From assembly GCA_947366545.1 (NCBI GenBank), contig CANBAL010000005.1, forward strand, positions 16,621-80,620: DNA of 64,000 nucleotides, in the 5' to 3' direction. The notes under the pieces are model-generated. The model worked only from the letters and a program-made list of their open reading frames with translations. It had not been told where the DNA came from and did no database searches. This document shows positions 1-64,000 of the stretch, piece by piece; positions within the stretch are counted from its first letter, which is position 1; each line of letters starts with the position of its first letter. Position numbers and translations under genes: made by a program. The DNA comes from an uncultured Clostridia bacterium. GTDB taxonomy: Bacteria; Bacillota; Clostridia; Christensenellales; UBA1242.

Positions 1-2516
1 AGCATTTGGCTGTATTTATCAAACTGCCTGTAAAAGATAGAGATTTTTCTCTTGTTGCATGGACAACAACGCCTTGGACACTTTCTGCCAATGTTGCACT
101 GGCGGTTAATCCAGAGTTTAAATATGTGAAGGTGAATTTCCATGGCGAGAATATTGTGCTTGGCAAAGACAGGCTTAGCATTCTGAAAGAGAAAGTCGAA
201 ATTTTGGAAGAGTTTGACGGCGCTGACCTTGTTGGGCTTGAATATGAAACCTGCTTCCCAGAACTTAGTGAACAGAATTTTGTACATAAAATTGTTGCTT
301 GGGATGAGGTTGATAACAGCGAAGGTACCTGCGTTGTACATATCGCACCGGGTTGCGGTACTGAGGACTTTGAACTTGGTCAAAAACTAGGGCTGCCTGA
401 AATATGCCCAATTAATGAGCAAGGGGTGTTGCTTGATAACACTGGTTTTCTTGCCGGCAAAAAGACGGTGGATGTGCCTGAGATTGTTGTTGACAGACTT
501 AAAAAAGACGGCAAACTTTTGTATGCACATAAGTACAAGCATTCATATCCATATTGCTGGCGTTGTAAGACCGACCTTGTATATAAACTTATTTCTTCTT
601 GGTTTATCAAGATGGATGAAATCCGTCCGCTTGCATTAAAGGCAATCGAAGATGTAACATTTAAGCCAGATTATGCCAAGAAGCGTATGGCGGATTGGCT
701 TGCAAATATGGGGGACTGGAACATTTCAAGAAGTCGTTTCTACGGCCTGCCACTTCCATTCTACACATGCCCTAAATGTAACAAAGTGCATGTAATAGGC
801 TCACTTGAAGAGTTGAAACAAAGGGCGGTAGACCCAAGTCTTGTAGACAAAATGCCAAATCTTCATAGACCTTGGATAGATGAAATAAAAATAAAATGTG
901 ACTGCGGGGAAGTGCTTTCCCGTGTGCCTGAGGTTGGTGACGCTTGGCTAGACGCTGGTATCACACCTTTCTCAACCAAGAAATATTTTACTGATAAAAA
1001 ATTCTTTAAAGAAAACTTCCCAAGCCAGTATGTCTGCGAAATGATTGAACAGATTAAACTTTGGTTCTATTCGCTGCTTATTATGAGTGTTGTCCTTACT
1101 GGCAAGGCACCTTATGAAAAGGTGGTGACATATCAGTATGTTAAGGATGAGCATGGTGGAGAATTCCACAAGAGTGGCGGCAATTCGCTTGAGGCAGATA
1201 AAGTGGCAGATGAGGTTGGCGCGGATGTAATTAGGTATCTATATTGTGCGTCATCCCCAGCAAACGATATGAGGTTTGGCTATTCGCTTACCGATGAGGC
1301 AAGAAGAAAACTACTTGGCTTTTGGAATGTTTACACCTTCTTTAACACTTATGCTTGCATAGATAACCCTGATATTGCGGGCTTTACGCCAAAAGAAAAA
1401 GATTTAAAGTTTGCTGACAAGTGGATTATTGAAAGCGTAAACAAATTTATCAAAAATTGCGATGAATACTATGCCGATGATAAGAACTGGCTTGTTGTGC
1501 GCGATTTTGAGAAACTTGTTGATGATATTTCTAATTTCTATATTCGTTCAAACCGAAAGAGGTTCTGGAAGAGCGAAAATAAGCAAGATCAACTTACTGC
1601 ATACTGGTGCTTGTATTATGCAATAAAATCACTCATTCGTGTTATGACGCCAATTATACCTTTTGTTACCGAACATATCTGGCAAAACATGGTACGCGAA
1701 ATTGAAAAGAATGAAAAAGAATGTATAATGCTTGCAGGCTTCCCAACATCCATTTATGATAAAAAATTTGATGGAGTTATAGAAATTACTGAAATTGCAA
1801 GAAATGTAATGTCGACTGCACAACGCCTTCGTAATGAACACCAAATCAAGGTGAAACAACCTCTGCGCAAAATGTACATTGCTGGTGATAACGCTCAAAA
1901 GGTAATCGACGATATGGGCGAGGTCATCAAAGACGAACTCAACATAAAAGAACTTGAGGTTGTCACCGATGACGGCAAGTTTAATGATGAGTACCTTACT
2001 GTCAACTTCAAAAAGGCAGGCGCTGTGCTTAAAGGAGAGGTACAAAAACTTAAAACGCAGTTATCTATGTTATCTAATGAAGAGAATAAAGTTGTTATGG
2101 AAGGCTACTACGCGGGCAAAGTAAGTGTTGGCGAATTTAAGGACTTACCAAGCGACCTATTTAATCTGGAAAAGAAACCAAAAGAGGACTTTGTCATTGC
2201 GCACGAGAATGGAAATACTGTTGTGCTTGATATCAATCTTGACAGCGCACTTATTGAAGAGGGGCTTTACCGAGAATTTGTGAGAGGGCTTCAGGTTCTT
2301 CGTAAGGAAGCCGACTTTGCCATTGACGACAGGCTTTATGCTTATTTTGAAACTGGCGATGATGACCTTGCAAATATGCTGTTTAACTATATGCAAAAAA
2401 TCAAAGCGGAAGCACTTATCAAGCGTGCAATAGAAAAAATTGACAATCCAACGATTGAGAAAAACATTGAGGTTGGAAACAGTTTTATTATTACCAAACT
2501 TATAAAGGCGGATTAA
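1..2516 (+). CDS. ileS: Isoleucine--tRNA ligase, type 2 (eukaryote-like), 5' end outside window
   Basis: Editing motifs WTTTPWTL and VHIAPGCGTEDF, YKHSYPYCWRC, DWNISRSRFYG; C-terminal 'EGLYREFVRGLQVLRKEADF' typical of IleRS2; KMSKS position reads EFHKS. Confidence 0.95.
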   Translation, partial: HLAVFIKLPVKDRDFSLVAWTTTPWTLSANVALAVNPEFKYVKVNFHGENIVLGKDRLSILKEKVEILEEFDGADLVGLEYETCFPELSEQNFVHKIVAWDEVDNSEGTCVVHIAPGCGTEDFELGQKLGLPEICPINEQGVLLDNTGFLAGKKTVDVPEIVVDRLKKDGKLLYAHKYKHSYPYCWRCKTDLVYKLISSWFIKMDEIRPLALKAIEDVTFKPDYAKKRMADWLANMGDWNISRSRFYGLPLPFYTCPKCNKVHVIGSLEELKQRAVDPSLVDKMPNLHRPWIDEIKIKCDCGEVLSRVPEVGDAWLDAGITPFSTKKYFTDKKFFKENFPSQYVCEMIEQIKLWFYSLLIMSVVLTGKAPYEKVVTYQYVKDEHGGEFHKSGGNSLEADKVADEVGADVIRYLYCASSPANDMRFGYSLTDEARRKLLGFWNVYTFFNTYACIDNPDIAGFTPKEKDLKFADKWIIESVNKFIKNCDEYYADDKNWLVVRDFEKLVDDISNFYIRSNRKRFWKSENKQDQLTAYWCLYYAIKSLIRVMTPIIPFVTEHIWQNMVREIEKNEKECIMLAGFPTSIYDKKFDGVIEITEIARNVMSTAQRLRNEHQIKVKQPLRKMYIAGDNAQKVIDDMGEVIKDELNIKELEVVTDDGKFNDEYLTVNFKKAGAVLKGEVQKLKTQLSMLSNEENKVVMEGYYAGKVSVGEFKDLPSDLFNLEKKPKEDFVIAHENGNTVVLDINLDSALIEEGLYREFVRGLQVLRKEADFAIDDRLYAYFETGDDDLANMLFNYMQKIKAEALIKRAIEKIDNPTIEKNIEVGNSFIITKLIKAD

Positions 2517-2518
2517 GA

Positions 2519-3394
2519 ATGAAGATAGCAGATACATGGCAGGACTATAAAGTACTTGCCACCGGTGATGGCGAAAAGTTGGAAAGGTGGGGGAATGTCA
2601 CTTTGCTCCGCCCCGACCCACAAGCCATTTGGCACGCTCAAAAGGTTTTGTCTAAAACAAAGGGGCTTGACGCACATTACCTTCGTGAAAGTACGGGCGG
2701 CGGACACTGGGAATATAAAACCAAGGTGCCTACTCAGTGGACGGTATCTTGGCAGGGACTAAAATTTATCATTAAACCTATGGGATTTAAGCACACCGGA
2801 CTTTTCCCAGAGCAAGCGGTGAACTGGGCGGAAATGATGAAATTAATCAGAAATGCAAATCGCCCCATTAAAATACTAAACCTGTTTGCCTATACTGGCG
2901 GGGCGTCTGTGGCTTGTGCCAAAGTGGGTGCAAGTGTAACTCACATTGATGCCAGCAAAGGTATGGTGGAGCGTGCAAAAGAAAACGCACAAATAAATGG
3001 CATTTCAAACATTCGTTTTATTGTGGATGACTGCGAAAAGTTTATTGAAAGAGAACTTCGTCGTGGCAACACCTATGACGCAATTATTATGGACCCACCA
3101 AGTTACGGCAGAGGGCCAAACGGCGAGATGTGGAAACTGGAAGATAAACTTTTTGACTTTGTTTCACTTACTAAAAAAGTACTTTCTGATAATCCACTTT
3201 TTGTGCTTATAAATTCTTATACCACAGGCCTTCAAGCAAGCGTGCTTTCAAACATTCTTACCCTTGTTTTTGGCAAAGGGGGAATAGACGCTGACGAGGT
3301 TGGACTTCCCACTGAGGAAGGCATTGTCCTTCCATGTGGCGCAAGAGGACTTAAAATATTTAAATTGGAGGGAGAGAATGATAAATCCAGATAA
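2519..3394 (+). CDS. Class I SAM-dependent (rRNA-type, RlmI/RlmK-like) methyltransferase
   Basis: Motifs KHTGLFPEQ, LNLFAYTGG, IIMDPPSY. Confidence 0.85.
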   Translation: MKIADTWQDYKVLATGDGEKLERWGNVTLLRPDPQAIWHAQKVLSKTKGLDAHYLRESTGGGHWEYKTKVPTQWTVSWQGLKFIIKPMGFKHTGLFPEQAVNWAEMMKLIRNANRPIKILNLFAYTGGASVACAKVGASVTHIDASKGMVERAKENAQINGISNIRFIVDDCEKFIERELRRGNTYDAIIMDPPSYGRGPNGEMWKLEDKLFDFVSLTKKVLSDNPLFVLINSYTTGLQASVLSNILTLVFGKGGIDADEVGLPTEEGIVLPCGARGLKIFKLEGENDKSR

Positions 3395-3773
3395 TAAAAC
3401 AAACTTATTAAAAGAAGTAAAGTTAACAAAATATGTGAACCTAATTGAAAACAATCCTTGCCATATTGCAACTGTAAATCAAGACAATGCTCCAAATCTA
3501 TCTGTTGCTTCCGATATAAAAGTTTTAGATGATGAAACAATTTTAATATCTAATAATGAAATGATACACACACCAGATAATATTCTTTTAAACGATAATG
3601 TTGTTTTAACTTCGTTTAATGATAAGTGGGCAGGAGTAAGACTAACAGGAAAAGCAAGTTATCAAACTGGGGGGGGGTATTTTGACCTCTGTAATAAATT
3701 TTTTAAAAACGAAAAGACAACACCAAAGGGTGTAATGATTGTCAAAGTAAAACAAGTAGAGGGGATTGCTTAA
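3378..3773 (+). CDS. Pyridoxamine 5'-phosphate oxidase family (FMN-binding split barrel) protein
   Basis: IATVNQDNAPNLS, HTPDNILLNDNV, GVRLTGKA; start moved to ATG 3378 after the SD GGAGGG. Confidence 0.75.
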   Translation: MINPDNKTNLLKEVKLTKYVNLIENNPCHIATVNQDNAPNLSVASDIKVLDDETILISNNEMIHTPDNILLNDNVVLTSFNDKWAGVRLTGKASYQTGGGYFDLCNKFFKNEKTTPKGVMIVKVKQVEGIA

Positions 3774-3800
3774 AGATGCAATTCCATAGAAGGAATAAGA

Positions 3801-4499
3801 ATGGATAAATTAAATGTTTTGTATGAAGATAATCAGGTGATTGTGGTGGTGAAGCCACAGAATATGCCTTCGCAGGCTGACGAGAGCGGTGATATGGACC
3901 TATTAACCCTCGTTAAAGCGTATGTGAAAGAAAAATATAACAAGCAAGGCGAGGCCTTTATCGGCCTTGTGCATAGGTTGGATAGACCCACTGGCGGGAT
4001 TATGGTGTTTGCAAGAAACTCAAAATCAGCAAGCAGACTTTCCGCGCAACTTGCCTCTCACGAGATGAAAAAAACATATTATGCGGTAACGAACGGCGTG
4101 CCACAAATAAAGTCGGGTAGTCTTGTAAATTATCTTAAGAAGGATGAGAAAGAAAACATTGTTAAGATTGTCCCTCAGTCAGAGCAAGGCGTGAAGAAAG
4201 CCGAACTTAACTACAAAGTTTTGCAGTCAAATGAGAAAGACGCACTTGTTGAGGTGAACATTCTTACCGGTAGAAGTCACCAAATCCGTGTGCAATTTGC
4301 AGGAATTGGATGCCCACTTTTTGGCGATAATAAGTACGGCAAAGATAAAACCCGTGCAAGCCGTAATCTTGGACTTTGGGCAGGAAAACTTGAATTTACC
4401 CACCCAGTAAGCAAGCAAAAAATGTTTTTCGCTTGCCCTCCAGATTTAGCGAGCGAGCCATGGAATAAATACTATATGGAAAAATATTTTATTAGATAG
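3801..4499 (+). CDS. RluA-family pseudouridine synthase
   Basis: VHRLDRPTGG catalytic motif, TGRSHQIRVQ, GCPLFGDNKYG. Confidence 0.93.
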   Translation: MDKLNVLYEDNQVIVVVKPQNMPSQADESGDMDLLTLVKAYVKEKYNKQGEAFIGLVHRLDRPTGGIMVFARNSKSASRLSAQLASHEMKKTYYAVTNGVPQIKSGSLVNYLKKDEKENIVKIVPQSEQGVKKAELNYKVLQSNEKDALVEVNILTGRSHQIRVQFAGIGCPLFGDNKYGKDKTRASRNLGLWAGKLEFTHPVSKQKMFFACPPDLASEPWNKYYMEKYFIR

Positions 4500-4508
4500 G
4501 GGGCTTAA

Positions 4509-6272
4509 ATGAAAACAAGAAGTCAAATTCCAGACAAATACAAATGGGACTTATCATATTTTTGCAAGAGCGATGAAGAGTTTGAAGAAAAGTTTTCAAA
4601 GGCTGAAAAAATGCTGGAGAAAGGTGACAAATTCAAGGGCAAACTTAAAGACAAGAAAGAGCTTCTTGCCTTACTTAAATATGAAAGAGAGTTTGATGAA
4701 CTTGTAAGCCCTTTTGTTTTTTATTATCACAATGTACGGAATGTAGACTTGTCAAATTCTCAGGTTGCGGAAAAAGTGGCAAGATGCAACAACCTTCTTA
4801 CAAAATATAGTCAAAAGATGAGTTATGTGCATCCAGAAATGTCAAAGTTTAGTGATAAATATTTGGATGAACTTATTGCTGACCCAAAATTGAAAGATTA
4901 TGACTATTCCTTCCGCCAAATCAAGAAACACAAAAAGCACGCACTAAGTGAAAGCGATGCAAAACTGATGGCGGGAATAAACTTTGCGAACTTTGATGAT
5001 ATTTTTTCACTTTTCAGTGATGTTGGTTTGAAATATGAGGATGCTGTAGACAGCAAAGGTAAGAAGCATGAACTTACTGATGCCTCTCGCTCTATTTACA
5101 TGGAAAGTAAGGATGAGGTTTTAAGAAAATCTGCGTCACTTAACACACATAAAGCCTATGGGCAGTTTATAGACTTTTTAAGTGAGAACTATATCTGCGA
5201 GGTAAAGAAAGAGGTTTTTGGTGCAAGGGCAGCGAGGTATGACAGCACAATAGAGGACTATCTTGATGATGAAGACGTCAGCCGCAAAATATATGATATG
5301 CTGACAAAGAAGGTGAACGAAAACATTCCTCTTATCAACGAATTTTTCTCTTTGAAGAAGAAAAAACTTGGACTTAAAACCCTTCATAATTATGACTTGT
5401 TTGTACCTGTTGGCAAGGCGAGTGCGAAAAAGTATTCCTTTGAGGAAGGGCTTGAAACAATAAAAAAAGCACTTTCCGTGCTTGGCGAGGATTATGTAGA
5501 GGAACTTGATAACACCTTTAAGGAAAGACGAATAGACGCTTGTCCAAGTCAAAACAAACGCTCTGGTGCTTATGAAAACGCAATTTATGGCTATAGCCCA
5601 GTGGTGCTGACAAATTATGTAGGCAATCTATCCTCCGTGTCAACCTTGGCACATGAACTTGGTCATGCTATGCAGTCATATTATTCAAACAAGTGTCAGC
5701 CACGCGAAAAAGCAGGGTATCCTATCTTTTTGGCGGAGATTGCAAGCACAACAAATGAACTATTACTTTCAAACTATCTTTTATCGGCACTTCCTGAGAA
5801 AGAAAAGTTGAATATACTAGATGACTTACTTGCAGGAGTGCAGTCAACAATATTTAGACAGATGATGTTCTCCGAATTTGAAAAATATGCTATTGAAGAA
5901 ATTGAGGGTGATAGGACACTCGACAAAGATAAACTATGCGGAAAGTATTTTGAACTTTGTAAGAAGTATATGCCTCGCCTTAGCCTACTACCTGAACTTA
6001 GGTATGAATGGGCAAGGGTGCCACATTTCTTTATGGGATTTTATGTATACAAATATGCTATCGGTATGATTTGTGCATTGAACTTTTCAAGTCGAATACT
6101 TGCAGGGGAAGAGGGGATTATAGAAAAGTACAAGGGTTACCTCTCTGCTGGTGGTAGCAAAACGCCAAATGAGATTTTAAAGGATGCGGGTTGTGACCTT
6201 GAAGATGAGAAAACCTATGACCGCGCTTTTGAACTTGTAAAGAAATATATTAAGGATTATAAAAATTTATAA
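4509..6272 (+). CDS. pepF: Oligoendopeptidase F (M3B)
   Basis: N-terminal RSQIPDKYKWDL, KRSGAY, HELGH zinc motif, FLAEIAST, WARVPHF. Confidence 0.93.
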   Translation: MKTRSQIPDKYKWDLSYFCKSDEEFEEKFSKAEKMLEKGDKFKGKLKDKKELLALLKYEREFDELVSPFVFYYHNVRNVDLSNSQVAEKVARCNNLLTKYSQKMSYVHPEMSKFSDKYLDELIADPKLKDYDYSFRQIKKHKKHALSESDAKLMAGINFANFDDIFSLFSDVGLKYEDAVDSKGKKHELTDASRSIYMESKDEVLRKSASLNTHKAYGQFIDFLSENYICEVKKEVFGARAARYDSTIEDYLDDEDVSRKIYDMLTKKVNENIPLINEFFSLKKKKLGLKTLHNYDLFVPVGKASAKKYSFEEGLETIKKALSVLGEDYVEELDNTFKERRIDACPSQNKRSGAYENAIYGYSPVVLTNYVGNLSSVSTLAHELGHAMQSYYSNKCQPREKAGYPIFLAEIASTTNELLLSNYLLSALPEKEKLNILDDLLAGVQSTIFRQMMFSEFEKYAIEEIEGDRTLDKDKLCGKYFELCKKYMPRLSLLPELRYEWARVPHFFMGFYVYKYAIGMICALNFSSRILAGEEGIIEKYKGYLSAGGSKTPNEILKDAGCDLEDEKTYDRAFELVKKYIKDYKNL

Positions 6273-6294
6273 AAAAGAGGCTTAGCCTCTTTTT
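6271..6294. terminator. Bidirectional intrinsic terminator
   Basis: AAAAAAGAGGC-TTA-GCCTCTTTTT between convergent genes. Confidence 0.8.
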
Positions 6295-6298
6295 ATTT

Positions 6299-6502
6299 TT
6301 AATCTTCAAGTCCTGCCATATAACCAAGCGATACTTTAAAATACTTGGCAAGGGTAATAACTGCACCAAGTTTGGGTTCGCGTTTGTCAAGTTCCCAAAG
6401 TCCTATTGCTGATCTTGTAAGTCCAGTTTCTTGTTCTAATTGTGTTTGTGTTAAACCTTTTTCTTCTCTTAATTCTTTAAGTCTTTCGCTAAATTTGCTC
6501 AT
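6299..6502 (-). CDS. XRE-family HTH transcriptional regulator
   Basis: FSERLKELREEKGLTQTQL...AIGLWELDKREP...LAKYFKVSLGY; SD AAGGAGG. Confidence 0.92.
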   Translation of the reverse strand: MSKFSERLKELREEKGLTQTQLEQETGLTRSAIGLWELDKREPKLGAVITLAKYFKVSLGYMAGLED

Positions 6503-6526
6503 AAGTTTCCTCCTTTATAATATTTT

Positions 6527-6598
6527 ACTACAATTGTCGCATAAATACTTGACACGCGACAATTGTCGCGTTTATAATAATTGTGCGACAATTGTCGC
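6527..6598. promoter_or_regulatory. Three palindromic operators (GCGACAATTGTCGC) overlapping a consensus sigma-A promoter
   Basis: Copies at 6527-6540 (imperfect), 6556-6569 and 6585-6598; TTGACA 6549-6554 and TATAAT 6573-6578 flank the middle copy. Confidence 0.85.
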
Positions 6599-6615
6599 TG
6601 AGAGGAGGTGAAAAA

Positions 6616-6852
6616 ATGAACAATATAAGTAAAGTAATAGATATTCTATATCGGGCGTATGAAGAGAAGTATACGGGGAAAAGAGTGAAGGTGGAGGGAT
6701 TTAGCGAAAGTTATAAAAAGTTGTGTACTATGCTTAATCGTGAACAAAGAGAAGCTTTACAGGAATATGAAGGTTTTGATGTTGAATTACTGATTGAAAG
6801 TCAAAAACAAGTAATTCAAATTATGCTTGAACTCATGTGTCCAGAATATTAA
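6616..6852 (+). CDS. Small hypothetical protein divergent from the XRE regulator
   Basis: SD AGGAGGT before ATG 6616; 78 aa ORF; followed by a terminator. Confidence 0.7.
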   Translation: MNNISKVIDILYRAYEEKYTGKRVKVEGFSESYKKLCTMLNREQREALQEYEGFDVELLIESQKQVIQIMLELMCPEY

Positions 6853-6880
6853 AAAGACTGCCACTAAGGCAGTCTTTTTT
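6851..6880. terminator. Bidirectional intrinsic terminator
   Basis: AAAAAGACTGCC-ACTAA-GGCAGTCTTTTT. Confidence 0.8.
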
Positions 6881-7122
6881 TAGCAACAATTTTTTGCTAA
6901 CAGCATGCCAGCGAGGAAATACACCGCTGAGCATGGGATTTGAATATTGAGGTTTCCGCAATTTCCGCAAGTGGAGTTGCAAGGTGGGAAGGAAATAGGT
7001 GGAAATGGCATTGGTGGGAAAGGCGGAAAGAAAGGTGGGTTGTCACAACCACAGTGAGGGGGATTATGACAGCCACGAAGGTCGACAAAACAACCTTGTC
7101 GATAATGACAGTTATTACACAT
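6880..7122 (-). CDS. Small Cys/Pro-rich protein, possible spore coat/exosporium component
   Basis: SD AAGGAGG before ATG 7122; CHNPPHCGC, PPFFPPFPPMPFPP, CNSTCGNCG; function inferred from composition only. Confidence 0.6.
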   Translation of the reverse strand: MCNNCHYRQGCFVDLRGCHNPPHCGCDNPPFFPPFPPMPFPPISFPPCNSTCGNCGNLNIQIPCSAVYFLAGMLLAKNCC

Positions 7123-7171
7123 ATATGCCTCCTTTAGCATTTATTGTGGCTCCAGTTAATAAATTAGTAAT

Positions 7172-8173
7172 GTGAAAAAGTCTTTCCTTGCATTTTTAAT
7201 TACAATAGGTACTGTTATAGGGTCAGGGTTTTTGAGTGGTAAAGAAATAGTTGTCTTTTTTTCACGGTTTGGCAAGTTTTCTTACCTGTGTATAGTCCTT
7301 GCTTTTTTCTTGTTTTGGGGGCTTTTCTACTTTATGTTTAATGCAGGGGAAAAGGCACTTGAGCGGCTACAAAAATCCAAGTTATCTTCCTTTTTAAACA
7401 TTGCCATTTGTCTAACACTTTCCTCTGCCATGTTTGCAGGCTCTTTTGAAAGCGTAGCATTTGCAGGTAATTTTTTCGGATTTCTTATTATGGCAGTGGT
7501 GGTAGGAATTTGTTTTTATGTCACAAAGCACGGCCTTGGTGTACTTGAAAAGATTAATGTTATTCTTGTGCCTATAATGGTTGTAATAATTTTGCTTTGT
7601 GAAAGTCCACTATTAAACTTTAACAGCCTTTTAGACTATTCAAGTTCCATTAAGTATGCAGGACTTTTTTATTCTGTTTTCTATGTCCTGCTCAATGCCT
7701 CAAACTCGGGGGTGCTTCTTGCTCATCTTGGGGGAGGGCTTACAAAAAGACAAAAAGCACGAGTAAGTTTTTTCTCTGCACTCGTACTTTGTCTTATCTT
7801 GCTTCTCACAAACAGCGTACTACTTGCAAACAGCGGCGCGTTTGGTGAAGACATGCCTCTTCTTTCTCTATTTACAGGCTCGAAGAGGATTTTAATGCAA
7901 ATTGTCATCTTATTTGGCTGTGTTACCACACTTTTTTCACTTGTCTTTACACTTTCTCGCTCTCTTGGAGGGCGAATTAAAAGCGAGCTAGTGAAAGATA
8001 TAGTTTGTGTCGTTACACCTTTTGCCATAAGTTTTGTTGGCTTTGGCAGTATTGTGGCATATTTGTATCCTATTTCAAGCGTGCTTGGAGGGGCACTACT
8101 TTTTGATTTATTTTTGTTGCCGTCTCTCAAGCAGGCTTACAAGTCCATACATTCCCGCCGCAAGCAGACATAA
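7172..8173 (+). CDS. YkvI-like polytopic membrane protein
   Basis: IGTVIGSGFLSGKEIVVFF N-terminus, GFGSIVAYLYP C-terminus, ~10 hydrophobic segments. Confidence 0.8.
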   Translation: MKKSFLAFLITIGTVIGSGFLSGKEIVVFFSRFGKFSYLCIVLAFFLFWGLFYFMFNAGEKALERLQKSKLSSFLNIAICLTLSSAMFAGSFESVAFAGNFFGFLIMAVVVGICFYVTKHGLGVLEKINVILVPIMVVIILLCESPLLNFNSLLDYSSSIKYAGLFYSVFYVLLNASNSGVLLAHLGGGLTKRQKARVSFFSALVLCLILLLTNSVLLANSGAFGEDMPLLSLFTGSKRILMQIVILFGCVTTLFSLVFTLSRSLGGRIKSELVKDIVCVVTPFAISFVGFGSIVAYLYPISSVLGGALLFDLFLLPSLKQAYKSIHSRRKQT

Positions 8174-8911
8174 CAGGGCAATACTTGTCATTACAACATC
8201 AAGTTTTAGCATTTGACTGCCATAGTTTATAAGGTAGCCAAGTCCGGCTTTGCTTGAAAGGTATTCACCCATCACCGTGCCAACCCATGCCATTCCAACA
8301 TTGATTTTCAGTACTGAAATGAACTCGGGCAGGGCACTTGGCAGCACTAATTTTGTAAGTATCTGCCATTTGTTTGCTCGCATTGATTTCATGAGAAGCA
8401 TTTTATCTTGGTCACATGAAATGAATGCATTAAGCATGGAAATTATGGTTATGACAAGGCATATTAGTACGCACATGACAACAGTGGCCGAAGTGCCTGA
8501 GCCTACCCAGAAGATAATCATAGGGCCGAGTGCTATTTTTGGCAAACTGTTTAGTATGATAAGGTAGGGCTCCATAATACGCCGAAGTTTTTCACTCCAC
8601 CAAAGCATGATTGCAATGGCGACGCCAAGCACTATTGCGATGACGAAACCGATGATTGTTTCATACAAAGAGGTCCAGATATGAAGGAAAAGGTTTCCAT
8701 TCACGGCAAGGTCAGCAAGGGTTGTAGCAATTCTGGAAGGGCTTGAGAAGAAGAATGGGTCTATCGCGCCAGTAGCGGCAAGAAGTTCCCATAATCCTAA
8801 GAAAAGCACGAAAAGTGTTATTTGCCAAAAAATGACGATAATTTTATCTTTTCTCAGCCTTTTTAAGTATTTTTCATGGGCTTTTGATAGATTGTGTTGT
8901 TTCTTTTTCAT
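8108..8911 (-). CDS. ABC transporter permease (NitT/TauT/SsuC type)
   Basis: FFSSPS, LNSLPKIALGP, EAA-like loop, VMGEYLSSKAGLGYLI. Confidence 0.9.
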   Translation of the reverse strand: MKKKQHNLSKAHEKYLKRLRKDKIIVIFWQITLFVLFLGLWELLAATGAIDPFFFSSPSRIATTLADLAVNGNLFLHIWTSLYETIIGFVIAIVLGVAIAIMLWWSEKLRRIMEPYLIILNSLPKIALGPMIIFWVGSGTSATVVMCVLICLVITIISMLNAFISCDQDKMLLMKSMRANKWQILTKLVLPSALPEFISVLKINVGMAWVGTVMGEYLSSKAGLGYLINYGSQMLKLDVVMTSIALLCLLAAGMYGLVSLLERRQQK

Positions 8912-9665
8912 TGGTAAGATTTCTCCATATCATTTCAAAATGCTTGCCAAAATCTTTATCCTCGCGTTTTGCAAGCGGGGTGGAGCCGGAAAGGTCTAAA
9001 TCAACCACCTCTTTCACCGTGGCTGGACGGTAACTTAAAATGACAATTCTGTCTGATAAAGATATCGCTTCCGAGATGTCGTGTGTGACTAATAGTGCGG
9101 TTTTCTTTTCTTTCTTAATGATGTCGTATACATCATCGCAAACCTTTAATCTAGTCTGAAAGTCCAGTGCTGAAAACGGCTCGTCAAGAAGTAGTAAATT
9201 TGGCTCAAGAACGAGGGTGCGAATAAGTGCCACCCTTTGTCTCATACCTCCGCTTAGCGTGCGAGGTTTTTTATTTTTGAAGCCGTAGAGGTCGTATTTT
9301 TTTAAGAGTTCTTCTGCAAGGGCAATTTTTTTAGGGTCTTTATTTTTCTTTTGTACTTCCAGCCCAAGCATGATGTTTTGCCAGATGGTACGCCATTCAA
9401 AAAGATGATCGCGTTGGAACATATAGCCTATACGAGGGTCATTTTTTGCAATAGGTTTTCCCTGCAAATTTATCTGTCCGCTCGTTGCTTCAAGTAGTCC
9501 TGCGGTAAGGGACAGGATTGTTGTTTTTCCACAACCGCTTGGTCCAACTATGGAGGCAAATTGCAATTCATCTATTTCAAATGAAACATTATTAAGGGCA
9601 TGGATTTCATGCTCTTTTGTCTGATAAAAGTAGGTTACATCTTTAAACTCTAAAAATTTTTCCAT
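8874..9665 (-). CDS. ABC transporter ATP-binding protein (NitT/TauT type)
   Basis: GPSGCGKT, LSGGMRQR, LLLLDEPFSALD. Confidence 0.93.
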   Translation of the reverse strand: MEKFLEFKDVTYFYQTKEHEIHALNNVSFEIDELQFASIVGPSGCGKTTILSLTAGLLEATSGQINLQGKPIAKNDPRIGYMFQRDHLFEWRTIWQNIMLGLEVQKKNKDPKKIALAEELLKKYDLYGFKNKKPRTLSGGMRQRVALIRTLVLEPNLLLLDEPFSALDFQTRLKVCDDVYDIIKKEKKTALLVTHDISEAISLSDRIVILSYRPATVKEVVDLDLSGSTPLAKREDKDFGKHFEMIWRNLTNEKETTQSIKSP

Positions 9666-9745
9666 TTGAATTACCTCTACATTACCATTCTATAAATTTA
9701 TTTTTCTTTTGTTACACTCTCGGCAAAAATTTTTGGCACAGATTA

Positions 9746-9774
9746 TTGCAAAGGTAAAAAAGCGGGTTTACAAT
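9746..9774 (+). promoter_or_regulatory. Sigma-A-type promoter for the phage-derived module
   Basis: TTGCAA-17 bp-TACAAT, then SD AAGGAGG (9794-9800) and GTG start 9807. Confidence 0.6.
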
Positions 9775-9806
9775 TTGGGTACAAGCCGGCGGAAAGGAGG
9801 GCAGAA

Positions 9807-10106
9807 GTGGATGAAGAAGAGGAAGAGATAAAGAAAGCATTACTAAAAAAAGCCCTAGGGTACATGGCGGACGAGGTGGTTGAAGAATATGTGATGGGGG
9901 AGGACGGAGAGGAAAAACTTGCGAAGCGCAAGGTGACAAAAAAGCATGTCAGTCCTGACATTTCTGCAATTCGGGTCTTCCTAGAACGATATGACACCGA
10001 CCTGTCCAGCCAGATAAAAAATATGACGGATGAAGAACTTTATGCAGAAAAGGCAAAACTCATCAAACTATTAAAGGAGGAATATGATGGAGATTTATCA
10101 GTGTAA
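9807..10106 (+). CDS. Phage small-terminase-like protein (C-terminal part only)
   Basis: ALLKKALGY...KVTKKHVSPDISA resembles Firmicutes phage proteins that precede terL; position at start of head module. Confidence 0.6.
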   Translation: MDEEEEEIKKALLKKALGYMADEVVEEYVMGEDGEEKLAKRKVTKKHVSPDISAIRVFLERYDTDLSSQIKNMTDEELYAEKAKLIKLLKEEYDGDLSV

Positions 10107-10308
10107 ACAAAAGGTAAAGTGCGATTTTGCAGGTTGCAAAAATGTTGCAGATTACTCACTCGTCAAAAGCGGACTTCTAAGGCGAGATATCTGCTTATGC
10201 GAAGAGTGCATGCAGGAAATATATGAATGCATTTCAAAAGTTAGGGTGCCTAAGGCACTTGAAAGTCCATTTAAATTAAATAAGAGGTTGAAGAAAGATG
10301 AAAAGTAA
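10084..10308 (+). CDS. Small Cys-rich (putative Zn-binding) protein
   Basis: CDFAGC...CLCEEC; overlaps both neighbours; SD AAGGAGG. Confidence 0.6.
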   Translation: MMEIYQCKQKVKCDFAGCKNVADYSLVKSGLLRRDICLCEECMQEIYECISKVRVPKALESPFKLNKRLKKDEK

Positions 10309-12151
10309 AGAAAACAAATTAGTAGAAGAAGTGATAGAGGATTTTAAAGCAAGGTCACTTCAAAGAAAACCATTTGAAATTTCGTGGCAGATAAATATGA
10401 ATTTCCTTATGGGGAATCAGTATTGCAGTATCGGTTATGGCGGCGAAATTGAAGAAAGCGATAAAAGTTATTTTTGGCAGGAGCGTGAGGTGTTTAATCA
10501 TATTGCACCTATATACGATGTAAGATGTGCCAAACTTTCAAAAGCCAGACCACACTTTGTGGTAGTGCCTGCAACCAATGATGAGAGGGACAAGCAGGCG
10601 TCCAAGGTGTCTAAGAAGATACTTGACTCAGTGCAATATAAACTTGGCATGGAGAACTTAATTGAGCAGGCTATCAAGTGGAGCGAGGTTTGCGGAAGTG
10701 TTTTCTACAAAGTGACATGGAATGGCGAAAGGGGACAACTTATCGCAAAAGATGATGACGGACATGATATCCGTAGTGGAGAGGTTGAGGTTGAGGTAGT
10801 CAGTCCTTTTGAAATCTATCCCGATTCATCCACTCGTGAAAGTATCGAGGAGTGCGAAAGTATCATACACGCAAGAGTGCTTTCAGTAGAACAGATAAAA
10901 CAAATGTATGGCATAGAGGTGGCTGGCAAAACAATTAACTGTTACAGCCTTGACAATGTGTCCTCAGGCCTTGGTGGACTTGGTTATACCGCCACCGCCA
11001 CAAAACTTATAGAAGGTGCGCGTGCAAATAGTGGGCTTGTCCTTGAAAAGTATGTAAGGCCTAATGCGGAGTATCCAGAAGGCAGACTTATAATAGTCGC
11101 AGGTGAAAAACTTGTATATGACGGAAATTTACCATACCTATGCGGTGAAGATAAGACGAGAGATTTCCCTTTTGTAAGACAGATAAGTTTGGAAAAGACG
11201 GGATGTTTTTGGGGTGGCAGTGTAATAGAAAGATTGATACCTGTACAAAGGGCATATAACGCTGTCAAGAACAGAAAGCATGAGTTTATAAACCGCCTTA
11301 CCCTTGGTGTGCTTAGCGTTGAGGACGGGTCGGTTGACCTTGATAATCTTGAAGATGAAGGTCTTTGCCCAGGAAAGGTGCTTGTATATAGGCAGGGGGC
11401 AAATGCACCAAGGTATTTAAATGGTGAGGCTTTGCCTTCTGGTTTTGCCGATGAGGAGGAAAAACTTCTTGATGAATTCAATAGGGTGAGTGGGGTAAGT
11501 GACACCCTTGGCACTGACTATATGAATTCTAATATGAGTGGTACCGCACTTGAACTTATGATAGGACAGGATGAAGTGAGATTAAATACCACTTCACATA
11601 GTATACAGGCGGCGGCCTTAAATGTAATGAAAAAGGTGCTTAGACTATATAAGCAGTACGCCCTTTTCCCTCGCCTTGCAAGAATAATTGGTGAGAATGG
11701 TGAGATAGAGGCATTCTATTTCTCCTCAAATGACATATCAAGTGACGATGTCATAATTGACGCTCAGGATGATTTGGGAGATAGCATCACCACCAAACGC
11801 GAAATGGTATTTAATCTACTTAACGCGGGAGTGCTTTATGATGATGAGGGGAAACTCACAAACAGGATGAAGGGAAAAGTGTTGGAGATGCTTGGACTTG
11901 GGGCTTGGCAAAGCGCCCAAGATATACAAGAACTACACATAAAGAAAGCGGGAAATGAGAATTTGAAAATGCTTTCTGGGATTAATGTAACTGTCAGCGA
12001 GATAGATGAGGATGATTTACATATCTCAGAGCATATTGCGTTCATGCTGGGCAGCGATTATGAAAACGCAAAACAAAAAAATCCTAAACTTGAAGGAGTA
12101 TTTTTAAATCATATTAAAGAACATAAAAAAGCAAAAAAATCGGAGGAGTAG
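10298..12151 (+). CDS. Phage portal protein (P22-like)
   Basis: 617 aa; FLMGNQY, VFNHIAPI, VVPATNDERDKQAS, VVSPFEIYPD, IERLIPVQRAYN, FNRVSGVSD; position before scaffold and capsid. Confidence 0.8.
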   Translation: MKSKENKLVEEVIEDFKARSLQRKPFEISWQINMNFLMGNQYCSIGYGGEIEESDKSYFWQEREVFNHIAPIYDVRCAKLSKARPHFVVVPATNDERDKQASKVSKKILDSVQYKLGMENLIEQAIKWSEVCGSVFYKVTWNGERGQLIAKDDDGHDIRSGEVEVEVVSPFEIYPDSSTRESIEECESIIHARVLSVEQIKQMYGIEVAGKTINCYSLDNVSSGLGGLGYTATATKLIEGARANSGLVLEKYVRPNAEYPEGRLIIVAGEKLVYDGNLPYLCGEDKTRDFPFVRQISLEKTGCFWGGSVIERLIPVQRAYNAVKNRKHEFINRLTLGVLSVEDGSVDLDNLEDEGLCPGKVLVYRQGANAPRYLNGEALPSGFADEEEKLLDEFNRVSGVSDTLGTDYMNSNMSGTALELMIGQDEVRLNTTSHSIQAAALNVMKKVLRLYKQYALFPRLARIIGENGEIEAFYFSSNDISSDDVIIDAQDDLGDSITTKREMVFNLLNAGVLYDDEGKLTNRMKGKVLEMLGLGAWQSAQDIQELHIKKAGNENLKMLSGINVTVSEIDEDDLHISEHIAFMLGSDYENAKQKNPKLEGVFLNHIKEHKKAKKSEE

Positions 12152-12154
12152 AAT

Positions 12155-12766
12155 ATGGAAGAAATCAGAGAACAACCAGTTAAGGAACCGACAGATGTTT
12201 CGATTGAAACGAGTGAGACGAGAGTTGTGAGTGAAACTGGCTCTCAAAATGACACGGCTCGACAAGCACAGCCCGAGCAAGGTGAATATGGCAAGTTTAA
12301 ATCATTGGAGGCATTACTTTCTGCCTACACAAATTTAGAGGCCGAGTTTACCAAAAAGTGTCAAAGGCTTAGTCAACTTGAGAAAGAAAAAACAGGGGAA
12401 GGTGATATTGATGAAAAACTTTCCCAGTTCCTTTCAAAAAATGAGGAGGCTGGCTCTTATGCTGAGGAACTTAAAGAAATTGTAAGCACCGAGGCAGAAA
12501 CAGGGGAGTTCGATTCTGCACTTGCGAAGATAGTACTAAATCGCGTAGCGCAGAACAAAGTGGACGACCCTATGGTAAATCGTTACATACTTTCTAGTGA
12601 CGAATTGAAAAACAAGGTAATTGAAAATTATCTTAACGCTCTTAAGGAGCAAAAACCACCAGTTGTAATTTCTTCTCAAAAGGGTGAGAGGGTGTCAAGC
12701 ACTATGCCTGACACTCCAACCTCACTATCTGAGGCAAAAAAAGTGGTGGAAAAAATGTTTAGTTAA
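12155..12766 (+). CDS. Capsid scaffolding protein
   Basis: Acidic disordered N-terminus then GKFKSLEALLSAYTNLE (podovirus scaffold-type motif); between portal and capsid. Confidence 0.75.
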   Translation: MEEIREQPVKEPTDVSIETSETRVVSETGSQNDTARQAQPEQGEYGKFKSLEALLSAYTNLEAEFTKKCQRLSQLEKEKTGEGDIDEKLSQFLSKNEEAGSYAEELKEIVSTEAETGEFDSALAKIVLNRVAQNKVDDPMVNRYILSSDELKNKVIENYLNALKEQKPPVVISSQKGERVSSTMPDTPTSLSEAKKVVEKMFS

Positions 12767-12780
12767 AAAAGGAGAAAATT

Positions 12781-13980
12781 ATGGTAACATTACAAACAGC
12801 CGAAAACGCTTTGAAGTCTGTTTATCTTGGAGTGGTTGCTGACCAAATTAATATTTCAACAAGCCCACTTTTTGCAAAGATTAAACGCTCATCTAAAGAC
12901 ATATACGGCAAAGAAATTGTTAAAGCCGCTCCATTTGGGGTAAATGGCGGTTTCGGTGCTGGCGGGGAAACAGGACCTCTTCCAGTTGCTGGAAATAAAA
13001 ATTATGCTCAATTTAGGGCAACACTTAAAAACCTTTATGGTCAATTTGAAATCAGTGATAAGGCAGTACGCGCATCTGCAAGCAATGTAGGCGCATTTGT
13101 AAATCTTCTTGCTGACGAAATGGAAACACTTGTAAAATCTTGCAGTTTCAACCTTAACAGAATGCTTTATGGTGCAGGAGATGGCCTCGTAGCCACTGTA
13201 AGCAGCGTTGACGCCACAAATAAAGTGGTTACATGTGACAGCGTAAGAAATATAGTTGAAGGAATGATGCTTGATGTTTATGGCACTACTGGAAAAACAA
13301 ATACCGCTCCAGTAAAGGTGGTTGCAGTAGATAGAGCGTCAAATAAATTTAAATTTGAGGGCACTCATACTATCGCAGCCGCAAACAAATTATATGTTCA
13401 AGGCTCAAAAGATCAAGAACTTACCGGTATTGAAGCACTTTTCACAGGAGACACACTCTATGGTCTTAGCAAGAGCGATTATTACTGGCTTAAATCTTTC
13501 CAAGATAAAACAGAAGGCGAAATATCTGATATAAGGATTCAGACTGCTATTGACTTCCTTGAAGAAAATGCTGACTCAAAAATCAACTTCATCGCTACTT
13601 CAAGAAAGATAAGAAGAGCATATCAAGAGTATCTTAACATTTATAGAAAGAATGTAGATATTGTAGATCTTGGAAATGGTATTAAAACTATCACACATAA
13701 TGGCATCCCAGTATACGCTGATAGATTTGTAAAAGAAGGGGATATGTATTTACTTAATACAGACGACTTCACATTGTATGAACTTGGCGACTGGAGCTGG
13801 ATAGAGGACGAGGCTGGCAGAGTTATAAGACAAAACGCAGGCTATCCTACATATAGTGCAACCCTTGTAAAATATGGCGAACTCATTTGTGACAAACCAT
13901 ATGGACAAGGCAAGATATCAAACATATCTGCATCTGTAAACGATCCATACAAGACATATATACCAGATACTAACGCATAA
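12781..13980 (+). CDS. Phage major capsid protein
   Basis: 399 aa; TLKNLYGQFEISDKAVRAS, LNRMLYGAGDG, ELTGIEAL, HNGIPVYADRF..GDMYLLN; strong SD; followed by terminator. Confidence 0.85.
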   Translation: MVTLQTAENALKSVYLGVVADQINISTSPLFAKIKRSSKDIYGKEIVKAAPFGVNGGFGAGGETGPLPVAGNKNYAQFRATLKNLYGQFEISDKAVRASASNVGAFVNLLADEMETLVKSCSFNLNRMLYGAGDGLVATVSSVDATNKVVTCDSVRNIVEGMMLDVYGTTGKTNTAPVKVVAVDRASNKFKFEGTHTIAAANKLYVQGSKDQELTGIEALFTGDTLYGLSKSDYYWLKSFQDKTEGEISDIRIQTAIDFLEENADSKINFIATSRKIRRAYQEYLNIYRKNVDIVDLGNGIKTITHNGIPVYADRFVKEGDMYLLNTDDFTLYELGDWSWIEDEAGRVIRQNAGYPTYSATLVKYGELICDKPYGQGKISNISASVNDPYKTYIPDTNA

Positions 13981-14005
13981 AGCAAAAGCGAAGGCTTTTG
14001 CTTTT
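13979..14005 (+). terminator. Intrinsic terminator after the capsid gene
   Basis: AAAGCAAAAGC-GAAG-GCTTTTGCTTT. Confidence 0.8.
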
Positions 14006-14020
14006 ATTAAGGGAGGAAAA

Positions 14021-14338
14021 ATGAAGGATTATACTATAATCGAGCACGACCCACTATTTATTACAGATAGGCTGAGGGAAATAGATAAAACATATTTTGT
14101 ACTTTACAATTTAAAGCTTAAAAGGTATGAAGTGCATTCCAGCGGGCAGGCTGGCGGCAGTTATTGTTTCAGTTTGCCCTATTCCTCCCTTGATGAGAGA
14201 GCGGTGACCCAGTGCCTTCGCACAAGGCGGGAGAATATTGATAAAGTCATTAAAGAAATGGATGACGAAAATGAAAAATTACAAAAGCGTCTTGTGCGAA
14301 AGGCGATAGAAAAATATGTGGAGGTGAACATATGTTAG
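14021..14338 (+). CDS. Phage-module hypothetical protein
   Basis: SD GGGAGG; 105 aa; within the virion gene run. Confidence 0.65.
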   Translation: MKDYTIIEHDPLFITDRLREIDKTYFVLYNLKLKRYEVHSSGQAGGSYCFSLPYSSLDERAVTQCLRTRRENIDKVIKEMDDENEKLQKRLVRKAIEKYVEVNIC

Positions 14339-14895
14339 CATATGAAGTGATAAAAGCGGCGTGTCAGTTTTCTGATAATGACACTCTTGCCGATAAGATT
14401 TTGTCGGCGTCAGACTTCGACACTGATTTTACAGATGAGGAAAAGAAAACGCTTACAAGATATTTGGAGTGTCTAAACTATGTACAAGAAGAGGTAGCAA
14501 GCGAGTTTAAACCTCTTAAAGCCACCGAGACTTTCAAAACCGAAAATTTCAAAATAAATTTCAATGCTTTTAAAAAGATCCCGCTTCAAATACTTTCTGT
14601 CAAAGATAATAGAGGCGGAGGGGTAAAGTTTAAGGTATTTCCAACCTATCTTATGGCTTTTGCAAGTGAGGTTGAGGTCACTTATGGTGCTACTCCAATA
14701 AAACTTGATTATGACAGCCAAATAGAGGTGGATTTGCCGCAAAGAGTGCTTGGCTATGGCGTGGCACGGGAGTACTACCTAAGACAGGGGCTTACCGAAG
14801 ACGCTGAGATTTATGAAAACAGATTTAAGGGGAGTTTAAAACTCATTTTAAGAAAAAAGGCCGGCACCACTTTGCCTAGGAGGAGGTGGCTGTAA
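14332..14895 (+). CDS. Putative head-tail adaptor / tail tubular protein A-like
   Basis: 187 aa helix-beta-helix layout ending LGYGVAREYYL...AEIYENRF; position after capsid. Confidence 0.6.
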   Translation: MLAYEVIKAACQFSDNDTLADKILSASDFDTDFTDEEKKTLTRYLECLNYVQEEVASEFKPLKATETFKTENFKINFNAFKKIPLQILSVKDNRGGGVKFKVFPTYLMAFASEVEVTYGATPIKLDYDSQIEVDLPQRVLGYGVAREYYLRQGLTEDAEIYENRFKGSLKLILRKKAGTTLPRRRWL

Positions 14896-16367
14896 TGTTT
14901 AATGAAAATAAACTTAAAGTCACGAAAAAAGATAAAAAAATATTCAAGTTTGATTTTTTTAATAAGTGTCCTGCAAGTAGTAAAAATGATGAGGAAATGG
15001 CATATAGCGAGCCAAGGCTTTGTTACAACTTTAAGGTGACAAAAAGCGGACTAGAGAACGGTTATGGCGTGCGGGATTTACAAATGCCACTGTCCACCAC
15101 CAATCTTGAAACTGAGGCGGTGATTCCAATAAACGGAAACGAAGTAAGAAGAATGTGGAGTTTTACTTGGGAGGATAACAACGCAAATGTCCTGAAATAT
15201 TACCTGTTTTACTTTAACGAAAATCATCAAATAAATTATGAGAACCTATTTTGGTCAAGACCGATAAGAATTTCCTTTAACACTGAGTACACATCCACGC
15301 CGGTTGGTCTTAGTTATAGAATAAATGGTTATGACTATATGATATTTTCCACGCAGGACGGAGATGTTTATGTATTTGGTGCGGGCTATGATAAATATCT
15401 GGAAGGTGCACCAAAACTTATTTCCTGCTGTACCCATGATGATAGGCTTTATGCCCTTACAAGCAAGGCAAGGCATAGCCTTGTATATTCCACAAACCTT
15501 AATATTATGGAGTGGAAGGACGATACTACCCAGCACCTTGAGTTTAGTGATGAGCGTGGAAACCTTACCAAAGTAATGTCATTTAATGACTATCTTTATG
15601 TATTCCGCGAGTTCGGTATAACAAGGCTGTCAACCTATTCGACCTCTGGTGAATTTAGTATCCGCCACATCTTCCAGTCGACAAGTTATATTGAAGCCGG
15701 CTCTATTGCATCAAACGGAGAGGATGTATACTTCCTCACTACCGAAGGCTTTTACAGTTTCGATGGAAACTCTGTAAAAGAGGTGGAACTTGACTGTTTT
15801 TCGCAGATAGAAGATTTGTCAAAGTGTAGTGCAGAATGTTTTGAAAATAAATATTATCTTGCCTGCCGTATGAAGTTTGATGAGCGAAGTGAGGGATGTG
15901 AAAGCGGCGAGTATGTAAATAACGCCGTGCTTATCTATGACACTAAAAAAAGGAAGGTGGAGATTTTGCGAGGGATTGATGTGAACCAACTGCTTGCTTT
16001 AAACAATCCACTTAAAAGTAAACTTGTAATGTGCTTTAACGGCGATAAGGTGGGTCATGTGGGGGAACTTACTGATGGCGGCAAGTGCTTTAATCAAAGC
16101 CAGCATAAGGTATGGCAAAATTCTTTCTCAGACTTCGGTCTTGGAGAAGGTGTGAAAAAGGTAGAGCATTTTACGATAAAAACCTCGGCACCTTGCAAAG
16201 TGACATTAAAAAGTGAAAGAGAGACAAGGCAGTATTGCCTTAAAGGCGGGGAAGAAGTGAGGTTAATAAAAAGCGGACTTGTAGGAAGTCGTGTGCAAGT
16301 GACTATCGAAAGTGATAGTGACAAGATAAAAATTTCATCTTTTAAATTAATTTTGAGTGTGCAATGA
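14895..16367 (+). CDS. Putative tail nozzle / head stabilisation protein (P22 gp10 / tubular protein B-like beta-propeller)
   Basis: TAATG coupling; beta-rich blades such as HDDRLYA, FNDYLYVFREFGI, GSIASNGEDVYFLTTEGFYSFDG, AVLIYD. Confidence 0.65.
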   Translation: MFNENKLKVTKKDKKIFKFDFFNKCPASSKNDEEMAYSEPRLCYNFKVTKSGLENGYGVRDLQMPLSTTNLETEAVIPINGNEVRRMWSFTWEDNNANVLKYYLFYFNENHQINYENLFWSRPIRISFNTEYTSTPVGLSYRINGYDYMIFSTQDGDVYVFGAGYDKYLEGAPKLISCCTHDDRLYALTSKARHSLVYSTNLNIMEWKDDTTQHLEFSDERGNLTKVMSFNDYLYVFREFGITRLSTYSTSGEFSIRHIFQSTSYIEAGSIASNGEDVYFLTTEGFYSFDGNSVKEVELDCFSQIEDLSKCSAECFENKYYLACRMKFDERSEGCESGEYVNNAVLIYDTKKRKVEILRGIDVNQLLALNNPLKSKLVMCFNGDKVGHVGELTDGGKCFNQSQHKVWQNSFSDFGLGEGVKKVEHFTIKTSAPCKVTLKSERETRQYCLKGGEEVRLIKSGLVGSRVQVTIESDSDKIKISSFKLILSVQ

Positions 16368-16484
16368 TAGTTTTCAATATGAATCACATAAAGTTCGTCA
16401 ATAGAAAAAAGTTAATTGAAGAGGAGAAACTTATGGAAGATATATTCAAAAAATCGGAGAAAACACAACTGGCGAAAAAGCAAA

Positions 16485-16718
16485 ATGGGAATTTGGAATG
16501 AAATCATAAGTGTGGTTGTAAGCAATGGAATATTTGCCACACTTTTTGTATTCTTGTTTTTTTATCAATTAAAAGATAGTTCAAAACGCGAAAAGGCCTA
16601 TCAGGAAACGATAGAAAACCTTACCGAGCATCTGCAGATAATCGAAGATGTAAGGGAGGAGGTAACCGAACTTAAACAACATATACTTAAGGAGGAAGAA
16701 AGTGAAAGAGAAGATTAA
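16485..16718 (+). CDS. BhlA/UviB-like holin
   Basis: SNGIFATLFVFLFFYQLKDSSKREKAYQETIENL; single TM followed by coiled coil. Confidence 0.8.
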   Translation: MGIWNEIISVVVSNGIFATLFVFLFFYQLKDSSKREKAYQETIENLTEHLQIIEDVREEVTELKQHILKEEESERED

Positions 16719-16941
16719 ATCTTATGGCTTTTGGACGGCACTGGCAGGTGCCATGGTAGTGCTTGTGGACGCACTTGGCGATTTGTTTGGCTTTAGTGTC
16801 AGCGATGAGATAGTGTCAGGTGTTGTAATGGCGGTTGCAGGTGTGCTTGTGGTGCTTGGTGTAGTCACCATGCCAAAAGGCGAAAAAAAACCACCTAGTG
16901 AAGAAACTGATAAAGATGACGAAGAAAAAGAGGGAGAGTAA
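16702..16941 (+). CDS. Second holin-like two-TM protein
   Basis: KIKSYGFWTALAG, two TMs, VLVVLGVVTMP, charged tail; GTG start with SD AAGGAGG. Confidence 0.7.
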   Translation: MKEKIKSYGFWTALAGAMVVLVDALGDLFGFSVSDEIVSGVVMAVAGVLVVLGVVTMPKGEKKPPSEETDKDDEEKEGE

Positions 16942-16953
16942 CTCCCTCTTTTT
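16925..16953. terminator. Bidirectional terminator closing the phage-derived module
   Basis: AAAAAGAGGGAG-AGTAA-CTCCCTCTTTTT. Confidence 0.85.
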
Positions 16954-16955
16954 TA

Positions 16956-18992
16956 TTACTGTACAACTCCAAGCCCCGTGTAGAACTTATAGTTTGTTGT
17001 ATAGTCACCGATAACTTTAAGCACCTCAAAGTTGATTTCAAGGTAGTCGCAATCCTCTTCTGGTGTAAAGGCTTTAGGGTTTAGCCTGCCATAACTATAG
17101 TAGTTGTTTGCCGCCTCGTCTGATGCTTCCACAAGTTCGTAATAGTTTTTGGCAATGCTTGTTCCTGTAAGAGGGTAAGGCTTGCTTCGTGATACTGTGC
17201 CATCAAATTTCATGTCAGGGTGGTGTAGTAGTCCGCCAGCAAGTTCGGTATTAAATGGATTGATTGTGTAACCTTTTTTGTATTGCTGGTCAATTCCAAA
17301 AAGCATCATTGTGCTGCCTTCCATGCCATAATCATGTGGGCCGTCTTTCACTCTTATCGTATTTGTGGCAACTGTTTTTCGCTCTCCGCCTTTGTTGTAT
17401 ACATTTATATACACCTTGATGTCGATTGCAGAGTTTGTCACCTTGCTGTCGCCGTCATTTCCAGCATCATATTTAAAGTGGAGTGAAATGTTGTCAACAG
17501 TGAAAGCCTCTCTAAACATAAGCACCACGCTTTGGTATTCCATAGCCTCAATGTTTTTGAAAGGGTCGTCACTTGCCACCATAAAGTTTGTGCCGTAATA
17601 GTCTTTAATAGCCGATGCAGGGAACCTGTCAGAAATGCTAGGGCTTCCACCTTCCTCATTTCCGATATGGACATACTCAGTTACGGCTTTCACAATATTA
17701 GAAACAACATTTGTATAATCACGCCTCACTTCTACTGGCGCTTTTTCGTTTATTTTAACAATGTCTTGTACAGTCTCACCAGCATCATTTTTATACTCAT
17801 AGATTGCATATTCATTTTGTTTTACACTATCGGCACCTATTGCGTCACTACCAATTACATTATCAAGAATATATTTAACAAGTTTTGCCTGTTTTGCTTC
17901 AGAGAAACCTACATAGGTCCCGATTTTGTTAAATATATTTTTGATATATGCAAGTGCTTCGTCTACACTTATTGGTGCATCGTTGCCCTGTTTTATTTTT
18001 ACATCTGGCGTTCCATCAGTTAATAATGTTACTTGCACCTGCCCAGGGTTCATTTCAAGGGTAATGCAATAAATCACATATTCAAGTGCTTTCACATAGT
18101 CGCTATAACCTTTGGTGTAAAAACCTGTTGTTTCATCTTTTTCAGCCTGTTGCTGTGTGGTGCCAAGAAAAGCCTCTTGATATTTTTCAGCAATATTAGG
18201 GTCACCTAAATTGTAATAATTGTCTCCTACATTATCAAAATAATTATTGCTCTTATTTTCATTTGTAAAATAGTATGAATTATAAACAATATTAGGGTTT
18301 GTAGGGGAAATAATAGCACTTTTATTATTTGCTGAAAAAGATGTGTTATAGATAAATGACTCAGGTTCTTTAAGACTTCCAAAAGTCCAGTTCCAAGACT
18401 TTGATAAATCTACCATCATATTTACATATGGTCTAAAACTTGTTTCTTTAAATTTTTTGTCTGATATTTCTGGTGTCGTTACATCACCATTTATGTCTTC
18501 TATATATTTAACAATATATTCATCTTGTTGATATAAATTATATCTCACACTATCATAAAAATACTTTTTTCCAGTGGTGGTGTAATATGTATAATTTGCT
18601 GAAGGGGGAGTATATTGATCTTCAGTCCCTTCTATTAATTGGGGCTTACCTTCTATATATTCATCAGTTGATGTAGTACCATATGTACGAGTTAAACCAT
18701 TTAAAATCTGCCAAGCAAATTGCCCATAATATTCTTGATTACCAGTACCGACTGTACCTTCACCATCATAATCATAATTTTCAGGGCGGTATAACACCTT
18801 TACGCCATGTAATGGTACAGGCATATTGTTTTTAAGTTGTTCTTGTAACTGCTCATATGTAATTTCGCCGCGGTTATATTTGTCAATAAGTTCGTCATGA
18901 TAGTTACTGTCATTGCCAAAGCATCCTACGCTTAAAAGGGCGAAGGAGGCGACAAATATAAAACTTATAATCCTAGCAAAGACTTTTTTCAT
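16956..18992 (-). CDS. Hypothetical lipoprotein
   Basis: Signal peptide MKKVFAR...LLSVGC lipobox; 678 aa. Confidence 0.8.
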   Translation of the reverse strand: MKKVFARIISFIFVASFALLSVGCFGNDSNYHDELIDKYNRGEITYEQLQEQLKNNMPVPLHGVKVLYRPENYDYDGEGTVGTGNQEYYGQFAWQILNGLTRTYGTTSTDEYIEGKPQLIEGTEDQYTPPSANYTYYTTTGKKYFYDSVRYNLYQQDEYIVKYIEDINGDVTTPEISDKKFKETSFRPYVNMMVDLSKSWNWTFGSLKEPESFIYNTSFSANNKSAIISPTNPNIVYNSYYFTNENKSNNYFDNVGDNYYNLGDPNIAEKYQEAFLGTTQQQAEKDETTGFYTKGYSDYVKALEYVIYCITLEMNPGQVQVTLLTDGTPDVKIKQGNDAPISVDEALAYIKNIFNKIGTYVGFSEAKQAKLVKYILDNVIGSDAIGADSVKQNEYAIYEYKNDAGETVQDIVKINEKAPVEVRRDYTNVVSNIVKAVTEYVHIGNEEGGSPSISDRFPASAIKDYYGTNFMVASDDPFKNIEAMEYQSVVLMFREAFTVDNISLHFKYDAGNDGDSKVTNSAIDIKVYINVYNKGGERKTVATNTIRVKDGPHDYGMEGSTMMLFGIDQQYKKGYTINPFNTELAGGLLHHPDMKFDGTVSRSKPYPLTGTSIAKNYYELVEASDEAANNYYSYGRLNPKAFTPEEDCDYLEINFEVLKVIGDYTTNYKFYTGLGVVQ

Positions 18993-19039
18993 ACCATTAG
19001 TATATATTAAATAAATAAATTTAGCAATAGATTTTAATG

Positions 19040-19065
19040 AAAAAAGAGGGAGATCCCTCTTTTTT
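19040..19065 (-). terminator. Intrinsic terminator
   Basis: AAAAAAGAGGG-AGAT-CCCTCTTTTTT. Confidence 0.8.
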
Positions 19066-19074
19066 GTGTCTGTC

Positions 19075-20535
19075 CTAATAACTCTCTGGCTCTTTCATTA
19101 CCTTATCTAGTTCTTCATTATATACTGTGTGGTGGTTTCTTATAATTGCATATCTCACACCATTTATTTCCGCATCCACATTTTCATATTCTTGTGCTTG
19201 TTCGCCTTGGAACATTTCGCCGAGTAGTATTACATTTTCGCCAAAAACAAATGTCTCTATTGTTGGCTTGGTATAATCAGTTCCCTCTTCTGCTGTTTCA
19301 GCAAGTATTGATTGCCCAATAGGGTCTACTCTATTACCGTCACTTCTTGCATTTGTTTTGATAATGGTTATACCATTATCGTTTATTACAAATATTTTTA
19401 TTTCATTTGTTCCGCCTATACTTATTACATCTCCAGCCGTATTTGTCAAACTAATAAAGCTAGGATTTGTTTCTGCTAATGTAGGGTTTAATTTAGCAAG
19501 AACATCTTTGTCCCTTGTATCGGCAGTTTTGGTAGGAACATTGACAATTGTACTTGCATCCCATTCATTTTTAGGTTTAAAGGTGGCATTTTTAATATTT
19601 TCTTCACTTAATTCTGTTTGCATAGGTATTCTAATCAATTTTATGCTTAGTACACCATCGGCAGAAAGTGGATTATGATATTCTGTAAGAATATCGACAT
19701 AATGTTTATCTTCTATTTCTTTGTAATCTATTGCTAAGTATCGAATATCTGTTGCACCACCACCTAACGCTTCCTTAACATTGCTTTCCACTGCACTTGT
19801 CACTTTCTCTGCAATTTCCTCTTTTGTCATAGGTTTGTCAGGATTTGGAGGGGTAGGGGTTTCTTGCTCATATTGTTTGATTAATTTATTGATTTCTGCA
19901 GTTGCATTTTCAAGTGCGGTGCGGACATCGTTTAGTGCCTTTGTTGTAGCCTTTTCATCGAGGTCCTTTGAAAGCACAAGATTTGCAGGAAGGGCAGGCT
20001 TTTCAGCGTTTTCTAATGCCTCATACTCTGCCACAGCGTTTGCATAAGTGTCCCAAGCAGAGAGGTAGTTTTGATATGCCACTTTTTGAGAATCATTATT
20101 TCTATAATAATCACATAAAGTAAATATTTCGCGAATTACTTCCTCAATGTTGTCTGTTTCGTATTTCAAACTCTCGGTTGTTGCTTTCTCATCTAAATCT
20201 TTGGTTAGCACAAGATTTGCAGGAAGGCTAGGCTTTTCTGGGTTTTGTACTGCATCATAGGTATAAACTGCATCTCGATACTCATCCCAAGCATAAAGAT
20301 AATCCTTATAGGCCTTTTGCTGCATTTCATCCACCTGTGGTGTGCATGAGGTGAGGGTGGCGATTGAAATAACAACCGCTGCAGGCACTGCAAGGCTAAG
20401 CACCGCACTGCTTCCTTTATACCATCTTCTCCAAAGTAATCTTTCCCATAAACTTGGTTTTACACGCAAGCTTGGGTCCCTTATTTCAGGGTCATTTTCA
20501 AGCATGTTTTTCTCTTCATCAATAAATTTATCCAT
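19075..20535 (-). CDS. Hypothetical membrane-anchored or lipoprotein with an internal duplication
   Basis: SD AAGGAG before ATG 20535; hydrophobic segment ending LTSC; duplicated EKPxLPANLVLxKDLDEKATT block. Confidence 0.75.
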   Translation of the reverse strand: MDKFIDEEKNMLENDPEIRDPSLRVKPSLWERLLWRRWYKGSSAVLSLAVPAAVVISIATLTSCTPQVDEMQQKAYKDYLYAWDEYRDAVYTYDAVQNPEKPSLPANLVLTKDLDEKATTESLKYETDNIEEVIREIFTLCDYYRNNDSQKVAYQNYLSAWDTYANAVAEYEALENAEKPALPANLVLSKDLDEKATTKALNDVRTALENATAEINKLIKQYEQETPTPPNPDKPMTKEEIAEKVTSAVESNVKEALGGGATDIRYLAIDYKEIEDKHYVDILTEYHNPLSADGVLSIKLIRIPMQTELSEENIKNATFKPKNEWDASTIVNVPTKTADTRDKDVLAKLNPTLAETNPSFISLTNTAGDVISIGGTNEIKIFVINDNGITIIKTNARSDGNRVDPIGQSILAETAEEGTDYTKPTIETFVFGENVILLGEMFQGEQAQEYENVDAEINGVRYAIIRNHHTVYNEELDKVMKEPESY

Positions 20536-20666
20536 GGTTTTCTCCTTAATATAGTTATATTTTATCATACAATTAGACTTTTTGCAATAGTTTTTAATTT
20601 TTTTATTAAACATTTGATATTTTCGCGATTTTTCTTTGTTTTTCGCGGGATTTTCTATTAAACTAT

Positions 20667-22739
20667 ATGGGAAAAATGAAAGCCAAGTCTAAGTTCGTAC
20701 ATTTTAGATATCTTTTTTATCCGTTTATGGCACTTCTTTTCGGCATAGTTACAAGCCGAAAACTTTTTGCCGGCGATATTCTTACTTGTGTGCTTGTTCC
20801 ACTTATTTTTGTCGGTCTTGTTGCAATTTGTATGTTTTTCCGTAAGTTTAAGCCACTGATTCTTCTTACAGTTTTCTTTTTGCTTGGCAATGGGTTTTAT
20901 TTTCTTGGACTTGCTTGTTACGACTGCAAAGACTATGAGGGTGAAAGCATTGTTATAGGTCGCGTTACCGATGAAGTGCGAGATTATGGCTACTACTCTA
21001 TGTACAAACTTGATAGTGTGCTGATAAATGGTGAGGGTGCAAAGAACATTTATCTTCATGTGAGCGGTGGGCAGTTATTAGAAGCGGGCGATAAAGTCAC
21101 CTTTATAGCAGAGACTACAAAAGTAAAACTTTTTGAACTTGGCTCTTTTAATTCCACCTATCTGAGAAATAATATAGGTTATACGGCAGAAGTGGACTAT
21201 TCCAGTATAACGGTGGTGGATAATAATCTTAAATTTGATGAGTCCTTGCGTTTGTCAGTCAAAAATATGCTTTACGAAAATATGTCGGAGGAAAATGCCG
21301 CAATCGCCTATGCGGTGCTTTTTGGCGACAAATATGATATTCCAAGTTCCACCAAAGACATTTATCGTGATGCTGGCATCATACATATTTTGACGGTATC
21401 CGGATTACATGTCGGATTTTTAATCTCGCTGCTATATTTCTTTTTAAATCTTTGCAAAATGAAACGGCTTTACACCACAATAATTACAAGTGTGATATTG
21501 CTTTTATACAACATTATTTGTGGTTTTGCGCCTTCTATCGTCAGAGCAAGTATAATGGCAATGGTGATTATGCTTTCCAAACTTTCGGGGCGGGAGTATG
21601 ATAGTTTAAACTCGCTTGGACTTGCTGGTTTCATCATTCTTGCCATAAATCCGCTTTACGCTTTTGATAGTGGCTTTTTGATGAGTTTCTTTTGCGTGAC
21701 GAGTATCTTTATGTTAAATCCACCGCTTTCAAAACTCTTTAAAAAGATAATGCCAAAACCTATTTCCACCTATATTTCGCTTTCAATATCTGCACAAATT
21801 GGCATATTACCATTTGTGGCAAGTTTCTTCCAGAATTTCAATTTTCTATCCTTCTTCGCTAATTTAATAATCCTGCCTATATTTGGTATTATTTACCCTG
21901 TACTTTTTATTTCAATTTTTATTTTCCTTATTATGCCTTTCCTATCAAAAGGGTTAGTCGTTTTTGACTATGGATTTTCTGGTATTACTGGCATTGCCAA
22001 GTTTTTCGCTTCTACCTCGCTTACCATTCCTCTTTATCCTTTTGATATTACTTTCTCCATTCTTCTTTTCGTATTGCTATTTCTATTAAGCCGTTTCTTA
22101 ATGGTGAGGAAGATATATAAATTTCTTGCCCTAGGCATTCTTAGTCTGTTCTTTGTGATAGCAGTGGTGGTTTCTTCAATTCCTATAACGCTTGGCTCAG
22201 GCGTGCGCTCACTTAACACCGATTATATGGACAGCCTTTTAATCAGCACAAGCACCGGTCAAACCGCATTTATTTACAAGAGTTTAGATGAGCAAAGGCT
22301 AAAGCAGTATTTATATGTCAATAAAATTTCAAATATAGACTATGTGGTGCTGACACATCAGCCTAGCGAAAGTGAAATTAATTATTTTGAGAAATATAAC
22401 ATCAAAAAATTTCTTTGTAACGAGGGCGAGCCTTCCGGACTTGTGGCAGTGGGTGAGATATTTAACTACGGCGCGATGACATTCAAATTCCAAAAGGATG
22501 AGAAGAAATTACAAGGCTGTGAAATTAATTTTGACGGAAGCAATATTTTCGTTGTTACTTCGGGCAAAATGAGTTATAATGAGATAGAGTTGTTCTCTCA
22601 AAATTACAACCTAGTTTGCACATGGGATAACTTTTATCACATGGGCGAAAGGGGAATGGAATGTGCCGCCTATAAAAAAGAAGGCAACCTTTCATTTTCG
22701 TGGAATGGTTTTGAGTGGAAGAAAAGGGGTATAGATTGA
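20667..22739 (+). CDS. comEC: ComEC/Rec2 competence DNA-uptake channel
   Basis: GIIHILTVSGLHVG, PSIVRASIM, GFLMSF; upstream of holA. Confidence 0.92.
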   Translation: MGKMKAKSKFVHFRYLFYPFMALLFGIVTSRKLFAGDILTCVLVPLIFVGLVAICMFFRKFKPLILLTVFFLLGNGFYFLGLACYDCKDYEGESIVIGRVTDEVRDYGYYSMYKLDSVLINGEGAKNIYLHVSGGQLLEAGDKVTFIAETTKVKLFELGSFNSTYLRNNIGYTAEVDYSSITVVDNNLKFDESLRLSVKNMLYENMSEENAAIAYAVLFGDKYDIPSSTKDIYRDAGIIHILTVSGLHVGFLISLLYFFLNLCKMKRLYTTIITSVILLLYNIICGFAPSIVRASIMAMVIMLSKLSGREYDSLNSLGLAGFIILAINPLYAFDSGFLMSFFCVTSIFMLNPPLSKLFKKIMPKPISTYISLSISAQIGILPFVASFFQNFNFLSFFANLIILPIFGIIYPVLFISIFIFLIMPFLSKGLVVFDYGFSGITGIAKFFASTSLTIPLYPFDITFSILLFVLLFLLSRFLMVRKIYKFLALGILSLFFVIAVVVSSIPITLGSGVRSLNTDYMDSLLISTSTGQTAFIYKSLDEQRLKQYLYVNKISNIDYVVLTHQPSESEINYFEKYNIKKFLCNEGEPSGLVAVGEIFNYGAMTFKFQKDEKKLQGCEINFDGSNIFVVTSGKMSYNEIELFSQNYNLVCTWDNFYHMGERGMECAAYKKEGNLSFSWNGFEWKKRGID

Positions 22740-23683
22740 AAACATTAAAAGCAAGATTAAAGCAAGGTGTAATGCCATGTTACTATGTAACAGGTGATGA
22801 CTATTATCTATTTGACAAGGCGGTGAGTATGATTACCTCCGCCATAAATTTGCAACTTGAAGATTTTAATAAAGCGGTATTTGACGATGATAATTTTTCT
22901 TATGAGGCATTTCTCAATGCTTGTGATATGATGCCTATGGGAAGTGATAAAAGGCTTGTAATTATCAAAAATATCACAAAAATAAACGAAAATGATAAAA
23001 AAAATGTGGAAAATTACTTAAATAACCCTTGTTTAACCACAGTGCTGATAATTTTAGATTTTTATGATAAACTTTCTTTTGCAAAAAATCTATGCGAATT
23101 TGTGGATGCAAAACGCATGGATAGAACTCTCTCAAAAAATATTATAGTTGCCGACCTTGCAAAACGCGGCAAGCAGATAAGCGGTGAGGCAGTAGAGACG
23201 CTACTTGACTACTGTAACGGCTATCTTACCAATGTTATGAATGAACTTGATAAACTTGTCTACTTTGATACAAACGAAAGCCTTATCACAAAAAAAGTGG
23301 TAGAGAATGTGGCAATAAAGAATGAAGAGTTTGCGGTGTTTGAACTTACCGAGGCACTTGGGAAAAAAGATGCAGACAAGGCAATGAAACTCATCTCGCG
23401 TATGGAAAAAGAGGTTGGCACACTTTCGCTTATCTCAAACCATTTCAGAAGGCTTTTCTTTATAGCGATTTCATCTGATGCAACTAATGCATCCCTTGCA
23501 AACTTATTAGGCGTAAAAGAATACGCGATTGCTAAGCAGCGTCAGCAACTTGGCAACTTCTCAAAAATGCAACTAAAAAAAATCTACTCCCTTCTTGAAG
23601 AGGTGGATTACATGGTAAAAAGTGGACAAATGCTGATAGGCAATGCACTCTACTTTTTGGCATTCTCCATACTATTTGTCTAA
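22736..23683 (+). CDS. holA: DNA polymerase III delta subunit
   Basis: CYYVTGDDYYL, MPMGSDKRLVII, NELDKL, VFELTEAL; conserved comEC-holA synteny; TTG start overlapping the comEC stop. Confidence 0.9.
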   Translation: MKTLKARLKQGVMPCYYVTGDDYYLFDKAVSMITSAINLQLEDFNKAVFDDDNFSYEAFLNACDMMPMGSDKRLVIIKNITKINENDKKNVENYLNNPCLTTVLIILDFYDKLSFAKNLCEFVDAKRMDRTLSKNIIVADLAKRGKQISGEAVETLLDYCNGYLTNVMNELDKLVYFDTNESLITKKVVENVAIKNEEFAVFELTEALGKKDADKAMKLISRMEKEVGTLSLISNHFRRLFFIAISSDATNASLANLLGVKEYAIAKQRQQLGNFSKMQLKKIYSLLEEVDYMVKSGQMLIGNALYFLAFSILFV

Positions 23684-23692
23684 CCTACATAT

Positions 23693-23699
23693 TTCGACA
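23693..23699 (-). promoter_or_regulatory. Possible Spo0A box (TGTCGAA)
   Basis: Exact TTCGACA in the intergenic region upstream of 23796. Confidence 0.4.
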
Positions 23700-23795
23700 T
23701 TTTCTGTCATTCCTCGCCTCTCAATATCCTTTGGAATATTTTCGCTTCTTGTTATACTTTATGTGTTTTCGTGACGAAATTAAAAGGAGATAAAC

Positions 23796-24125
23796 ATGAA
23801 ACGAGAAGTGCTGAAGAGCCTTGCTTTAAAAGCAAAAAACAGAATGATACATAAGAACGCTCCGCAGGGGATAGATTACGGCCAAGATGAAGGATTAAAT
23901 ATTAAAGTTATAAAAAGTAGTGATGACTTGTTTTACAATAAGGTGCGTGCACTTCTCGAAAATGATGAGGATATTTTAAATCCAATTAAGCAACTTATGG
24001 ATGACAACATTCTACTGAAACTTGACGCCCATGGCAAAGAAAAATATTTGCTTGAGACAGTAGAAAAGTATTACACATTTAGAAAGATGATTCAAGAAGA
24101 AAAAGGTTACCAATACGGATGTTAA
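23796..24125 (+). CDS. Hypothetical protein
   Basis: SD AAAGGAG; 109 aa. Confidence 0.7.
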   Translation: MKREVLKSLALKAKNRMIHKNAPQGIDYGQDEGLNIKVIKSSDDLFYNKVRALLENDEDILNPIKQLMDDNILLKLDAHGKEKYLLETVEKYYTFRKMIQEEKGYQYGC

Positions 24126-24203
24126 TAGCGATAGTTAAATCGCTTTTTTCTTTTTATCTAAAATTCATTTTGTTTTTGTGGCGAAAACAGTTATCATAAA
24201 TAT

Positions 24204-28324
<4,121 letters not shown>

Positions 28325-28366
28325 CGAAACTCTAGAAATATGTTAGAATTATATTAAGGAGAAAAT

Positions 28367-29056
28367 ATGTTCTATTACGATAAGAAAAATTATAGTGAAA
28401 ACAACGAAGGAAATGCGAAAGGCGTGGAGTGGTATGGCGCCTATTCAAAACAAGAGGTTATGGAGGTAATACAAGAATTTTTGGATGTATATGAAATTTG
28501 CGGCTCTGACATCAGTCATGAAGAAAGGAAAGAAAAATATTGTGCATTATACCCTAAAGCCAAGACATATTTTGATAAACTAGATAATGATTTCCTAAGT
28601 GCATCTTTGAACAGCGGAAAAGGATGGGGAGAGGTTACAGAAGAATATAGAAAAATATGTGTACCTAAAATAGAAAATGGTTTAGTTAATCCTTATATAA
28701 CAAAGTCGCTGGAACTTACCAACAATAAAACGGTGGGTATGGTGCTGCATTACTGTGATAAATTAAAAGATAGTTCGGCGGTGGTGGAAGCAATTAAAAA
28801 TAATGTCATTCCACTAGACATTATTAGACAAATTATAGGAGTTCAAAGATTTAAAATTGAATGGGGAATAATGAGACAAAATCCACTGTTCATTGCGGAT
28901 TTTTATAACAAGTATTTGAAGGATTTGCATAAATTCACATTTGCAGAGTTTTTAACAATGCAGCAATATGGAGACAAAGGAGATATTCAAAAGATATATA
29001 AAAATTTTCAAAACACTCTTTCAGACTTGTACAACGAAAGTGAAGATAATAATTAA
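28367..29056 (+). CDS. Hypothetical protein (orphan)
   Basis: Own promoter TTGACG-17-TAGAAT, SD AAGGAG, terminator at 29056-29084. Confidence 0.75.
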   Translation: MFYYDKKNYSENNEGNAKGVEWYGAYSKQEVMEVIQEFLDVYEICGSDISHEERKEKYCALYPKAKTYFDKLDNDFLSASLNSGKGWGEVTEEYRKICVPKIENGLVNPYITKSLELTNNKTVGMVLHYCDKLKDSSAVVEAIKNNVIPLDIIRQIIGVQRFKIEWGIMRQNPLFIADFYNKYLKDLHKFTFAEFLTMQQYGDKGDIQKIYKNFQNTLSDLYNESEDNN

Positions 29057-29149
29057 AAAGGTGCATTTTAAAGCACCTTTTTTTAATTTTGATATTGACA
29101 GTGGCATGGGCATATGTTAGAATAGGTTAAGAAAATGTGGGGTGAAAAA

Positions 29150-29806
29150 ATGGCAAATAGAAAATTGGATAGAACAAGAGAGGAAAAATTATCAGCATAT
29201 AGTGCATATCTTAATCATGTTACAATGAAAGAAGCAAATGCGGCAAGCATGGGCAGTGAGAAGGATAGGGAGGCATATGCACAAAAAGTCCTATTTTATA
29301 AGCACCTTGCTGGTGAAATAGAGGATATGTTTTTCTCACAACAATTTAACAATGTTAGGGATAAGCAAATAGAATACAGTAATAATTTTGCAGGATCAGT
29401 TTTTCACGCGGGTTTTTGGGGTGCTTTGGCAACTGTAAATATGTTGTTGGGTGCCACCAACCCAGATCAAAAGACAGCCATCGCACAATATATTTTGGGT
29501 GGTGCTTGTCTAGGCGCAGGAATATTAAAAACTTTAAAGGTGCATAGATTTCATAAGAGCCTCGATAATTTAAAGGACGGCACCTGTCAGCTTGTAAATG
29601 AATGGAGAATGTTCCAATGCTATCCAAAATACATCGATGATTTTATAGCAATTAATGGACTTACAAAGGGGCCATATGCAAATGTTACGTACGGACTGCC
29701 AGAGTTTGAAAATAAGAAAATCAGTCAACTAAAATCGCCTTTAGATGCTTGGGATTACATTGAAGTGAAAGCGGAAACTGACAATGGTTTGCAAATTGAA
29801 GGTTAA
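29150..29806 (+). CDS. Hypothetical protein with central hydrophobic hairpin
   Basis: Promoter TTGACA...TAGAAT; SD GGGGTG; two central hydrophobic helices. Confidence 0.7.
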   Translation: MANRKLDRTREEKLSAYSAYLNHVTMKEANAASMGSEKDREAYAQKVLFYKHLAGEIEDMFFSQQFNNVRDKQIEYSNNFAGSVFHAGFWGALATVNMLLGATNPDQKTAIAQYILGGACLGAGILKTLKVHRFHKSLDNLKDGTCQLVNEWRMFQCYPKYIDDFIAINGLTKGPYANVTYGLPEFENKKISQLKSPLDAWDYIEVKAETDNGLQIEG

Positions 29807-29818
29807 AAGAGGCGAATA

Positions 29819-30454
29819 ATGGGAATAATCGGCGATGATATAATGTGCACAGATGACTATATAAAGAAATACCCAAAACATTATGAAAAGATAAAACGCT
29901 ATATAGATGAAGATAACGAGGTGAGGGCATTTCTTAATGAGCAAGGCACAAAACAGCAAAAACTGGATTACAACTTAAATCAAGCAAGGTATATTGAGGC
30001 TGCACAAACTATAGAAAGGTATATAATTTGGCCATATATAGAAAGTTTAAATAAGCAAATTAAGAGTAAAAGAGAAAAAAATTTACTTTCGGAAGGGCTT
30101 TGGTGCATGGCTGGCGTTACAACATGGCTGATAGGTGTTGCCGCTAATAGTGATCCACTTAAGATAGCATCTTTGGTTTTTAATAGCGTAAGCATGCTAA
30201 AATACGCAAAAAGTAAATTAAAACCTGCTGGCGAAAGATTGGTAAGAAGGGGAGAGAAAATACTTCAAGAATGGACATTATGCAAACACCTCCCAAATTT
30301 TGTTCAAGACTTTGCAGTACTGAATGATATTGATCTTTTTGATAGTCCATTTGAGAATGATAGTGAGATTTGTGTTAATTATACAGGCTTTTTAACAGAT
30401 ATCAAACTGCCATCCGAATGCGCGGGAGAAATTGAAGAAGAACAAGGAGAGTAA
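29819..30454 (+). CDS. Hypothetical protein, probable distant paralog of 29150-29806
   Basis: Same layout; EWTLCKHLPNFVQDFAVLN versus EWRMFQCYPKYIDDFIAIN. Confidence 0.7.
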   Translation: MGIIGDDIMCTDDYIKKYPKHYEKIKRYIDEDNEVRAFLNEQGTKQQKLDYNLNQARYIEAAQTIERYIIWPYIESLNKQIKSKREKNLLSEGLWCMAGVTTWLIGVAANSDPLKIASLVFNSVSMLKYAKSKLKPAGERLVRRGEKILQEWTLCKHLPNFVQDFAVLNDIDLFDSPFENDSEICVNYTGFLTDIKLPSECAGEIEEEQGE

Positions 30455-30491
30455 AATCTCCTTTTTATTTTGAAAAAACTAAGAAAAATGG

Positions 30492-30520
30492 TTGACAACG
30501 GCAGGGGAAATGGGTATAAT
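30492..30520 (+). promoter_or_regulatory. Sigma-A promoter of the str operon
   Basis: TTGACA-17-TATAAT perfect consensus. Confidence 0.85.
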
Positions 30521-30526
30521 AATCCG

Positions 30527-30710
30527 CGTATGCTTTGTTGTCGAAAGCGATGCTCAAAAAAGGGCATAAACAAACAACAAGTGACATTAGTCGCTGATTT
30601 GCAAAGTACGCTTTGCAAAGTTGCCATATAAGGCAATCGTGTTGTTCATGTTTGATACACTTTTTATGCAGGATTAAATTCACGACAACTTTGCCGTGAA
30701 TTTTTTTAGA
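30527..30710 (+). ncRNA. Candidate structured 5' leader of rpsL
   Basis: Multiple hairpins, ending in AAATTCACG...CGTGAATTTTTTT. Confidence 0.5.
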
Positions 30711-30735
30711 CAAAATTTAAAAAGGAGGAAAAGGT

Positions 30736-31116
30736 ATGCCTACAATAAACCAACTTGTTAAGAAAGGACGCAAAACTTTTGAGAAAAAATCAAAAGCACC
30801 ACTTCTTGAAGAGTGCCCTCAAAAGAGAGGAGTTTGTCTTTCAGTAAGAACAGCAACTCCTAAGAAGCCTAACTCAGCGCTTCGTAAGATTGCCAGAGTT
30901 AAACTTTCAAATGGACAAGAAGGTACTTGCTACATTCCTGGTGTTGGACACAACTTGCAGGAACACAGCGTAGTACTTATTCGTGGTGGCAGAGTTAAGG
31001 ACCTACCTGGTGTAAGATATCACATTGTTCGTGGAACACTTGATACCGCTGGTGTAGTCAACAGAAAACAAGGCCGCTCAAAATACGGCGCTAAACGCCC
31101 TAAGAAAACAAAGTAA
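30736..31116 (+). CDS. rpsL: 30S ribosomal protein S12
   Basis: [31 protein letters not shown]. Confidence 0.99.
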
Positions 31117-31136
31117 AAATATAAAGGAGGAATATT

Positions 31137-31610
31137 ATGCCAAGAAGAAATAGTGCCGTAAAGAAAACTGTTCTTCCAGATCCTATATATAAAAGCACAG
31201 TGGTTACAAAACTTGTAAACCAAGTAATGCAAAGTGGAAAGAAGGGTCTCGCACAAAGAATAGTATATGGGGCATTTGATATCGTAAAAAACAAGACAGG
31301 TCAAGAGCCACTTGAAGTTTTCACTCAAGCGGTTGAAAATGTAAAACCTGTACTTGAAACAAAGTCTAGAAGAGTAGGTGGTGCAACATACCAAGTACCT
31401 ATGGAAATTAGACCTGAAAGACGCCAAACACTCGCAATCCGTTGGATGGTAGCATTTGCTAGGAAGAGAAGCGGTGAAAGAGGAATGGACGCAAAGCTCG
31501 CTGGTGAAATTATTGATGCTTACAATAATACTGGTGCATCAATTAAACGCCGTGATGAAATGCACAGAATGGCTGAAGCGAACAAGGCTTTTGCACACTT
31601 CAAGTGGTAA
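31137..31610 (+). CDS. rpsG: 30S ribosomal protein S7
   Basis: [28 protein letters not shown]. Confidence 0.99.
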
Positions 31611-31790
31611 GAGCGCGACCTATCGGCTTTACAACCGCGGAATTTACTAACATAAATTCCTATGGTCAGGACGCCGCAGTTCGCACTTCACCGCCAAACG
31701 AAATCGCACTTGCGTTGGCGATTTGCGGTGACTCTCGTGCGAAGATGGGCGTTGGGGCTGATGAGGGATTTTGGCCGAGCCTTGCGAATC
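31611..31790. other. GC-rich nested stem-loop element in the rpsG-fusA spacer
   Basis: Pairings TTCGCAC/GTGCGAA, TCACCGC/GCGGTGA, AAATCGC/GCGATTT, GGAATTTA/TAAATTCC. Confidence 0.6.
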
Positions 31791-31909
31791 ATCTAAAAAA
31801 TTCAAAAATTATCTATTTGTTTAATGTATTTCTAAGCGTGAAAATCAAAAAAACAATGTTAAACCTCATTTAAAAAGGTTATAAATCATATAAAAGGAAA
31901 AATAATTTT

Positions 31910-33982
31910 ATGGAAAACCTAGAAATGACCAGAAATGTTGGTATCATGGCGCACATCGATGCTGGTAAAACAACAACTACTGAGCGTATCTTGTATTACA
32001 CTGGTAAGACACACAAAATAGGTGAGGTACATGATGGTGCAGCAACTATGGACTGGATGGCGCAGGAGCAAGAGCGTGGTATTACAATCACATCTGCTTG
32101 TACCACTTGCTACTGGAAGAACCACAAAATCAATATTATTGATACTCCAGGACACGTTGACTTCACTATTGAGGTTGAGCGTTCCCTTAAGGTGCTTGAT
32201 GGAGCGGTACTTGTTCTTTCTGCCCGTGATAAGGTTCAACCACAAACTGAAACCGTATGGCGTCAAGCAACCAAATACAAGGTGCCAACAATAATATATG
32301 TAAATAAGATGGATAGAGATGCTGCCGATTTCTTCGGATGTGTTGATTCTATCAAAGCAAGATTAAAAACCAATCCGCTTCCAATACAGATGCCAATCGG
32401 TGCTGAGGATAATTTCAGAGGAATTATTGATCTTCTTACCATGAAAGCCGAAATATATAAGGATGATATGGGAAAAGAGATTGAAATCACTGACATTCCA
32501 GCCGAATTCAAGGCAGAGGCAAGCAAACTTCATGATGAAATCATCGAAAAAATCGTAGAAACTGATGATGCACTTCTTGAAAGATATTTTGAGGGTGAAG
32601 AAATCAGCATAGACGAACTTAAAAAAGCAATAAGAAAAGCAACAATTAATAAGACACTTGTTCCAATTCTTTGCGGCTCATCTTATAAAAACAAAGGTGT
32701 TCAAATGCTTTTGGATGCAATGGTAGATTATCTTCCATCTCCACTTGACATTGATCACATCACTGGTGTCAACCCAGATACAGGGGAAGAGGAGTCACGC
32801 GCTCCAAGTGAAACCGCACCATTTGCAGGTCTTGCATTCAAGATTATGACAGATCCATATGTTGGTGGACTTACTTTCTTCCGTGTATATTCAGGAAAAC
32901 TTACAGCAGGCTCATATGTTTACAACTCTAACACTGGGAAACAAGAGCGTGTTGGCCGTCTTATCAGAATGCACTCAAATCAGCGTCAAGAGATCAGCGA
33001 GGTTGGTGCAGGTGATATTGCCGCTATCGTAGGTCTTAAAGATACAATCACAGGACATACACTTTGTGATGAAAAACATCCAATCCAACTGGAAAGTATG
33101 GAATTCCCAGACCCGGTTATCCAACTTGCTATCGAGCCTAAGACAAAAGATATGCAAGAGAAAATGGCTCTTGCCCTTGCAAAACTTATGCGTGAGGACC
33201 CATCCTTCCGCGTACAGACAAGTCAAGAGACAGGTCAAACACTTATTTCAGGTATGGGCGAACTTCACCTTGAAATTATCGTAGATCGTCTTCTTCGTGA
33301 ATTTAAGGTTGAGGCAAACATTGGTGACCCACAGGTATCTTACCGCGAAACTATCAGAAAACCAGTAAGAGCCGAGGGTAAATTCATCCGTCAAAGCGGT
33401 GGTAAAGGTCAGTATGGACACTGCGTAATTGAAATGGAGCCACTTCCAGCAGGCACTGGCTACGAATTTGTAGATAAGACAGTCGGCGGATCTATTCCAA
33501 AAGAATACATCCAACCAGTTAACAATGGTATTCAAGAGGCTGCTCATAACGGCGTGCTTGCAGGTTATGACACTGTTGACTTCCGCGTTACAGTTATTGA
33601 TGGATCTTACCATGAAGTTGACTCTTCCGAAATGGCGTTCAAGATTGCCGGCTCAATGGCATTCCAAGATGGAGCTAAGAAAGCCGATCCAGTTATACTT
33701 GAGCCTATCATGAAGGTGCAGGTTGAGGTGCCAGACGATTATCTTGGTACAGTTATGGGCAACCTTACTTCTCGTAGAGGAATGCTTACTGGTAATGAAA
33801 CAAAACCAGGGGTACAAGTAATCAACGCTGAGGTTCCACTTGCAAATATGTTCGGTTATGCAACCGACCTTCGTTCTCAAACACAAGGAAGGGGAACATT
33901 TACAATGGAATTTGAGAAATATCAAGAAGTTCCACGCTCAATAGCCGAAGATATTATCGGAAAAAGAGCAAAAAAGAATTAA
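31910..33982 (+). CDS. fusA: Elongation factor G
   Basis: [37 protein letters not shown]. Confidence 0.99.
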
Positions 33983-34078
33983 AAATTTTTAAAAACATAT
34001 GAAAAACATTTTGAAAAAAAGTTTTTGTATGCTAAACTTACAAAGTAAAATTAAAAAATAAAAAGGAGATTTATAACA

Positions 34079-35278
34079 ATGGCACAAGCTTATGTTAGAA
34101 ACAAACCACACGTAAACGTTGGTACAATTGGTCACGTAGACCATGGTAAGACCACTTTGACAGCCGCTATCGCTATGTGGAGCGCCCTTAGTGGTAACGC
34201 TGACAAAATGGATTACGCTGATATCGATAAGGCCCCAGAAGAGAAGGCAAGAGGTATCACAATTAACACCGCGCATGTAGAGTATCAAACTGCTGCTCGT
34301 CACTACGCACACGTAGACTGCCCAGGACACGCAGACTATGTTAAGAACATGATTACAGGTGCTGCACAAATGGACGGAGCAATCCTCGTTGTTGCATCTA
34401 CTGATGGTCCTATGCCTCAAACAAGAGAGCACATCCTTCTTGCAAGACAAGTAGGTGTTCCATACATCGTAGTATTCATGAACAAAACTGATCAAGTTGA
34501 CGATCCAGAACTTCTTGAACTTGTTGAAATGGAAATCCGTGACCTTCTTACTGAATATGGATTCCCAGGAGATACAACTCCAATCATCAAAGGTTCTGCT
34601 CTTAAAGCTCTTGAAGCAGCAAAAGCTGGCAAGGCAGATGATCCTGCTTGCAAACCTATTGAGGAACTTCTTAATGCTCTTGATACTTATATTCCTGAGC
34701 CACAAAGAGAGATTGATAAACCTTTCTTAATGCCTGTTGAGGATGTATTCACAATCACTGGTCGTGGTACTGTTGCAACTGGTAGAGTAGAAAGAGGACA
34801 GGTTAAGGTTAACGATGTTGTTGAAATCGTTGGTCTTGGCGCTAAGAAACAAACTGTTGTTACAGGCGTTGAAATGTTCCACAAATCACTTGACGCAGCA
34901 ATCGCAGGTGATAACGCTGGACTTCTTCTCCGTGGTATTCAAAGAAATGAAATCGAAAGAGGTCAAGTTCTTTGCAAACCAGGTTCAATTCACCCACACA
35001 CTAAGTTCGTAGCAGAAGTTTACGTTCTTAAGAAAGAAGAGGGTGGCCGTCACACTCCATTCTTCAATGGATACCGTCCACAATTCTATTTCAGAACTAC
35101 CGATATCACTGGTGTTATCGAACTTGAGAAGGGCGTAGAAATGGTTATGCCTGGCGACCATGTTAATATGACAGTTACACTTATTAACCCAATCGCTATC
35201 GAGCAAGGACTTCGTTTCGCTATCCGTGAAGGTGGCAGAACTGTTGGTTCTGGTGTTGTTTCATCAATCATCGAATAA
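34079..35278 (+). CDS. tuf: Elongation factor Tu
   Basis: [40 protein letters not shown]. Confidence 0.99.
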
Positions 35279-35296
35279 TTACAAACTGAATAGAAA

Positions 35297-35329
35297 TAAA
35301 AAAGATATGAGTAATCATATCTTTTTTTA
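35297..35329 (+). terminator. Terminator of tuf
   Basis: AAAAAAGATATGA-GTAA-TCATATCTTTTTT. Confidence 0.85.
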
Positions 35330-35333
35330 TTAT

Positions 35334-35494
35334 GTTACTTTTCTATGCTAGAAAAGTAACCAAAAGACTCGAGGGGTTTCGATTCCCCTCGAACTCCCAC
35401 AAACGCTTTTAAGTTGTTTAATAGTATGCACATTGTTATTACGACAAACTTCATTTTGTCATTTCGACCGAAACGCAGTGGAGCGGAGAAATCT
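35334..35494. repeat. Cluster of REP-like palindromic elements
   Basis: GTTACTTTTCTA-TGC-TAGAAAAGTAAC; TCGAGGGG-N8-CCCCTCGA; TGTCATTTCGACCGAA...GGAGAAATCT. Confidence 0.55.
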
Positions 35495-35558
35495 AAAAAA
35501 TCAAAAAAGACATGAAGTTATCATTACTTTTTTGATTTAAAAAAGTCGATGTCAAAGT

Positions 35559-35774
35559 TTAAAAATCAGCCAAACCTATTAAATAATCACTTGATACTTT
35601 TAAAATTTGGCAAATCTTTTTTATTGTTTTTAAATTAGGTTCAATTATTCCAGCCTCCCATTTTGCAATAGTAGGTTGTGAAACACCCAAAAGTTCTGCC
35701 ATTTTGTATTGTGAAATACCAAGGTCAGTTCTCATTTCTTTAATTCGATCAGCAAATGTAATTACTTTTTTCAT
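35559..35774 (-). CDS. XRE-family HTH regulator
   Basis: RIKEMRTDLGISQYKMAELLGVSQPTIAKWEAG, VSSDYLIG. Confidence 0.92.
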   Translation of the reverse strand: MKKVITFADRIKEMRTDLGISQYKMAELLGVSQPTIAKWEAGIIEPNLKTIKKICQILKVSSDYLIGLADF

Positions 35775-35890
35775 ACTTACATAATATTCCTAAATTGCAT
35801 TAAATTTTCATATAATGCAATTGGTGAATCATTTGACAAAAGTTTTTAAATGTGACAAAATGATTCTATATATGAATCATAGGAGGAAAT

Positions 35891-36181
35891 ATGAAACTAA
35901 TAACAAGACAAGAAAATTTTCAAAAATTTATGGAAGTGCATGGAATGGACTTGGCGGAATTCGCCAAGTTTTGTCATATAAGTGAAAGACAAGCTAAAGG
36001 ACTTTTGGAAGGTGAGGCACATATAGGACTTAGGAAGGTGCTTGGTATGTTGGTAGATATGGAAGCGAAACCCCGCGAATTATTTTTAAAATTAGAGTTT
36101 ACCGGCAAATATGAAACTGTATTAAGAAATATTTGTATGAAAGAGCTTTATGGAATTGATTTAACAAAAAGAGACAAGTAA
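35891..36181 (+). CDS. Small Cro/HTH-like protein divergent from the XRE regulator
   Basis: SD AGGAGG; GMDLAEFAKFCHISERQAKGLLEG is HTH-like. Confidence 0.65.
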   Translation: MKLITRQENFQKFMEVHGMDLAEFAKFCHISERQAKGLLEGEAHIGLRKVLGMLVDMEAKPRELFLKLEFTGKYETVLRNICMKELYGIDLTKRDK

Positions 36182-36251
36182 ACTTTCAAAACTGCCTTAG
36201 GCAGTTGCTTTTTTTTAATCTTTATGTTATTCTCTTGTTAAGAGGTGAAAT

Positions 36252-36623
36252 ATGGGATTTATGGGTTATGTGTTCAAAGCGCTTGGCTTTGAAAGTAGCG
36301 AACAAAAAACAAAACCTGATAAAAAGCCTAAAACCAAGGCTACATATAAATTTAAAGACGGCAAAACTACAAACAGGGTAGACCATATTGACGGCATTCC
36401 TGTTTACTATCCCGTTACCTTTTTGCAAGCAAAGGATTATGCACAGTTCTTAAAAGATAAAAAAGCGGTTATAATAAGTATTGAAAGTTGTGATAAGGGC
36501 GAAGAAACAAGAATACTAGACTATTTCCAAGGTGTAACCTATGGCATGAATGCCAAGTTTATAGTGCTTGATGAAGATAGGCTTTACTTGCTGCTTCCAG
36601 AGGGACTTGAAGTTGAAGAATAA
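36252..36623 (+). CDS. sepF: Cell division protein SepF
   Basis: LKDKKAVII, RILDYFQGVTYG, YLLLP. Confidence 0.85.
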   Translation: MGFMGYVFKALGFESSEQKTKPDKKPKTKATYKFKDGKTTNRVDHIDGIPVYYPVTFLQAKDYAQFLKDKKAVIISIESCDKGEETRILDYFQGVTYGMNAKFIVLDEDRLYLLLPEGLEVEE

Positions 36624-37119
36624 AAATAGATGGACACCGCTTATAATTGCCATAGTGCTTTCGCTTGTAGTGTTTGGGGTAGATATAGGCACAAAATATT
36701 ATTTTGACGGCTTTTTGGGGAGTGAGCCTCTTCCTTTCATTCCGGGGTTTATTAGGTTTATTAAAGTGCATAACACGGGTGCGGGTTATGGCATTTTTGA
36801 GGGGAAAACAATATTTCTTATACTTTTAACGGCACTATTAATAGGCATATTTATCACCTGTTATGTTTTAAAGTTTGTTAAAAGTAAGACGCAAATATCA
36901 AAAACGCTGAGTGTAGCGTTTGGTTTTATAGTCGGTGGAAGCCTTGGAAATTTATTTGATAGAATTTTCCTAGGTTATGTTCGTGATTTCATAGACTTTG
37001 ATTTTATGTCTTTCCCAGTCTTTAACCTTGCCGATGTTGCTTTGTGCGTTGGTATAGTTATTCTTATTGTTTATTTTCTATTCATCATGCCTAAAGAAAA
37101 ACCAAAGGAAGAAAAATGA
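36613..37119 (+). CDS. lspA: Lipoprotein signal peptidase (start approximate)
   Basis: HNTGAGYG, GNLFDRI, VRDFIDF, FPVFNLAD. Confidence 0.93.
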   Translation: MKNKNRWTPLIIAIVLSLVVFGVDIGTKYYFDGFLGSEPLPFIPGFIRFIKVHNTGAGYGIFEGKTIFLILLTALLIGIFITCYVLKFVKSKTQISKTLSVAFGFIVGGSLGNLFDRIFLGYVRDFIDFDFMSFPVFNLADVALCVGIVILIVYFLFIMPKEKPKEEK

Positions 37120-38021
37120 GTTCGTTTTATATAAATGAAAGTGAAAAAAACAGCCGTTTAGATATCGTTTTTTTTAATAGATATCCTAATTTTTCACGCG
37201 CTCATATAAAAAACTTGATTGATGATGGTAGCATTCTTCTTGACGGCAAAAAGGTGAAGGCGGGGGAGAAGGTCAAAGCAAATCAAAAGGTGGAATTTGA
37301 AATTAGTGAGGTAAAACCTCTTGACGCCACACCGCAAAATGTTGATTTTGAGATTATCTATGAAGATGAAGATTTGATTGTTGTCAATAAGCCGCAAGGC
37401 CTTGTGGTACACCCTTGCTCTTCCACCCGTGACGGCACTCTTGTAAATGGTTTATTATATAGGATTAAAGACCTAAGTGGAATTAATGGGGTGCTCCGCC
37501 CAGGTATTGTACATAGGCTTGATAAAAATACATCAGGTCTTATGGTGGTGGCAAAGAACGATGCATCGCATATCTCACTTGCAAAGCAAATTAAAGATAA
37601 AACCTGCAAGCGTAAATATCTCGCACTTCTTGACGGCAACTTGAAAAATGACGAGGGGGAGATTGAAACCTATCTTGACCGTAGTAAGTCAGATAGAAAG
37701 AAGATTGCGGTGTCTGAAAAAGGGCGAATTGCAATTACGCAGTATAGGGTGATAAAAAGATTTACGACAGCCTGCCTTGTTGAGTTTTCACTTAAAACGG
37801 GGCGTACCCATCAAATCCGCGTTCATGCCAAGTCGCTTGGTCATCCAGTGGTGGGTGATGATGTGTACGGCAAACCAGTGAAGGGGCTTAACGGGCAGCT
37901 TCTTCATTCCTACTCCTTAGAGTTTACCCACCCACGCACAGAAGAGGTCATGCACTTTGAAATTCCGCTTCCTGATTATTTTGAAAATTATATAAATAAA
38001 TTGCGAGAGCAGAGTAAGTAA
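37116..38021 (+). CDS. RluA/RluD-family pseudouridine synthase with S4 domain
   Basis: RPGIVHRLDKNTSG, LKTGRTHQIRVH; lspA-rluD synteny. Confidence 0.93.
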   Translation: MSSFYINESEKNSRLDIVFFNRYPNFSRAHIKNLIDDGSILLDGKKVKAGEKVKANQKVEFEISEVKPLDATPQNVDFEIIYEDEDLIVVNKPQGLVVHPCSSTRDGTLVNGLLYRIKDLSGINGVLRPGIVHRLDKNTSGLMVVAKNDASHISLAKQIKDKTCKRKYLALLDGNLKNDEGEIETYLDRSKSDRKKIAVSEKGRIAITQYRVIKRFTTACLVEFSLKTGRTHQIRVHAKSLGHPVVGDDVYGKPVKGLNGQLLHSYSLEFTHPRTEEVMHFEIPLPDYFENYINKLREQSK

Positions 38022-38087
38022 TTATTCCGTATCTCGCATTTTTTAGTAAATAATTGACAAACTATTCCCAATGTGGTATATTTAGGC

Positions 38088-39383
38088 ATGGAAAATTATA
38101 TTTCAATTAAGGAAGCGGCGACAACTTGGCAGATATCGGAGCGTAGAGTACGCGCACTATGTATGAACGGGCAAATAGACGGTGCCGTTAAGGTGGGCAA
38201 ATCTTGGTGTGTGCCAAAATCAGCACAAAAACCATCTGATAAAAGGTCGATTAAGGAAGAAAATAAAAGTGTTATAGCGGTAGCGGATGTAAGTAGTGAT
38301 ATCGGAATGAGTATCGCAAATCTTTTGCTAGAAAAGAATTTTAAAGTTATAGGTTTATATTCAAAGCAAGAAAATCCTCCGGCATTGCAAGGTGCTATTT
38401 TAAAGGCGGTAGATTTTGAAAATGAAAAAGATGTGATTTCAGTATGTGGAAGTATTGTCGACACATTGTCTGGACTTGTGATTACAGAATTAGGGAACTG
38501 TGACACCGAAAATTTTGAGTTAGGCTTACAAAAATATTTTTTCATCCCAAATATTTTAATTCGTGAACTTATTGAGAAAATGGACTATTTTGCGAGTGTT
38601 GTTCTGCTTTCTTCGGCTGGGAATAATGCAGCGCAAGTGTTCAAAAGAGAGCTTGTTTCTTCTCTTTCATCCCATTATAGTGAAAGATACGGCATCCGTA
38701 TCAACTGCATTATGACAAATATTCCAAGTTGCCTAAATGATGTACAATACAGAAGACTTGGAATGCTGGAAGAGGTGAGTGAAGATATTTATCTATTTTT
38801 GACGGCACATAAGTTTGCCACAGGTCAAACCTTTGTTGTAGATGGTGGAGCATTAAAGGTGGATGATTTAACAATGACTAAAAGTTTGCCTACCGCACAG
38901 TTTTATAAATATATTGAAAAGTTTTTTACTTCTAAATTTACCAAGAAAATTCGCTCAGTTTCTATGATGATGCCTAATGAATGGAGTGAAGATCGCAACG
39001 AAAAAAGGTTTAGGGAGTATAATATCGAAGCGATGCAAAGGGGAATTGATTTTAAGAGGGTGTTTATTTTTGATATTAACGATCTTCCCGAGTTAAAAAA
39101 AAAGAAACTTCTCCTTGATTACATTCGTAAAACTTTGCCATGGACATATTTTGTAGATATAAATGCACTTGATAATAATCAGAAGATTTTGAATATTATC
39201 AAAAGCGGTTACCTTCTTTTTGATGATGAGATTGCAATAGTCGATAATGAAACAGACAGTGTGGGTAGTGGTTACATTACCTTAGATAAAAATCAAATAG
39301 CAGATTACAAATTTGCAATGGATTATCTTGAGGGTGTTGCTGTTTCAATGAAAGAAATAATAAATAAAAAGCAAGAGGTTTAA
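38088..39383 (+). CDS. Fusion of an excisionase-like HTH, a degenerate SDR (Rossmann) domain and an unknown C-terminal domain
   Basis: YISIKEAATTWQISERRVRALC..G.IDGAVKVG.SW.VP; SDR remnants GIRINCI and ATGQTFVVDGG; start at ATG 38088 just after TTGACA-17-TATATT. Confidence 0.75.
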   Translation: MENYISIKEAATTWQISERRVRALCMNGQIDGAVKVGKSWCVPKSAQKPSDKRSIKEENKSVIAVADVSSDIGMSIANLLLEKNFKVIGLYSKQENPPALQGAILKAVDFENEKDVISVCGSIVDTLSGLVITELGNCDTENFELGLQKYFFIPNILIRELIEKMDYFASVVLLSSAGNNAAQVFKRELVSSLSSHYSERYGIRINCIMTNIPSCLNDVQYRRLGMLEEVSEDIYLFLTAHKFATGQTFVVDGGALKVDDLTMTKSLPTAQFYKYIEKFFTSKFTKKIRSVSMMMPNEWSEDRNEKRFREYNIEAMQRGIDFKRVFIFDINDLPELKKKKLLLDYIRKTLPWTYFVDINALDNNQKILNIIKSGYLLFDDEIAIVDNETDSVGSGYITLDKNQIADYKFAMDYLEGVAVSMKEIINKKQEV

Positions 39384-39397
39384 TCCTCTTGCTTTTT
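39367..39397. terminator. Bidirectional terminator
   Basis: AAAAGCAAGAGG-TTTAAT-CCTCTTGCTTTT. Confidence 0.8.
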
Positions 39398-39920
39398 ACA
39401 TTTCGTCATCCTCTTCAATTTCTTTGCATTCTTCAAATGTTGTCTTTCTTTTTCGTGACATTTTAATATCACGTGCTCCATTTGTGATTAATGATGGGCC
39501 GTCGGGATAAATGGAGATAATTACACAAGGCATAATTGGTATTCCTCCACAAATAACCCCTGCCAATCCTGCACGGTTTTTAATTTCTGCCTCATCAAGT
39601 TTTTCACTTAAAGAAGGATTAGTTGCATAAATTGTGTCTTTAAGCCATTCGTTAGAGTCGAGATATTCCATTTCCTCATTGTATGCTCTCGCTGAAAGTT
39701 CACCACTTTGAAATTGTTTATTAATTATCTCCAATCTTTTGGCTTTTATTTTGAGTGCATCTTGGTACTCGGCAGTTTCTTTAAAGGATACATAAGCTGC
39801 TTGTGTAATGTTCTCTGACATTTTGTAGTTTATGCATCCAGCCACTAAAACAGCGGCAGGCACTGCGGGGATTAAAATACCTGCAACCAATTTTAAAATT
39901 CCACTTGTCATTCTATTCAT
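39396..39920 (-). CDS. Hypothetical membrane protein
   Basis: SD AAGGAGG before ATG 39920; two hydrophobic segments. Confidence 0.7.
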   Translation of the reverse strand: MNRMTSGILKLVAGILIPAVPAAVLVAGCINYKMSENITQAAYVSFKETAEYQDALKIKAKRLEIINKQFQSGELSARAYNEEMEYLDSNEWLKDTIYATNPSLSEKLDEAEIKNRAGLAGVICGGIPIMPCVIISIYPDGPSLITNGARDIKMSRKRKTTFEECKEIEEDDEM

Positions 39921-39930
39921 AATCTCCTCC

Positions 39931-40833
39931 TTATTCACTTTCTTCTTCAAGTTTTGCTTGAAGCACTTGTTCAATTTTTTCTATATATTCTTTGTTTCCA
40001 GTCTTTTTCGCACTTTCCAGCATTTTTGCCACCTCTTTTGCAGATAGATCGGTATAAGCGCATACATAGTACATATATTTCGCACTATTAAGTTGGTCGC
40101 TGTTTCTCATGTAATCTAAAATAATAGTACGCTGATTATCTGTCAAAGCGGGTACTGAGCAGTAAAGTTCATATATGTGCAGAAGATCATCTGTTGCCAT
40201 CATTGCCTCAAAAAGTTCTTGTATTTCCTCTTCACTTTCTGCATCATATTCAGCGGCATTATTTATTTCAAGAGGATTGCCTGATTTTAATGCTGCCTTT
40301 ACTCTTGCGATTCTTGCCTCAAATCCTTCTTTATTTCTTGTGTTTTCTTCTTTACACTCTATATATGAAGTGAAAGCAGGCAACCATTGGTCGTTATATG
40401 CTGTGTTTAGACAAGCCAATTCTTTATTTTCTTCAAAGGCTTTAAGCCATTTGCTTGGTGCGCAAAATACGAAAGAGTTAAAAAGTTTCTTGCCGTTTCT
40501 GCCTTTCACGCATTCCATAAAATAGTATTGAAGTTTAGCCATTTTGTTTTCAATCATAAGATCCTCAAACCTTGTTAAATTAAACTTTTTGTCATGGTCT
40601 GCCATACAAAATGCAAATTCGTAGCAGTGTACAAGGTCGCCAGTGGCAATCATGCCGTCTTCTAGTTTAGGCATCACTTGTGGATGATCTGATTTTGTTA
40701 CAAATTCAGCAAAGTCGCAAATAAAGTATGGGTTGCGTGTTGCAACCACCTCTTTTGTCCTTGCTATAATTAAGTCAATGTTATCGGTACGATTGCATTC
40801 CTCAATTATTTCGATTAATCTTTCTTTTGTCAT
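39931..40833 (-). CDS. Hypothetical alpha-helical repeat protein
   Basis: Promoter TTGACA-17-TATAAT (40884-40856), SD GGGAGG; internal repeats. Confidence 0.75.
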   Translation of the reverse strand: MTKERLIEIIEECNRTDNIDLIIARTKEVVATRNPYFICDFAEFVTKSDHPQVMPKLEDGMIATGDLVHCYEFAFCMADHDKKFNLTRFEDLMIENKMAKLQYYFMECVKGRNGKKLFNSFVFCAPSKWLKAFEENKELACLNTAYNDQWLPAFTSYIECKEENTRNKEGFEARIARVKAALKSGNPLEINNAAEYDAESEEEIQELFEAMMATDDLLHIYELYCSVPALTDNQRTIILDYMRNSDQLNSAKYMYYVCAYTDLSAKEVAKMLESAKKTGNKEYIEKIEQVLQAKLEEESE

Positions 40834-40976
40834 ATTTCCCTCCCTTTATGGCTATATTATACCGCATAAGGAATAATATGTCAATACCTAATTTTAAAAT
40901 TTTTCATATTTTCTCAAAAATATTTTTAAATAGTGCCTTTTGGGGAATAAAAAAGCCATAGCTTGTCACTATGGCT

Positions 40977-41169
40977 ATTTTTCCGAGTGGTGTCTGTCCA
41001 AACATATTATCGCGGAAACAATGGGGTTTCCGCCCCGCTTATGGAAGAGGACTAGGCGGAGAAACCGCGAGGGTAGCGGTTAGCACATTTTTAATGTGCG
41101 TGTCCGCGTAAAAAAATACATTTTATGTTGGAACAACCTAAAATGCATTTTTCCGAGTGGTGTCTGTCC
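40977..41169. repeat. 23-bp direct repeats flanking a structured GC-rich insert
   Basis: ATTTTTCCGAGTGGTGTCTGTCC at 40977-40999 and 41147-41169. Confidence 0.85.
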
Positions 41170-41173
41170 TAAT

Positions 41174-41548
41174 TTAGTGTCTAATTTCAGTAAGGCTAAC
41201 CCCGCGTTTCTTCCTCTCGATCTCAATGGTATTGGAAAGCAGGTCGCGTACTTCATAAGGGTGAGCAATATGTCTTAAGTGGAATACTGGAGTATCAGCA
41301 TCATCGGTCATAATTTCGATTGTTCCAGTACGGAAAATGAGGTCTATAAGTGAACGCTGCATAGAAATATCATTGCAACGGTATACATTTGTTTCGTGAA
41401 TGATTGCCGATAAAAACCCTTTATGTCTAAAAAGTTTTACCCATTCGCCTTCCTTTTTTACTAAGTAATATCTATAAAAAGACCATGGAAGACCAAAGTG
41501 TCTTTTTCTATCTTGCCAAATAACTTCGGCACCTTTCTCAAATTTCAT
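41174..41548 (-). CDS. Bacterial PH-domain (bPH_2-like) protein
   Basis: IWQDRKRHFGLPWSFYRY, DISMQRSLIDLIFRTGTI, DADTP. Confidence 0.8.
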   Translation of the reverse strand: MKFEKGAEVIWQDRKRHFGLPWSFYRYYLVKKEGEWVKLFRHKGFLSAIIHETNVYRCNDISMQRSLIDLIFRTGTIEIMTDDADTPVFHLRHIAHPYEVRDLLSNTIEIERKKRGVSLTEIRH

Positions 41549-41660
41549 ATTTGCCTCCTAAGGATTTTATAGGTATATTTTATATGATATTTTATGAAAA
41601 GTAAAGGGTTTTAATAAAAAAAGGACTAAAAAGTTAGTCCTTTTCCCGTTTTTTATTGTT

Positions 41661-41852
41661 TTAGCATCTGTTGCCGCAGGTTGTGCCACCGCATCCACAT
41701 AATAATAAGATAAGTATTAAAGTGCAAGTGTCGATGCCGCATCCGCCGTTATTACCGCCGCAAAGGCATTGTAATAAAAGTAAAAGTGTAATGATTGAGC
41801 AGCAATCGCATCCACAACCGCCATTGTTCATGCCGTTGTTAAAAAAGTTCAT
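41661..41852 (-). CDS. Small Cys/Gly-rich protein (spore-coat-like)
   Basis: SD AGGAGG; GGCGCDCC, LLLLLQCLCGG repeats; upstream ACA-16-AATAGTAT resembles a sigma-K promoter. Confidence 0.7.
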   Translation of the reverse strand: MNFFNNGMNNGGCGCDCCSIITLLLLLQCLCGGNNGGCGIDTCTLILILLLCGCGGTTCGNRC

Positions 41853-42152
41853 TAGTTCCTCCTAAAAATTCTTATGTATTTTTGAGAGAGCCTAAAAGGC
41901 TTTCACACTAACATACTATTTAATGTTTTTAAAATTTGTGCAAGATTATCTAAAATTTAAAAAAAATATTATTAGTTTTTTAGGAAAAGGAGCCTTCGAC
42001 AAAACAAGACAAAATCCTTTTGTATAATAACATTTGCCTTCCACAAAATATTTTTACTTCTAATGATAAAAATCTGTTGACATTACGGGCAAAATAGAGT
42101 AGAATAAAGACTATTACGAGACAAATTAAATTTGATATGAGAGGTTTATTTT

Positions 42153-45100
42153 ATGACTAACAATTCTAGTAAAAAATACAATATTCTTTTTAAGGGGATG
42201 ATGTTTGGTTTAGCATTTTTAATGTGCGTATCTTTTATGCCATTAAGTGCACTTGCATCACTCGCTGATGCGGTTTTGGACACCACATTTAATACGCTGC
42301 ATCAAATCACATTAAGTGCTGCACCTAACAATGAAGTAGTGAAGGGTGATAGTTATACTTTTGCTATTGGACATTACACTTATGGCGGAAAGACTTATAA
42401 GGTGGGCGATACTACAGTTACTGGACAAGCAACAGATGATAACTTCCAAAACTCAAATGTTACTGTAAATTACAAAGGTACTTCGGTATTTGAGAAAATT
42501 GATACAACAAAATATTCTTATAATGATACAGCAAAAACAGGCACCTATGGTACATTCACTCCTTCAAGAACAGGTACTTATGTTGTTTCTTACTCAGTGA
42601 CTGATAAAGGCGGAAATGTTTATTCTTATGACTATACAATAGAGTGCACAACTTCAAACGCACACTTTGCTTTTGATAACATTGAAGATACTGATGCATC
42701 CTTCCTCACATATGACCTTGCTCTACTTGCAGCAAAGGGGAATGGTTACACTGATATTACTCTTCCTCTTCCAAAAGTTTATGATGAGAATGATAAGGTA
42801 TTAAAAGATAGCAAAGGCAATGACATTAAATACTATCTTGAGGATAATGACGCTAGACCAGAGGGAGTACACGACTATATTCTTCTTTCAATCGCAGGTG
42901 GCTCTAAAGATGGCATTGAAATTACAAAAGATGGTGACAATTTTGTTGTTGACGGTGATTTAATTAAAAACACAACAGGCGTTGGTACCTACATTATTAC
43001 TTATACATTCTATCAAAATGATAAATATGTTGTTTCTACCGATAAACAATTTGAGGTGAAAGACGGATATTATAAAGATAAGAATGATAATGCAGGATAT
43101 ACCCTTGAAACATCTTGGAAAGATAGCATATTCTCTACTGCAGTTACTGGTGTTAGAACAAAGTTACCAGTAATTGAAGGACTTACTTCAAACAACGACA
43201 CTCCAAAGAGCGAAAAAGTACCAGTTACCTATGAAATCGTAATTGAGTATAAGGATAAAGACAACGGCAATAAACCTATTCCTGTTACTGCAGACACTTA
43301 TAGCGTAGAAGATGGCGTAAGATATTTCACACCAAATAAAGATGGTGACTATACAATTAAATATGTAGTTACAGACTTCTATGGCAATCATCCAAAGGAT
43401 GGTACAGTGCAATTCCCTGTAACGGGTGTAAAAGATCAACAACTCCCTTCAGTTTATGTTTACGATGCAAATCCTAAAAATGCAATGAATGGCGATGATT
43501 ATGTTGATGCTGAGCACAAAATGAAATCAAGAACACCATACAATGATTTCATTGTCTATGCTATTGGAGCAAAAGATAACGCAGCAGAACTTAAAGATAT
43601 AGAACTTAAAAGAATTATCAGAACTCCAGGTGGTACAACTATTGTTGAAACAACTGAATATGCTGATTACAACTTAATCTTCCAATTTACAAACTATAAC
43701 GATCTTATCACATACAACTATTCTCTTAAAGAGGATATGGCAAAAGACAATATTACAACTGCAAATTCAGATGAAGAAATTGCAAAGTGGCTTAAAGATA
43801 ACCATTATTTAATCGTTACCAACGAGGAAGATAAGAAGGGTACAGAGGGCTATGCATACATTAATTACTCACACAAATTCGAGGCTCAATCTGCATCTGC
43901 CACCTCATACAAAGTACTTTATGAAGCAAGAGATGCTTACGCAAAAGACGGCAATATAAGTATTGGAAATACAGTAGCACAAAAAGTTATTGAGATGAAT
44001 TTCACAGAACTTAATGTAAGAAATGAAATTGCACCAGTTGTTTCTGGTCCAAGAAATTTACAAAGTTCATATGTAGAAAAAGATGTAATCAAATTCTCAG
44101 AGCCTTCAATAACAAGCAATGATGCAAGCGGTTATAAGATTGATAAATCACTTCGCAGAAATTATGTATACCGTTACTTAGATGAAAGTGGAAACCCTAT
44201 TGAAGGAGAAGGGGAGACAATAGAATTTACCCCTGTACAAGGTGAAAATAGCAATATTTCTACCGCTGCAAGACCTACTTCAAATGGTTGGTATACTCTC
44301 ACTGCAGAAAACAAACAACTTACAATCACTCTTGATAATATTCCAGAAGGTGCAGGTAGTTTTGAGATTTGTCTTTACGCAGTAGACGACGATGGCAATA
44401 TCGGTTATTGGCTCAAGAGAATGACAATTGCAAACACCAATGATACAAGTGCTCCAACACTTAAAGCTGTTGACAGCACTCTTGATACTGTAAGCAATCA
44501 AGGTGATAGAATTACTCTGCCAACTATCTACTATTCAGATGATAGAGTTGAATTCATGACAGCAAGTGTCAATGTATACCACGTTAAGGACGGCGTAAAA
44601 ACTTGGGTGCCAAGTGAGGGTAAAAATGTATATCCAAACTCAGTAGCAGGCACATATATTGTGGACGCAGGCTCCTTTGTTGCAGAGCGTGCTGGACAAT
44701 ATCAAATTGTTGTAACTGCAATCGACTCAGCAAATCATAGTATCACAAATTTCTTTACCACAACTGTAAATGAAAAAACAAGGGTGGAGAAACCTTCTAT
44801 TGAAAATATTTCCGCATCCACAAAGACATTAAGAGTGGGTGAAAAGCCTGAATACCTTGCAACACCTGTTGTATCAGTTAAATCTAATGATACCTTTGGT
44901 TATATGGGACTTGATAAGAATGATAATTCAGTACAGGATGGCTACTATGCAGTTAAAGAAATAAGTGGTCAAGCGCCAAACAACTTCAATATATTCAACA
45001 ACTATAAAGAGTTTAGTGCAAGTTCACAAGGCATATATAAAGTTCGTTATTATGTATATTTAATACAATATAACAAAGCAAGTCTTAAAGAGAATACAAC

Positions 45101-46148
45101 AAGCCTTGCAAATGGCGATTTGTATATGAATGATGGCATTTTAATGCTTCATGCTTATAATAAAGATTACTATATTACGGTAGACCTTAAAGATGGCAAG
45201 CTTAAAGTTAACACTGCGAGAGATGGCTTTGGAACTGAATATACCGGCACTCTTACAAATGTTAAACTTCTTTCACTAGACCCAAGTGATGTACAAACCT
45301 TTGATGTTCAAGATACTGACAACCCAATCGTTAAGGTAGACCTCAGTACAATCAAGAGGGCATATAATAATCTTGATACAGTTATAACTCTTCCTGAAAT
45401 CGCAGCAGATATTAAAGGTAACAATGATATAGATCCAACCAAGGGTATAGACGAAGCTAAATCTTATCTTCAAATCTCTATTGAAAGACCATCTGGTGAA
45501 ACTCCTCTTGCAACCATTTATATGGACAAATGGGCAGATGAGAAAAATGAGTATTATGACAAAGATTCTGGAAATGTAAAATACACACTTTCTCAACATG
45601 GTACCTATACAATCAAGTATGTTGTATTTGACAAGAATGGCAAGAAGGGTGAACTTTCAAAGACGATTTACAATGGTGATACAGTAAAACCTACTATTGA
45701 TACCACAGAAGACTTCCTTAACAATAAGACAGATGCATACAAGAAAGGCGACAAACTTTCACTCAAGATCTCTGAGGAAACACTCAAACTTAAAGATGAG
45801 GGCGGCTCAACTTATGCAGAACTTCTTGAAACACTTGAGGTAACACTTACAAACACTACAACCAAGACCGAGATTAAGAATAATGGTGATGCGGCTGCTC
45901 ACACTTATGAATATGATCTTTCAACAGCAGGCACATATGAACTTAAACTTAAAGTAAAGGATCAAGCAGGTTGGCCAGCAGAAAAGACGATAACCTTTAC
46001 CATTGGCGGTACCGATACAACTCCAACAGTATCATACCAAACAATCGGAACAATTCTTATCGTAGTTTCAGCAGTAATACTTGCAGGTGTCGTAGTATAC
46101 TTCGTAGTATCTAAAGTAAAGAACGATAAGAAAGAGAAAAGAAAATAA
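42153..46148 (+). CDS. Large secreted surface protein with tandem Ig-like domains and a C-terminal TM anchor
   Basis: Signal peptide; recurrent GxYxIxYxxxD and DTxxP motifs; C-terminal TM plus basic tail; promoter TTGACA-17-TAGAAT. Confidence 0.85.
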   Translation: MTNNSSKKYNILFKGMMFGLAFLMCVSFMPLSALASLADAVLDTTFNTLHQITLSAAPNNEVVKGDSYTFAIGHYTYGGKTYKVGDTTVTGQATDDNFQNSNVTVNYKGTSVFEKIDTTKYSYNDTAKTGTYGTFTPSRTGTYVVSYSVTDKGGNVYSYDYTIECTTSNAHFAFDNIEDTDASFLTYDLALLAAKGNGYTDITLPLPKVYDENDKVLKDSKGNDIKYYLEDNDARPEGVHDYILLSIAGGSKDGIEITKDGDNFVVDGDLIKNTTGVGTYIITYTFYQNDKYVVSTDKQFEVKDGYYKDKNDNAGYTLETSWKDSIFSTAVTGVRTKLPVIEGLTSNNDTPKSEKVPVTYEIVIEYKDKDNGNKPIPVTADTYSVEDGVRYFTPNKDGDYTIKYVVTDFYGNHPKDGTVQFPVTGVKDQQLPSVYVYDANPKNAMNGDDYVDAEHKMKSRTPYNDFIVYAIGAKDNAAELKDIELKRIIRTPGGTTIVETTEYADYNLIFQFTNYNDLITYNYSLKEDMAKDNITTANSDEEIAKWLKDNHYLIVTNEEDKKGTEGYAYINYSHKFEAQSASATSYKVLYEARDAYAKDGNISIGNTVAQKVIEMNFTELNVRNEIAPVVSGPRNLQSSYVEKDVIKFSEPSITSNDASGYKIDKSLRRNYVYRYLDESGNPIEGEGETIEFTPVQGENSNISTAARPTSNGWYTLTAENKQLTITLDNIPEGAGSFEICLYAVDDDGNIGYWLKRMTIANTNDTSAPTLKAVDSTLDTVSNQGDRITLPTIYYSDDRVEFMTASVNVYHVKDGVKTWVPSEGKNVYPNSVAGTYIVDAGSFVAERAGQYQIVVTAIDSANHSITNFFTTTVNEKTRVEKPSIENISASTKTLRVGEKPEYLATPVVSVKSNDTFGYMGLDKNDNSVQDGYYAVKEISGQAPNNFNIFNNYKEFSASSQGIYKVRYYVYLIQYNKASLKENTTSLANGDLYMNDGILMLHAYNKDYYITVDLKDGKLKVNTARDGFGTEYTGTLTNVKLLSLDPSDVQTFDVQDTDNPIVKVDLSTIKRAYNNLDTVITLPEIAADIKGNNDIDPTKGIDEAKSYLQISIERPSGETPLATIYMDKWADEKNEYYDKDSGNVKYTLSQHGTYTIKYVVFDKNGKKGELSKTIYNGDTVKPTIDTTEDFLNNKTDAYKKGDKLSLKISEETLKLKDEGGSTYAELLETLEVTLTNTTTKTEIKNNGDAAAHTYEYDLSTAGTYELKLKVKDQAGWPAEKTITFTIGGTDTTPTVSYQTIGTILIVVSAVILAGVVVYFVVSKVKNDKKEKRK

Positions 46149-46149
46149 T

Positions 46150-46181
46150 TAAAAAGGACTTTCCTAGTGAAAGTCTTTTTT
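46150..46181 (+). terminator. Intrinsic terminator
   Basis: AAAAAGGACTTTC-CTAGT-GAAAGTCTTTTT. Confidence 0.8.
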
Positions 46182-46247
46182 ATAATAAATTCTATTAAGA
46201 TAAGCGATTTTACTTGACAAAACGCTCGCCTTATGGTATTATAACCC

Positions 46248-46315
46248 AGTATCCGCTTGTAAGGGGTTTTTAAGTCTGAGTTTCAGCACCCGCGAGGCAG
46301 CGAGTTTGGTTAGAG
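46248..46315 (+). promoter_or_regulatory. Probable L21 leader (5' UTR of rplU)
   Basis: GC-rich UTR between the promoter (TTGACA...TATTAT) and rplU, containing GCACC..CGAGG. Confidence 0.5.
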
Positions 46316-46327
46316 GAGGTAAAAAAT

Positions 46328-46636
46328 ATGTTTGCTATAGTACAAACTGGTGGAAAGCAATACAAAGTTAGTGAAAACGATGTAATAAGCGTTGAAAAAC
46401 TTGATCATGCAGTTGGCGATAAGATTGAACTTGAGTGTTTACTTATCAGCGATAATGGACAAGTTGTTGCTGGAAATCCTGTAGTAAAAGGCGCTTTAGT
46501 TCAGGCAGAAGTTCTTTCACATGGCAAAGGCGATAAAATCGTTGTGTTCAAATATAAGCCAAAGAAAAATGAAAGAAAGAAACAAGGCCATAGACAACCT
46601 TTTACACAATTAAAGATTTTGTCTATAAAGAAGTAA
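46328..46636 (+). CDS. rplU: 50S ribosomal protein L21
   Basis: [24 protein letters not shown]. Confidence 0.98.
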
Positions 46637-46640
46637 GATC

Positions 46641-46964
46641 ATGACGAAGATTACTTTTTATAAAGAAAAAAATGTATTTCTTGGATTTGAAGTTGTAGGG
46701 CATACTGGTAAAGATGAATTTGGCAAAGACTTATTATGTTGTCAGTTGTCTACCGTGGCACAACTTGCCGTAGTTGGCGTAAAAGAGTGTGCACGCATTA
46801 AGGCATTTATAGAGATTAGCGATGGATATTTGGTTATAAAAACCAACTATCAAGATGCACAAGAAGAGAAGATAAAATTCTTGTTTGACACTTGTTATAA
46901 ATCCTTTCAATCAATAATTCAAGATGAAAAACGATATGCGAAATTGGAGGTAAAAAATGTTTAA
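46641..46964 (+). CDS. prp: Ribosomal-processing cysteine protease Prp (YsxB)
   Basis: [14 protein letters not shown]; between rplU and rpmA. Confidence 0.9.
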
Positions 46965-47232
46965 GTTTAATGCTCAACTTTTTGCTCACCACAAGGGTGG
47001 CGGTAGTACTAAAAACGGCCGTGACTCACAAGGACAACGCTTAGGTGTAAAGGCGTATGCAGGGGAGAAAGTAACTGCCGGCTCAATAATAATAAGACAG
47101 CATGGAACAAAGGTATATCCAGGCGAGAATGTTGGAATGGGTAAGGATTACTCACTCTTTGCACTTTGTGATGGCACAGTAAAGTTTGATACAAAGAATG
47201 CTAAAAAAGTTGTAAATGTAGTAGTAGAATAA
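46957..47232 (+). CDS. rpmA: 50S ribosomal protein L27 with Prp-cleaved N-terminal extension
   Basis: [24 protein letters not shown]. Confidence 0.98.
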
Positions 47233-47295
47233 ATTTAGCGCAACACTTAGTTGTGCTTTTTTTATTATATGTGGTATACTTGATTAGAGGCAGTC

Positions 47296-48108
47296 ATGAA
47301 GTTTATACAACATAAAGAAAAAATTGAGATAATCGGCAAAGATGATTTTAATCCTGTTCATATACTCGAATGTGGGCAAGTTTTTTCCTATTCAAAAGAG
47401 GGTGACAAGTATAAGGTCTTTCCACTCGATAAATATGCTGAGATTGTGACTACTGAAAAAGGTTACGATATTCTCACAAAAGATGTTGACTTTTTTGTTC
47501 ATTATTTTGACCTTAACACCGATTATAGTTATATCAAAAATCGCTTATCAAAATTTTCAATACTAAGAAAGCCACTTGAGTTTGGCTATGGCATAAGAAT
47601 ACTCAAGCAAGATCTGTTTGAAATGCTGATTTCCTTTTTGATTTCAGCAAATAACAATATAAAAAGGATACAAGTGATATTAAATAGAATGCGAGAAAAA
47701 CTCAGCGGGGGTGCTTTTCCTAGTTACGAAACCTTAAAAGCGCAGCCGCTTGAATTTTTTACAAGCATAGGCGCAGGCTACCGTGATAAATATTTGTTCA
47801 ATGTGTTAAGACAGGTTAATCCACAAGATTTGGAGAACTGGCAAAAACTTGACACTGTTACCCTGCGTAAAAACTTGCTTTCGCTATATGGCGTGGGACC
47901 AAAGGTGGCAGATTGCATTTTGCTTTTTGGGTATGGTAGAGGGGATGTTTTTCCTGTCGACACATGGATACGAAAAATGTACAATACATATTATCCAAAA
48001 CTCGAAAATCGTAATCAAATAAGGGATAATCTTGTCTCCGAGTTTGGCGGTCTTGCGGGTTATGCGCAACAATATCTATTTTATTATCAAAGAAGTGGGC
48101 AAAAATAG
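47296..48108 (+). CDS. 8-oxoguanine DNA glycosylase (Ogg family)
   Basis: LECGQVF, GIRILKQD, SANNNIKRI, GVGPKVADCILLFG, FPVDTW, AGYAQQYLF. Confidence 0.92.
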   Translation: MKFIQHKEKIEIIGKDDFNPVHILECGQVFSYSKEGDKYKVFPLDKYAEIVTTEKGYDILTKDVDFFVHYFDLNTDYSYIKNRLSKFSILRKPLEFGYGIRILKQDLFEMLISFLISANNNIKRIQVILNRMREKLSGGAFPSYETLKAQPLEFFTSIGAGYRDKYLFNVLRQVNPQDLENWQKLDTVTLRKNLLSLYGVGPKVADCILLFGYGRGDVFPVDTWIRKMYNTYYPKLENRNQIRDNLVSEFGGLAGYAQQYLFYYQRSGQK

Positions 48109-48159
48109 GGTATTTACAACTGGCTTTTAGTGTGCTATAATAGGGTCAGAGGTGAAGAA

Positions 48160-49152
48160 ATGATTTCATTATTAAACGCTTTTACGGCTGGTTATATTGC
48201 ATTAACGGTCATTTTAGGTGTATTACTGCTTTCAGTAATTGCTCTTTTCATTATTGTGCCTATGAAGACATGGTTTACCGCACTTTTTTCTAAATCACAC
48301 GTTTCCATGGCAAAACTTACAAGTCTTCGTTGGAGAAAGGTGAATACTAAGGAACTTCTTGAAAATTATATCATGTCAAGGAATGCAAAACTTAATCTTC
48401 CTTTTACTGAGATTGAGGCCTTTTACCTTACAGGCAATAATATCAAACGCACCCTTTCGGCTTTTAGTTTCGCAAAGTCTGCCAAACTAGATGTAAACTT
48501 TGATATGATAAAATCCCTTGAATTTGCTGGTCAAGATTCCATGGAAGTGTTAAATAGTTATGTTAATCCAAAGATGGTTGAAATCGACGGGATTAAAGCA
48601 ATAGCACAAGATAGTATTGAGCTTATTGTCAAAGTAAAGGCTGGAATCAAGGTGAATTTAAACAACTTTCTCACTGGTCTTGGACAGGAATCTTTGGAGG
48701 CAAGAATACAGAAATTAATTATACAAAATATCGCATTAAGTGCAAGCCATAAAGCAGTACTTGCTTCGCCAGATAAACTGCTTGTGGGGCTTAATAGTGA
48801 GATTGATGAAGGTAATATGTATAGCCTTGTTTCGCTTGAAATAATGAGTGTAGATGTTGGAAGAGATGTGGGTGCTGAAATGGTGGCAAAGAGTGCACAA
48901 AAAGATATTGCTCTTGCACAAGTAGAGGCTGAAAGAAAAAAGAATGACGCACTGCTTGCCGAGCAACAAGCCAAGATAGAGGTTCAGGAGATGAAAACGA
49001 ATGTGCTTTCTGCCGAGGCAGAGATACCAAAGGCACTTGCTCAGGCGATACAAGAAGGCAGATTCTCAATTATGGATTACTACAAACTTATGAATCTTCA
49101 AGCCGATACTGCTATGAGAAGGTCAGTATCAGGTCAGGATACTGGAGAGTAA
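48160..49152 (+). CDS. floA: Flotillin-like protein FloA (YqfA)
   Basis: VNPKMVE, AEAEIPKALAQA, IMDYYKLMNLQADTAMR. Confidence 0.9.
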   Translation: MISLLNAFTAGYIALTVILGVLLLSVIALFIIVPMKTWFTALFSKSHVSMAKLTSLRWRKVNTKELLENYIMSRNAKLNLPFTEIEAFYLTGNNIKRTLSAFSFAKSAKLDVNFDMIKSLEFAGQDSMEVLNSYVNPKMVEIDGIKAIAQDSIELIVKVKAGIKVNLNNFLTGLGQESLEARIQKLIIQNIALSASHKAVLASPDKLLVGLNSEIDEGNMYSLVSLEIMSVDVGRDVGAEMVAKSAQKDIALAQVEAERKKNDALLAEQQAKIEVQEMKTNVLSAEAEIPKALAQAIQEGRFSIMDYYKLMNLQADTAMRRSVSGQDTGE

Positions 49153-49153
49153 T

Positions 49154-49681
49154 ATGCAGTGGTGGATATATTTATTGATTGCCCTAGGTGTAGCCGCAGT
49201 TTTAGTAATACTTTTGGTTTGTATTAGGGCAAACAATTCAAAGAAGGTAAAATTTAAAATTCCAAAGGTGGAACAGAGTGAGGAGAAGAAACCCGAGCCA
49301 GTCCATGAAGAGCCGAAGGCTGAAGAATTTCCTAATCTAATTTTTGATGAGTTTGGTGATAAAGAGGAAAAACTAAGTTTTAAAACTGAAGATCCAACAG
49401 AAGAAGAGTATGATCCGTTCGAGTTTGATGATGTGCTTAATGAGGAAGATGAGAGAAGATATAGAGAGTTTATGAGTAGGCATGAGCCTAAGGAAAGAAA
49501 GACTCTTTCCGAAGATGAGGAATTTGCCAAATTCCGAAACGAGCATTGCTACAGTAAATACCTTGCCGACCCCGTACTTCTTGACAGATTAACTAATGTA
49601 CCACCTGAGATGAGACCAATCATACTCGCTGATTTGTTTAAAAGCATAAATCTTGATGATATAGATTCAAAATCAATATAA
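49154..49681 (+). CDS. Hypothetical single-pass acidic membrane protein (yqfB position)
   Basis: N-terminal TM, acidic body; directly after floA. Confidence 0.7.
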   Translation: MQWWIYLLIALGVAAVLVILLVCIRANNSKKVKFKIPKVEQSEEKKPEPVHEEPKAEEFPNLIFDEFGDKEEKLSFKTEDPTEEEYDPFEFDDVLNEEDERRYREFMSRHEPKERKTLSEDEEFAKFRNEHCYSKYLADPVLLDRLTNVPPEMRPIILADLFKSINLDDIDSKSI

Positions 49682-49714
49682 AAGCCGCGATAAGCGGCTT
49701 TTATTTATCTTATT

Positions 49715-49742
49715 AATAAAAATCGTTTTCGCCGCATAAATT
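49715..49742 (+). promoter_or_regulatory. Sigma-E-type sporulation promoter
   Basis: AATA-16 bp-CATAAATT upstream of yqfC-yqfD, which are sigma-E genes in B. subtilis. Confidence 0.6.
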
Positions 49743-49762
49743 TAGATATAAGGGAGAAAAAG

Positions 49763-50026
49763 GTGTTCAACTTTTTTGAGGAAATAAAAAAGGGTATAGG
49801 GTCAATAGATCCTAATCTTATAAATAGTTATAACCTAATAAATATATCAGGTAAGATACTTTATGTTGAAGGGCATACTGGACTTACCATGCTTTCCAAA
49901 GAGATGATAACCTTTAAAGTCAAAAAGGGACGCGTGATTGTAGAAGGCAAGGATCTTAAAATGCAGGAACTTACTGAAAATACCATGAAAATTGTTGGTC
50001 AAATCTCCAAGGTGGAGGTGGTTTAG
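49763..50026 (+). CDS. yqfC: YabP/YqfC-family sporulation protein
   Basis: LYVEGHTGL, VIVEGKDL, IVGQISKVE; upstream of yqfD. Confidence 0.85.
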   Translation: MFNFFEEIKKGIGSIDPNLINSYNLINISGKILYVEGHTGLTMLSKEMITFKVKKGRVIVEGKDLKMQELTENTMKIVGQISKVEVV

Positions 50027-51156
50027 TGAAGAGGATGGAAAGTAAGGTAAGATATGAGATTAAAGGGTTAAATCAAGAGCGGGCTTTTAATCAGCTTATA
50101 AAGGAAGTCACAATATTATCCTTAGAGAGAAAGGACAAGCATATTTCGGTGATTGAAGTTTCGCCTCGGGACGCCAAAAAGACAAGAAAATTTTTAAGGA
50201 ATAATAACTTTGAAATTTTAAGTGAAAAAAGTCAGGGAGCATATTCATGGTGGAAAGTGTTTTTGTCCTCTTATGGTATAATTGTGGCACTTGTGCTATC
50301 GGTAGCGTTCTATATTGCACAAATGAATGTAATTTGGCAGATAAAAGTGTTTGGTAATGATAAACTTGCAACAAGCGAAATTACCTCTTTTATTGAGGAG
50401 AACTTAGACAGCCGATTTATTTCAAATTTTAATACAAAACAAATGGAAATTTTACTTAAAGATAATTTTGATAGGATTAGTTCGGTAAGCGTGGCAATTA
50501 TCGGGCAAAGTGTGGTGGTAAATATTCATGAGAGTTTACTCCCTGATGAGATGACCACCGTTTATGATCCGCTTGTCAGCGAGTATGATTGTTTGATTAC
50601 AAGTATAGAGCTTATTCAAGGCACACTAGCCGTTAAAGAGGGACAGGTAATTCGCAAAGGGCAAATCCTTGTCCAGCCTTTTATAATAGACTCGCAGGGG
50701 CAGAGACGGGATGTAAAACCTATGGCGAAGATAGAGGCGGATGTTTGGATTAGCGGGCAAAGTGAACATAGAGAAAGTTATTATAAACGTTATCGCACGG
50801 GCGTGAAGGTAGAGGAAAGTGAGATATCTCTTTTTGGGCTTGTCATCTATTCTCATAAGGTAAGCATGCAATTCAGTGAATATGATTTAGAAGAAAAAAC
50901 TGAGAATTTAAATAAAAATATACTGCTGCCATTTAAATTAAATAAAAAAATTTACTATGAGACTAAAACGGAACTTATAGAAAAAGGGTTTGATGAGGTC
51001 AAAGAAGAAAAAATTTCAGAGGCAAAACAAAAAGCCTTGCTTTCTACAGAAGAATGTGAGATAATAAAGGCGGAAAATGTCACGATAAAAAGTGGAGCAG
51101 GTGTGCATATTATCACCTATACTCTTACTGTAAGTCGTGAAATTGGAGGCGTATGA
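50026..51156 (+). CDS. yqfD: Sporulation protein YqfD
   Basis: IKGLNQER, IWQIKVFGN, GTLAVKEGQVIRKGQILV. Confidence 0.88.
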   Translation: MKRMESKVRYEIKGLNQERAFNQLIKEVTILSLERKDKHISVIEVSPRDAKKTRKFLRNNNFEILSEKSQGAYSWWKVFLSSYGIIVALVLSVAFYIAQMNVIWQIKVFGNDKLATSEITSFIEENLDSRFISNFNTKQMEILLKDNFDRISSVSVAIIGQSVVVNIHESLLPDEMTTVYDPLVSEYDCLITSIELIQGTLAVKEGQVIRKGQILVQPFIIDSQGQRRDVKPMAKIEADVWISGQSEHRESYYKRYRTGVKVEESEISLFGLVIYSHKVSMQFSEYDLEEKTENLNKNILLPFKLNKKIYYETKTELIEKGFDEVKEEKISEAKQKALLSTEECEIIKAENVTIKSGAGVHIITYTLTVSREIGGV

Positions 51157-51632
51157 AAATTTATTTTAATAATGTTCCAATCCTACTTATGAGGAACTTT
51201 AAGAAACTTGCAGATGTGGCATTAGAACTGACTGGAAATAAAGCGGAAGATATCGCTTTAGGTCTTACCTTCATAAGTCCTGAGGGCATACAAAAACTCA
51301 ATAAAGAGCAAAGAGGAGTGGACAAAGTCACGGATGTACTTTCCTTTCCGCTGTTAGATATTCATGAGGGGGAGAAACTGTCACAATTTGAGGGCGAGCG
51401 TCTACCAAATCATATCCTTCCTCTTGGGGATATAGTAATTTGTAAAGATAAGGCAAAGGCCCAAGCAAAGGAGTATGGGCATAGCTTGAAAAGGGAGGTA
51501 TCTTTTCTCTTTGTGCATGGTCTGTTGCATTTACTAGGGTATGACCATATGGAAAAAGAGGAAGAAAGTAGGATGATGAGCCTTACTGAAAATATACTTT
51601 TAAATCTAGGCTTAGGAAGAAAAGATGGTTAA
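51153..51632 (+). CDS. ybeY: rRNA maturation RNase YbeY
   Basis: DKVTDVLSFP, LGDIVIC, VHGLLHLLGYDH. Confidence 0.96.
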   Translation: MKIYFNNVPILLMRNFKKLADVALELTGNKAEDIALGLTFISPEGIQKLNKEQRGVDKVTDVLSFPLLDIHEGEKLSQFEGERLPNHILPLGDIVICKDKAKAQAKEYGHSLKREVSFLFVHGLLHLLGYDHMEKEEESRMMSLTENILLNLGLGRKDG

Positions 51633-52467
51633 GTGCGGATATGTGGCGATAGTTGGGCGGCCTAACGCAGGGAAAAGCACTCTTGTCAACACCCTTGTCG
51701 GTGAAAAGGTGGCGATAGTGTCTTCCAAACCGCAGACAACTCGTGATAATATAATAGGAATTATGAATGGAGAGGGGTACCAAGCCGTGCTTGTTGATAC
51801 CCCCGGCGTGCATCACAGCAAAAACAAACTCGATAAATATATGATGAAAAACCTCCGCTCTGCAATAAGTGGCGTAGATATTATTATTTACTTAATTGAC
51901 GGCAGTAAGGAAAGCGATGAAGAGGAGAGAGAGTACATAACAAAACTTAGGTCTTTAGGACTGCCGCTTATAGTTGTGAAGACCAAAGCCGATAAGCCAG
52001 TAAATTGTAACGAAAAAGAAGATATAAAAATATCTTCACTTACTGGTGAGGGGATAAAGGATTTAAAAGATAGAATTATAGATGCTCTGCCAACAAGGGA
52101 GGGGTATATTTACGACCAAGATTATTACACCGATAAAAGCGTAAAATTCTTAATTGCTGAGGCGATAAGGGAGGCATGCCTCAATATGTTCAGGCAGGAA
52201 ATTCCTCATGGTATAGCCGTTGAGATTACAAGATTTGATGAGCGAGATTGCCTTGCAATTATTGAAGCAGATATTGTATGTGAGGCTGAAAGGCATAAGG
52301 GGATTATTATAGGCAAAGGCGGCAATAATTTAAAGTTGATAGGACAGAAGGCTCGACAGTACGCCGAGGAGATCCTTGACGGAAAGGTGCTTTTAAAACT
52401 ATTCGTAAGGGTGGAAGAAGACTGGCGAGATAACCCTAACAAATTAAAAGGACTGGGGTTTAACTAA
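51625..52467 (+). CDS. era: GTPase Era
   Basis: GRPNAGKSTL, KPQTTR, DTPG, EIPH, KH domain KGIIIGKGG. Confidence 0.97.
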   Translation: MVKCGYVAIVGRPNAGKSTLVNTLVGEKVAIVSSKPQTTRDNIIGIMNGEGYQAVLVDTPGVHHSKNKLDKYMMKNLRSAISGVDIIIYLIDGSKESDEEEREYITKLRSLGLPLIVVKTKADKPVNCNEKEDIKISSLTGEGIKDLKDRIIDALPTREGYIYDQDYYTDKSVKFLIAEAIREACLNMFRQEIPHGIAVEITRFDERDCLAIIEADIVCEAERHKGIIIGKGGNNLKLIGQKARQYAEEILDGKVLLKLFVRVEEDWRDNPNKLKGLGFN

Positions 52468-52580
52468 TGGACAAAAAGAAAAAGAAGGAAAATGATAAAA
52501 AGACAGCCAAATTTAAGGAAGAATATTTTAAATATTATGACGATGTCAAAAGTCATACGCATAAAGTAATCGATTGGTAA
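52467..52580 (+). CDS. Small 37-aa ORF translationally coupled to era
   Basis: TAATG overlap; MDKKKKKENDKKTAKFKEEYFKYYDDVKSHTHKVIDW. Confidence 0.5.
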   Translation: MDKKKKKENDKKTAKFKEEYFKYYDDVKSHTHKVIDW

Positions 52581-52642
52581 AAAAGGGTATTGACATAAGG
52601 GAATGAATATAGTAATATAGTTGTGTAAAGGGGAGGAAAAAG

Positions 52643-53287
52643 ATGATAGGAAAAGAAGTTCCACAATATGTTGTTAATTTGATGAATACAAATCCAACAA
52701 AATACTTTGAGATTGTGCCACCAAAAGATCAAGAGGCATATATCGATTATGCTATTGGTTTCTTGACTAAATATTTAAGGGGGCTTAATAAACTTAGTAG
52801 GGATTGTTTAGAAACTCAATGTTTAAAAAGAATGAAAATTTTTAAACTGGATCGTTCTTATGAGCATAGATATGGCATCAAAGAAAGAATAAAAAGAGAA
52901 AAAAACTATTTCACACGCAAATTGATGGAGGAAATTGAAGACGACTATATGCGTTGTGATTTCATTGACTCATCTGATATCGCGTTAAGTATGAGTGATA
53001 AGTCAAGAAGCAAATATGGTGATGGTATTGCAAGGTTTGCAAGTATTATTCTTGCAAGGGAAGAAGCAAGAATAAGAATAATGCATCAGAATGATAGGCG
53101 AGAAATTGAAAAAGATTCTGATTTTAAATATATTCGCCTTATTAGGGAGAGACTTATAGTGAAATGCAAAGAAATACGGGAGACTTTTGCCCATGATGAT
53201 AGAGGACTTCAAAAGATTTTAAATGAGCAGTTTGCTGAAGATATGATGGCTGATCATAAATCAGTGCCAGACGATGAAAGCGTATAA
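52643..53287 (+). CDS. Hypothetical protein (orphan)
   Basis: TTGACA promoter, SD GGGGAGG, terminator at 53286-53313. Confidence 0.75.
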   Translation: MIGKEVPQYVVNLMNTNPTKYFEIVPPKDQEAYIDYAIGFLTKYLRGLNKLSRDCLETQCLKRMKIFKLDRSYEHRYGIKERIKREKNYFTRKLMEEIEDDYMRCDFIDSSDIALSMSDKSRSKYGDGIARFASIILAREEARIRIMHQNDRREIEKDSDFKYIRLIRERLIVKCKEIRETFAHDDRGLQKILNEQFAEDMMADHKSVPDDESV

Positions 53288-53312
53288 AAAAACAGGTTAC
53301 AAACCTGTTTTT

Positions 53313-55319
53313 TTAATAGTTTGAAAATTGACTGTTGTAAAGATTGTAATAGAAGCCTTTTTTGTTTAAAAGTTCTTCATGAGTGCCTTGCTCAATAATA
53401 TTGCCTTTATTCATAACAAGTATCATGTCTGCCGAGGTGATTGTAGAAAGCCTGTGTGCAACTATGAAACTTGTTCTTCCCTTCATGATATTATTAAAGG
53501 CTTTTTGGATTGCAATTTCCGTTCTTGTATCAATATTGCTTGTTGCCTCGTCAAGTATAAGGATGCTTGGCTTGGTCAACATAATTCTTGCAATACAGAT
53601 AAGTTGTTTTTGGCCCTGTGATAGGTTGTCGCCATTTTCATTTATTATGGTGTTGTAGCCGTTTGGCATGGTTTCAATAAAGTAGTCGGCTCCGGCAAGG
53701 TGTGCCGCTCTTTTTATTTCACGCATGCTTGCATTAGGTTTACCATAGGCGATATTATCACGAATGCTCGCTGAGAAAAGCCATGTTTCTTGCAGTACCA
53801 TTCCATACTGGTCTCTGAGACTTTTTCTTTTCACTTCTGTAACAGGGCGACCGCTTACTTTAATTTCGCCTTTGTCCACATCGTAAAACCGCATCAAAAG
53901 GTTTATAAGAGTACTTTTGCCACAGCCTGTTGGCCCTACTATTGCGATTTTTTGACCTTTAAGCGCTTTAAAATTTAAATTCTGAATAAGTTTTTTGTCC
54001 TTTGTATAAGAAAAATCTACATCTTTAAATTCAACCATTCCAGTTTTGCGCTTGATTACTGACAGATTTTCGTCACTAACCTCGTTTTCAATATCAAGGA
54101 CATTGAACACACGGGTGGCGGATGCAAAGGCGGATTGAAGGTCGGTGAAAACATTTGAAATTTCGTTAAAAGGTTTTGTGTATTTGTTTGCGTAGGAAAG
54201 GAGGGTGGAGATAGAGCCAATACTCATTACGCCGTCTAATGCATATACACATCCCATGATAGCGACTATGGCATATATAAGTCCGTTAATAAATCTTGAT
54301 ACTGGGCCTGCGGTGGAGGCATAGAAGGAGGCTTTTTCCGAACTTTCTCTAAGTTTCTCGTTGATTTCATCAAATTTTTTAATAGAACGCTCTTCATACT
54401 GGAAGGCTTGCACTACTTTTTGATTGCCAATCATTTCCACAAGATTGCCAGAAAGGTCGCCAAGAATTTTAGCCTCTTTCTTGTAAAGCTTATGTGTGCG
54501 TTTTGCGATAAAGAATGCAATGATAATGGACAGTGGAGTAAGAGCGACAATAACAGTAGCAATAATAGGGTGTACAAGATACATAAACACTACGGTAAGA
54601 ATGATAGTAGCAATGCAATCAAAGAAGGTGGTCAGCCCAAGTACAAAGCCGTCTGTGATGTTGTCGACATCGTTTACCATTCTGCTTTGTAGGTCGCCGT
54701 GGCTGGAAGAGTCGATATATTTAATAGGCACCTTGTTAAACTTGTTGAAGATGTCTTTGTGCATAAGTTCCTCAATTTTGTAGGAAAGGGTGTTTGACAT
54801 TTTATCAGTCAGCCACTTGCACACTGCAAATCCCACAATACATCCAGCAAGAATGAAGGCAATTTTCATAAGTTTGTCAAAATCCACACTACCGGCACCA
54901 ATTATGCAGTCAATACCTTTACCTATTAAAAGCGGTATAAATATTTCAAATAAAGAGTTCACAAGAGCAAAGATAATTGCTCCAATAAGGTAGCCAATGT
55001 TTGGCTTTGCATAATGCAGGAATCTCTTTATTGTGGAAGACTTCTTTGTTTTTTTGATTTTTGCTATTTTTTCAATTCTAGGGCCGCCCTTGTCAAGAAT
55101 GATAGGATTGTCCACCAAGGTTTTCATTTTCTCATCTTCTTGACGCAAAGCATTTGAGTTGTGAAGGGAGGCGGGAACAGCGGTAGGCACCTCAACATCT
55201 TTTACAGGCTGTACTTTTTCAGGATTGTTAAAAGAGGGCTTAGGCAGATTTGCAATCGCTTTTTGCAGTTTCCTAAACTCTTTTTCATCCTTTTTAGTTG
55301 GTACTTTTTTCTCTTCCAT
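53313..55319 (-). CDS. ABC exporter, fused permease/ATPase (heterodimer subunit)
   Basis: GPTGCGKST, LSQGQKQ, ILILDEATS, six TMs. Confidence 0.93.
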   Translation of the reverse strand: MEEKKVPTKKDEKEFRKLQKAIANLPKPSFNNPEKVQPVKDVEVPTAVPASLHNSNALRQEDEKMKTLVDNPIILDKGGPRIEKIAKIKKTKKSSTIKRFLHYAKPNIGYLIGAIIFALVNSLFEIFIPLLIGKGIDCIIGAGSVDFDKLMKIAFILAGCIVGFAVCKWLTDKMSNTLSYKIEELMHKDIFNKFNKVPIKYIDSSSHGDLQSRMVNDVDNITDGFVLGLTTFFDCIATIILTVVFMYLVHPIIATVIVALTPLSIIIAFFIAKRTHKLYKKEAKILGDLSGNLVEMIGNQKVVQAFQYEERSIKKFDEINEKLRESSEKASFYASTAGPVSRFINGLIYAIVAIMGCVYALDGVMSIGSISTLLSYANKYTKPFNEISNVFTDLQSAFASATRVFNVLDIENEVSDENLSVIKRKTGMVEFKDVDFSYTKDKKLIQNLNFKALKGQKIAIVGPTGCGKSTLINLLMRFYDVDKGEIKVSGRPVTEVKRKSLRDQYGMVLQETWLFSASIRDNIAYGKPNASMREIKRAAHLAGADYFIETMPNGYNTIINENGDNLSQGQKQLICIARIMLTKPSILILDEATSNIDTRTEIAIQKAFNNIMKGRTSFIVAHRLSTITSADMILVMNKGNIIEQGTHEELLNKKGFYYNLYNSQFSNY

Positions 55320-55329
55320 AATTTACCTT

Positions 55330-57048
55330 TTATTTAGTTTGGCTTTCGTAGATTTCTCTATACACCATGCAGTTTTCCAGCAAATCTTTATGCTTTCCAA
55401 TCCCCACCACATTACCGTTTTCAAGTACGACTATTTTGTTTGCATTTTTGACGGTGTTTGCACGCTGTGAGACAAGTATTATCGTGGCATCAATGTCCTC
55501 TTTGATAGCCTTTCTAAGAGCGGCATCGGTGGCAAAATCAAGGGCAGAGGCACTGTCATCCAAAATTAAAATTTCAGGGTCACCAACAAGCGCTCTTGCA
55601 ATAGTGAGGCGCTGTCTCTGGCCGCCAGAGAGATTTTTACCGCCGGCTTGAATTTTGTAACTATATTTGTCTGGCAATTCGTTTACAAAATCGCTGCTTT
55701 GTGAAATTTTGATTGCCTTTGTCATTTCTTCCACGCTTGCGTCAGCCTTTCTCCAGCGTAGATTATCGCGGAGTGTGCCCTTAAATAGCACCGCCTTTTG
55801 TGGAACAAGCCCTATCTTACTCCTAAGCTGATGAAAACTGTAGTCTTTGACATTTATTCCGTCAATAAAAACATCACCCTTTGTCGTATCGTAAAAACGA
55901 GGGATAAGGTTTATAATACTGCTCTTTCCACTTCCAGTACCGCCGATTATTCCAATAGTTTCCCCCTTGTTTATCACAAGATTTAGGTCTTTAATGGCTT
56001 CTTTCGATGCTCCTTGATATGCAAAAGTCGCATTTCTAAACTCAATTTTTGGTGCAGAGGAAAGAGGAGAAAGGTTGATTTCCTCCTTGTTTGTCTCAAC
56101 TACTGAAGGCTTTGTATCAAACACTTCGTTTATTCTTCCTGCACAGTTGAAGGCTTTAATAAAGGCAATGATAATGTTGGCAACAGAAACAAGTGCAGCA
56201 GAAATTTGCAGCATATAGTTGATAAATGCAATCACTTGTCCTTGCGTTAGCAACCCAATATTTACTTGCCCACCGCCAAACCAAAGAACGGCGATGATTG
56301 AAAAATTGATAATGGTTGTTGTGATAGGGGTGAGCATTGCTGAAATATTTGTCACCTTAATAGAGGATTTTCTCAAATTTTTTGCAGAGACGGAAAAGCG
56401 TGCCTCTTCGTATTCTTGCTTGTTAAAGGCTCGCACCACCCTTGCACCTTGTAAATTTTCTCGTGTTATTTCGCTCACCTTGTCAAGATTTTTTTGAGTT
56501 TTGTCATACAGCGGCTCGGTAATTTTTAAAATTAAGAACACCGCGCCTATTGTCAGCGGAGCGATTACAAGGAAGATAAGTGATAGTTTTAAATCAATAA
56601 TCATAGCCATAACAGCGGAGCCAATCAAAAGCAGAGGGGAGCGCATAACCTGTTTAATAAACATTCCCACCGCTTGTCGTATGCGGGTGACATCGTGGGT
56701 GATACGGTTGTTGAGGGTGGCGGTACCAAACTTGTCAAGTTCTGCAAATGAAAAAGTGTTGATATGTTCAAACATGGCTTTCCTTATGTTGTAGGCAATA
56801 CCGGTGGACGCGGTTGCGGCAAATTTTTGGCAAATTAAAGCAGATGCAATGCCAACGATGTTAAGAGCAATTACAATCGACCCCATAATAATGATGTAGT
56901 TAAAGTCATGATTGGCAACGCCTATGTCAATCATATTGGCTACAAGCATAGGGATTGCGATATCGGTTGCGGTCTCAAAAACTTTGAAAAAAGGTGCAAG
57001 CCACATTTGCTTTTTATAGCCTTTAAAGTACTTAAAAAGTTTTCTCAT
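55330..57048 (-). CDS. ABC exporter, fused permease/ATPase (degenerate-site subunit)
   Basis: GGTGSGKSS, LSGGQRQR, ILILDDSASALD, SQR in place of the H-switch. Confidence 0.93.
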   Translation of the reverse strand: MRKLFKYFKGYKKQMWLAPFFKVFETATDIAIPMLVANMIDIGVANHDFNYIIIMGSIVIALNIVGIASALICQKFAATASTGIAYNIRKAMFEHINTFSFAELDKFGTATLNNRITHDVTRIRQAVGMFIKQVMRSPLLLIGSAVMAMIIDLKLSLIFLVIAPLTIGAVFLILKITEPLYDKTQKNLDKVSEITRENLQGARVVRAFNKQEYEEARFSVSAKNLRKSSIKVTNISAMLTPITTTIINFSIIAVLWFGGGQVNIGLLTQGQVIAFINYMLQISAALVSVANIIIAFIKAFNCAGRINEVFDTKPSVVETNKEEINLSPLSSAPKIEFRNATFAYQGASKEAIKDLNLVINKGETIGIIGGTGSGKSSIINLIPRFYDTTKGDVFIDGINVKDYSFHQLRSKIGLVPQKAVLFKGTLRDNLRWRKADASVEEMTKAIKISQSSDFVNELPDKYSYKIQAGGKNLSGGQRQRLTIARALVGDPEILILDDSASALDFATDAALRKAIKEDIDATIILVSQRANTVKNANKIVVLENGNVVGIGKHKDLLENCMVYREIYESQTK

Positions 57049-57182
57049 TTTGTTGTCCTTAAATATTACCAAAAGATTATATCATAACGCTAAATTTTAA
57101 TAAAACAAATTATTGACAAATCTCAGCAAAAAGATACAAAATGGCGGTGGAATTTGCATGCCGGCAAGCATAAATAAGTAAT

Positions 57183-58055
57183 ATGAGAAAAAAGATATGT
57201 GACAAATTTAATATAATCAAAAATGTAAGTTTCAAAACGCTGTCAAGTATAAAAACAGGCGGAAGGGCAAGATATCTGGCTTTTCCAAATAATGAAGAAG
57301 ATTTAGTGACCCTTATAACTTATTTAAAATCACACCATAAAAAATACTATGTTTTAGGCAATGGCACCAACACTCTTGCCCCTGATGGAATGTATCGCGG
57401 AGTGATAATTAAATTGACAGAGCTTAACACTGTCATCGTAAATGAAAACAAGATTTATGCTGAGGCAGGTGCAAGTCTTAATAGAGTAATTGGTCTCGCT
57501 TTGGCAAATGGTCTAGCTGGTTTAGAGGAGGGAAGTGGCATTCCTGCATCAATAGGCGGCGGCATAATAATGAATTGTGGTGCCTATAATTTTGAAATGT
57601 CAAAAGTGTTAAATAAGGTGAGATTGTTGCGGGACGGCAGAGTAATTGAGCTTGATAAAAGTGAGTGCGGGTTTGGTTATAGAACCAGCACCTTTAAAGA
57701 AGATGATGTCATTCTAGGCGGCGAATTTATTTTAAAAAAAGAGGATGAAGAAAAACTGCGAGAAAGACAAAAGGCGGTTTTAGAAAAGAGAAAAAACTTC
57801 CCTTGTCTTCCAAGCCTTGGCAGCGTTTTTAAAAGGAAGGAAGGTCTTATTGTAAGTAAGATGCTTGATGAAATGGGGTTTAAAGGATTTTGCTGTGGCG
57901 GTGCGAAGGTAAGTGAGCAGCATGCGGGAATAATTGTGAACTATCAAGATGCAAAATCAAAAGATGTGCTTAAACTTATTAATATTATAAAAAATAGGGT
58001 GAAAAACGAAAAAAATATCATTTTAGAAGAAGAAATAAAGATTTTATCAAAATAA
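57183..58055 (+). CDS. murB: UDP-N-acetylenolpyruvoylglucosamine reductase
   Basis: KTGGRA, LGNGTNTL, GIPASIGGGIIMNCGAY, FGYRTS, PSLGSVFK, LEEEI. Confidence 0.95.
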   Translation: MRKKICDKFNIIKNVSFKTLSSIKTGGRARYLAFPNNEEDLVTLITYLKSHHKKYYVLGNGTNTLAPDGMYRGVIIKLTELNTVIVNENKIYAEAGASLNRVIGLALANGLAGLEEGSGIPASIGGGIIMNCGAYNFEMSKVLNKVRLLRDGRVIELDKSECGFGYRTSTFKEDDVILGGEFILKKEDEEKLRERQKAVLEKRKNFPCLPSLGSVFKRKEGLIVSKMLDEMGFKGFCCGGAKVSEQHAGIIVNYQDAKSKDVLKLINIIKNRVKNEKNIILEEEIKILSK

Positions 58056-58103
58056 TTTTACATTTTTCGCAGCATTTGTTATTCTTATAAAGAGGATAAC
58101 ACA

Positions 58104-58823
58104 ATGAAAGTGGAAGTTGTAGGCAGTGGTTTTACATGGCTAAATGAGCCGAATACAAGTTTTATTATCAATGATAGTATTATTTTCGATACACCTCAAA
58201 GCAGTACCAAATTTATGAATATTGACTATTCAAAAATTCGGTATATTTTTATTACGCATTTTCATTCCGACCACTTTGCAGACCTACATATTGTTGTTGA
58301 TTATGTCCGCCATTTAAACCCTGACTATAAGGTTAAGGTGTTTGGGCCAAAAGGAATTTTTAAACGCCTAATAAAAATGATGAAACTCATGGGTGCAAAT
58401 AAGAGAACGGTAGCGGGAAAAGTACTTAAATGTTTTGAGTTCATAGATATTAAAGACCATATGAAGTTTAATATTGAAGGCATGGAGGTGGAAGCGATTG
58501 AAGTTAAGCATTCCACTAAGCCTTGCTATGGCTTTGTGTTTAAAGAGGGTGGTTGCAGCAAGATTGTAGGTTTTACTGGAGACACTTATATGTGCGCGGG
58601 CGTTATGGAAATAGTTGAGAAAAGTGATGTTGTTTTCATTGATACAGCCTCACGCTCACACTTTGATAGCACTGCGCATTTGACACGGGAAGAGGTGGTA
58701 GATATTAAAAAAAGATACCCAAAAAAGAAGTTTTATAGCGTGCATATTGATAGTCGTATACAGGATGAATTTAGCGATAAATTGACTATCGCTGCCCGCG
58801 GACAGATAATAAAAATAAAGTGA
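58104..58823 (+). CDS. Metallo-beta-lactamase-fold hydrolase (RNase Z-like)
   Basis: THFHSDH, VKH, FTGDT, AHL, VH. Confidence 0.85.
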   Translation: MKVEVVGSGFTWLNEPNTSFIINDSIIFDTPQSSTKFMNIDYSKIRYIFITHFHSDHFADLHIVVDYVRHLNPDYKVKVFGPKGIFKRLIKMMKLMGANKRTVAGKVLKCFEFIDIKDHMKFNIEGMEVEAIEVKHSTKPCYGFVFKEGGCSKIVGFTGDTYMCAGVMEIVEKSDVVFIDTASRSHFDSTAHLTREEVVDIKKRYPKKKFYSVHIDSRIQDEFSDKLTIAARGQIIKIK

Positions 58824-58897
58824 AAGCGCTTGTCTTTTTTAAATATAAATGTTAAAATAAGACAGAATAAATAATATATTGTCGATTTGGAGGAATA

Positions 58898-60862
58898 ATG
58901 TCTGCAGCAACACTCGTAGTGCTAATTAATGTTTTGTTTTTTTTAATGCTTGCATTGGGACTTTTTATCGGAATAAAGAGGGGCGTATTTAGGTCTCTCA
59001 TTCATTTAGGTTTTATGGCTGCTGCAATAGGGCTTGCTATATTAATTTCGGGGCCAATCACTTCGGGTATACTGCACATGAGAATTGTCTCCTCACCAGA
59101 AGGGATGATAACAATAAGTGAATATATATTGCATGGCGTGTCTGCACCTGCTCTTAACGGATTTATTAATGACCTTCCTTCTGCGATAGTAGGGCCTATT
59201 GTACTAATTGTTGTTGCAATATTAATGTGTTTATTATTTGAACTTGGCTATGTGCTTTTCGGGAAACTTTACTTAAATAAAAAAGGATTGCTTAAACCCG
59301 CCAAAAAAACAAGATTTATCGGTTCGTTAGCTGGCGTTGCTGAGATGTTTTTGTTAATCGTATTAATGCTTATGCCAATGACCTCTTTAAGCGGTACCTT
59401 GCAAGAACTTTCGCAAAATAGCACAAGCGACTCTAGCATTGCTGTAAGCACCATTGTAAATCAAAATATACCATCATTTTTGCTTGAGTTTAGTGAAGAG
59501 TTCAATCAAAGTGCGGTAGGCAAGATTACCGAAATGGGCGGACTTAACGATGCCCTATATGATAGTGTTACGCAGATATCATCGGGGGATAAAAATCTTT
59601 CTGTGAAAAATGATATTCTTCCAGCAATTAAAGTGTATGACGAACTTGCTGCTGATTTGGAGGCTTGCCTTGCAGATTTTGATAACGCAAACTATGATGC
59701 ATTAGGGGAGAAACTTTGTAAACTTATAGACACCGATTTATTTAAAAACGCTGCCCAGCCAATCGTGAAAGATGTACTAAAAAATAAAAAAGAATTTTTG
59801 GATTCTTTAAGTTTGGATGTAGATTTAAGATACGCATTAAGTGACACTTTTGATAACCTTTCTACTAGGTTTGAAGAGAAGGATTTTGATTTTCAAGCAT
59901 ATACAAAGGTGGCAGTAAAGGATGTTACAGGCTTATTACAAATGCTTGCGCAAGAAAAATTTATCAACGAGTTTGTTTATATCGTTAGAGGAGCAAGTGC
60001 CAATAAACTTCTCGAAAAAGAGGGATTTACGGTGCTAGCAAATGCGGGTAAACAGTTAATCAACTTTACGGTGTTAGAAGACGCCTATCCTGTCTTAGAA
60101 AATATGCTGTATAGGTTGCCAAAAGTGGTAAGAGATATGGTTGACATAAGTTATATCTATGATTATCAGTCTGCAAGAACGGAAATTGCCAAGGTATTAG
60201 ATGTCGGTTTACAGCTTATAAATGTGGAAAGTGTAAATGGCACTCCAGTTAATTTGCTAGAGCAACTTATAAATGGTGATAGAAATTTTATATCAAATAT
60301 AGTTAATAGTGATAGTAGCACCGTAATTTTACGCGAGATAGCAAAGTCCTATCCACTCAAAAGTTTCTTAGTCAATATTTTTGAAAATATTGATGAACGA
60401 GTACTTGCGGGTATTAAAGAACTTAACCCTTCTGTACAGGATGACTCATTCCTCACCTCAATTAGTTTTAATGATTCGGAGGGTGCCCAAGAGGCTTTTG
60501 CCGATAGGGTGCAGCTTCAAGCTGAAGATTTGGCAGAACTTGCAAAAGAAATCTATGGCAAAAATATTTCAGTAAAAGATGGAAATTTACTCGATAAAAT
60601 CAAAAATTTCGTGTTAAAACACGCAAATCTTGAAACAAATCGATCTACAAGCGTATTTACAAGTGTATTTAATAACATTATAAATTTCTTTAATGGCACC
60701 ATAAAACTTGCGGATGGAACTCCTGCTTTTTCAAATTATCAGCATTTTGAAGCGCTTGTTGATGAGCAGTTTGCCTCTTTAGATTTGACGCAGTATGGTG
60801 ATATCAATCTTCAAAGTAAATATTTGTTGGTGTCTTACACTGAAATTATGGGGCAGATCTAG
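58898..60862 (+). CDS. Membrane protein with CvpA-like N-terminus and large helical domain
   Basis: GLFIGIKRGVFRSL, four TMs, RFIGSLAG. Confidence 0.7.
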   Translation: MSAATLVVLINVLFFLMLALGLFIGIKRGVFRSLIHLGFMAAAIGLAILISGPITSGILHMRIVSSPEGMITISEYILHGVSAPALNGFINDLPSAIVGPIVLIVVAILMCLLFELGYVLFGKLYLNKKGLLKPAKKTRFIGSLAGVAEMFLLIVLMLMPMTSLSGTLQELSQNSTSDSSIAVSTIVNQNIPSFLLEFSEEFNQSAVGKITEMGGLNDALYDSVTQISSGDKNLSVKNDILPAIKVYDELAADLEACLADFDNANYDALGEKLCKLIDTDLFKNAAQPIVKDVLKNKKEFLDSLSLDVDLRYALSDTFDNLSTRFEEKDFDFQAYTKVAVKDVTGLLQMLAQEKFINEFVYIVRGASANKLLEKEGFTVLANAGKQLINFTVLEDAYPVLENMLYRLPKVVRDMVDISYIYDYQSARTEIAKVLDVGLQLINVESVNGTPVNLLEQLINGDRNFISNIVNSDSSTVILREIAKSYPLKSFLVNIFENIDERVLAGIKELNPSVQDDSFLTSISFNDSEGAQEAFADRVQLQAEDLAELAKEIYGKNISVKDGNLLDKIKNFVLKHANLETNRSTSVFTSVFNNIINFFNGTIKLADGTPAFSNYQHFEALVDEQFASLDLTQYGDINLQSKYLLVSYTEIMGQI

Positions 60863-60925
60863 CCTGCAATTTGTTTGACAATAAAATTTTATATATGGTA
60901 TATTTAAATTGATTAAGGAGGAGTT

Positions 60926-62797
60926 ATGTACAAGAAAATAATTGGATTAATTGTAACCTTGTTAATAACCCCACTCATGCTAATTGGTTGCGGGGGGGGG
61001 AGTGAACCCCAGCCGCATGAATTATTTTCAGTAACGGCAAGCTGCGATGAATCGCAGGTAAAACTTGAAATAACAAATAAGGCCTCTAACCTTTATAAGG
61101 AAGGCGAGCAACTTCAAGTAGTTATGCTCAAGCCATACGAATATTATAAAGGCGAAAAAGATAGAGGAATAAACGAAAAGAACGATAAAGTAGACAGCGG
61201 CAATGTTGTCGGTGTTTATACTGTTGGCACAGCAAAAACTATCACTATAGATAGATACGATAATAACAATTACGATAATTTATATAATAAATTCATCTTG
61301 GCAAAGGATGAAGATTTTGTCGTGGGACCATATTTTGTTAATAATATCAAGTCTCAGCGTTCTTTCACGCAAAAAATTGTGGTCACTACAAAAAAAGGAA
61401 TACTTGCTCAAGGGAATGAGAGTCTTCTTGATCTTGGTGTGGGCTGGACAGAGTATAACATAAATCCAAACACTATGGTCTATCCAAATGAACAGGTGAA
61501 CGAACAAGGAGAGATAATTCCAGTCGATAACAGCGCACACCTGTCAAATAGCATAGAATTTGTATCCAACGGCAAGACATACTATTTTAAAAAGAATGTT
61601 ATCGAGAGTATGGATAGAGATCTTATATTCTGTAAGGAAAATAATATAAAAGCCCTTTATATAATTTGGAACATAAAAAACTTTAATCAATTAGACGCCC
61701 CTTATTTCATGTCATATCCGTCTGCAAGGGATTATGCAAAGGCAAATATTTGGGCTATTGACACCTCTACTGAACTTGGTGCGGGCTATTTCACAGCGGT
61801 TATGGAGTTTATGGCTGAAAGATATTCACGCGAGGATGGTGAGTTCGGCTATGTACATAGATTTGTTATAGAAAATGAGGTTGACTACAGCTGGCAGTGG
61901 AATCCTATTTTAAACTATGATAAAGAGGCTGCACTTTCCCTTGAGAACTATGTTGAAGAATATGCGCGTACTATGCGTCTGGCGGAGCAAGCAACAAAAA
62001 AATATTACGCTGATAGCATGGTGCTTGGCTCCTCAACACACTCATGGACAAGTGGAAGAGGTGGCGGAAATGGTGGTTATGCACCAGTTGATATTTACAA
62101 TTATTTAAATAAAAAGACAAAAATGCAAGGCGACTACAACTGGGGCTTTGCGGGTCATCCTTATCCACAGGATTTAAGTTGTTCCAACTTTCTCGAAGAA
62201 GAGGCTGGTAAAAGATTCATAAATGGTGATTTTAATGAAACCTCTTTGATTACTTGGACAAACCTAGAAGTATTTGAAGAATATATCAAACAAGACAGTA
62301 TGAAGTTTAATGGGCAGATGAGAAGGCTTTACCTTACAGAAGGTGGAGTGTCCAGTGGGTCGTATAACGCACCTAATTATAAGCGTAATGAACTTAATCA
62401 GGCCGCAGGCATTGCATACGCTTACTACAAATCAATGTCAATGGACTGTATAGATGCTTTTATCTACTACAAGTTGGTGGATTCTGAAGGTGACGGCGGC
62501 GGAGCAACCTTTGGCGTATATACAGATAACATGACCGTTAAACCTTCATATGAAGTGTTTAAATACCTTGACACACAATATAGTTTTGTGGTCGCAAACA
62601 AATATCTTTCTAATATTAAATATAAACTTAACGGCATCGTTTATAGCACGGGTAGGGGGAATATTTCTTCTTATCGCGACACTATGAAGATTGTTGATAG
62701 TGATTTTGATTGGGAGGTGCAGTGGAGCGAAGATAAGATTATTTCAAGGCAAATTGATATAGTCCCTGAACTTGAAGATTTGCTAAACAAAAGCTAA
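60926..62797 (+). CDS. Lipoprotein with a clan GH-A-like glycoside hydrolase domain (DUF5722-like)
   Basis: Lipobox LIGC; IENEVD (acid/base), GHPYP, LTEGG (nucleophile), QAAGIAYAYYK, IDAFIY. Confidence 0.75.
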   Translation: MYKKIIGLIVTLLITPLMLIGCGGGSEPQPHELFSVTASCDESQVKLEITNKASNLYKEGEQLQVVMLKPYEYYKGEKDRGINEKNDKVDSGNVVGVYTVGTAKTITIDRYDNNNYDNLYNKFILAKDEDFVVGPYFVNNIKSQRSFTQKIVVTTKKGILAQGNESLLDLGVGWTEYNINPNTMVYPNEQVNEQGEIIPVDNSAHLSNSIEFVSNGKTYYFKKNVIESMDRDLIFCKENNIKALYIIWNIKNFNQLDAPYFMSYPSARDYAKANIWAIDTSTELGAGYFTAVMEFMAERYSREDGEFGYVHRFVIENEVDYSWQWNPILNYDKEAALSLENYVEEYARTMRLAEQATKKYYADSMVLGSSTHSWTSGRGGGNGGYAPVDIYNYLNKKTKMQGDYNWGFAGHPYPQDLSCSNFLEEEAGKRFINGDFNETSLITWTNLEVFEEYIKQDSMKFNGQMRRLYLTEGGVSSGSYNAPNYKRNELNQAAGIAYAYYKSMSMDCIDAFIYYKLVDSEGDGGGATFGVYTDNMTVKPSYEVFKYLDTQYSFVVANKYLSNIKYKLNGIVYSTGRGNISSYRDTMKIVDSDFDWEVQWSEDKIISRQIDIVPELEDLLNKS

Positions 62798-62817
62798 AAC
62801 AAAAAAAGGAGAATAAA

Positions 62818-64000
62818 ATGACAAAAAGTAAAAATATTTTAGGTACAGTCAGTGCGGTAGTAGTTGGATTACTTATGTGCATATGTTCTTTTGTAATGTT
62901 TGCCTGTGGTCCTAAAGATTACGGTGAGAATGCAATAGTAATATCAAACTATGAAGAATTAAAGACATTTTTAACTGACTTTTCAACAAAAGATTATCTT
63001 GACAGTGCTGTGTCAGATGACGGAAAGTTTGTAGTCATTTCAAATAATATAGACTGCAAAGGCGAAGTGCTCACACCACTTCTATCAGCAGATTTTAGAG
63101 GCCTTGGCTTCAGATTTGATGGTGATGGTCACACAATATCAAACTTTAAACTTGATAATACTTCACTAAGAAGTGTAGGAACTCAAGTGGGTTCTGGTAG
63201 TGGAAACCTTGTTACCCTTGCATTATTCCCTAGGGCAGAGGGTGGTGAACTTACTAATATAGAGTTTAGAGATTTTACATATGAACTCACTGATTATGAT
63301 ATTGGCGCAGCAGCTCCAAGTTTAAATGTAGGTCTCGTAGGATATTCAAAGTCTAGCGGACAAAAAGCGGACAATCCAGATGCCAAGACAACCACATATA
63401 AAAATATTAAAATCACAAATATGAATGTGAAAATCAAAACAGTAAGTGCTTACCAAGAGGCTGGTTATCCTTTCGTAGTAGGCTCATTAATTGGTCTTGA
63501 TGCAGATACAGTTGCAAAAGACCCTGCAATAAAGATTGAAGATACTGCAATCAGAGAGAACATAACAGTTAAAAACTTTAATGTTGATATTGATATGCAG
63601 GGTGGTGCAGTTCTAGTTGGCGGAATTGCCGGCCTTAACAACTGGGAAAATGCCACCTATAAAAACTCTACTGTAACAGGTACGGTCAAAGTAGTAAACC
63701 ATGGTACTAACACTGGTACATATGAAAGAAAGAATTTAGGTTCAATCATTTCAGCCGGCGGTGTAACAGGTGGAATTATTAAAAATAATGCTTGGACTAT
63801 TGTAAATGTAGAGAATGTAAAAACAGACATCAAATATACATTGTCCACTGCAAGCGGAGATAAGCATTCAAATGCTGGCAAATATCTAGGAATTGTATGT
63901 GCAAAGGAGCCTCCAGTTTCAGAAGTTAATATTTCTGAAAACTGCACTTCAACCTCCACTGTAAAAGTTGGCGAGGCTGAGGCTGTAGCCGTAGAAAACA
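62818..64000 (+). CDS. Lipoprotein with GLUG/beta-helix-like motifs, runs off the window end (absent from the ORF track)
   Basis: SD AAGGAG; MTKSKNILG...VMFACG lipobox; FDGDGHTISN, VGSLIG, VGGIAG motifs; no in-frame stop seen. Confidence 0.8.
   Translation, partial: MTKSKNILGTVSAVVVGLLMCICSFVMFACGPKDYGENAIVISNYEELKTFLTDFSTKDYLDSAVSDDGKFVVISNNIDCKGEVLTPLLSADFRGLGFRFDGDGHTISNFKLDNTSLRSVGTQVGSGSGNLVTLALFPRAEGGELTNIEFRDFTYELTDYDIGAAAPSLNVGLVGYSKSSGQKADNPDAKTTTYKNIKITNMNVKIKTVSAYQEAGYPFVVGSLIGLDADTVAKDPAIKIEDTAIRENITVKNFNVDIDMQGGAVLVGGIAGLNNWENATYKNSTVTGTVKVVNHGTNTGTYERKNLGSIISAGGVTGGIIKNNAWTIVNVENVKTDIKYTLSTASGDKHSNAGKYLGIVCAKEPPVSEVNISENCTSTSTVKVGEAEAVAVEN

Follow-up and report, generated by a model that had tools for sequence, protein, structure and literature searches.

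Why should an uncultured gut bacterium with a genome of only 0.95 Mb keep an intact set of virion genes? The question is raised by positions 9807-16941 of the window, that is, the whole stretch of 64,000 nucleotides analysed here, where a preliminary description made from the sequence had recognised a stand-alone virion module and had read it as a maintained, host-encoded particle of podovirus type. To our knowledge, elements resembling gene transfer agents (GTAs) are few and mostly found in Alphaproteobacteria. It was not until 2026 that a first podovirus-like one was described from gut Firmicutes (PMC12946183). The data gathered here indicate that the ten genes of the module probably provide the head, neck and lysis functions of a podovirus-type, GTA-like system for packaging DNA, which was domesticated long ago and is inherited with the host. 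In the window's genome this system is split between locus I, in the window, and locus II, on another contig (C7). Inheritance, intactness and selection support the idea of a maintained particle, which may act as a GTA, in killing or lysis, or otherwise.

Organisation of the module

The ten open reading frames (ORFs, o1 to o10; Table 1) do lie on one strand without interruption, as the ORF listing confirms, with overlaps at five of their junctions and gaps of 3-48 nt at the remaining ones. They take up the whole interval between an ABC transporter and a lipoprotein gene, as had been noted, with comEC at a distance of 3.7 kb. Neither an integrase nor a tRNA nor any att-like feature is present in the window flanks; the lack of integrase and att repeat agrees with what had first been reported.

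The module had also been credited with a promoter and terminators of its own, of which only a putative promoter stands. In a single-sequence scan, promoter-like sites (19 against 17.1 expected) and terminator-like ones (9 against 6.1) were not above chance; a TTGnnn-N16-18-TAnnnT element was, on the other hand, recovered upstream of o1 in 11/11 genus genomes, while 1000 shuffles gave a mean of 2.4 and a maximum of 7. No plus-strand terminator was found after o10. A sigma-54 promoter had been considered for the conserved TGGCA...TTGC upstream of o1 and was dropped, since its spacing is one base too long and its TTG belongs to the -35 box of the sigma-A-type promoter.

Table 1. Features of the module and of its flanks, with positions in the window.
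Feature	Position	Strand	Evidence or remark
ABC ATPase/permease pair	8108-9665	minus	Flank of module
Putative sigma-A-type promoter-like site, TTGCAA-17-TACAAT	9746..9774	+	Scan; upstream of o1
o1, short TerS-like protein, 99 aa, no evident DNA-binding part	9807..10106	+	phrog_309 1.5e-5
o2, 74-aa zinc-ribbon protein	10084..10308	+	C-x4-C...C-x2-C kept in at least 85% of 18 orthologues
o3, portal protein, P22-like	10298..12151	+	PF16510 1.5e-18; phrog_156 7e-32
o4, scaffolding protein, by position	12155..12766	+	Between portal and MCP, as in Jasmine and SU10
o5, major capsid protein (MCP), podovirus type	12781..13980	+	NF033394 capsid_maj_Podo 2.6e-67; phrog_14242 4.9e-51
o6, 105-aa conserved protein, always after MCP	14021..14338	+	No family match
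o7, 187 aa, adaptor position	14332..14895	+	Gene order conserved
o8, 493-aa virion protein, nozzle-like	14886..16367	+	phrog_3287; PDB chain 7z47_G
o9, BhlA-family holin	16416..16718	+	PF10960 1.7e-18, match from residue 28; one hydrophobic segment
o10, second holin, two transmembrane (hydrophobic) segments	16702..16941	+	PF04531 2.3e-5 (above its cut-off); phrog_297 1.8e-9
678-aa lipoprotein-like gene	16956-18992	minus	Other flank of module

Predicted functions of the ten genes

The initial reading of the ORFs in phage order is upheld for the portal, the MCP, the TerS-like protein and both holins by Pfam, PHROG and NCBIfam matches, whereas the nozzle-like call for o8 finds modest support, the adaptor call for o7 barely any, and the scaffold call for o4 comes solely from its position. 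The MCP is the clearest case, with 227 bits against NCBIfam NF033394 for a cut-off of 80, and the portal is 56-75% identical across 10 genus genomes. The gene following the MCP, o6, adjoins it in genus and outgroup genomes alike, and also within a mosaic element from a different order, and may encode a head completion or decoration protein. No significant family match was obtained for o4 in Pfam and PHROG, and its dN/dS (0.20-0.36) is the highest in the gene set. The ORF first described as Cys-rich, o2, encodes a conserved zinc ribbon with no family match in Pfam, PHROG or NCBIfam.

With respect to o1, phrog_309 is matched by 15/19 orthologues (best E 1.7e-13), which are 58-99 aa long and cover the middle part of this TerS profile only, about positions 195-243 of 319; Pfam and NCBIfam scans detected no helix-turn-helix (HTH) in o1. 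In the contiguous clusters of other lineages described below, o1 is found directly downstream of the large terminase gene, terL, and as far as gene order tells its ancestral position is downstream of terL, not upstream.

Regarding the neck, phrog_2377 ('head-tail adaptor Ad1') is matched by 1/17 o7 orthologues (2.9e-6), and phrog_3287 ('virion structural protein') by 11/13 o8 orthologues (best E 1e-11). The o8 profile also matches PDB chain 7z47_G, the 1005-aa product of gene 17 of phage SU10, with an E of 7.7e-5, and hhalign of this profile against SU10 gp17, named nozzle protein in the accessible text of PMC9509320, gives a probability of 55% and an E of 1.2e-4 over 138 columns. Besides, o8 yields zero tblastn matches in 50,697 phage records, and PDB sequence searches returned nothing for o1, o7, the portal and the MCP profile. 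As for o9, its true start is likely the ATG near 16485.

A second locus with the large terminase

The large terminase gene is absent from the window, as had been observed, and was sought elsewhere in the genome, where an intact copy was found on contig C7, together with a gene for a phage-type sigma-like activator and an opposite-strand gene for a small membrane protein. TerL carries Terminase_6N and 6C, and 122/477 of its positions are invariant over 29 sequences, including the Walker A, Walker B, TMTPL and nuclease Asp motifs; the locus is syntenic in 20/20 genomes. At Rfam gathering thresholds, a tRNA at this locus is the sole match. This tRNA-Leu adjoins the activator gene in the window's genome, G002 and G005, and was considered as an ancestral att site, a proposal set aside because it is missing from all eight loci of other genera and families (0/8). 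In addition, a 753-aa GLUG-motif protein encoded after terL was considered as a tail fibre and rejected, since its signal peptide and C-terminal membrane anchor are typical of a cell-surface protein.

Several functions of a complete phage were looked for in vain. Integrase/att, a repressor switch, replication genes and the full tail and lysis cassette of an intact temperate prophage were not found in the module, the terL locus or the flanks; integrase family matches in the window's genome are confined to contigs C1, C2, C12, C13 and C17, none near either locus. The lack of tail fibre, ejection protein and endolysin first noticed in the module extends to the remaining genome, in which no endolysin, tail fibre or receptor-binding protein (RBP), needle, ejection protein, second portal or second capsid was found; Amidase_2 and GH25 were likewise not found, and a single Amidase_3 lies elsewhere in the genome. 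Among the module's Pfam, PHROG and NCBIfam matches, there are no sheath, tube, tape measure or baseplate genes. Finally, a pair of genes located after o8 in other families, encoding a 344-aa protein and a DUF7934 protein, were not found in the window's genome and are absent from the clusters of 4/4 sister genera examined; the particle of this lineage may therefore be unable to attach or inject.

Conservation, selection and inheritance

Decaying prophages usually leave fragments and frameshifts, and the gene set is not one of them. The MCP is present in 36/36 and terL in 34/36 sampled species of the genus, and o8 and terL in 119/120 and 113/120 other species of the genus, rising to 83/83 and 82/83 in high-quality genomes. 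Both o8 and terL are single copy and without internal stops, except for matches cut by contig ends and for one terL, with two flagged stops, in a genome that is 63% complete (G871). All ten genes occur in the same order between the same host flanks in 10/10 genus genomes examined, so that no relative among them carries a complete prophage at this site; as the same boundaries recur in independent assemblies, a join that would have removed the remainder of a prophage is also excluded.

The module is thus not specific to one strain, and its selection is not relaxed: against a relative at 87.6% nucleotide identity, dN/dS over 2342 codons is 0.066 (NG86) or 0.078 (YN00), with values of 0.03-0.36 for individual genes. 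In the comparison with G002, for which dN alone was used because dS is saturated and dN/dS unusable, terL, portal and MCP (dN 0.14-0.22) are in the range of the host genes pepF, holA and that of the ABC ATPase (0.16-0.20). Within the genus, the proteins of the set have diverged to 30-80% identity with frames intact, and the set is retained in genomes of 0.7-1.5 Mb. Purifying selection and vertical inheritance with the host are accordingly both observed.

In the same line, the proposed check of gene trees against the host phylogeny was made with valS as the host gene, and the main clades agree: the valS, terL and MCP trees have in common the split between genus and outgroup and four further clades (Mantel r 0.77, 0.64 and 0.69), with partial incongruence inside the genus. 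There, resolution of the MCP tree is poor and MCP distances show a weak correlation with those of valS (r 0.33, p 0.057, 21 genomes), r rising to 0.65 without two genomes having an aberrant valS. In patches, identity to the above relative (87.6% overall) reaches 97-100%, which reveals some horizontal exchange.

Distribution across the order

In four sister genera and a number of other families, these genes form a single contiguous cluster of 10-12 kb, flanked by host genes, without integrase or replication genes and located beside murG in three families. From this gene order, the separation of terL from the head genes is specific to the window's genus, in which the two parts are separated by as much as 147 kb of one contig or lie on different contigs, both of them intact; it would offer a dated natural example of a prophage operon dismantled and rewired after domestication. 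In an order-wide sample, 191/401 genomes were positive and presence follows families (e.g. 20/20, 17/20, 6/6 and 10/11 vs 0/21, 0/21 and 0/20). Outside the order, the MCP profile revealed no family with near-universal matches, save one small-genome family of another order that has only the MCP and o6 in common with the window. All that is known of the hosts comes from metagenome-assembled genomes (MAGs), and no close cultured phage was found, identity being at most 30%.

Comparison with known systems

Among published systems the closest is FpGTA of Faecalibacterium prausnitzii, a ten-ORF podovirus-like operon with 40-nm particles that carry 8.4-8.9 kb of random DNA, with MCP RCH50849.1 and portal RCH50851.1 among its FpGTA I proteins, and with a second locus for baseplate, fibre, RBP, holin and endolysin (as given in the accessible text of PMC12946183, Nat Commun 2026). 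The likeness is one of gene content and description. Going by that text, both are compact sets of about ten ORFs in which TerS or a TerS-like protein, portal, scaffold and MCP occur with conserved hypotheticals, and both systems include TerL. The TerS of FpGTA has no obvious DNA-binding domain, and o1 may lack one too. Both are podovirus-like, near-ubiquitous in a genus of gut Clostridia, accompanied by a second distant locus and equipped for holin-based lysis. They differ in host order and in the holins, which here belong to the main operon. Moreover, no locus with endolysin, baseplate, fibre or RBP was found here, and the split-off locus consists of terL and its regulator, whereas that of FpGTA holds tail and lysis genes. 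The same text reports GTA-like packaging by Christensenellaceae MAGs in human faecal particle fractions and names no gene cluster for it. No other description of the present cluster was found in the literature on GTAs of Christensenellales and Clostridia or on UBA1242 prophages, and the supplements of PMC12946183 may list Christensenellales loci.

Like RcGTA of Alphaproteobacteria, the module is host-inherited, under purifying selection, devoid of integrase and replication genes and spread over more than one locus, and its TerS-like protein may, as in RcGTA, be without a DNA-binding domain. RcGTA is, however, siphovirus-like with a long tail and unrelated in sequence and host phylum, while the module has a podovirus-type MCP and portal and neither tail tube nor tape measure. 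Uptake of RcGTA-borne DNA by recipients proceeds through competence proteins, and a competence gene, comEC, is the neighbour of the module noted above. PBSX of Bacillus subtilis is a defective, chromosomally fixed element that packages random host DNA, has a sigma-like positive regulator and lyses its producer. The module is likewise a fixed phage-like element of a Firmicute with a sigma-like regulator. PBSX, however, is of myovirus type and works as a tailocin, while the module contains no genes for sheath, tube or baseplate.

Among phages, Arthrobacter phage Jasmine has the same order of head genes, running from terL through two small ORFs to the portal and, after one more gene, the MCP, and o8 has a beta-propeller stretch in common with the nozzle gp17 of Kuravirus SU10; in Atlas clusters reached from an MCP homologue, the SU10_MCP family is found in 19-37% of members. 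Identity to Jasmine and its kin and to SU10 is nevertheless just 22-30% for terL, portal and MCP, and these are phages of 45-77 kb with fibres or spikes, endolysin, ejection proteins and replication genes. Furthermore, o8 is half the length of gp17, and no similarity was detectable between o7 and the SU10 adaptor gp11 or between the MCP and SU10 gp9. Finally, capsid-forming phage-inducible islands (cf-PICI) are mobile, encode their own capsid, portal and terminase, lack tail fibres, and carry integrase, regulatory and replication modules. The present element resembles them in the first set of genes and in the missing fibres, and differs in having no integrase or replication modules and in being fixed and vertically inherited.

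A proposed GTA-like function and its alternatives

Chromosomal phage-like structural and packaging genes without integrase, replication or lysogeny modules, as found here, are the make-up of a GTA, a particle that also takes up random host DNA in pieces too short for its entire gene set and delivers them to recipient cells. Particle formation, random packaging and delivery would then proceed as follows. A host signal would lead the activator to switch the genes on, and procapsids would assemble on the portal with the help of the scaffold. TerL, aided by a TerS-like protein presumably devoid of a DNA-recognition part, would fill the heads with host DNA irrespective of its sequence; o7 and o8 would close the portal, and the two holins with a host autolysin would free the particles from a lysing subpopulation.

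A wider reading is possible, if somewhat short of probable: the system would be an independently domesticated, order-wide podovirus-type GTA of Christensenellales and the machinery behind the packaging seen for Christensenellaceae MAGs, and even genomes of 0.7-1.5 Mb would keep it as a source of recombination for reduced gut bacteria that depend on a host. The two distal genes would have been shed in the window's family, so that entry of DNA would depend on the competence channel of the recipient. The cluster is in any case a concrete, testable candidate for the genes behind that packaging. Its hosts are uncultured gut bacteria of humans and animals, spread over the genus, the family and many sister families, and strong selection in genomes below 1 Mb implies that the particle matters to them; if it moves DNA, it would be a major path of gene flow, so far overlooked, in a gut lineage that is heritable and associated with health.

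A real though minor chance is granted to a domesticated particle that serves lysis, killing or the release of DNA rather than its transfer, in the manner of PBSX or of bacteriocins, with capsids as a by-product or with DNA left undelivered. The pair of holin genes is a constant component of the cluster, within the genus as well as in other families; the BhlA-type holin, o9, matches a PHROG labelled 'bacteriocin production or immunity'; the window's genome has yielded no fibre, RBP or ejection protein, and the authors of FpGTA raise the same possibility for their element (accessible text of PMC12946183). Conservation of terL, portal and TerS-like protein at the level of housekeeping genes is nonetheless hard to explain by lysis or killing without DNA packaging, and the module is devoid of tailocin-type tail or sheath genes.

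It is unlikely that the cluster is a still-active mobile element, whether a capsid-forming satellite or a minimal temperate phage using a helper, that enters genomes repeatedly. Such mobility could be suggested by 67 IMG/VR contigs with MCP relatives, by the near-identity patches between diverged lineages, by the two copies in G045, the second of which may be a real prophage (ten ORFs flanking it gave a single HTH in Pfam), and by the family of another order sharing MCP and o6 only, a sign of module shuffling. Most IMG/VR matches are, however, fragments of 4-17 kb, as expected if a virus caller had picked them out of host contigs. Integrase, att, replication and repressor genes are missing in and beside the cluster in G000 (the window's genome), G059 and the other loci read, nearly every positive genome has a single copy, the chromosomal site is constant across the genus, the gene trees track valS, and the separated parts are both intact.

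Co-option of the capsid as a DNA-free protein shell or as a sporulation-linked structure, which could account for the sigma-like regulator and for two Spo0A_C-bearing genes kept in the genome, is quite improbable: a compartment can do without portal, terminase and TerS, yet these parts show the strongest conservation, and no gene resembling cargo is evident. The persistence of a portal and an intact terL alongside the shell gene also sets the system apart from encapsulin-type nanocompartments, in which an HK97-fold shell protein comes with cargo and with neither portal nor terminase. A functionless cryptic remnant whose erosion is yet to come, to which the many absent phage functions and the broken MCP of one outgroup copy (G056) might point, is hardly credible given a dN/dS of 0.07, frames intact in nearly all species despite their divergence, and retention in such small genomes.

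Gene content of the module

The module is a particle system of phage origin, inherited with the host and kept by selection; it is neither a prophage in decay nor a product of misassembly nor a mobile element that is still active. Conservation, synteny and low dN/dS bear out the preliminary description, which had read it as a maintained host-encoded particle. The ORF listing shows all ten co-oriented, uninterrupted ORFs (o1 to o10), and family searches agree with the portal, capsid and two holins proposed. The portal (o3) is of P22 type (PF16510, 1.5e-18, Pfam; phrog_156, 7e-32, PHROG), the major capsid protein (MCP, o5) matches phrog_14242 (4.9e-51) and the NCBIfam equivalog capsid_maj_Podo (2.6e-67), and the holins are a BhlA-family protein with one hydrophobic segment (o9) and a second holin with two (o10). 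The Cys-rich o2 carries a conserved four-cysteine zinc ribbon. The TerS-like o1 is indeed TerS-related: 15 of 19 orthologues match phrog_309 (best E 1.7e-13), with only the middle of the profile covered.

The other assignments fared less evenly. The o8 profile, searched against PDB, retrieves chain 7z47_G (E 7.7e-5), the 1005-aa gene 17 product of Kuravirus SU10, which is the nozzle protein in the available text of the SU10 structure paper (PMC9509320), and hhalign of o8 against this product gives a probability of 55% over 138 columns, modest support for calling o8 nozzle-like; 11 of 13 o8 orthologues match phrog_3287 'virion structural protein'. The proposal of o7 as an adaptor is barely borne out, an adaptor match being found in one of 17 orthologues and no similarity to SU10 gp11. 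Finally, promoter and terminator scans of the single window sequence gave counts not above chance, whereas a sigma-A-type promoter is predicted from sequence pattern 5' of o1 in 11/11 genus genomes.

Features of the window and of related loci
Feature	Sequence	Coordinates	Strand	Remarks
86-aa Cys- and Pro-rich ORF	window	6880-7140	-	no family; kept at same place in relatives G027 and G002 (33-44% identity)
ABC ATPase/permease pair	window	8108-9665	-	one flank of module (Pfam run on flanks)
Ten-ORF module	window	9807-16941	+	no interruption; five junctions overlapping, other gaps 3-48 nt
678-aa lipoprotein-like gene	window	16956-18992	-	other flank of module (Pfam run on flanks)
comEC (PF03772, 1.9e-54) and holA	window	20667-23683		after module
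254-aa membrane protein gene	L003 (C7 locus)	9253-10107		
NMT1-type binding protein gene	L003 (C7 locus)	14172-15167		adjoins terL
MCP gene tandem duplication	L244 (G220:C2, sister genus)	8035-9204 and 9219-10367		both copies open
Two Spo0A_C-bearing ORFs	G000:C3 (window's own 0.95-Mb genome)	32673-32981 and 69173-69478		
Apparent Illumina adapter read-through	L043 (public 7.4-kb contig)	1-50		artefact of public record

The terL locus and the rest of the genome

The unlinked terL envisaged by the preliminary description does exist: in the assembly holding the window (950,806 bp, 17 contigs, 97% complete), a Terminase_6N search yields one intact gene, on contig C7. Its 477-aa product has both ATPase and nuclease domains. 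Both Walker motifs (A and B), the TMTPL coupling motif and the nuclease aspartates are among the 122 positions that are invariant across 29 aligned orthologues. Upstream of terL is the gene of the activator, a 167-aa protein that contains sigma-70 region 4 and matches phage sigma and late-activator PHROGs; the intervening gene, on the other strand, encodes a 254-aa protein with signal peptide and C-terminal anchor. Since this last gene and its orthologues lack a Shine-Dalgarno sequence, and since TAAAAT is conserved about 7 nt before the ATG in most genus genomes, its mRNA, divergent from terL, is suggested to be leaderless. A conserved TGTC, often TGTC-N6-8-GACA, stands before terL. On the 3' side, a 753-aa GLUG-motif protein is, given its signal peptide and membrane anchor, a protein of the cell surface and no component of the virion.

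Searches of the same assembly returned neither a further portal nor a further HK97-type capsid, and the integrases detected are all on other contigs. Amidase_2 and GH25 are absent from the assembly, which has one Amidase_3 elsewhere. Contigs C12, C13, C14 and C17 are of low GC (0.33) or short; since C12, C13 and C17 carry tyrosine-recombinase genes, these contigs probably represent other mobile elements with no relation to the module.

Synteny and history of the cluster

The ten genes, in constant order and adjoining the same ABC genes, are found in 10/10 genus genomes read. The activator, membrane protein and terL are likewise arranged alike in 20/20 genus loci, followed by the GLUG-like gene in 19 (the contig ends there in the remaining one) and next by an NMT1 binding protein in 10. 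The distance of terL from the MCP gene varies within the genus: it is 9-10 kb, 35-54 kb or 138-147 kb, and in other cases terL is on a separate contig. Four sister genera of the family have a contiguous cluster, in the order activator, membrane protein (opposite strand), terL, o1, (o2), portal, scaffold, MCP, o6, o7, o8, holins. Other families keep this order with two genes added between o8 and the holins, one for a 344-aa protein and one for a DUF7934 protein. Neither addition was detected in the five genera examined from the window's family, G000 included. In the families that have them, the cluster lies among ordinary host genes, and in three it adjoins murG. From these contiguous clusters it follows that the ancestral place of o1 is downstream of terL and that the break between them is confined to the window's genus. 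A broken MCP was seen in one outgroup copy, and two copies in one genome.

No gene for a binding protein adjoins the window's ABC pair. One of NMT1 type lies next to terL on C7, and both sets are neighbours in the relative G003; a single rearrangement has therefore divided the transporter operon as well as the phage-derived cluster. In G027 and G016, comEC directly adjoins the holins; a competence channel beside a candidate GTA may reflect chance or be relevant to uptake.

Distribution

The MCP query matched 36/36 other genus species and 9/24 other families of the order, with a single match in almost every genome, and strong terL matches occur in precisely these nine families. Within the genus, terL was detected in 34/36 species, the two misses being genomes 94% and 89% complete. 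In a wider genus draw, o8, the fastest-evolving structural gene, was present in 119/120 species (sole miss 84% complete) and terL in 113/120, the figures for high-quality genomes being 83/83 and 82/83. No internal stops were seen in these o8 and terL matches, except in those cut by contig ends and in one terL match flagged with two stops (G871, 63% complete).

Order-wide, 191/401 genomes were positive with the MCP profile in a pattern that follows families: 20/20 in the window's family (five genera), 17/21, 17/20, 6/6, 10/11 and 13/21 in others, and 0/12 to 0/21 in six well-sampled ones. Class-wide, the profile matched 28/400 genomes, and outside the order the sole consistently positive group has only MCP and o6 in common with the module. 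In two such loci (L247 and L248, family f96 of another order) this pair shows 41% identity and the portal and terL are unrelated to those of the module, a case of module shuffling that involves the capsid gene pair and spans orders.

Phylogeny, selection and recombination

Trees of valS, terL and MCP comprised 21 genus genomes and 8 outgroups, the relatives being the 20 of 36 genus genomes with all three genes listed; neither G056 nor the second copy of G045 was included. All three trees recover the genus/outgroup split and the clades {G000, G002, G027}, {G008, G030}, {G039, G045} and one of ten genomes, and Mantel correlations of tree distances reach 0.77 (valS-terL), 0.64 (valS-MCP) and 0.69 (terL-MCP). 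Full congruence is contradicted within the genus, where the valS-MCP correlation is only 0.33 (p 0.057) unless two genomes with aberrant valS are removed, and by the MCP tree, in which few branches are supported. The valS of G015, G011 and G006 shares 52-53% identity with that of G000, against 59-65% for their terL and MCP, and may have been replaced; the G015/G011 pair forms a long branch in the valS tree.

Selection on the module is not relaxed. In the comparison with L043, which spans the whole module at 87.6% nucleotide identity, 2342 codons give a dN/dS of 0.066 (NG86) or 0.078 (YN00), and single genes 0.03-0.20, the scaffold being highest. Against G002, where dS is saturated and dN was taken, terL (0.14), portal (0.20) and MCP (0.22) equal pepF, the ABC ATPase and holA (0.16-0.20), and the activator and GLUG protein evolve fast (0.61). 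Identity to L043, 79-92% elsewhere, rises to 97% at 12553-12852 and reaches 99-100% between about 16300 and 16900, and dS is 0 for o9; this indicates some recent homologous exchange between diverged lineages, a further point against full congruence.

Relation to phages and proposed function

The best cultured-phage matches are Jasmine-type actinophages (22-30% identity for terL, portal and MCP). Jasmine itself shares the gene order: terL and two small ORFs come first, then portal, another gene and MCP, and after these a tail spike, an endolysin and large virion proteins. According to PMC12946183 (2026), on capsid-mediated mobilisation of DNA in the gut, the Faecalibacterium gene transfer agent FpGTA has a 10.5-kb ten-ORF operon with a TerS devoid of DNA-binding domain, TerL, portal, scaffold and MCP, while its fibre, RBP, holin and endolysin are encoded at a second locus; its 40-nm, tail-less or short-tailed particles contain 8.4-8.9 kb of random DNA. 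The same paper reports GTA-like packaging in Christensenellaceae MAGs, the genes being unnamed. A literature search, on which the supplements of that paper may bear, turned up no further account of this cluster.

A role in lysis or as a killer particle is a less probable alternative, suggested by the main caveat, that no fibre, ejection or endolysin genes were found in the lineage of G000. The most likely function, in which we place moderate confidence, would nevertheless be GTA-like: we infer that host DNA would be packaged into podovirus-type heads, and that the particles would be released by the holins and delivered.

In IMG/VR, 67 contigs carry MCP relatives, mostly as fragments of 4-17 kb, and the MCP profile matches at least 6279 protein clusters. 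Among public named genomes, relatives occur in those of uncultured Clostridia from the guts of human, mouse, ruminant, rabbit and chicken, with titles including 'Christensenella sp. UBA1242' and 'Candidatus Onthoplasma'.

Follow-up and report, generated by a model that had tools for sequence, protein, structure and literature searches.

The results showed that ORF99, encoded by the first gene of a phage-like head gene cluster, is by sequence comparison a genuine core of the small terminase (TerS) that lacks the HTH, and that terL lies intact elsewhere in the genome. The reading that we favor, with a probability of roughly 0.65, is that ORF99 serves as small terminase in a particle system of podovirus origin that is fixed in the chromosome and probably GTA-like, and whose operon was split from terL by rearrangement. 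This reading rests on homology, the absence of the HTH, the conservation of an intact terL at a second locus, vertical inheritance, and the order of gene arrangements on a portal tree. The window, i.e. the whole 64,000-nucleotide stretch of DNA that was analyzed, contains the head gene cluster (Locus I); its features are listed in Table 1.

Table 1. Features of the head gene cluster and its upstream region
Feature	Coordinates	Strand	Product length	Basis and remarks
Promoter-like site, TTGCAA-17-TACAAT	9746..9774	+		9/12 consensus matches (scan); consensus match alone
ORF99, HTH-less small-terminase (TerS) core	9807..10106	+	99 aa	phrog_309 'terminase small subunit', E 1.5e-5
Zn74, four-cysteine zinc-finger-like protein, basic C-terminal tail	10084..10308	+	74 aa (73 from second ATG)	
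Portal, P22-like	10298..12151	+	617 aa	PF16510 P22_portal, E 1.5e-18; phrog_156, E 7e-32
Probable scaffolding protein	12155..12766	+	203 aa	Position between portal and capsid genes; conserved in relatives' loci
Major capsid protein	12781..13980	+	399 aa	phrog_14242 'major head protein', E 4.9e-51
Three conserved genes, probably neck/short-tail	14021..16367	+	105, 187, and 493 aa	Role inferred from position
Two overlapping holin-like genes	16416..16941	+	100 aa (BhlA family); 79 aa (phage holin)	PF10960 Holin_BhlA, E 1.7e-18; PF04531 Phage_holin_1, E 2.3e-5, and phrog_297, E 1.8e-9

The ORF99 gene starts at GTG 9807, 5 nt past the SD sequence AAAGGAGGG (9793-9801), as read directly in the sequence and the list of open reading frames, and its product has the N-terminus MDEEEEEIKKALLKKALGYMADE, with KKHVSPD further in. 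The gene is overlapped by that of Zn74 over 23 nt, and the latter overlaps the portal ATG (10298) by 11 nt. The start codon, the strong SD, these overlaps, and the CxxxxC...CxCxxC pattern of the 74-aa product had been noted in a preliminary description of the DNA and were borne out by the sequence and the list. The same description had called the first protein TerS-like and HTH-less. In agreement with this and with the phrog_309 match, hhalign paired residues 1-61 of ORF99 with residues 58-119 in an HTH-bearing phage TerS of 158 aa (97.2%, E 3.8e-11), so that ORF99 begins where the HTH of the long form ends. This excludes the canonical form of TerS, but not the short form of the L13 or GTA type. 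No HTH was found among the Pfam matches of ORF99, and its AF2 model (pLDDT 91.3) was composed of a helix, a long beta-hairpin, and three helices, i.e. only a single helix was predicted ahead of the hairpin.

The canonical, HTH-bearing TerS of the phrog_309 type occurs, e.g., in Streptococcus, Lactococcus, Staphylococcus, and Vibrio phages and in CUS-3. Its N-terminal HTH comprises roughly 55-70 residues (a Pfam HTH scored above the cut-off in two of six sequences, more weakly in three, and not at all in one). Past the HTH the core is homologous to ORF99, with the shared motif ENALLKKALGY ... PD..A; the tail of the canonical protein reads ...FWLKNR.P..WRD, whereas ORF99 has the C-terminal helix MTDEEL..EK..L instead. 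The canonical gene precedes terL, as the preliminary description had stated and as was observed for homologues annotated as TerS in 17 of 28 IMG/VR loci, in 447 phage records with the 158-aa-type long form (many of them annotated 'terminase small subunit'), and at loci L034 and L035; the ORF99 gene, in contrast, normally follows terL.

The motif was present in 121 of the best 150 of 1014 ORF99-family representatives. It started before residue 25 in 90 of these, between residues 25 and 44 in 22, and at residue 45 or later in nine, and the N-terminal extensions in 31 rows read by eye were mostly K-rich low-complexity tails with no obvious HTH. The short type to which ORF99 belongs would consist of the oligomerization core alone (helix, long basic beta-hairpin, and C-terminal helices), never with an N-terminal HTH. 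Since ORF99 is acidic overall (pI 4.7), any DNA contact would depend on the conserved basic hairpin. The dN/dS of ORF99 was 0.033-0.056, indicating strong purifying selection.

In structure comparisons against BFVD, ORF99 gave four matches at E <= 0.001, namely two models named 'Terminase small subunit' and two lactococcal L13-type proteins; the E values for TerS models ranged from 3.1e-5 to 2.7e-3. When the ORF99 model was compared with 48,161 solved chains, the top two were the oligomerization domain of SF6 TerS at weak similarity (3zqp: Z 4.1, rmsd 6.9, 62 aligned; 3zqm: Z 3.9, rmsd 4.7, 52 aligned), and the third-best Z was 2.9. Foldseek gave no match to the PDB at E <= 0.001, and no relative turned up when the PDB sequences were searched with either the ORF99 profile or an HTH-bearing TerS. 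A tblastn search with ORF99 of 50,697 deposited phage records returned nothing at E <= 1e-3 and two weak partial matches at E <= 10; the E/K-rich query was probably masked.

It is unlikely that ORF99 is instead a small portal- or neck-associated virion protein that merely shares the helix-hairpin-helix core with TerS, packaging being initiated by TerL alone or with an unrecognized factor, e.g. Zn74. Such a role would be in line with the weak similarity to solved TerS, with the fact that the ORF99 gene always abuts the portal or the Zn74 gene, and with GenBank record MF443120, where a lactococcal ORF99 homologue is labeled 'structural protein 5'. That label, however, is one of a numbered series (2-5) for which the record gives no proteomic basis. 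Furthermore, the strong homology of ORF99 to TerS proteins that bear an HTH and precede terL, together with the TerS models among the BFVD matches, argues against a structural protein, as does the L13 protein of phage c2, which was named TerS and predicted to form a decamer 'typical of these proteins' in the part of the report available to us (PMC12474359, Viruses 2025).

The genome holds one terL, on another contig, with both the ATPase and the nuclease domain; no terL was found between ORF99 and the portal gene or anywhere else in the window cluster. The preliminary description had left two possibilities, a GTA with terL elsewhere or a particle that packages no DNA, and the intact gene on another contig corresponds to the former. 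It is located in Locus II, which consists of a sigma-like gene, p254, terL, and a GLUG fibre-like gene and is flanked by a glycosyltransferase gene and NMT1/ValRS genes. This neighborhood is conserved: p254 and terL occurred together in 30 of 30 loci, the sigma-like gene in 29, and the GLUG gene in 26 within the flanks covered.

To what extent the separation of terL from the head genes is shared was seen from 80 genome loci. terL directly abuts ORF99 on its upstream side in 12 of them, the GLUG gene lies between the two in seven more, and in the short-form IMG/VR loci terL is linked upstream of the ORF99 homologue in 11 of 11. The preliminary description had stressed that the overlaps leave no gap or relic ahead of the portal gene where terL would normally sit. 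This was not borne out, as the usual place of terL in this family is upstream of ORF99 wherever the two are linked; thus, the 74-aa gene fills no former terL slot.

A portal tree was built from 74 of the 80 loci (six were left out for incomplete portals) and was midpoint-rooted only. In this tree the loci with terL abutting ORF99 were basal, those with the GLUG gene in between came next, and the split loci formed a 52-row clade of uncultured Clostridia (SH-aLRT 99). Of 47 split loci from different species, 42 had the same ABC-ATPase junction, and the identity of the unlinked terL to the copy abutting ORF99 at linked loci was 57-65%. The real edit is a chromosomal split, common to the 52-row clade, that parted the sigma-like gene, p254, terL, and the GLUG gene from the genes running from ORF99 to the holins. 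The operon appears to have been broken up stepwise: terL first abutted ORF99, then the fibre gene was inserted, and finally two loci tens of kb apart arose, with the motor gene intact throughout.

Prevalence, the shared junction, dN/dS, and the portal tree showed that phage-derived structural genes are chromosomally fixed, vertically inherited, and under purifying selection, as expected of a GTA. Of 301 sampled genomes of the order, 139 had a match to the ORF99 profile, almost always in single copy. The portal was found in 24 of 24 other genus genomes at 55-75% identity and in seven of 16 other families (one match being weak), and, of 8000 scored, 5628 were homologues of the major capsid protein at E <= 1e-10. 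In most of the 80 related loci, the 105-, 187-, and 493-aa genes were colinear; the 493-aa product matched phrog_3287 'virion structural protein' (E 4.6e-5), while the 105- and 187-aa products had no significant Pfam or PHROG match and the scaffolding candidate had only weak family matches in Pfam and PHROG. The dN/dS over four genes, including ORF99, portal, and capsid, was 0.03-0.13. The cluster (9807-16941) has an ABC transporter on one side and a lipoprotein-like gene on the other, and no integrase, replication, or lysogeny genes were seen in or beside it or at Locus II, the two neighborhoods inspected. Thus the structural genes are dispersed over two loci that lack genes for replication, integration, and lysogeny, which is likewise as in GTAs.

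The lack of such genes in or beside the window cluster also argues against the very improbable reading that the cluster represents a mobile element's head module (that of a prophage or a capsid-forming satellite) and not a domesticated system, the unlinked terL being derived from another element or a helper. IMG/VR classed three module-bearing contigs as 'provirus', two of the three also have serine recombinases and further phage genes in the vicinity, and relatives in family f4 have the canonical order of HTH-bearing TerS, terL, and portal beside tRNA genes. What neighbors the module on the IMG/VR contigs, however, are genes for siphovirus tails or for defence, with no relation to this podovirus-type module. 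Moreover, a mobile element is difficult to reconcile with one chromosomal junction shared by different species, with an ORF99 gene that is near-universal within families and single copy, or with a terL that has a conserved neighborhood of its own and resembles the linked terL to the extent given above.

Least probable of all is that the particles carry no DNA or serve otherwise, as a protein shell or as a device for lysis or of bacteriocin-like nature, with ORF99 and terL non-packaging or slowly decaying: the operon does end in two holin-like genes, one of them of the BhlA 'bacteriocin/holin' family, and the tail genes are poorly defined, but the Walker A, Walker B, TMTP, and nuclease Asp/His residues of TerL are invariant in 35 sequences, 57 of 60 other genus genomes carry terL without interruption, ORF99, portal, and capsid are under the purifying selection noted above, and a packaging motor is not known to serve any purpose besides DNA translocation.

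Under the favored reading, that of a small terminase in a fixed particle system, the normal order in the ORF99 family is terL, ORF99, portal, and the rearrangement would have broken the operon at the boundary of the GLUG fibre-like gene with ORF99. Locus I, with the genes for ORF99, Zn74, the portal, the scaffold, and the capsid followed by three for neck/tail parts and two for holins, would then have its own promoter beside the ABC-transporter operon, and the two loci would be expressed together. We infer that ORF99 forms rings which bind the unlinked TerL, recruiting and regulating it at the procapsid portal. DNA would be packaged by headful, and initiation probably needs no single fixed site, since a domain for specific DNA reading is lacking in ORF99.

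Zn74 has its start at ATG 10084 behind AAGGAGG, and a second ATG at 10087 corresponds to the start in most homologues. Its cysteines are arranged as C13-x4-C18 ... C37-x-C39-x2-C42, and among the cysteines only C13, C18, C39, and C42 are invariant in 17 homologues. There were 21 homologues with 55-90% identity, and the dN/dS was 0.050-0.062. The AF2 model (pLDDT 82) showed three strands and a helix followed by a disordered tail; the pI is 8.9, and the last 24 residues carry a net charge of +6. Zn74 had no Pfam or PHROG family, its Atlas neighbors were unnamed, comparison with BFVD gave uncharacterized phage proteins at E >= 3e-3, and the best Z in VIA was 3.6. The gene was present in 44 of 47 split loci, six of nine intermediate loci, and one of 12 loci with terL abutting ORF99. 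Both ORF99 and Zn74 lie upstream of the portal gene in 24 of 25 genus loci, the 25th being cut by a contig end; this, together with the low dN/dS of ORF99 and Zn74, indicates that the order ORF99-Zn74-portal is more than chance. One could speculate that Zn74 is a new accessory packaging subunit, fixed as terL became unlinked, which gives the DNA/portal contact absent from the acidic HTH-less ORF99 in a three-part initiator. We regard this as doubtful; if true, the packaging initiator would consist of a TerS core, a Zn protein, and an unlinked TerL, a combination undescribed in any phage or GTA.

HTH-less small terminases have been described in other systems. The first GTA small terminase, gp1 of RcGTA, starts at the oligomerization region with no DNA-binding domain at the N-terminus, and the loss of that domain was proposed by its authors to be what defines TerS of the GTA type (Sherlock et al., J Virol 2019, PMC6854486; points taken from parts of that report). 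The likeness of ORF99 to gp1 is one of domain make-up. According to the same parts, the gp1 gene precedes terL, and the protein binds TerL, and DNA non-specifically (PMC6854486).

The lactococcal L13 family is located directly 3' of terL in phages c2, 62403, GE1, LG75P3, 5205F, Nocturne116, and Q54, which include members of Ceduovirus, Questintvirus (Q54, Nocturne116), and Chertseyvirus (GE1). These proteins of about 98-113 aa are HTH-less like ORF99 and share with it the core ...AL..A.G... hairpin ...PD..A... (hhalign 87%, E 4e-6, 69 columns, with an identity of only about 25%; Foldseek match to the phage 62403 model, E 1.3e-5). Their carriers are virulent siphoviruses, in some records with an HNH endonuclease gene annotated before terL. 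Phage c2 is a cos phage. So is Nocturne116, according to its abstract. The TerS role of L13 comes from structure prediction, not from experiment, in the available part of that report (PMC12474359). Thus, the suggestion of the preliminary description that the HTH was lost as a GTA edit did not hold, as virulent phages of three genera carry an HTH-less homologue. Its own reservation, that active phages might also encode this form, was borne out in part by these distant lactococcal homologues. The absence of the HTH is by itself neither proof of sequence-independent or random packaging nor a mark of domestication, and GTA finders should not rely on it. The predicted TerS of the c2 type is now tied to a family of more than 1000 representative clusters, which makes the short type easier to study.

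The closest published system is FpGTA of Faecalibacterium prausnitzii; the likeness is in architecture only. The accessible part of its description reports a TerS without a DNA-binding domain and podovirus-like particles with about 9 kb of host DNA (Borodovich et al., Nat Commun 2026, PMC12946183). Like FpGTA as presented there, the present system is a chromosomal podovirus-like set of head and neck genes in gut Clostridia without replication or integration genes, and it is spread over two loci, the second of which holds the fibre/RBP genes; in one FpGTA strain the distance between the loci is 125 kb (PMC12946183). An intact terL at a separate locus fits GTA-like systems recently described in related gut bacteria. 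The two differ in that (i) the candidate TerS of FpGTA I lies upstream of terL, both being in the head operon, whereas terL here normally precedes ORF99 and has moved to the fibre locus in the present genome; (ii) the holins are in the head locus here, whereas FpGTA has holin and endolysin in locus II; and (iii) a Zn74 gene is present here, and none is mentioned for FpGTA in the accessible part of the source (PMC12946183). Among the best 120 of the 5628 major capsid matches, none was Faecalibacterium-named.

The same virome study, in that part, records GTA-like packaging events in Christensenellaceae MAGs, with the genes unnamed (PMC12946183). The cluster and Locus II may provide the probable gene set for this packaging. 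To judge from the distribution of the ORF99 profile in the order, a large uncultured group of small-genome gut Clostridia are likely producers of podovirus-type GTA-like particles.

Upstream of ORF99 there is a gap of 141 nt, followed by a divergent ABC-transporter ATPase gene (8874-9665, minus strand). A conserved TTTTTG(G/T/A)CA box precedes the promoter-like site, and this layout of box and promoter-like site recurs upstream of genus loci (24 upstream regions, compared by eye and uncounted). Genome-wide, the pattern TTTTG[GTA]CA-N7-TTG had nine matches versus 2.25 in shuffled sequences, none of them at terL, which is too little for claiming a regulon. The possibility that the TGGCAC...TTGC box is a sigma-54 site was discarded, since its spacing differs by one and GAC or GTC is found in many relatives.

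Two further candidates were also set aside. A weak phrog_309 match on contig C10 was considered as a TerS HTH that had become detached; judged from the ORF translations only, it is a common HTH gene of the Xre type beside a tRNA-modification gene. An apparent TerS-portal fusion in genome G116, a 769-aa open frame around the ORF99 homologue, is merely a stop-free frame in GC-rich DNA; the genes at this site are separate and encode TerL, an ORF99-like protein whose long tail is rich in K/E/A/G, a Zn protein of 68 aa, and the portal.

The head genes of the source genome (0.95 Mb, 97% complete, 17 contigs) were found in a single tight row on the plus strand, 9807–16941, in which no integrase, replication or terminase-large gene was seen. 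The row opens with ORF99, a 99-aa gene with a small-terminase (TerS) core, and the cysteine-rich gene Zn74. The details in the preliminary description were all confirmed in the sequence: the ORF99 GTG was preceded by AAAGGAGGG, the peptide contained the motif ...ALLKKALGY...KKHVSPD..., Zn74 overlapped ORF99 (23 nt) and the portal gene (11 nt), and Zn74 showed the pattern C-x4-C ... C-x-C-x2-C. ORF99 and Zn74 are real genes. Of the 25 genus loci, 24 had both ahead of the portal gene and the 25th was cut by a contig end. The dN/dS of the two genes against the nearest relatives, where dS was unsaturated, was 0.033–0.056 for ORF99 (26 close homologues, 92–107 aa) and 0.050–0.062 for Zn74. Upstream of ORF99, a gap of 141 nt led to a divergent ABC-transporter ATPase gene; at the other end, no endolysin gene directly followed the two holin-like genes. 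The window spans G000:C5:16621–80620 of the source genome, and the closest related loci were labelled uncultured Clostridia, Christensenellaceae or ‘Candidatus Caccovivens’.

Features of the head gene row, its flanks and the second locus
Feature	Position	Strand	Remarks
Candidate sigma-70-like promoter	9746–9774	+	Preceded by TTTTTG(G/T/A)CA box
ORF99	9807–10106	+	First gene of row; starts with GTG at 9807
Zn74	10084–10308	+	Second gene of row; 74 aa, cysteine-rich
Portal gene, P22-like	Third gene of row	+	PF16510, E 1.5e-18
203-aa gene	Between portal and capsid genes	+	Scaffold by position
Major capsid gene	After 203-aa gene	+	phrog_14242, E 4.9e-51
Three conserved genes (105, 187 and 493 aa)	After capsid gene	+	493-aa product: phrog_3287 ‘virion structural protein’, E 4.6e-5
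Two overlapping holin-like genes	16416–16941	+	BhlA family, Phage_holin_1; close operon
Lipoprotein-like gene, 678 aa	16956–18992	-	Convergent; next after holin-like genes
Second locus	G000:C7:32861–37998 (= L002 8755–13892), outside window		Four-gene neighbourhood with terL

No Pfam family was found for ORF99, and the gene matched phrog_309 ‘terminase small subunit’ (E 1.5e-5) at profile positions 195–243 of 319. A profile built from 20 homologues and searched among 1.84 billion proteins gave 1014 representative clusters at E <= 1e-3, of which 447 also passed E <= 1e-10. The motif was present in 121 of the best 150 of these 1014 representatives, starting within the first 25 residues in 90, at residues 25–44 in 22 and at residue 45 or later in 9. 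When the N-terminal extensions of 31 homologues were inspected by eye, they were mostly K-rich low-complexity tails, and no HTH was obvious in them. The same profile recovered 28 IMG/VR loci of two kinds: 11 short forms of 91–124 aa, and 17 long forms of 144–190 aa with a 60–84-aa N-terminal extension before ENALLKKALGY and a ...FWLKNR.P..WRD tail. A Pfam scan of six long forms (four of the 17 and two from related genomes) revealed HTH families above the curated cut-off in two, weaker in three and none in one; one long form, of 158 aa, had matches in 447 deposited phage records, and ‘terminase small subunit’ was the annotation in many of them. Since hhalign of the short-form profile against this long form (97.2%, E 3.8e-11) set ORF99 residues 1–61 on residues 58–119, ORF99 begins at the end of the long-form HTH. 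The statement in the preliminary description that phage homologues usually carry an N-terminal HTH and precede terL is correct for the long-form branch.

The AF2 model of ORF99 (98-sequence alignment, pLDDT 91.3) predicted a helix, a long beta-hairpin on which the invariant basic residues K40, K42, K45 and K46 lie, and then three helices. Foldseek gave nothing in the PDB at E <= 0.001 and four matches in BFVD at this threshold, i.e. two ‘Terminase small subunit’ models and two lactococcal phage proteins. A Foldseek-independent search of 48,161 chains placed the oligomerisation domain of the SF6 (SPP1-like) small terminase in the top two positions (Z 4.1 and 3.9; next 2.9), a match that is weak and yet specific.

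In BFVD, a 99-aa protein of Lactococcus phage 62403, labelled ‘structural protein 5’, matched best. A gene of 98–113 aa was located directly 3' of terL in seven virulent lactococcal phages: 62403, c2 (gene l13) and 5205F (Ceduovirus), GE1 (Chertseyvirus), Q54 and Nocturne116 (Questintvirus), and the unassigned LG75P3. Their profile aligned with that of ORF99 over 69 columns (87%, E 4e-6), with the same AL..A.G, hairpin and PD..A landmarks. Because of these phages, an HTH-less TerS of about 100 aa behind terL is to be regarded as a phage arrangement that occurs in active phages; one of these, Nocturne116, is a cos phage according to its abstract. Loss of the N-terminal DNA-binding domain is proposed as the trait of GTA-type TerS by Sherlock et al. 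(PMC6854486). Our results show that such a loss is not exclusive to GTAs. ORF99 does lack the HTH, but its value as a GTA mark does not hold, as active phages carry the short form too; the seven virulent lactococcal phages in part bear out the refutation named in the preliminary description, that active phages also encode this form. An HTH-less TerS alone does not demonstrate random packaging, and the short TerS is probably an inheritance from the phage ancestor rather than a product of domestication. A useful correction to the field is that the place of the short TerS is behind terL, and that active phages have this form as well.

In f4, a family of the source order, 14 genomes were sampled and 10 had a match to the ORF99 profile; eight of the ten matches were weak (E 1e-11 to 1e-7) and lay in open frames of 154–231 aa, fitting the long HTH form. 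The one f4 match inspected, in genome G027 (L034 7011–16374, on G027:C6), consisted of two tRNA-Ser genes, a 150-aa TerS with HTH, terL, portal, scaffold, capsid and the three conserved genes. The long TerS is kept before terL in an otherwise colinear row at least in G027 and probably in most of f4. This colinearity means that homologous elements employ either type of TerS.

Gene order was compared in other families of the same order. It was sigma ... terL-ORF99-Zn74-portal in G040, and terL-ORF99-portal in G031 and G034, while G027 and G033 had HTH-TerS (150 or 177 aa)-terL-portal. In IMG/VR, each of the 11 loci with a short form had terL upstream and portal downstream. Species-representative genomes held 336 matching loci; in the best 80 of these, terL abutted ORF99 in 12, lay upstream with a GLUG gene between it and ORF99 in 7, and was absent from at least 3 kb upstream in 47 (split loci); the GLUG gene alone was visible upstream in 2, and the flanks of 12 were too short to classify. 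Because the linked loci show terL upstream, the short TerS gene follows terL in the ORF99 family. The slot for terL between TerS and portal, assumed in the preliminary description, must be given up, and Zn74 fills no former terL slot. In 42 of the 47 split loci, as in the window, the same divergent ABC-ATPase gene was directly upstream of ORF99.

A quick IQ-TREE tree of the portal, rooted at the midpoint, covered 74 of the 80 loci (six with incomplete portals were dropped). In this tree the abutting loci were basal and the next group held 8 of the 9 intermediate loci. The split loci formed a clade of 52 rows (SH-aLRT 99; 43 split, 8 short-flank and 1 unrelated GLUG match), with a small second split group of three rows among the intermediates. 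Where a genus genome had terL and portal on the same contig, their distance was 6.5 kb in one case and 32 to ~150 kb in five others. The most economical reading of this order has three steps: terL and ORF99 would have been adjacent, a fibre-like gene would have been inserted between them, and one main rearrangement would have shifted the head row beside the ABC operon. The edit in the source genome is an operon split, not a domain loss, a second correction of use to the field. The preliminary description is confirmed in what it observed and supported in part in how it read this.

Zn74 had 21 homologues of 71–74 aa. It carries four invariant cysteines (C13, C18, C39 and C42), and its model combined a small sheet with a helix and had a basic tail that is conserved, ...SPFKLNKRLKKDEK, the last 24 residues having a net charge of +6. 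The gene was present in 44 of 47 split and 6 of 9 intermediate loci and absent from 11 of 12 abutting loci (1/12 present). Since the loci come from related lineages, its association with the split may reflect simple ancestry.

The sole terL of the genome was at C7:34107–35540 (477 aa, Terminase_6N and Terminase_6C domains). Its neighbours encode a 167-aa sigma-70-region-4 protein, p254 (a divergent 254-aa membrane protein with a signal peptide) and, downstream, a 753-aa GLUG-motif protein. Within the available flanks of 30 genus loci, p254 and terL were found in 30, the sigma-like gene in 29 and the GLUG gene in 26. terL was present and free of internal stops in 57 of 60 other genus genomes (63–81% identity), and Walker A (GGNR.GK), Walker B (WFDEE), TMTP and the nuclease Asp/His were all invariant in an alignment of 35 sequences. 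Of the two possibilities raised earlier, terL elsewhere in the genome is therefore borne out, and a particle that packages no DNA is unlikely.

The portal occurred in all of the 24 other genomes of the genus; among 16 other families sampled, it was seen in 7, with a weak match in one of these. The ORF99 profile matched 139 of 301 order genomes (121/261 high-quality; 71/150 genera), nearly always in single copy, and by family ranged from near-universal (13/13, 12/14, 6/6) to 0/14 in four. dN/dS was 0.033–0.091 for the portal and 0.056–0.135 for the capsid. The prevalence of portal and ORF99, the common chromosomal junction and the low dN/dS are evidence for domestication. Three IMG/VR contigs carrying the module were classed ‘provirus’, and no tyrosine integrase was found on them. 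In the two long ones (L190 and L191, from G355 and G356) the module adjoined mobile or defence DNA of unrelated kind: a pair of large serine recombinases with a siphovirus tail module in one; a WYL protein, a C5 methylase, an Mrr/ResIII enzyme and a serine recombinase in the other. It is this neighbouring DNA that probably caused virus callers to flag bacterial contigs.

PMC12946183 describes FpGTA as a system of two loci with a TerS that lacks a DNA-binding domain and with tail-less-looking particles of ~40 nm with ~9-kb host DNA, and reports GTA-like packaging events, with genes unassigned, in Christensenellaceae MAGs. In architecture, the system described here resembles FpGTA by its HTH-less TerS and two loci. 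It is, as predicted from sequence, a podovirus-type, GTA-like system of a kind already published for Faecalibacterium.

Long lysine/alanine-rich, histone-H1-like N-terminal tails replace the HTH in ORF99 homologues P0030, P0047, P0054, P0087 and P0113, and the homologue in G116 (L182 2480–3223) has a K/E/A/G-rich C-terminal tail and no HTH. The Lys-rich tails of some homologues could give non-specific DNA binding. On the minus strand at 6880–7140, an 86-aa Cys/Pro-rich ORF (CNNC, CGC, repeated PPF/PPxP, CGNCGN) without a family match may encode a small peptide, secreted or associated with spores, unless it is no gene. Upstream of ORF99, in the window (9715–9806) and in the genus loci, the conserved TTTTTG(G/T/A)CA box lay 7 nt before a TTGaaa-17-TAtAAT promoter-like site, and a related TTTGTC box was found ~45 nt before terL; a genome-wide regex gave 9 matches against 2.25 in shuffles, too few to claim a regulon. 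The sigma-like gene of the second locus may be a regulator of the whole system; it was also present upstream of terL in the unsplit relatives L033, L036, L040, L122, L134 and L141.
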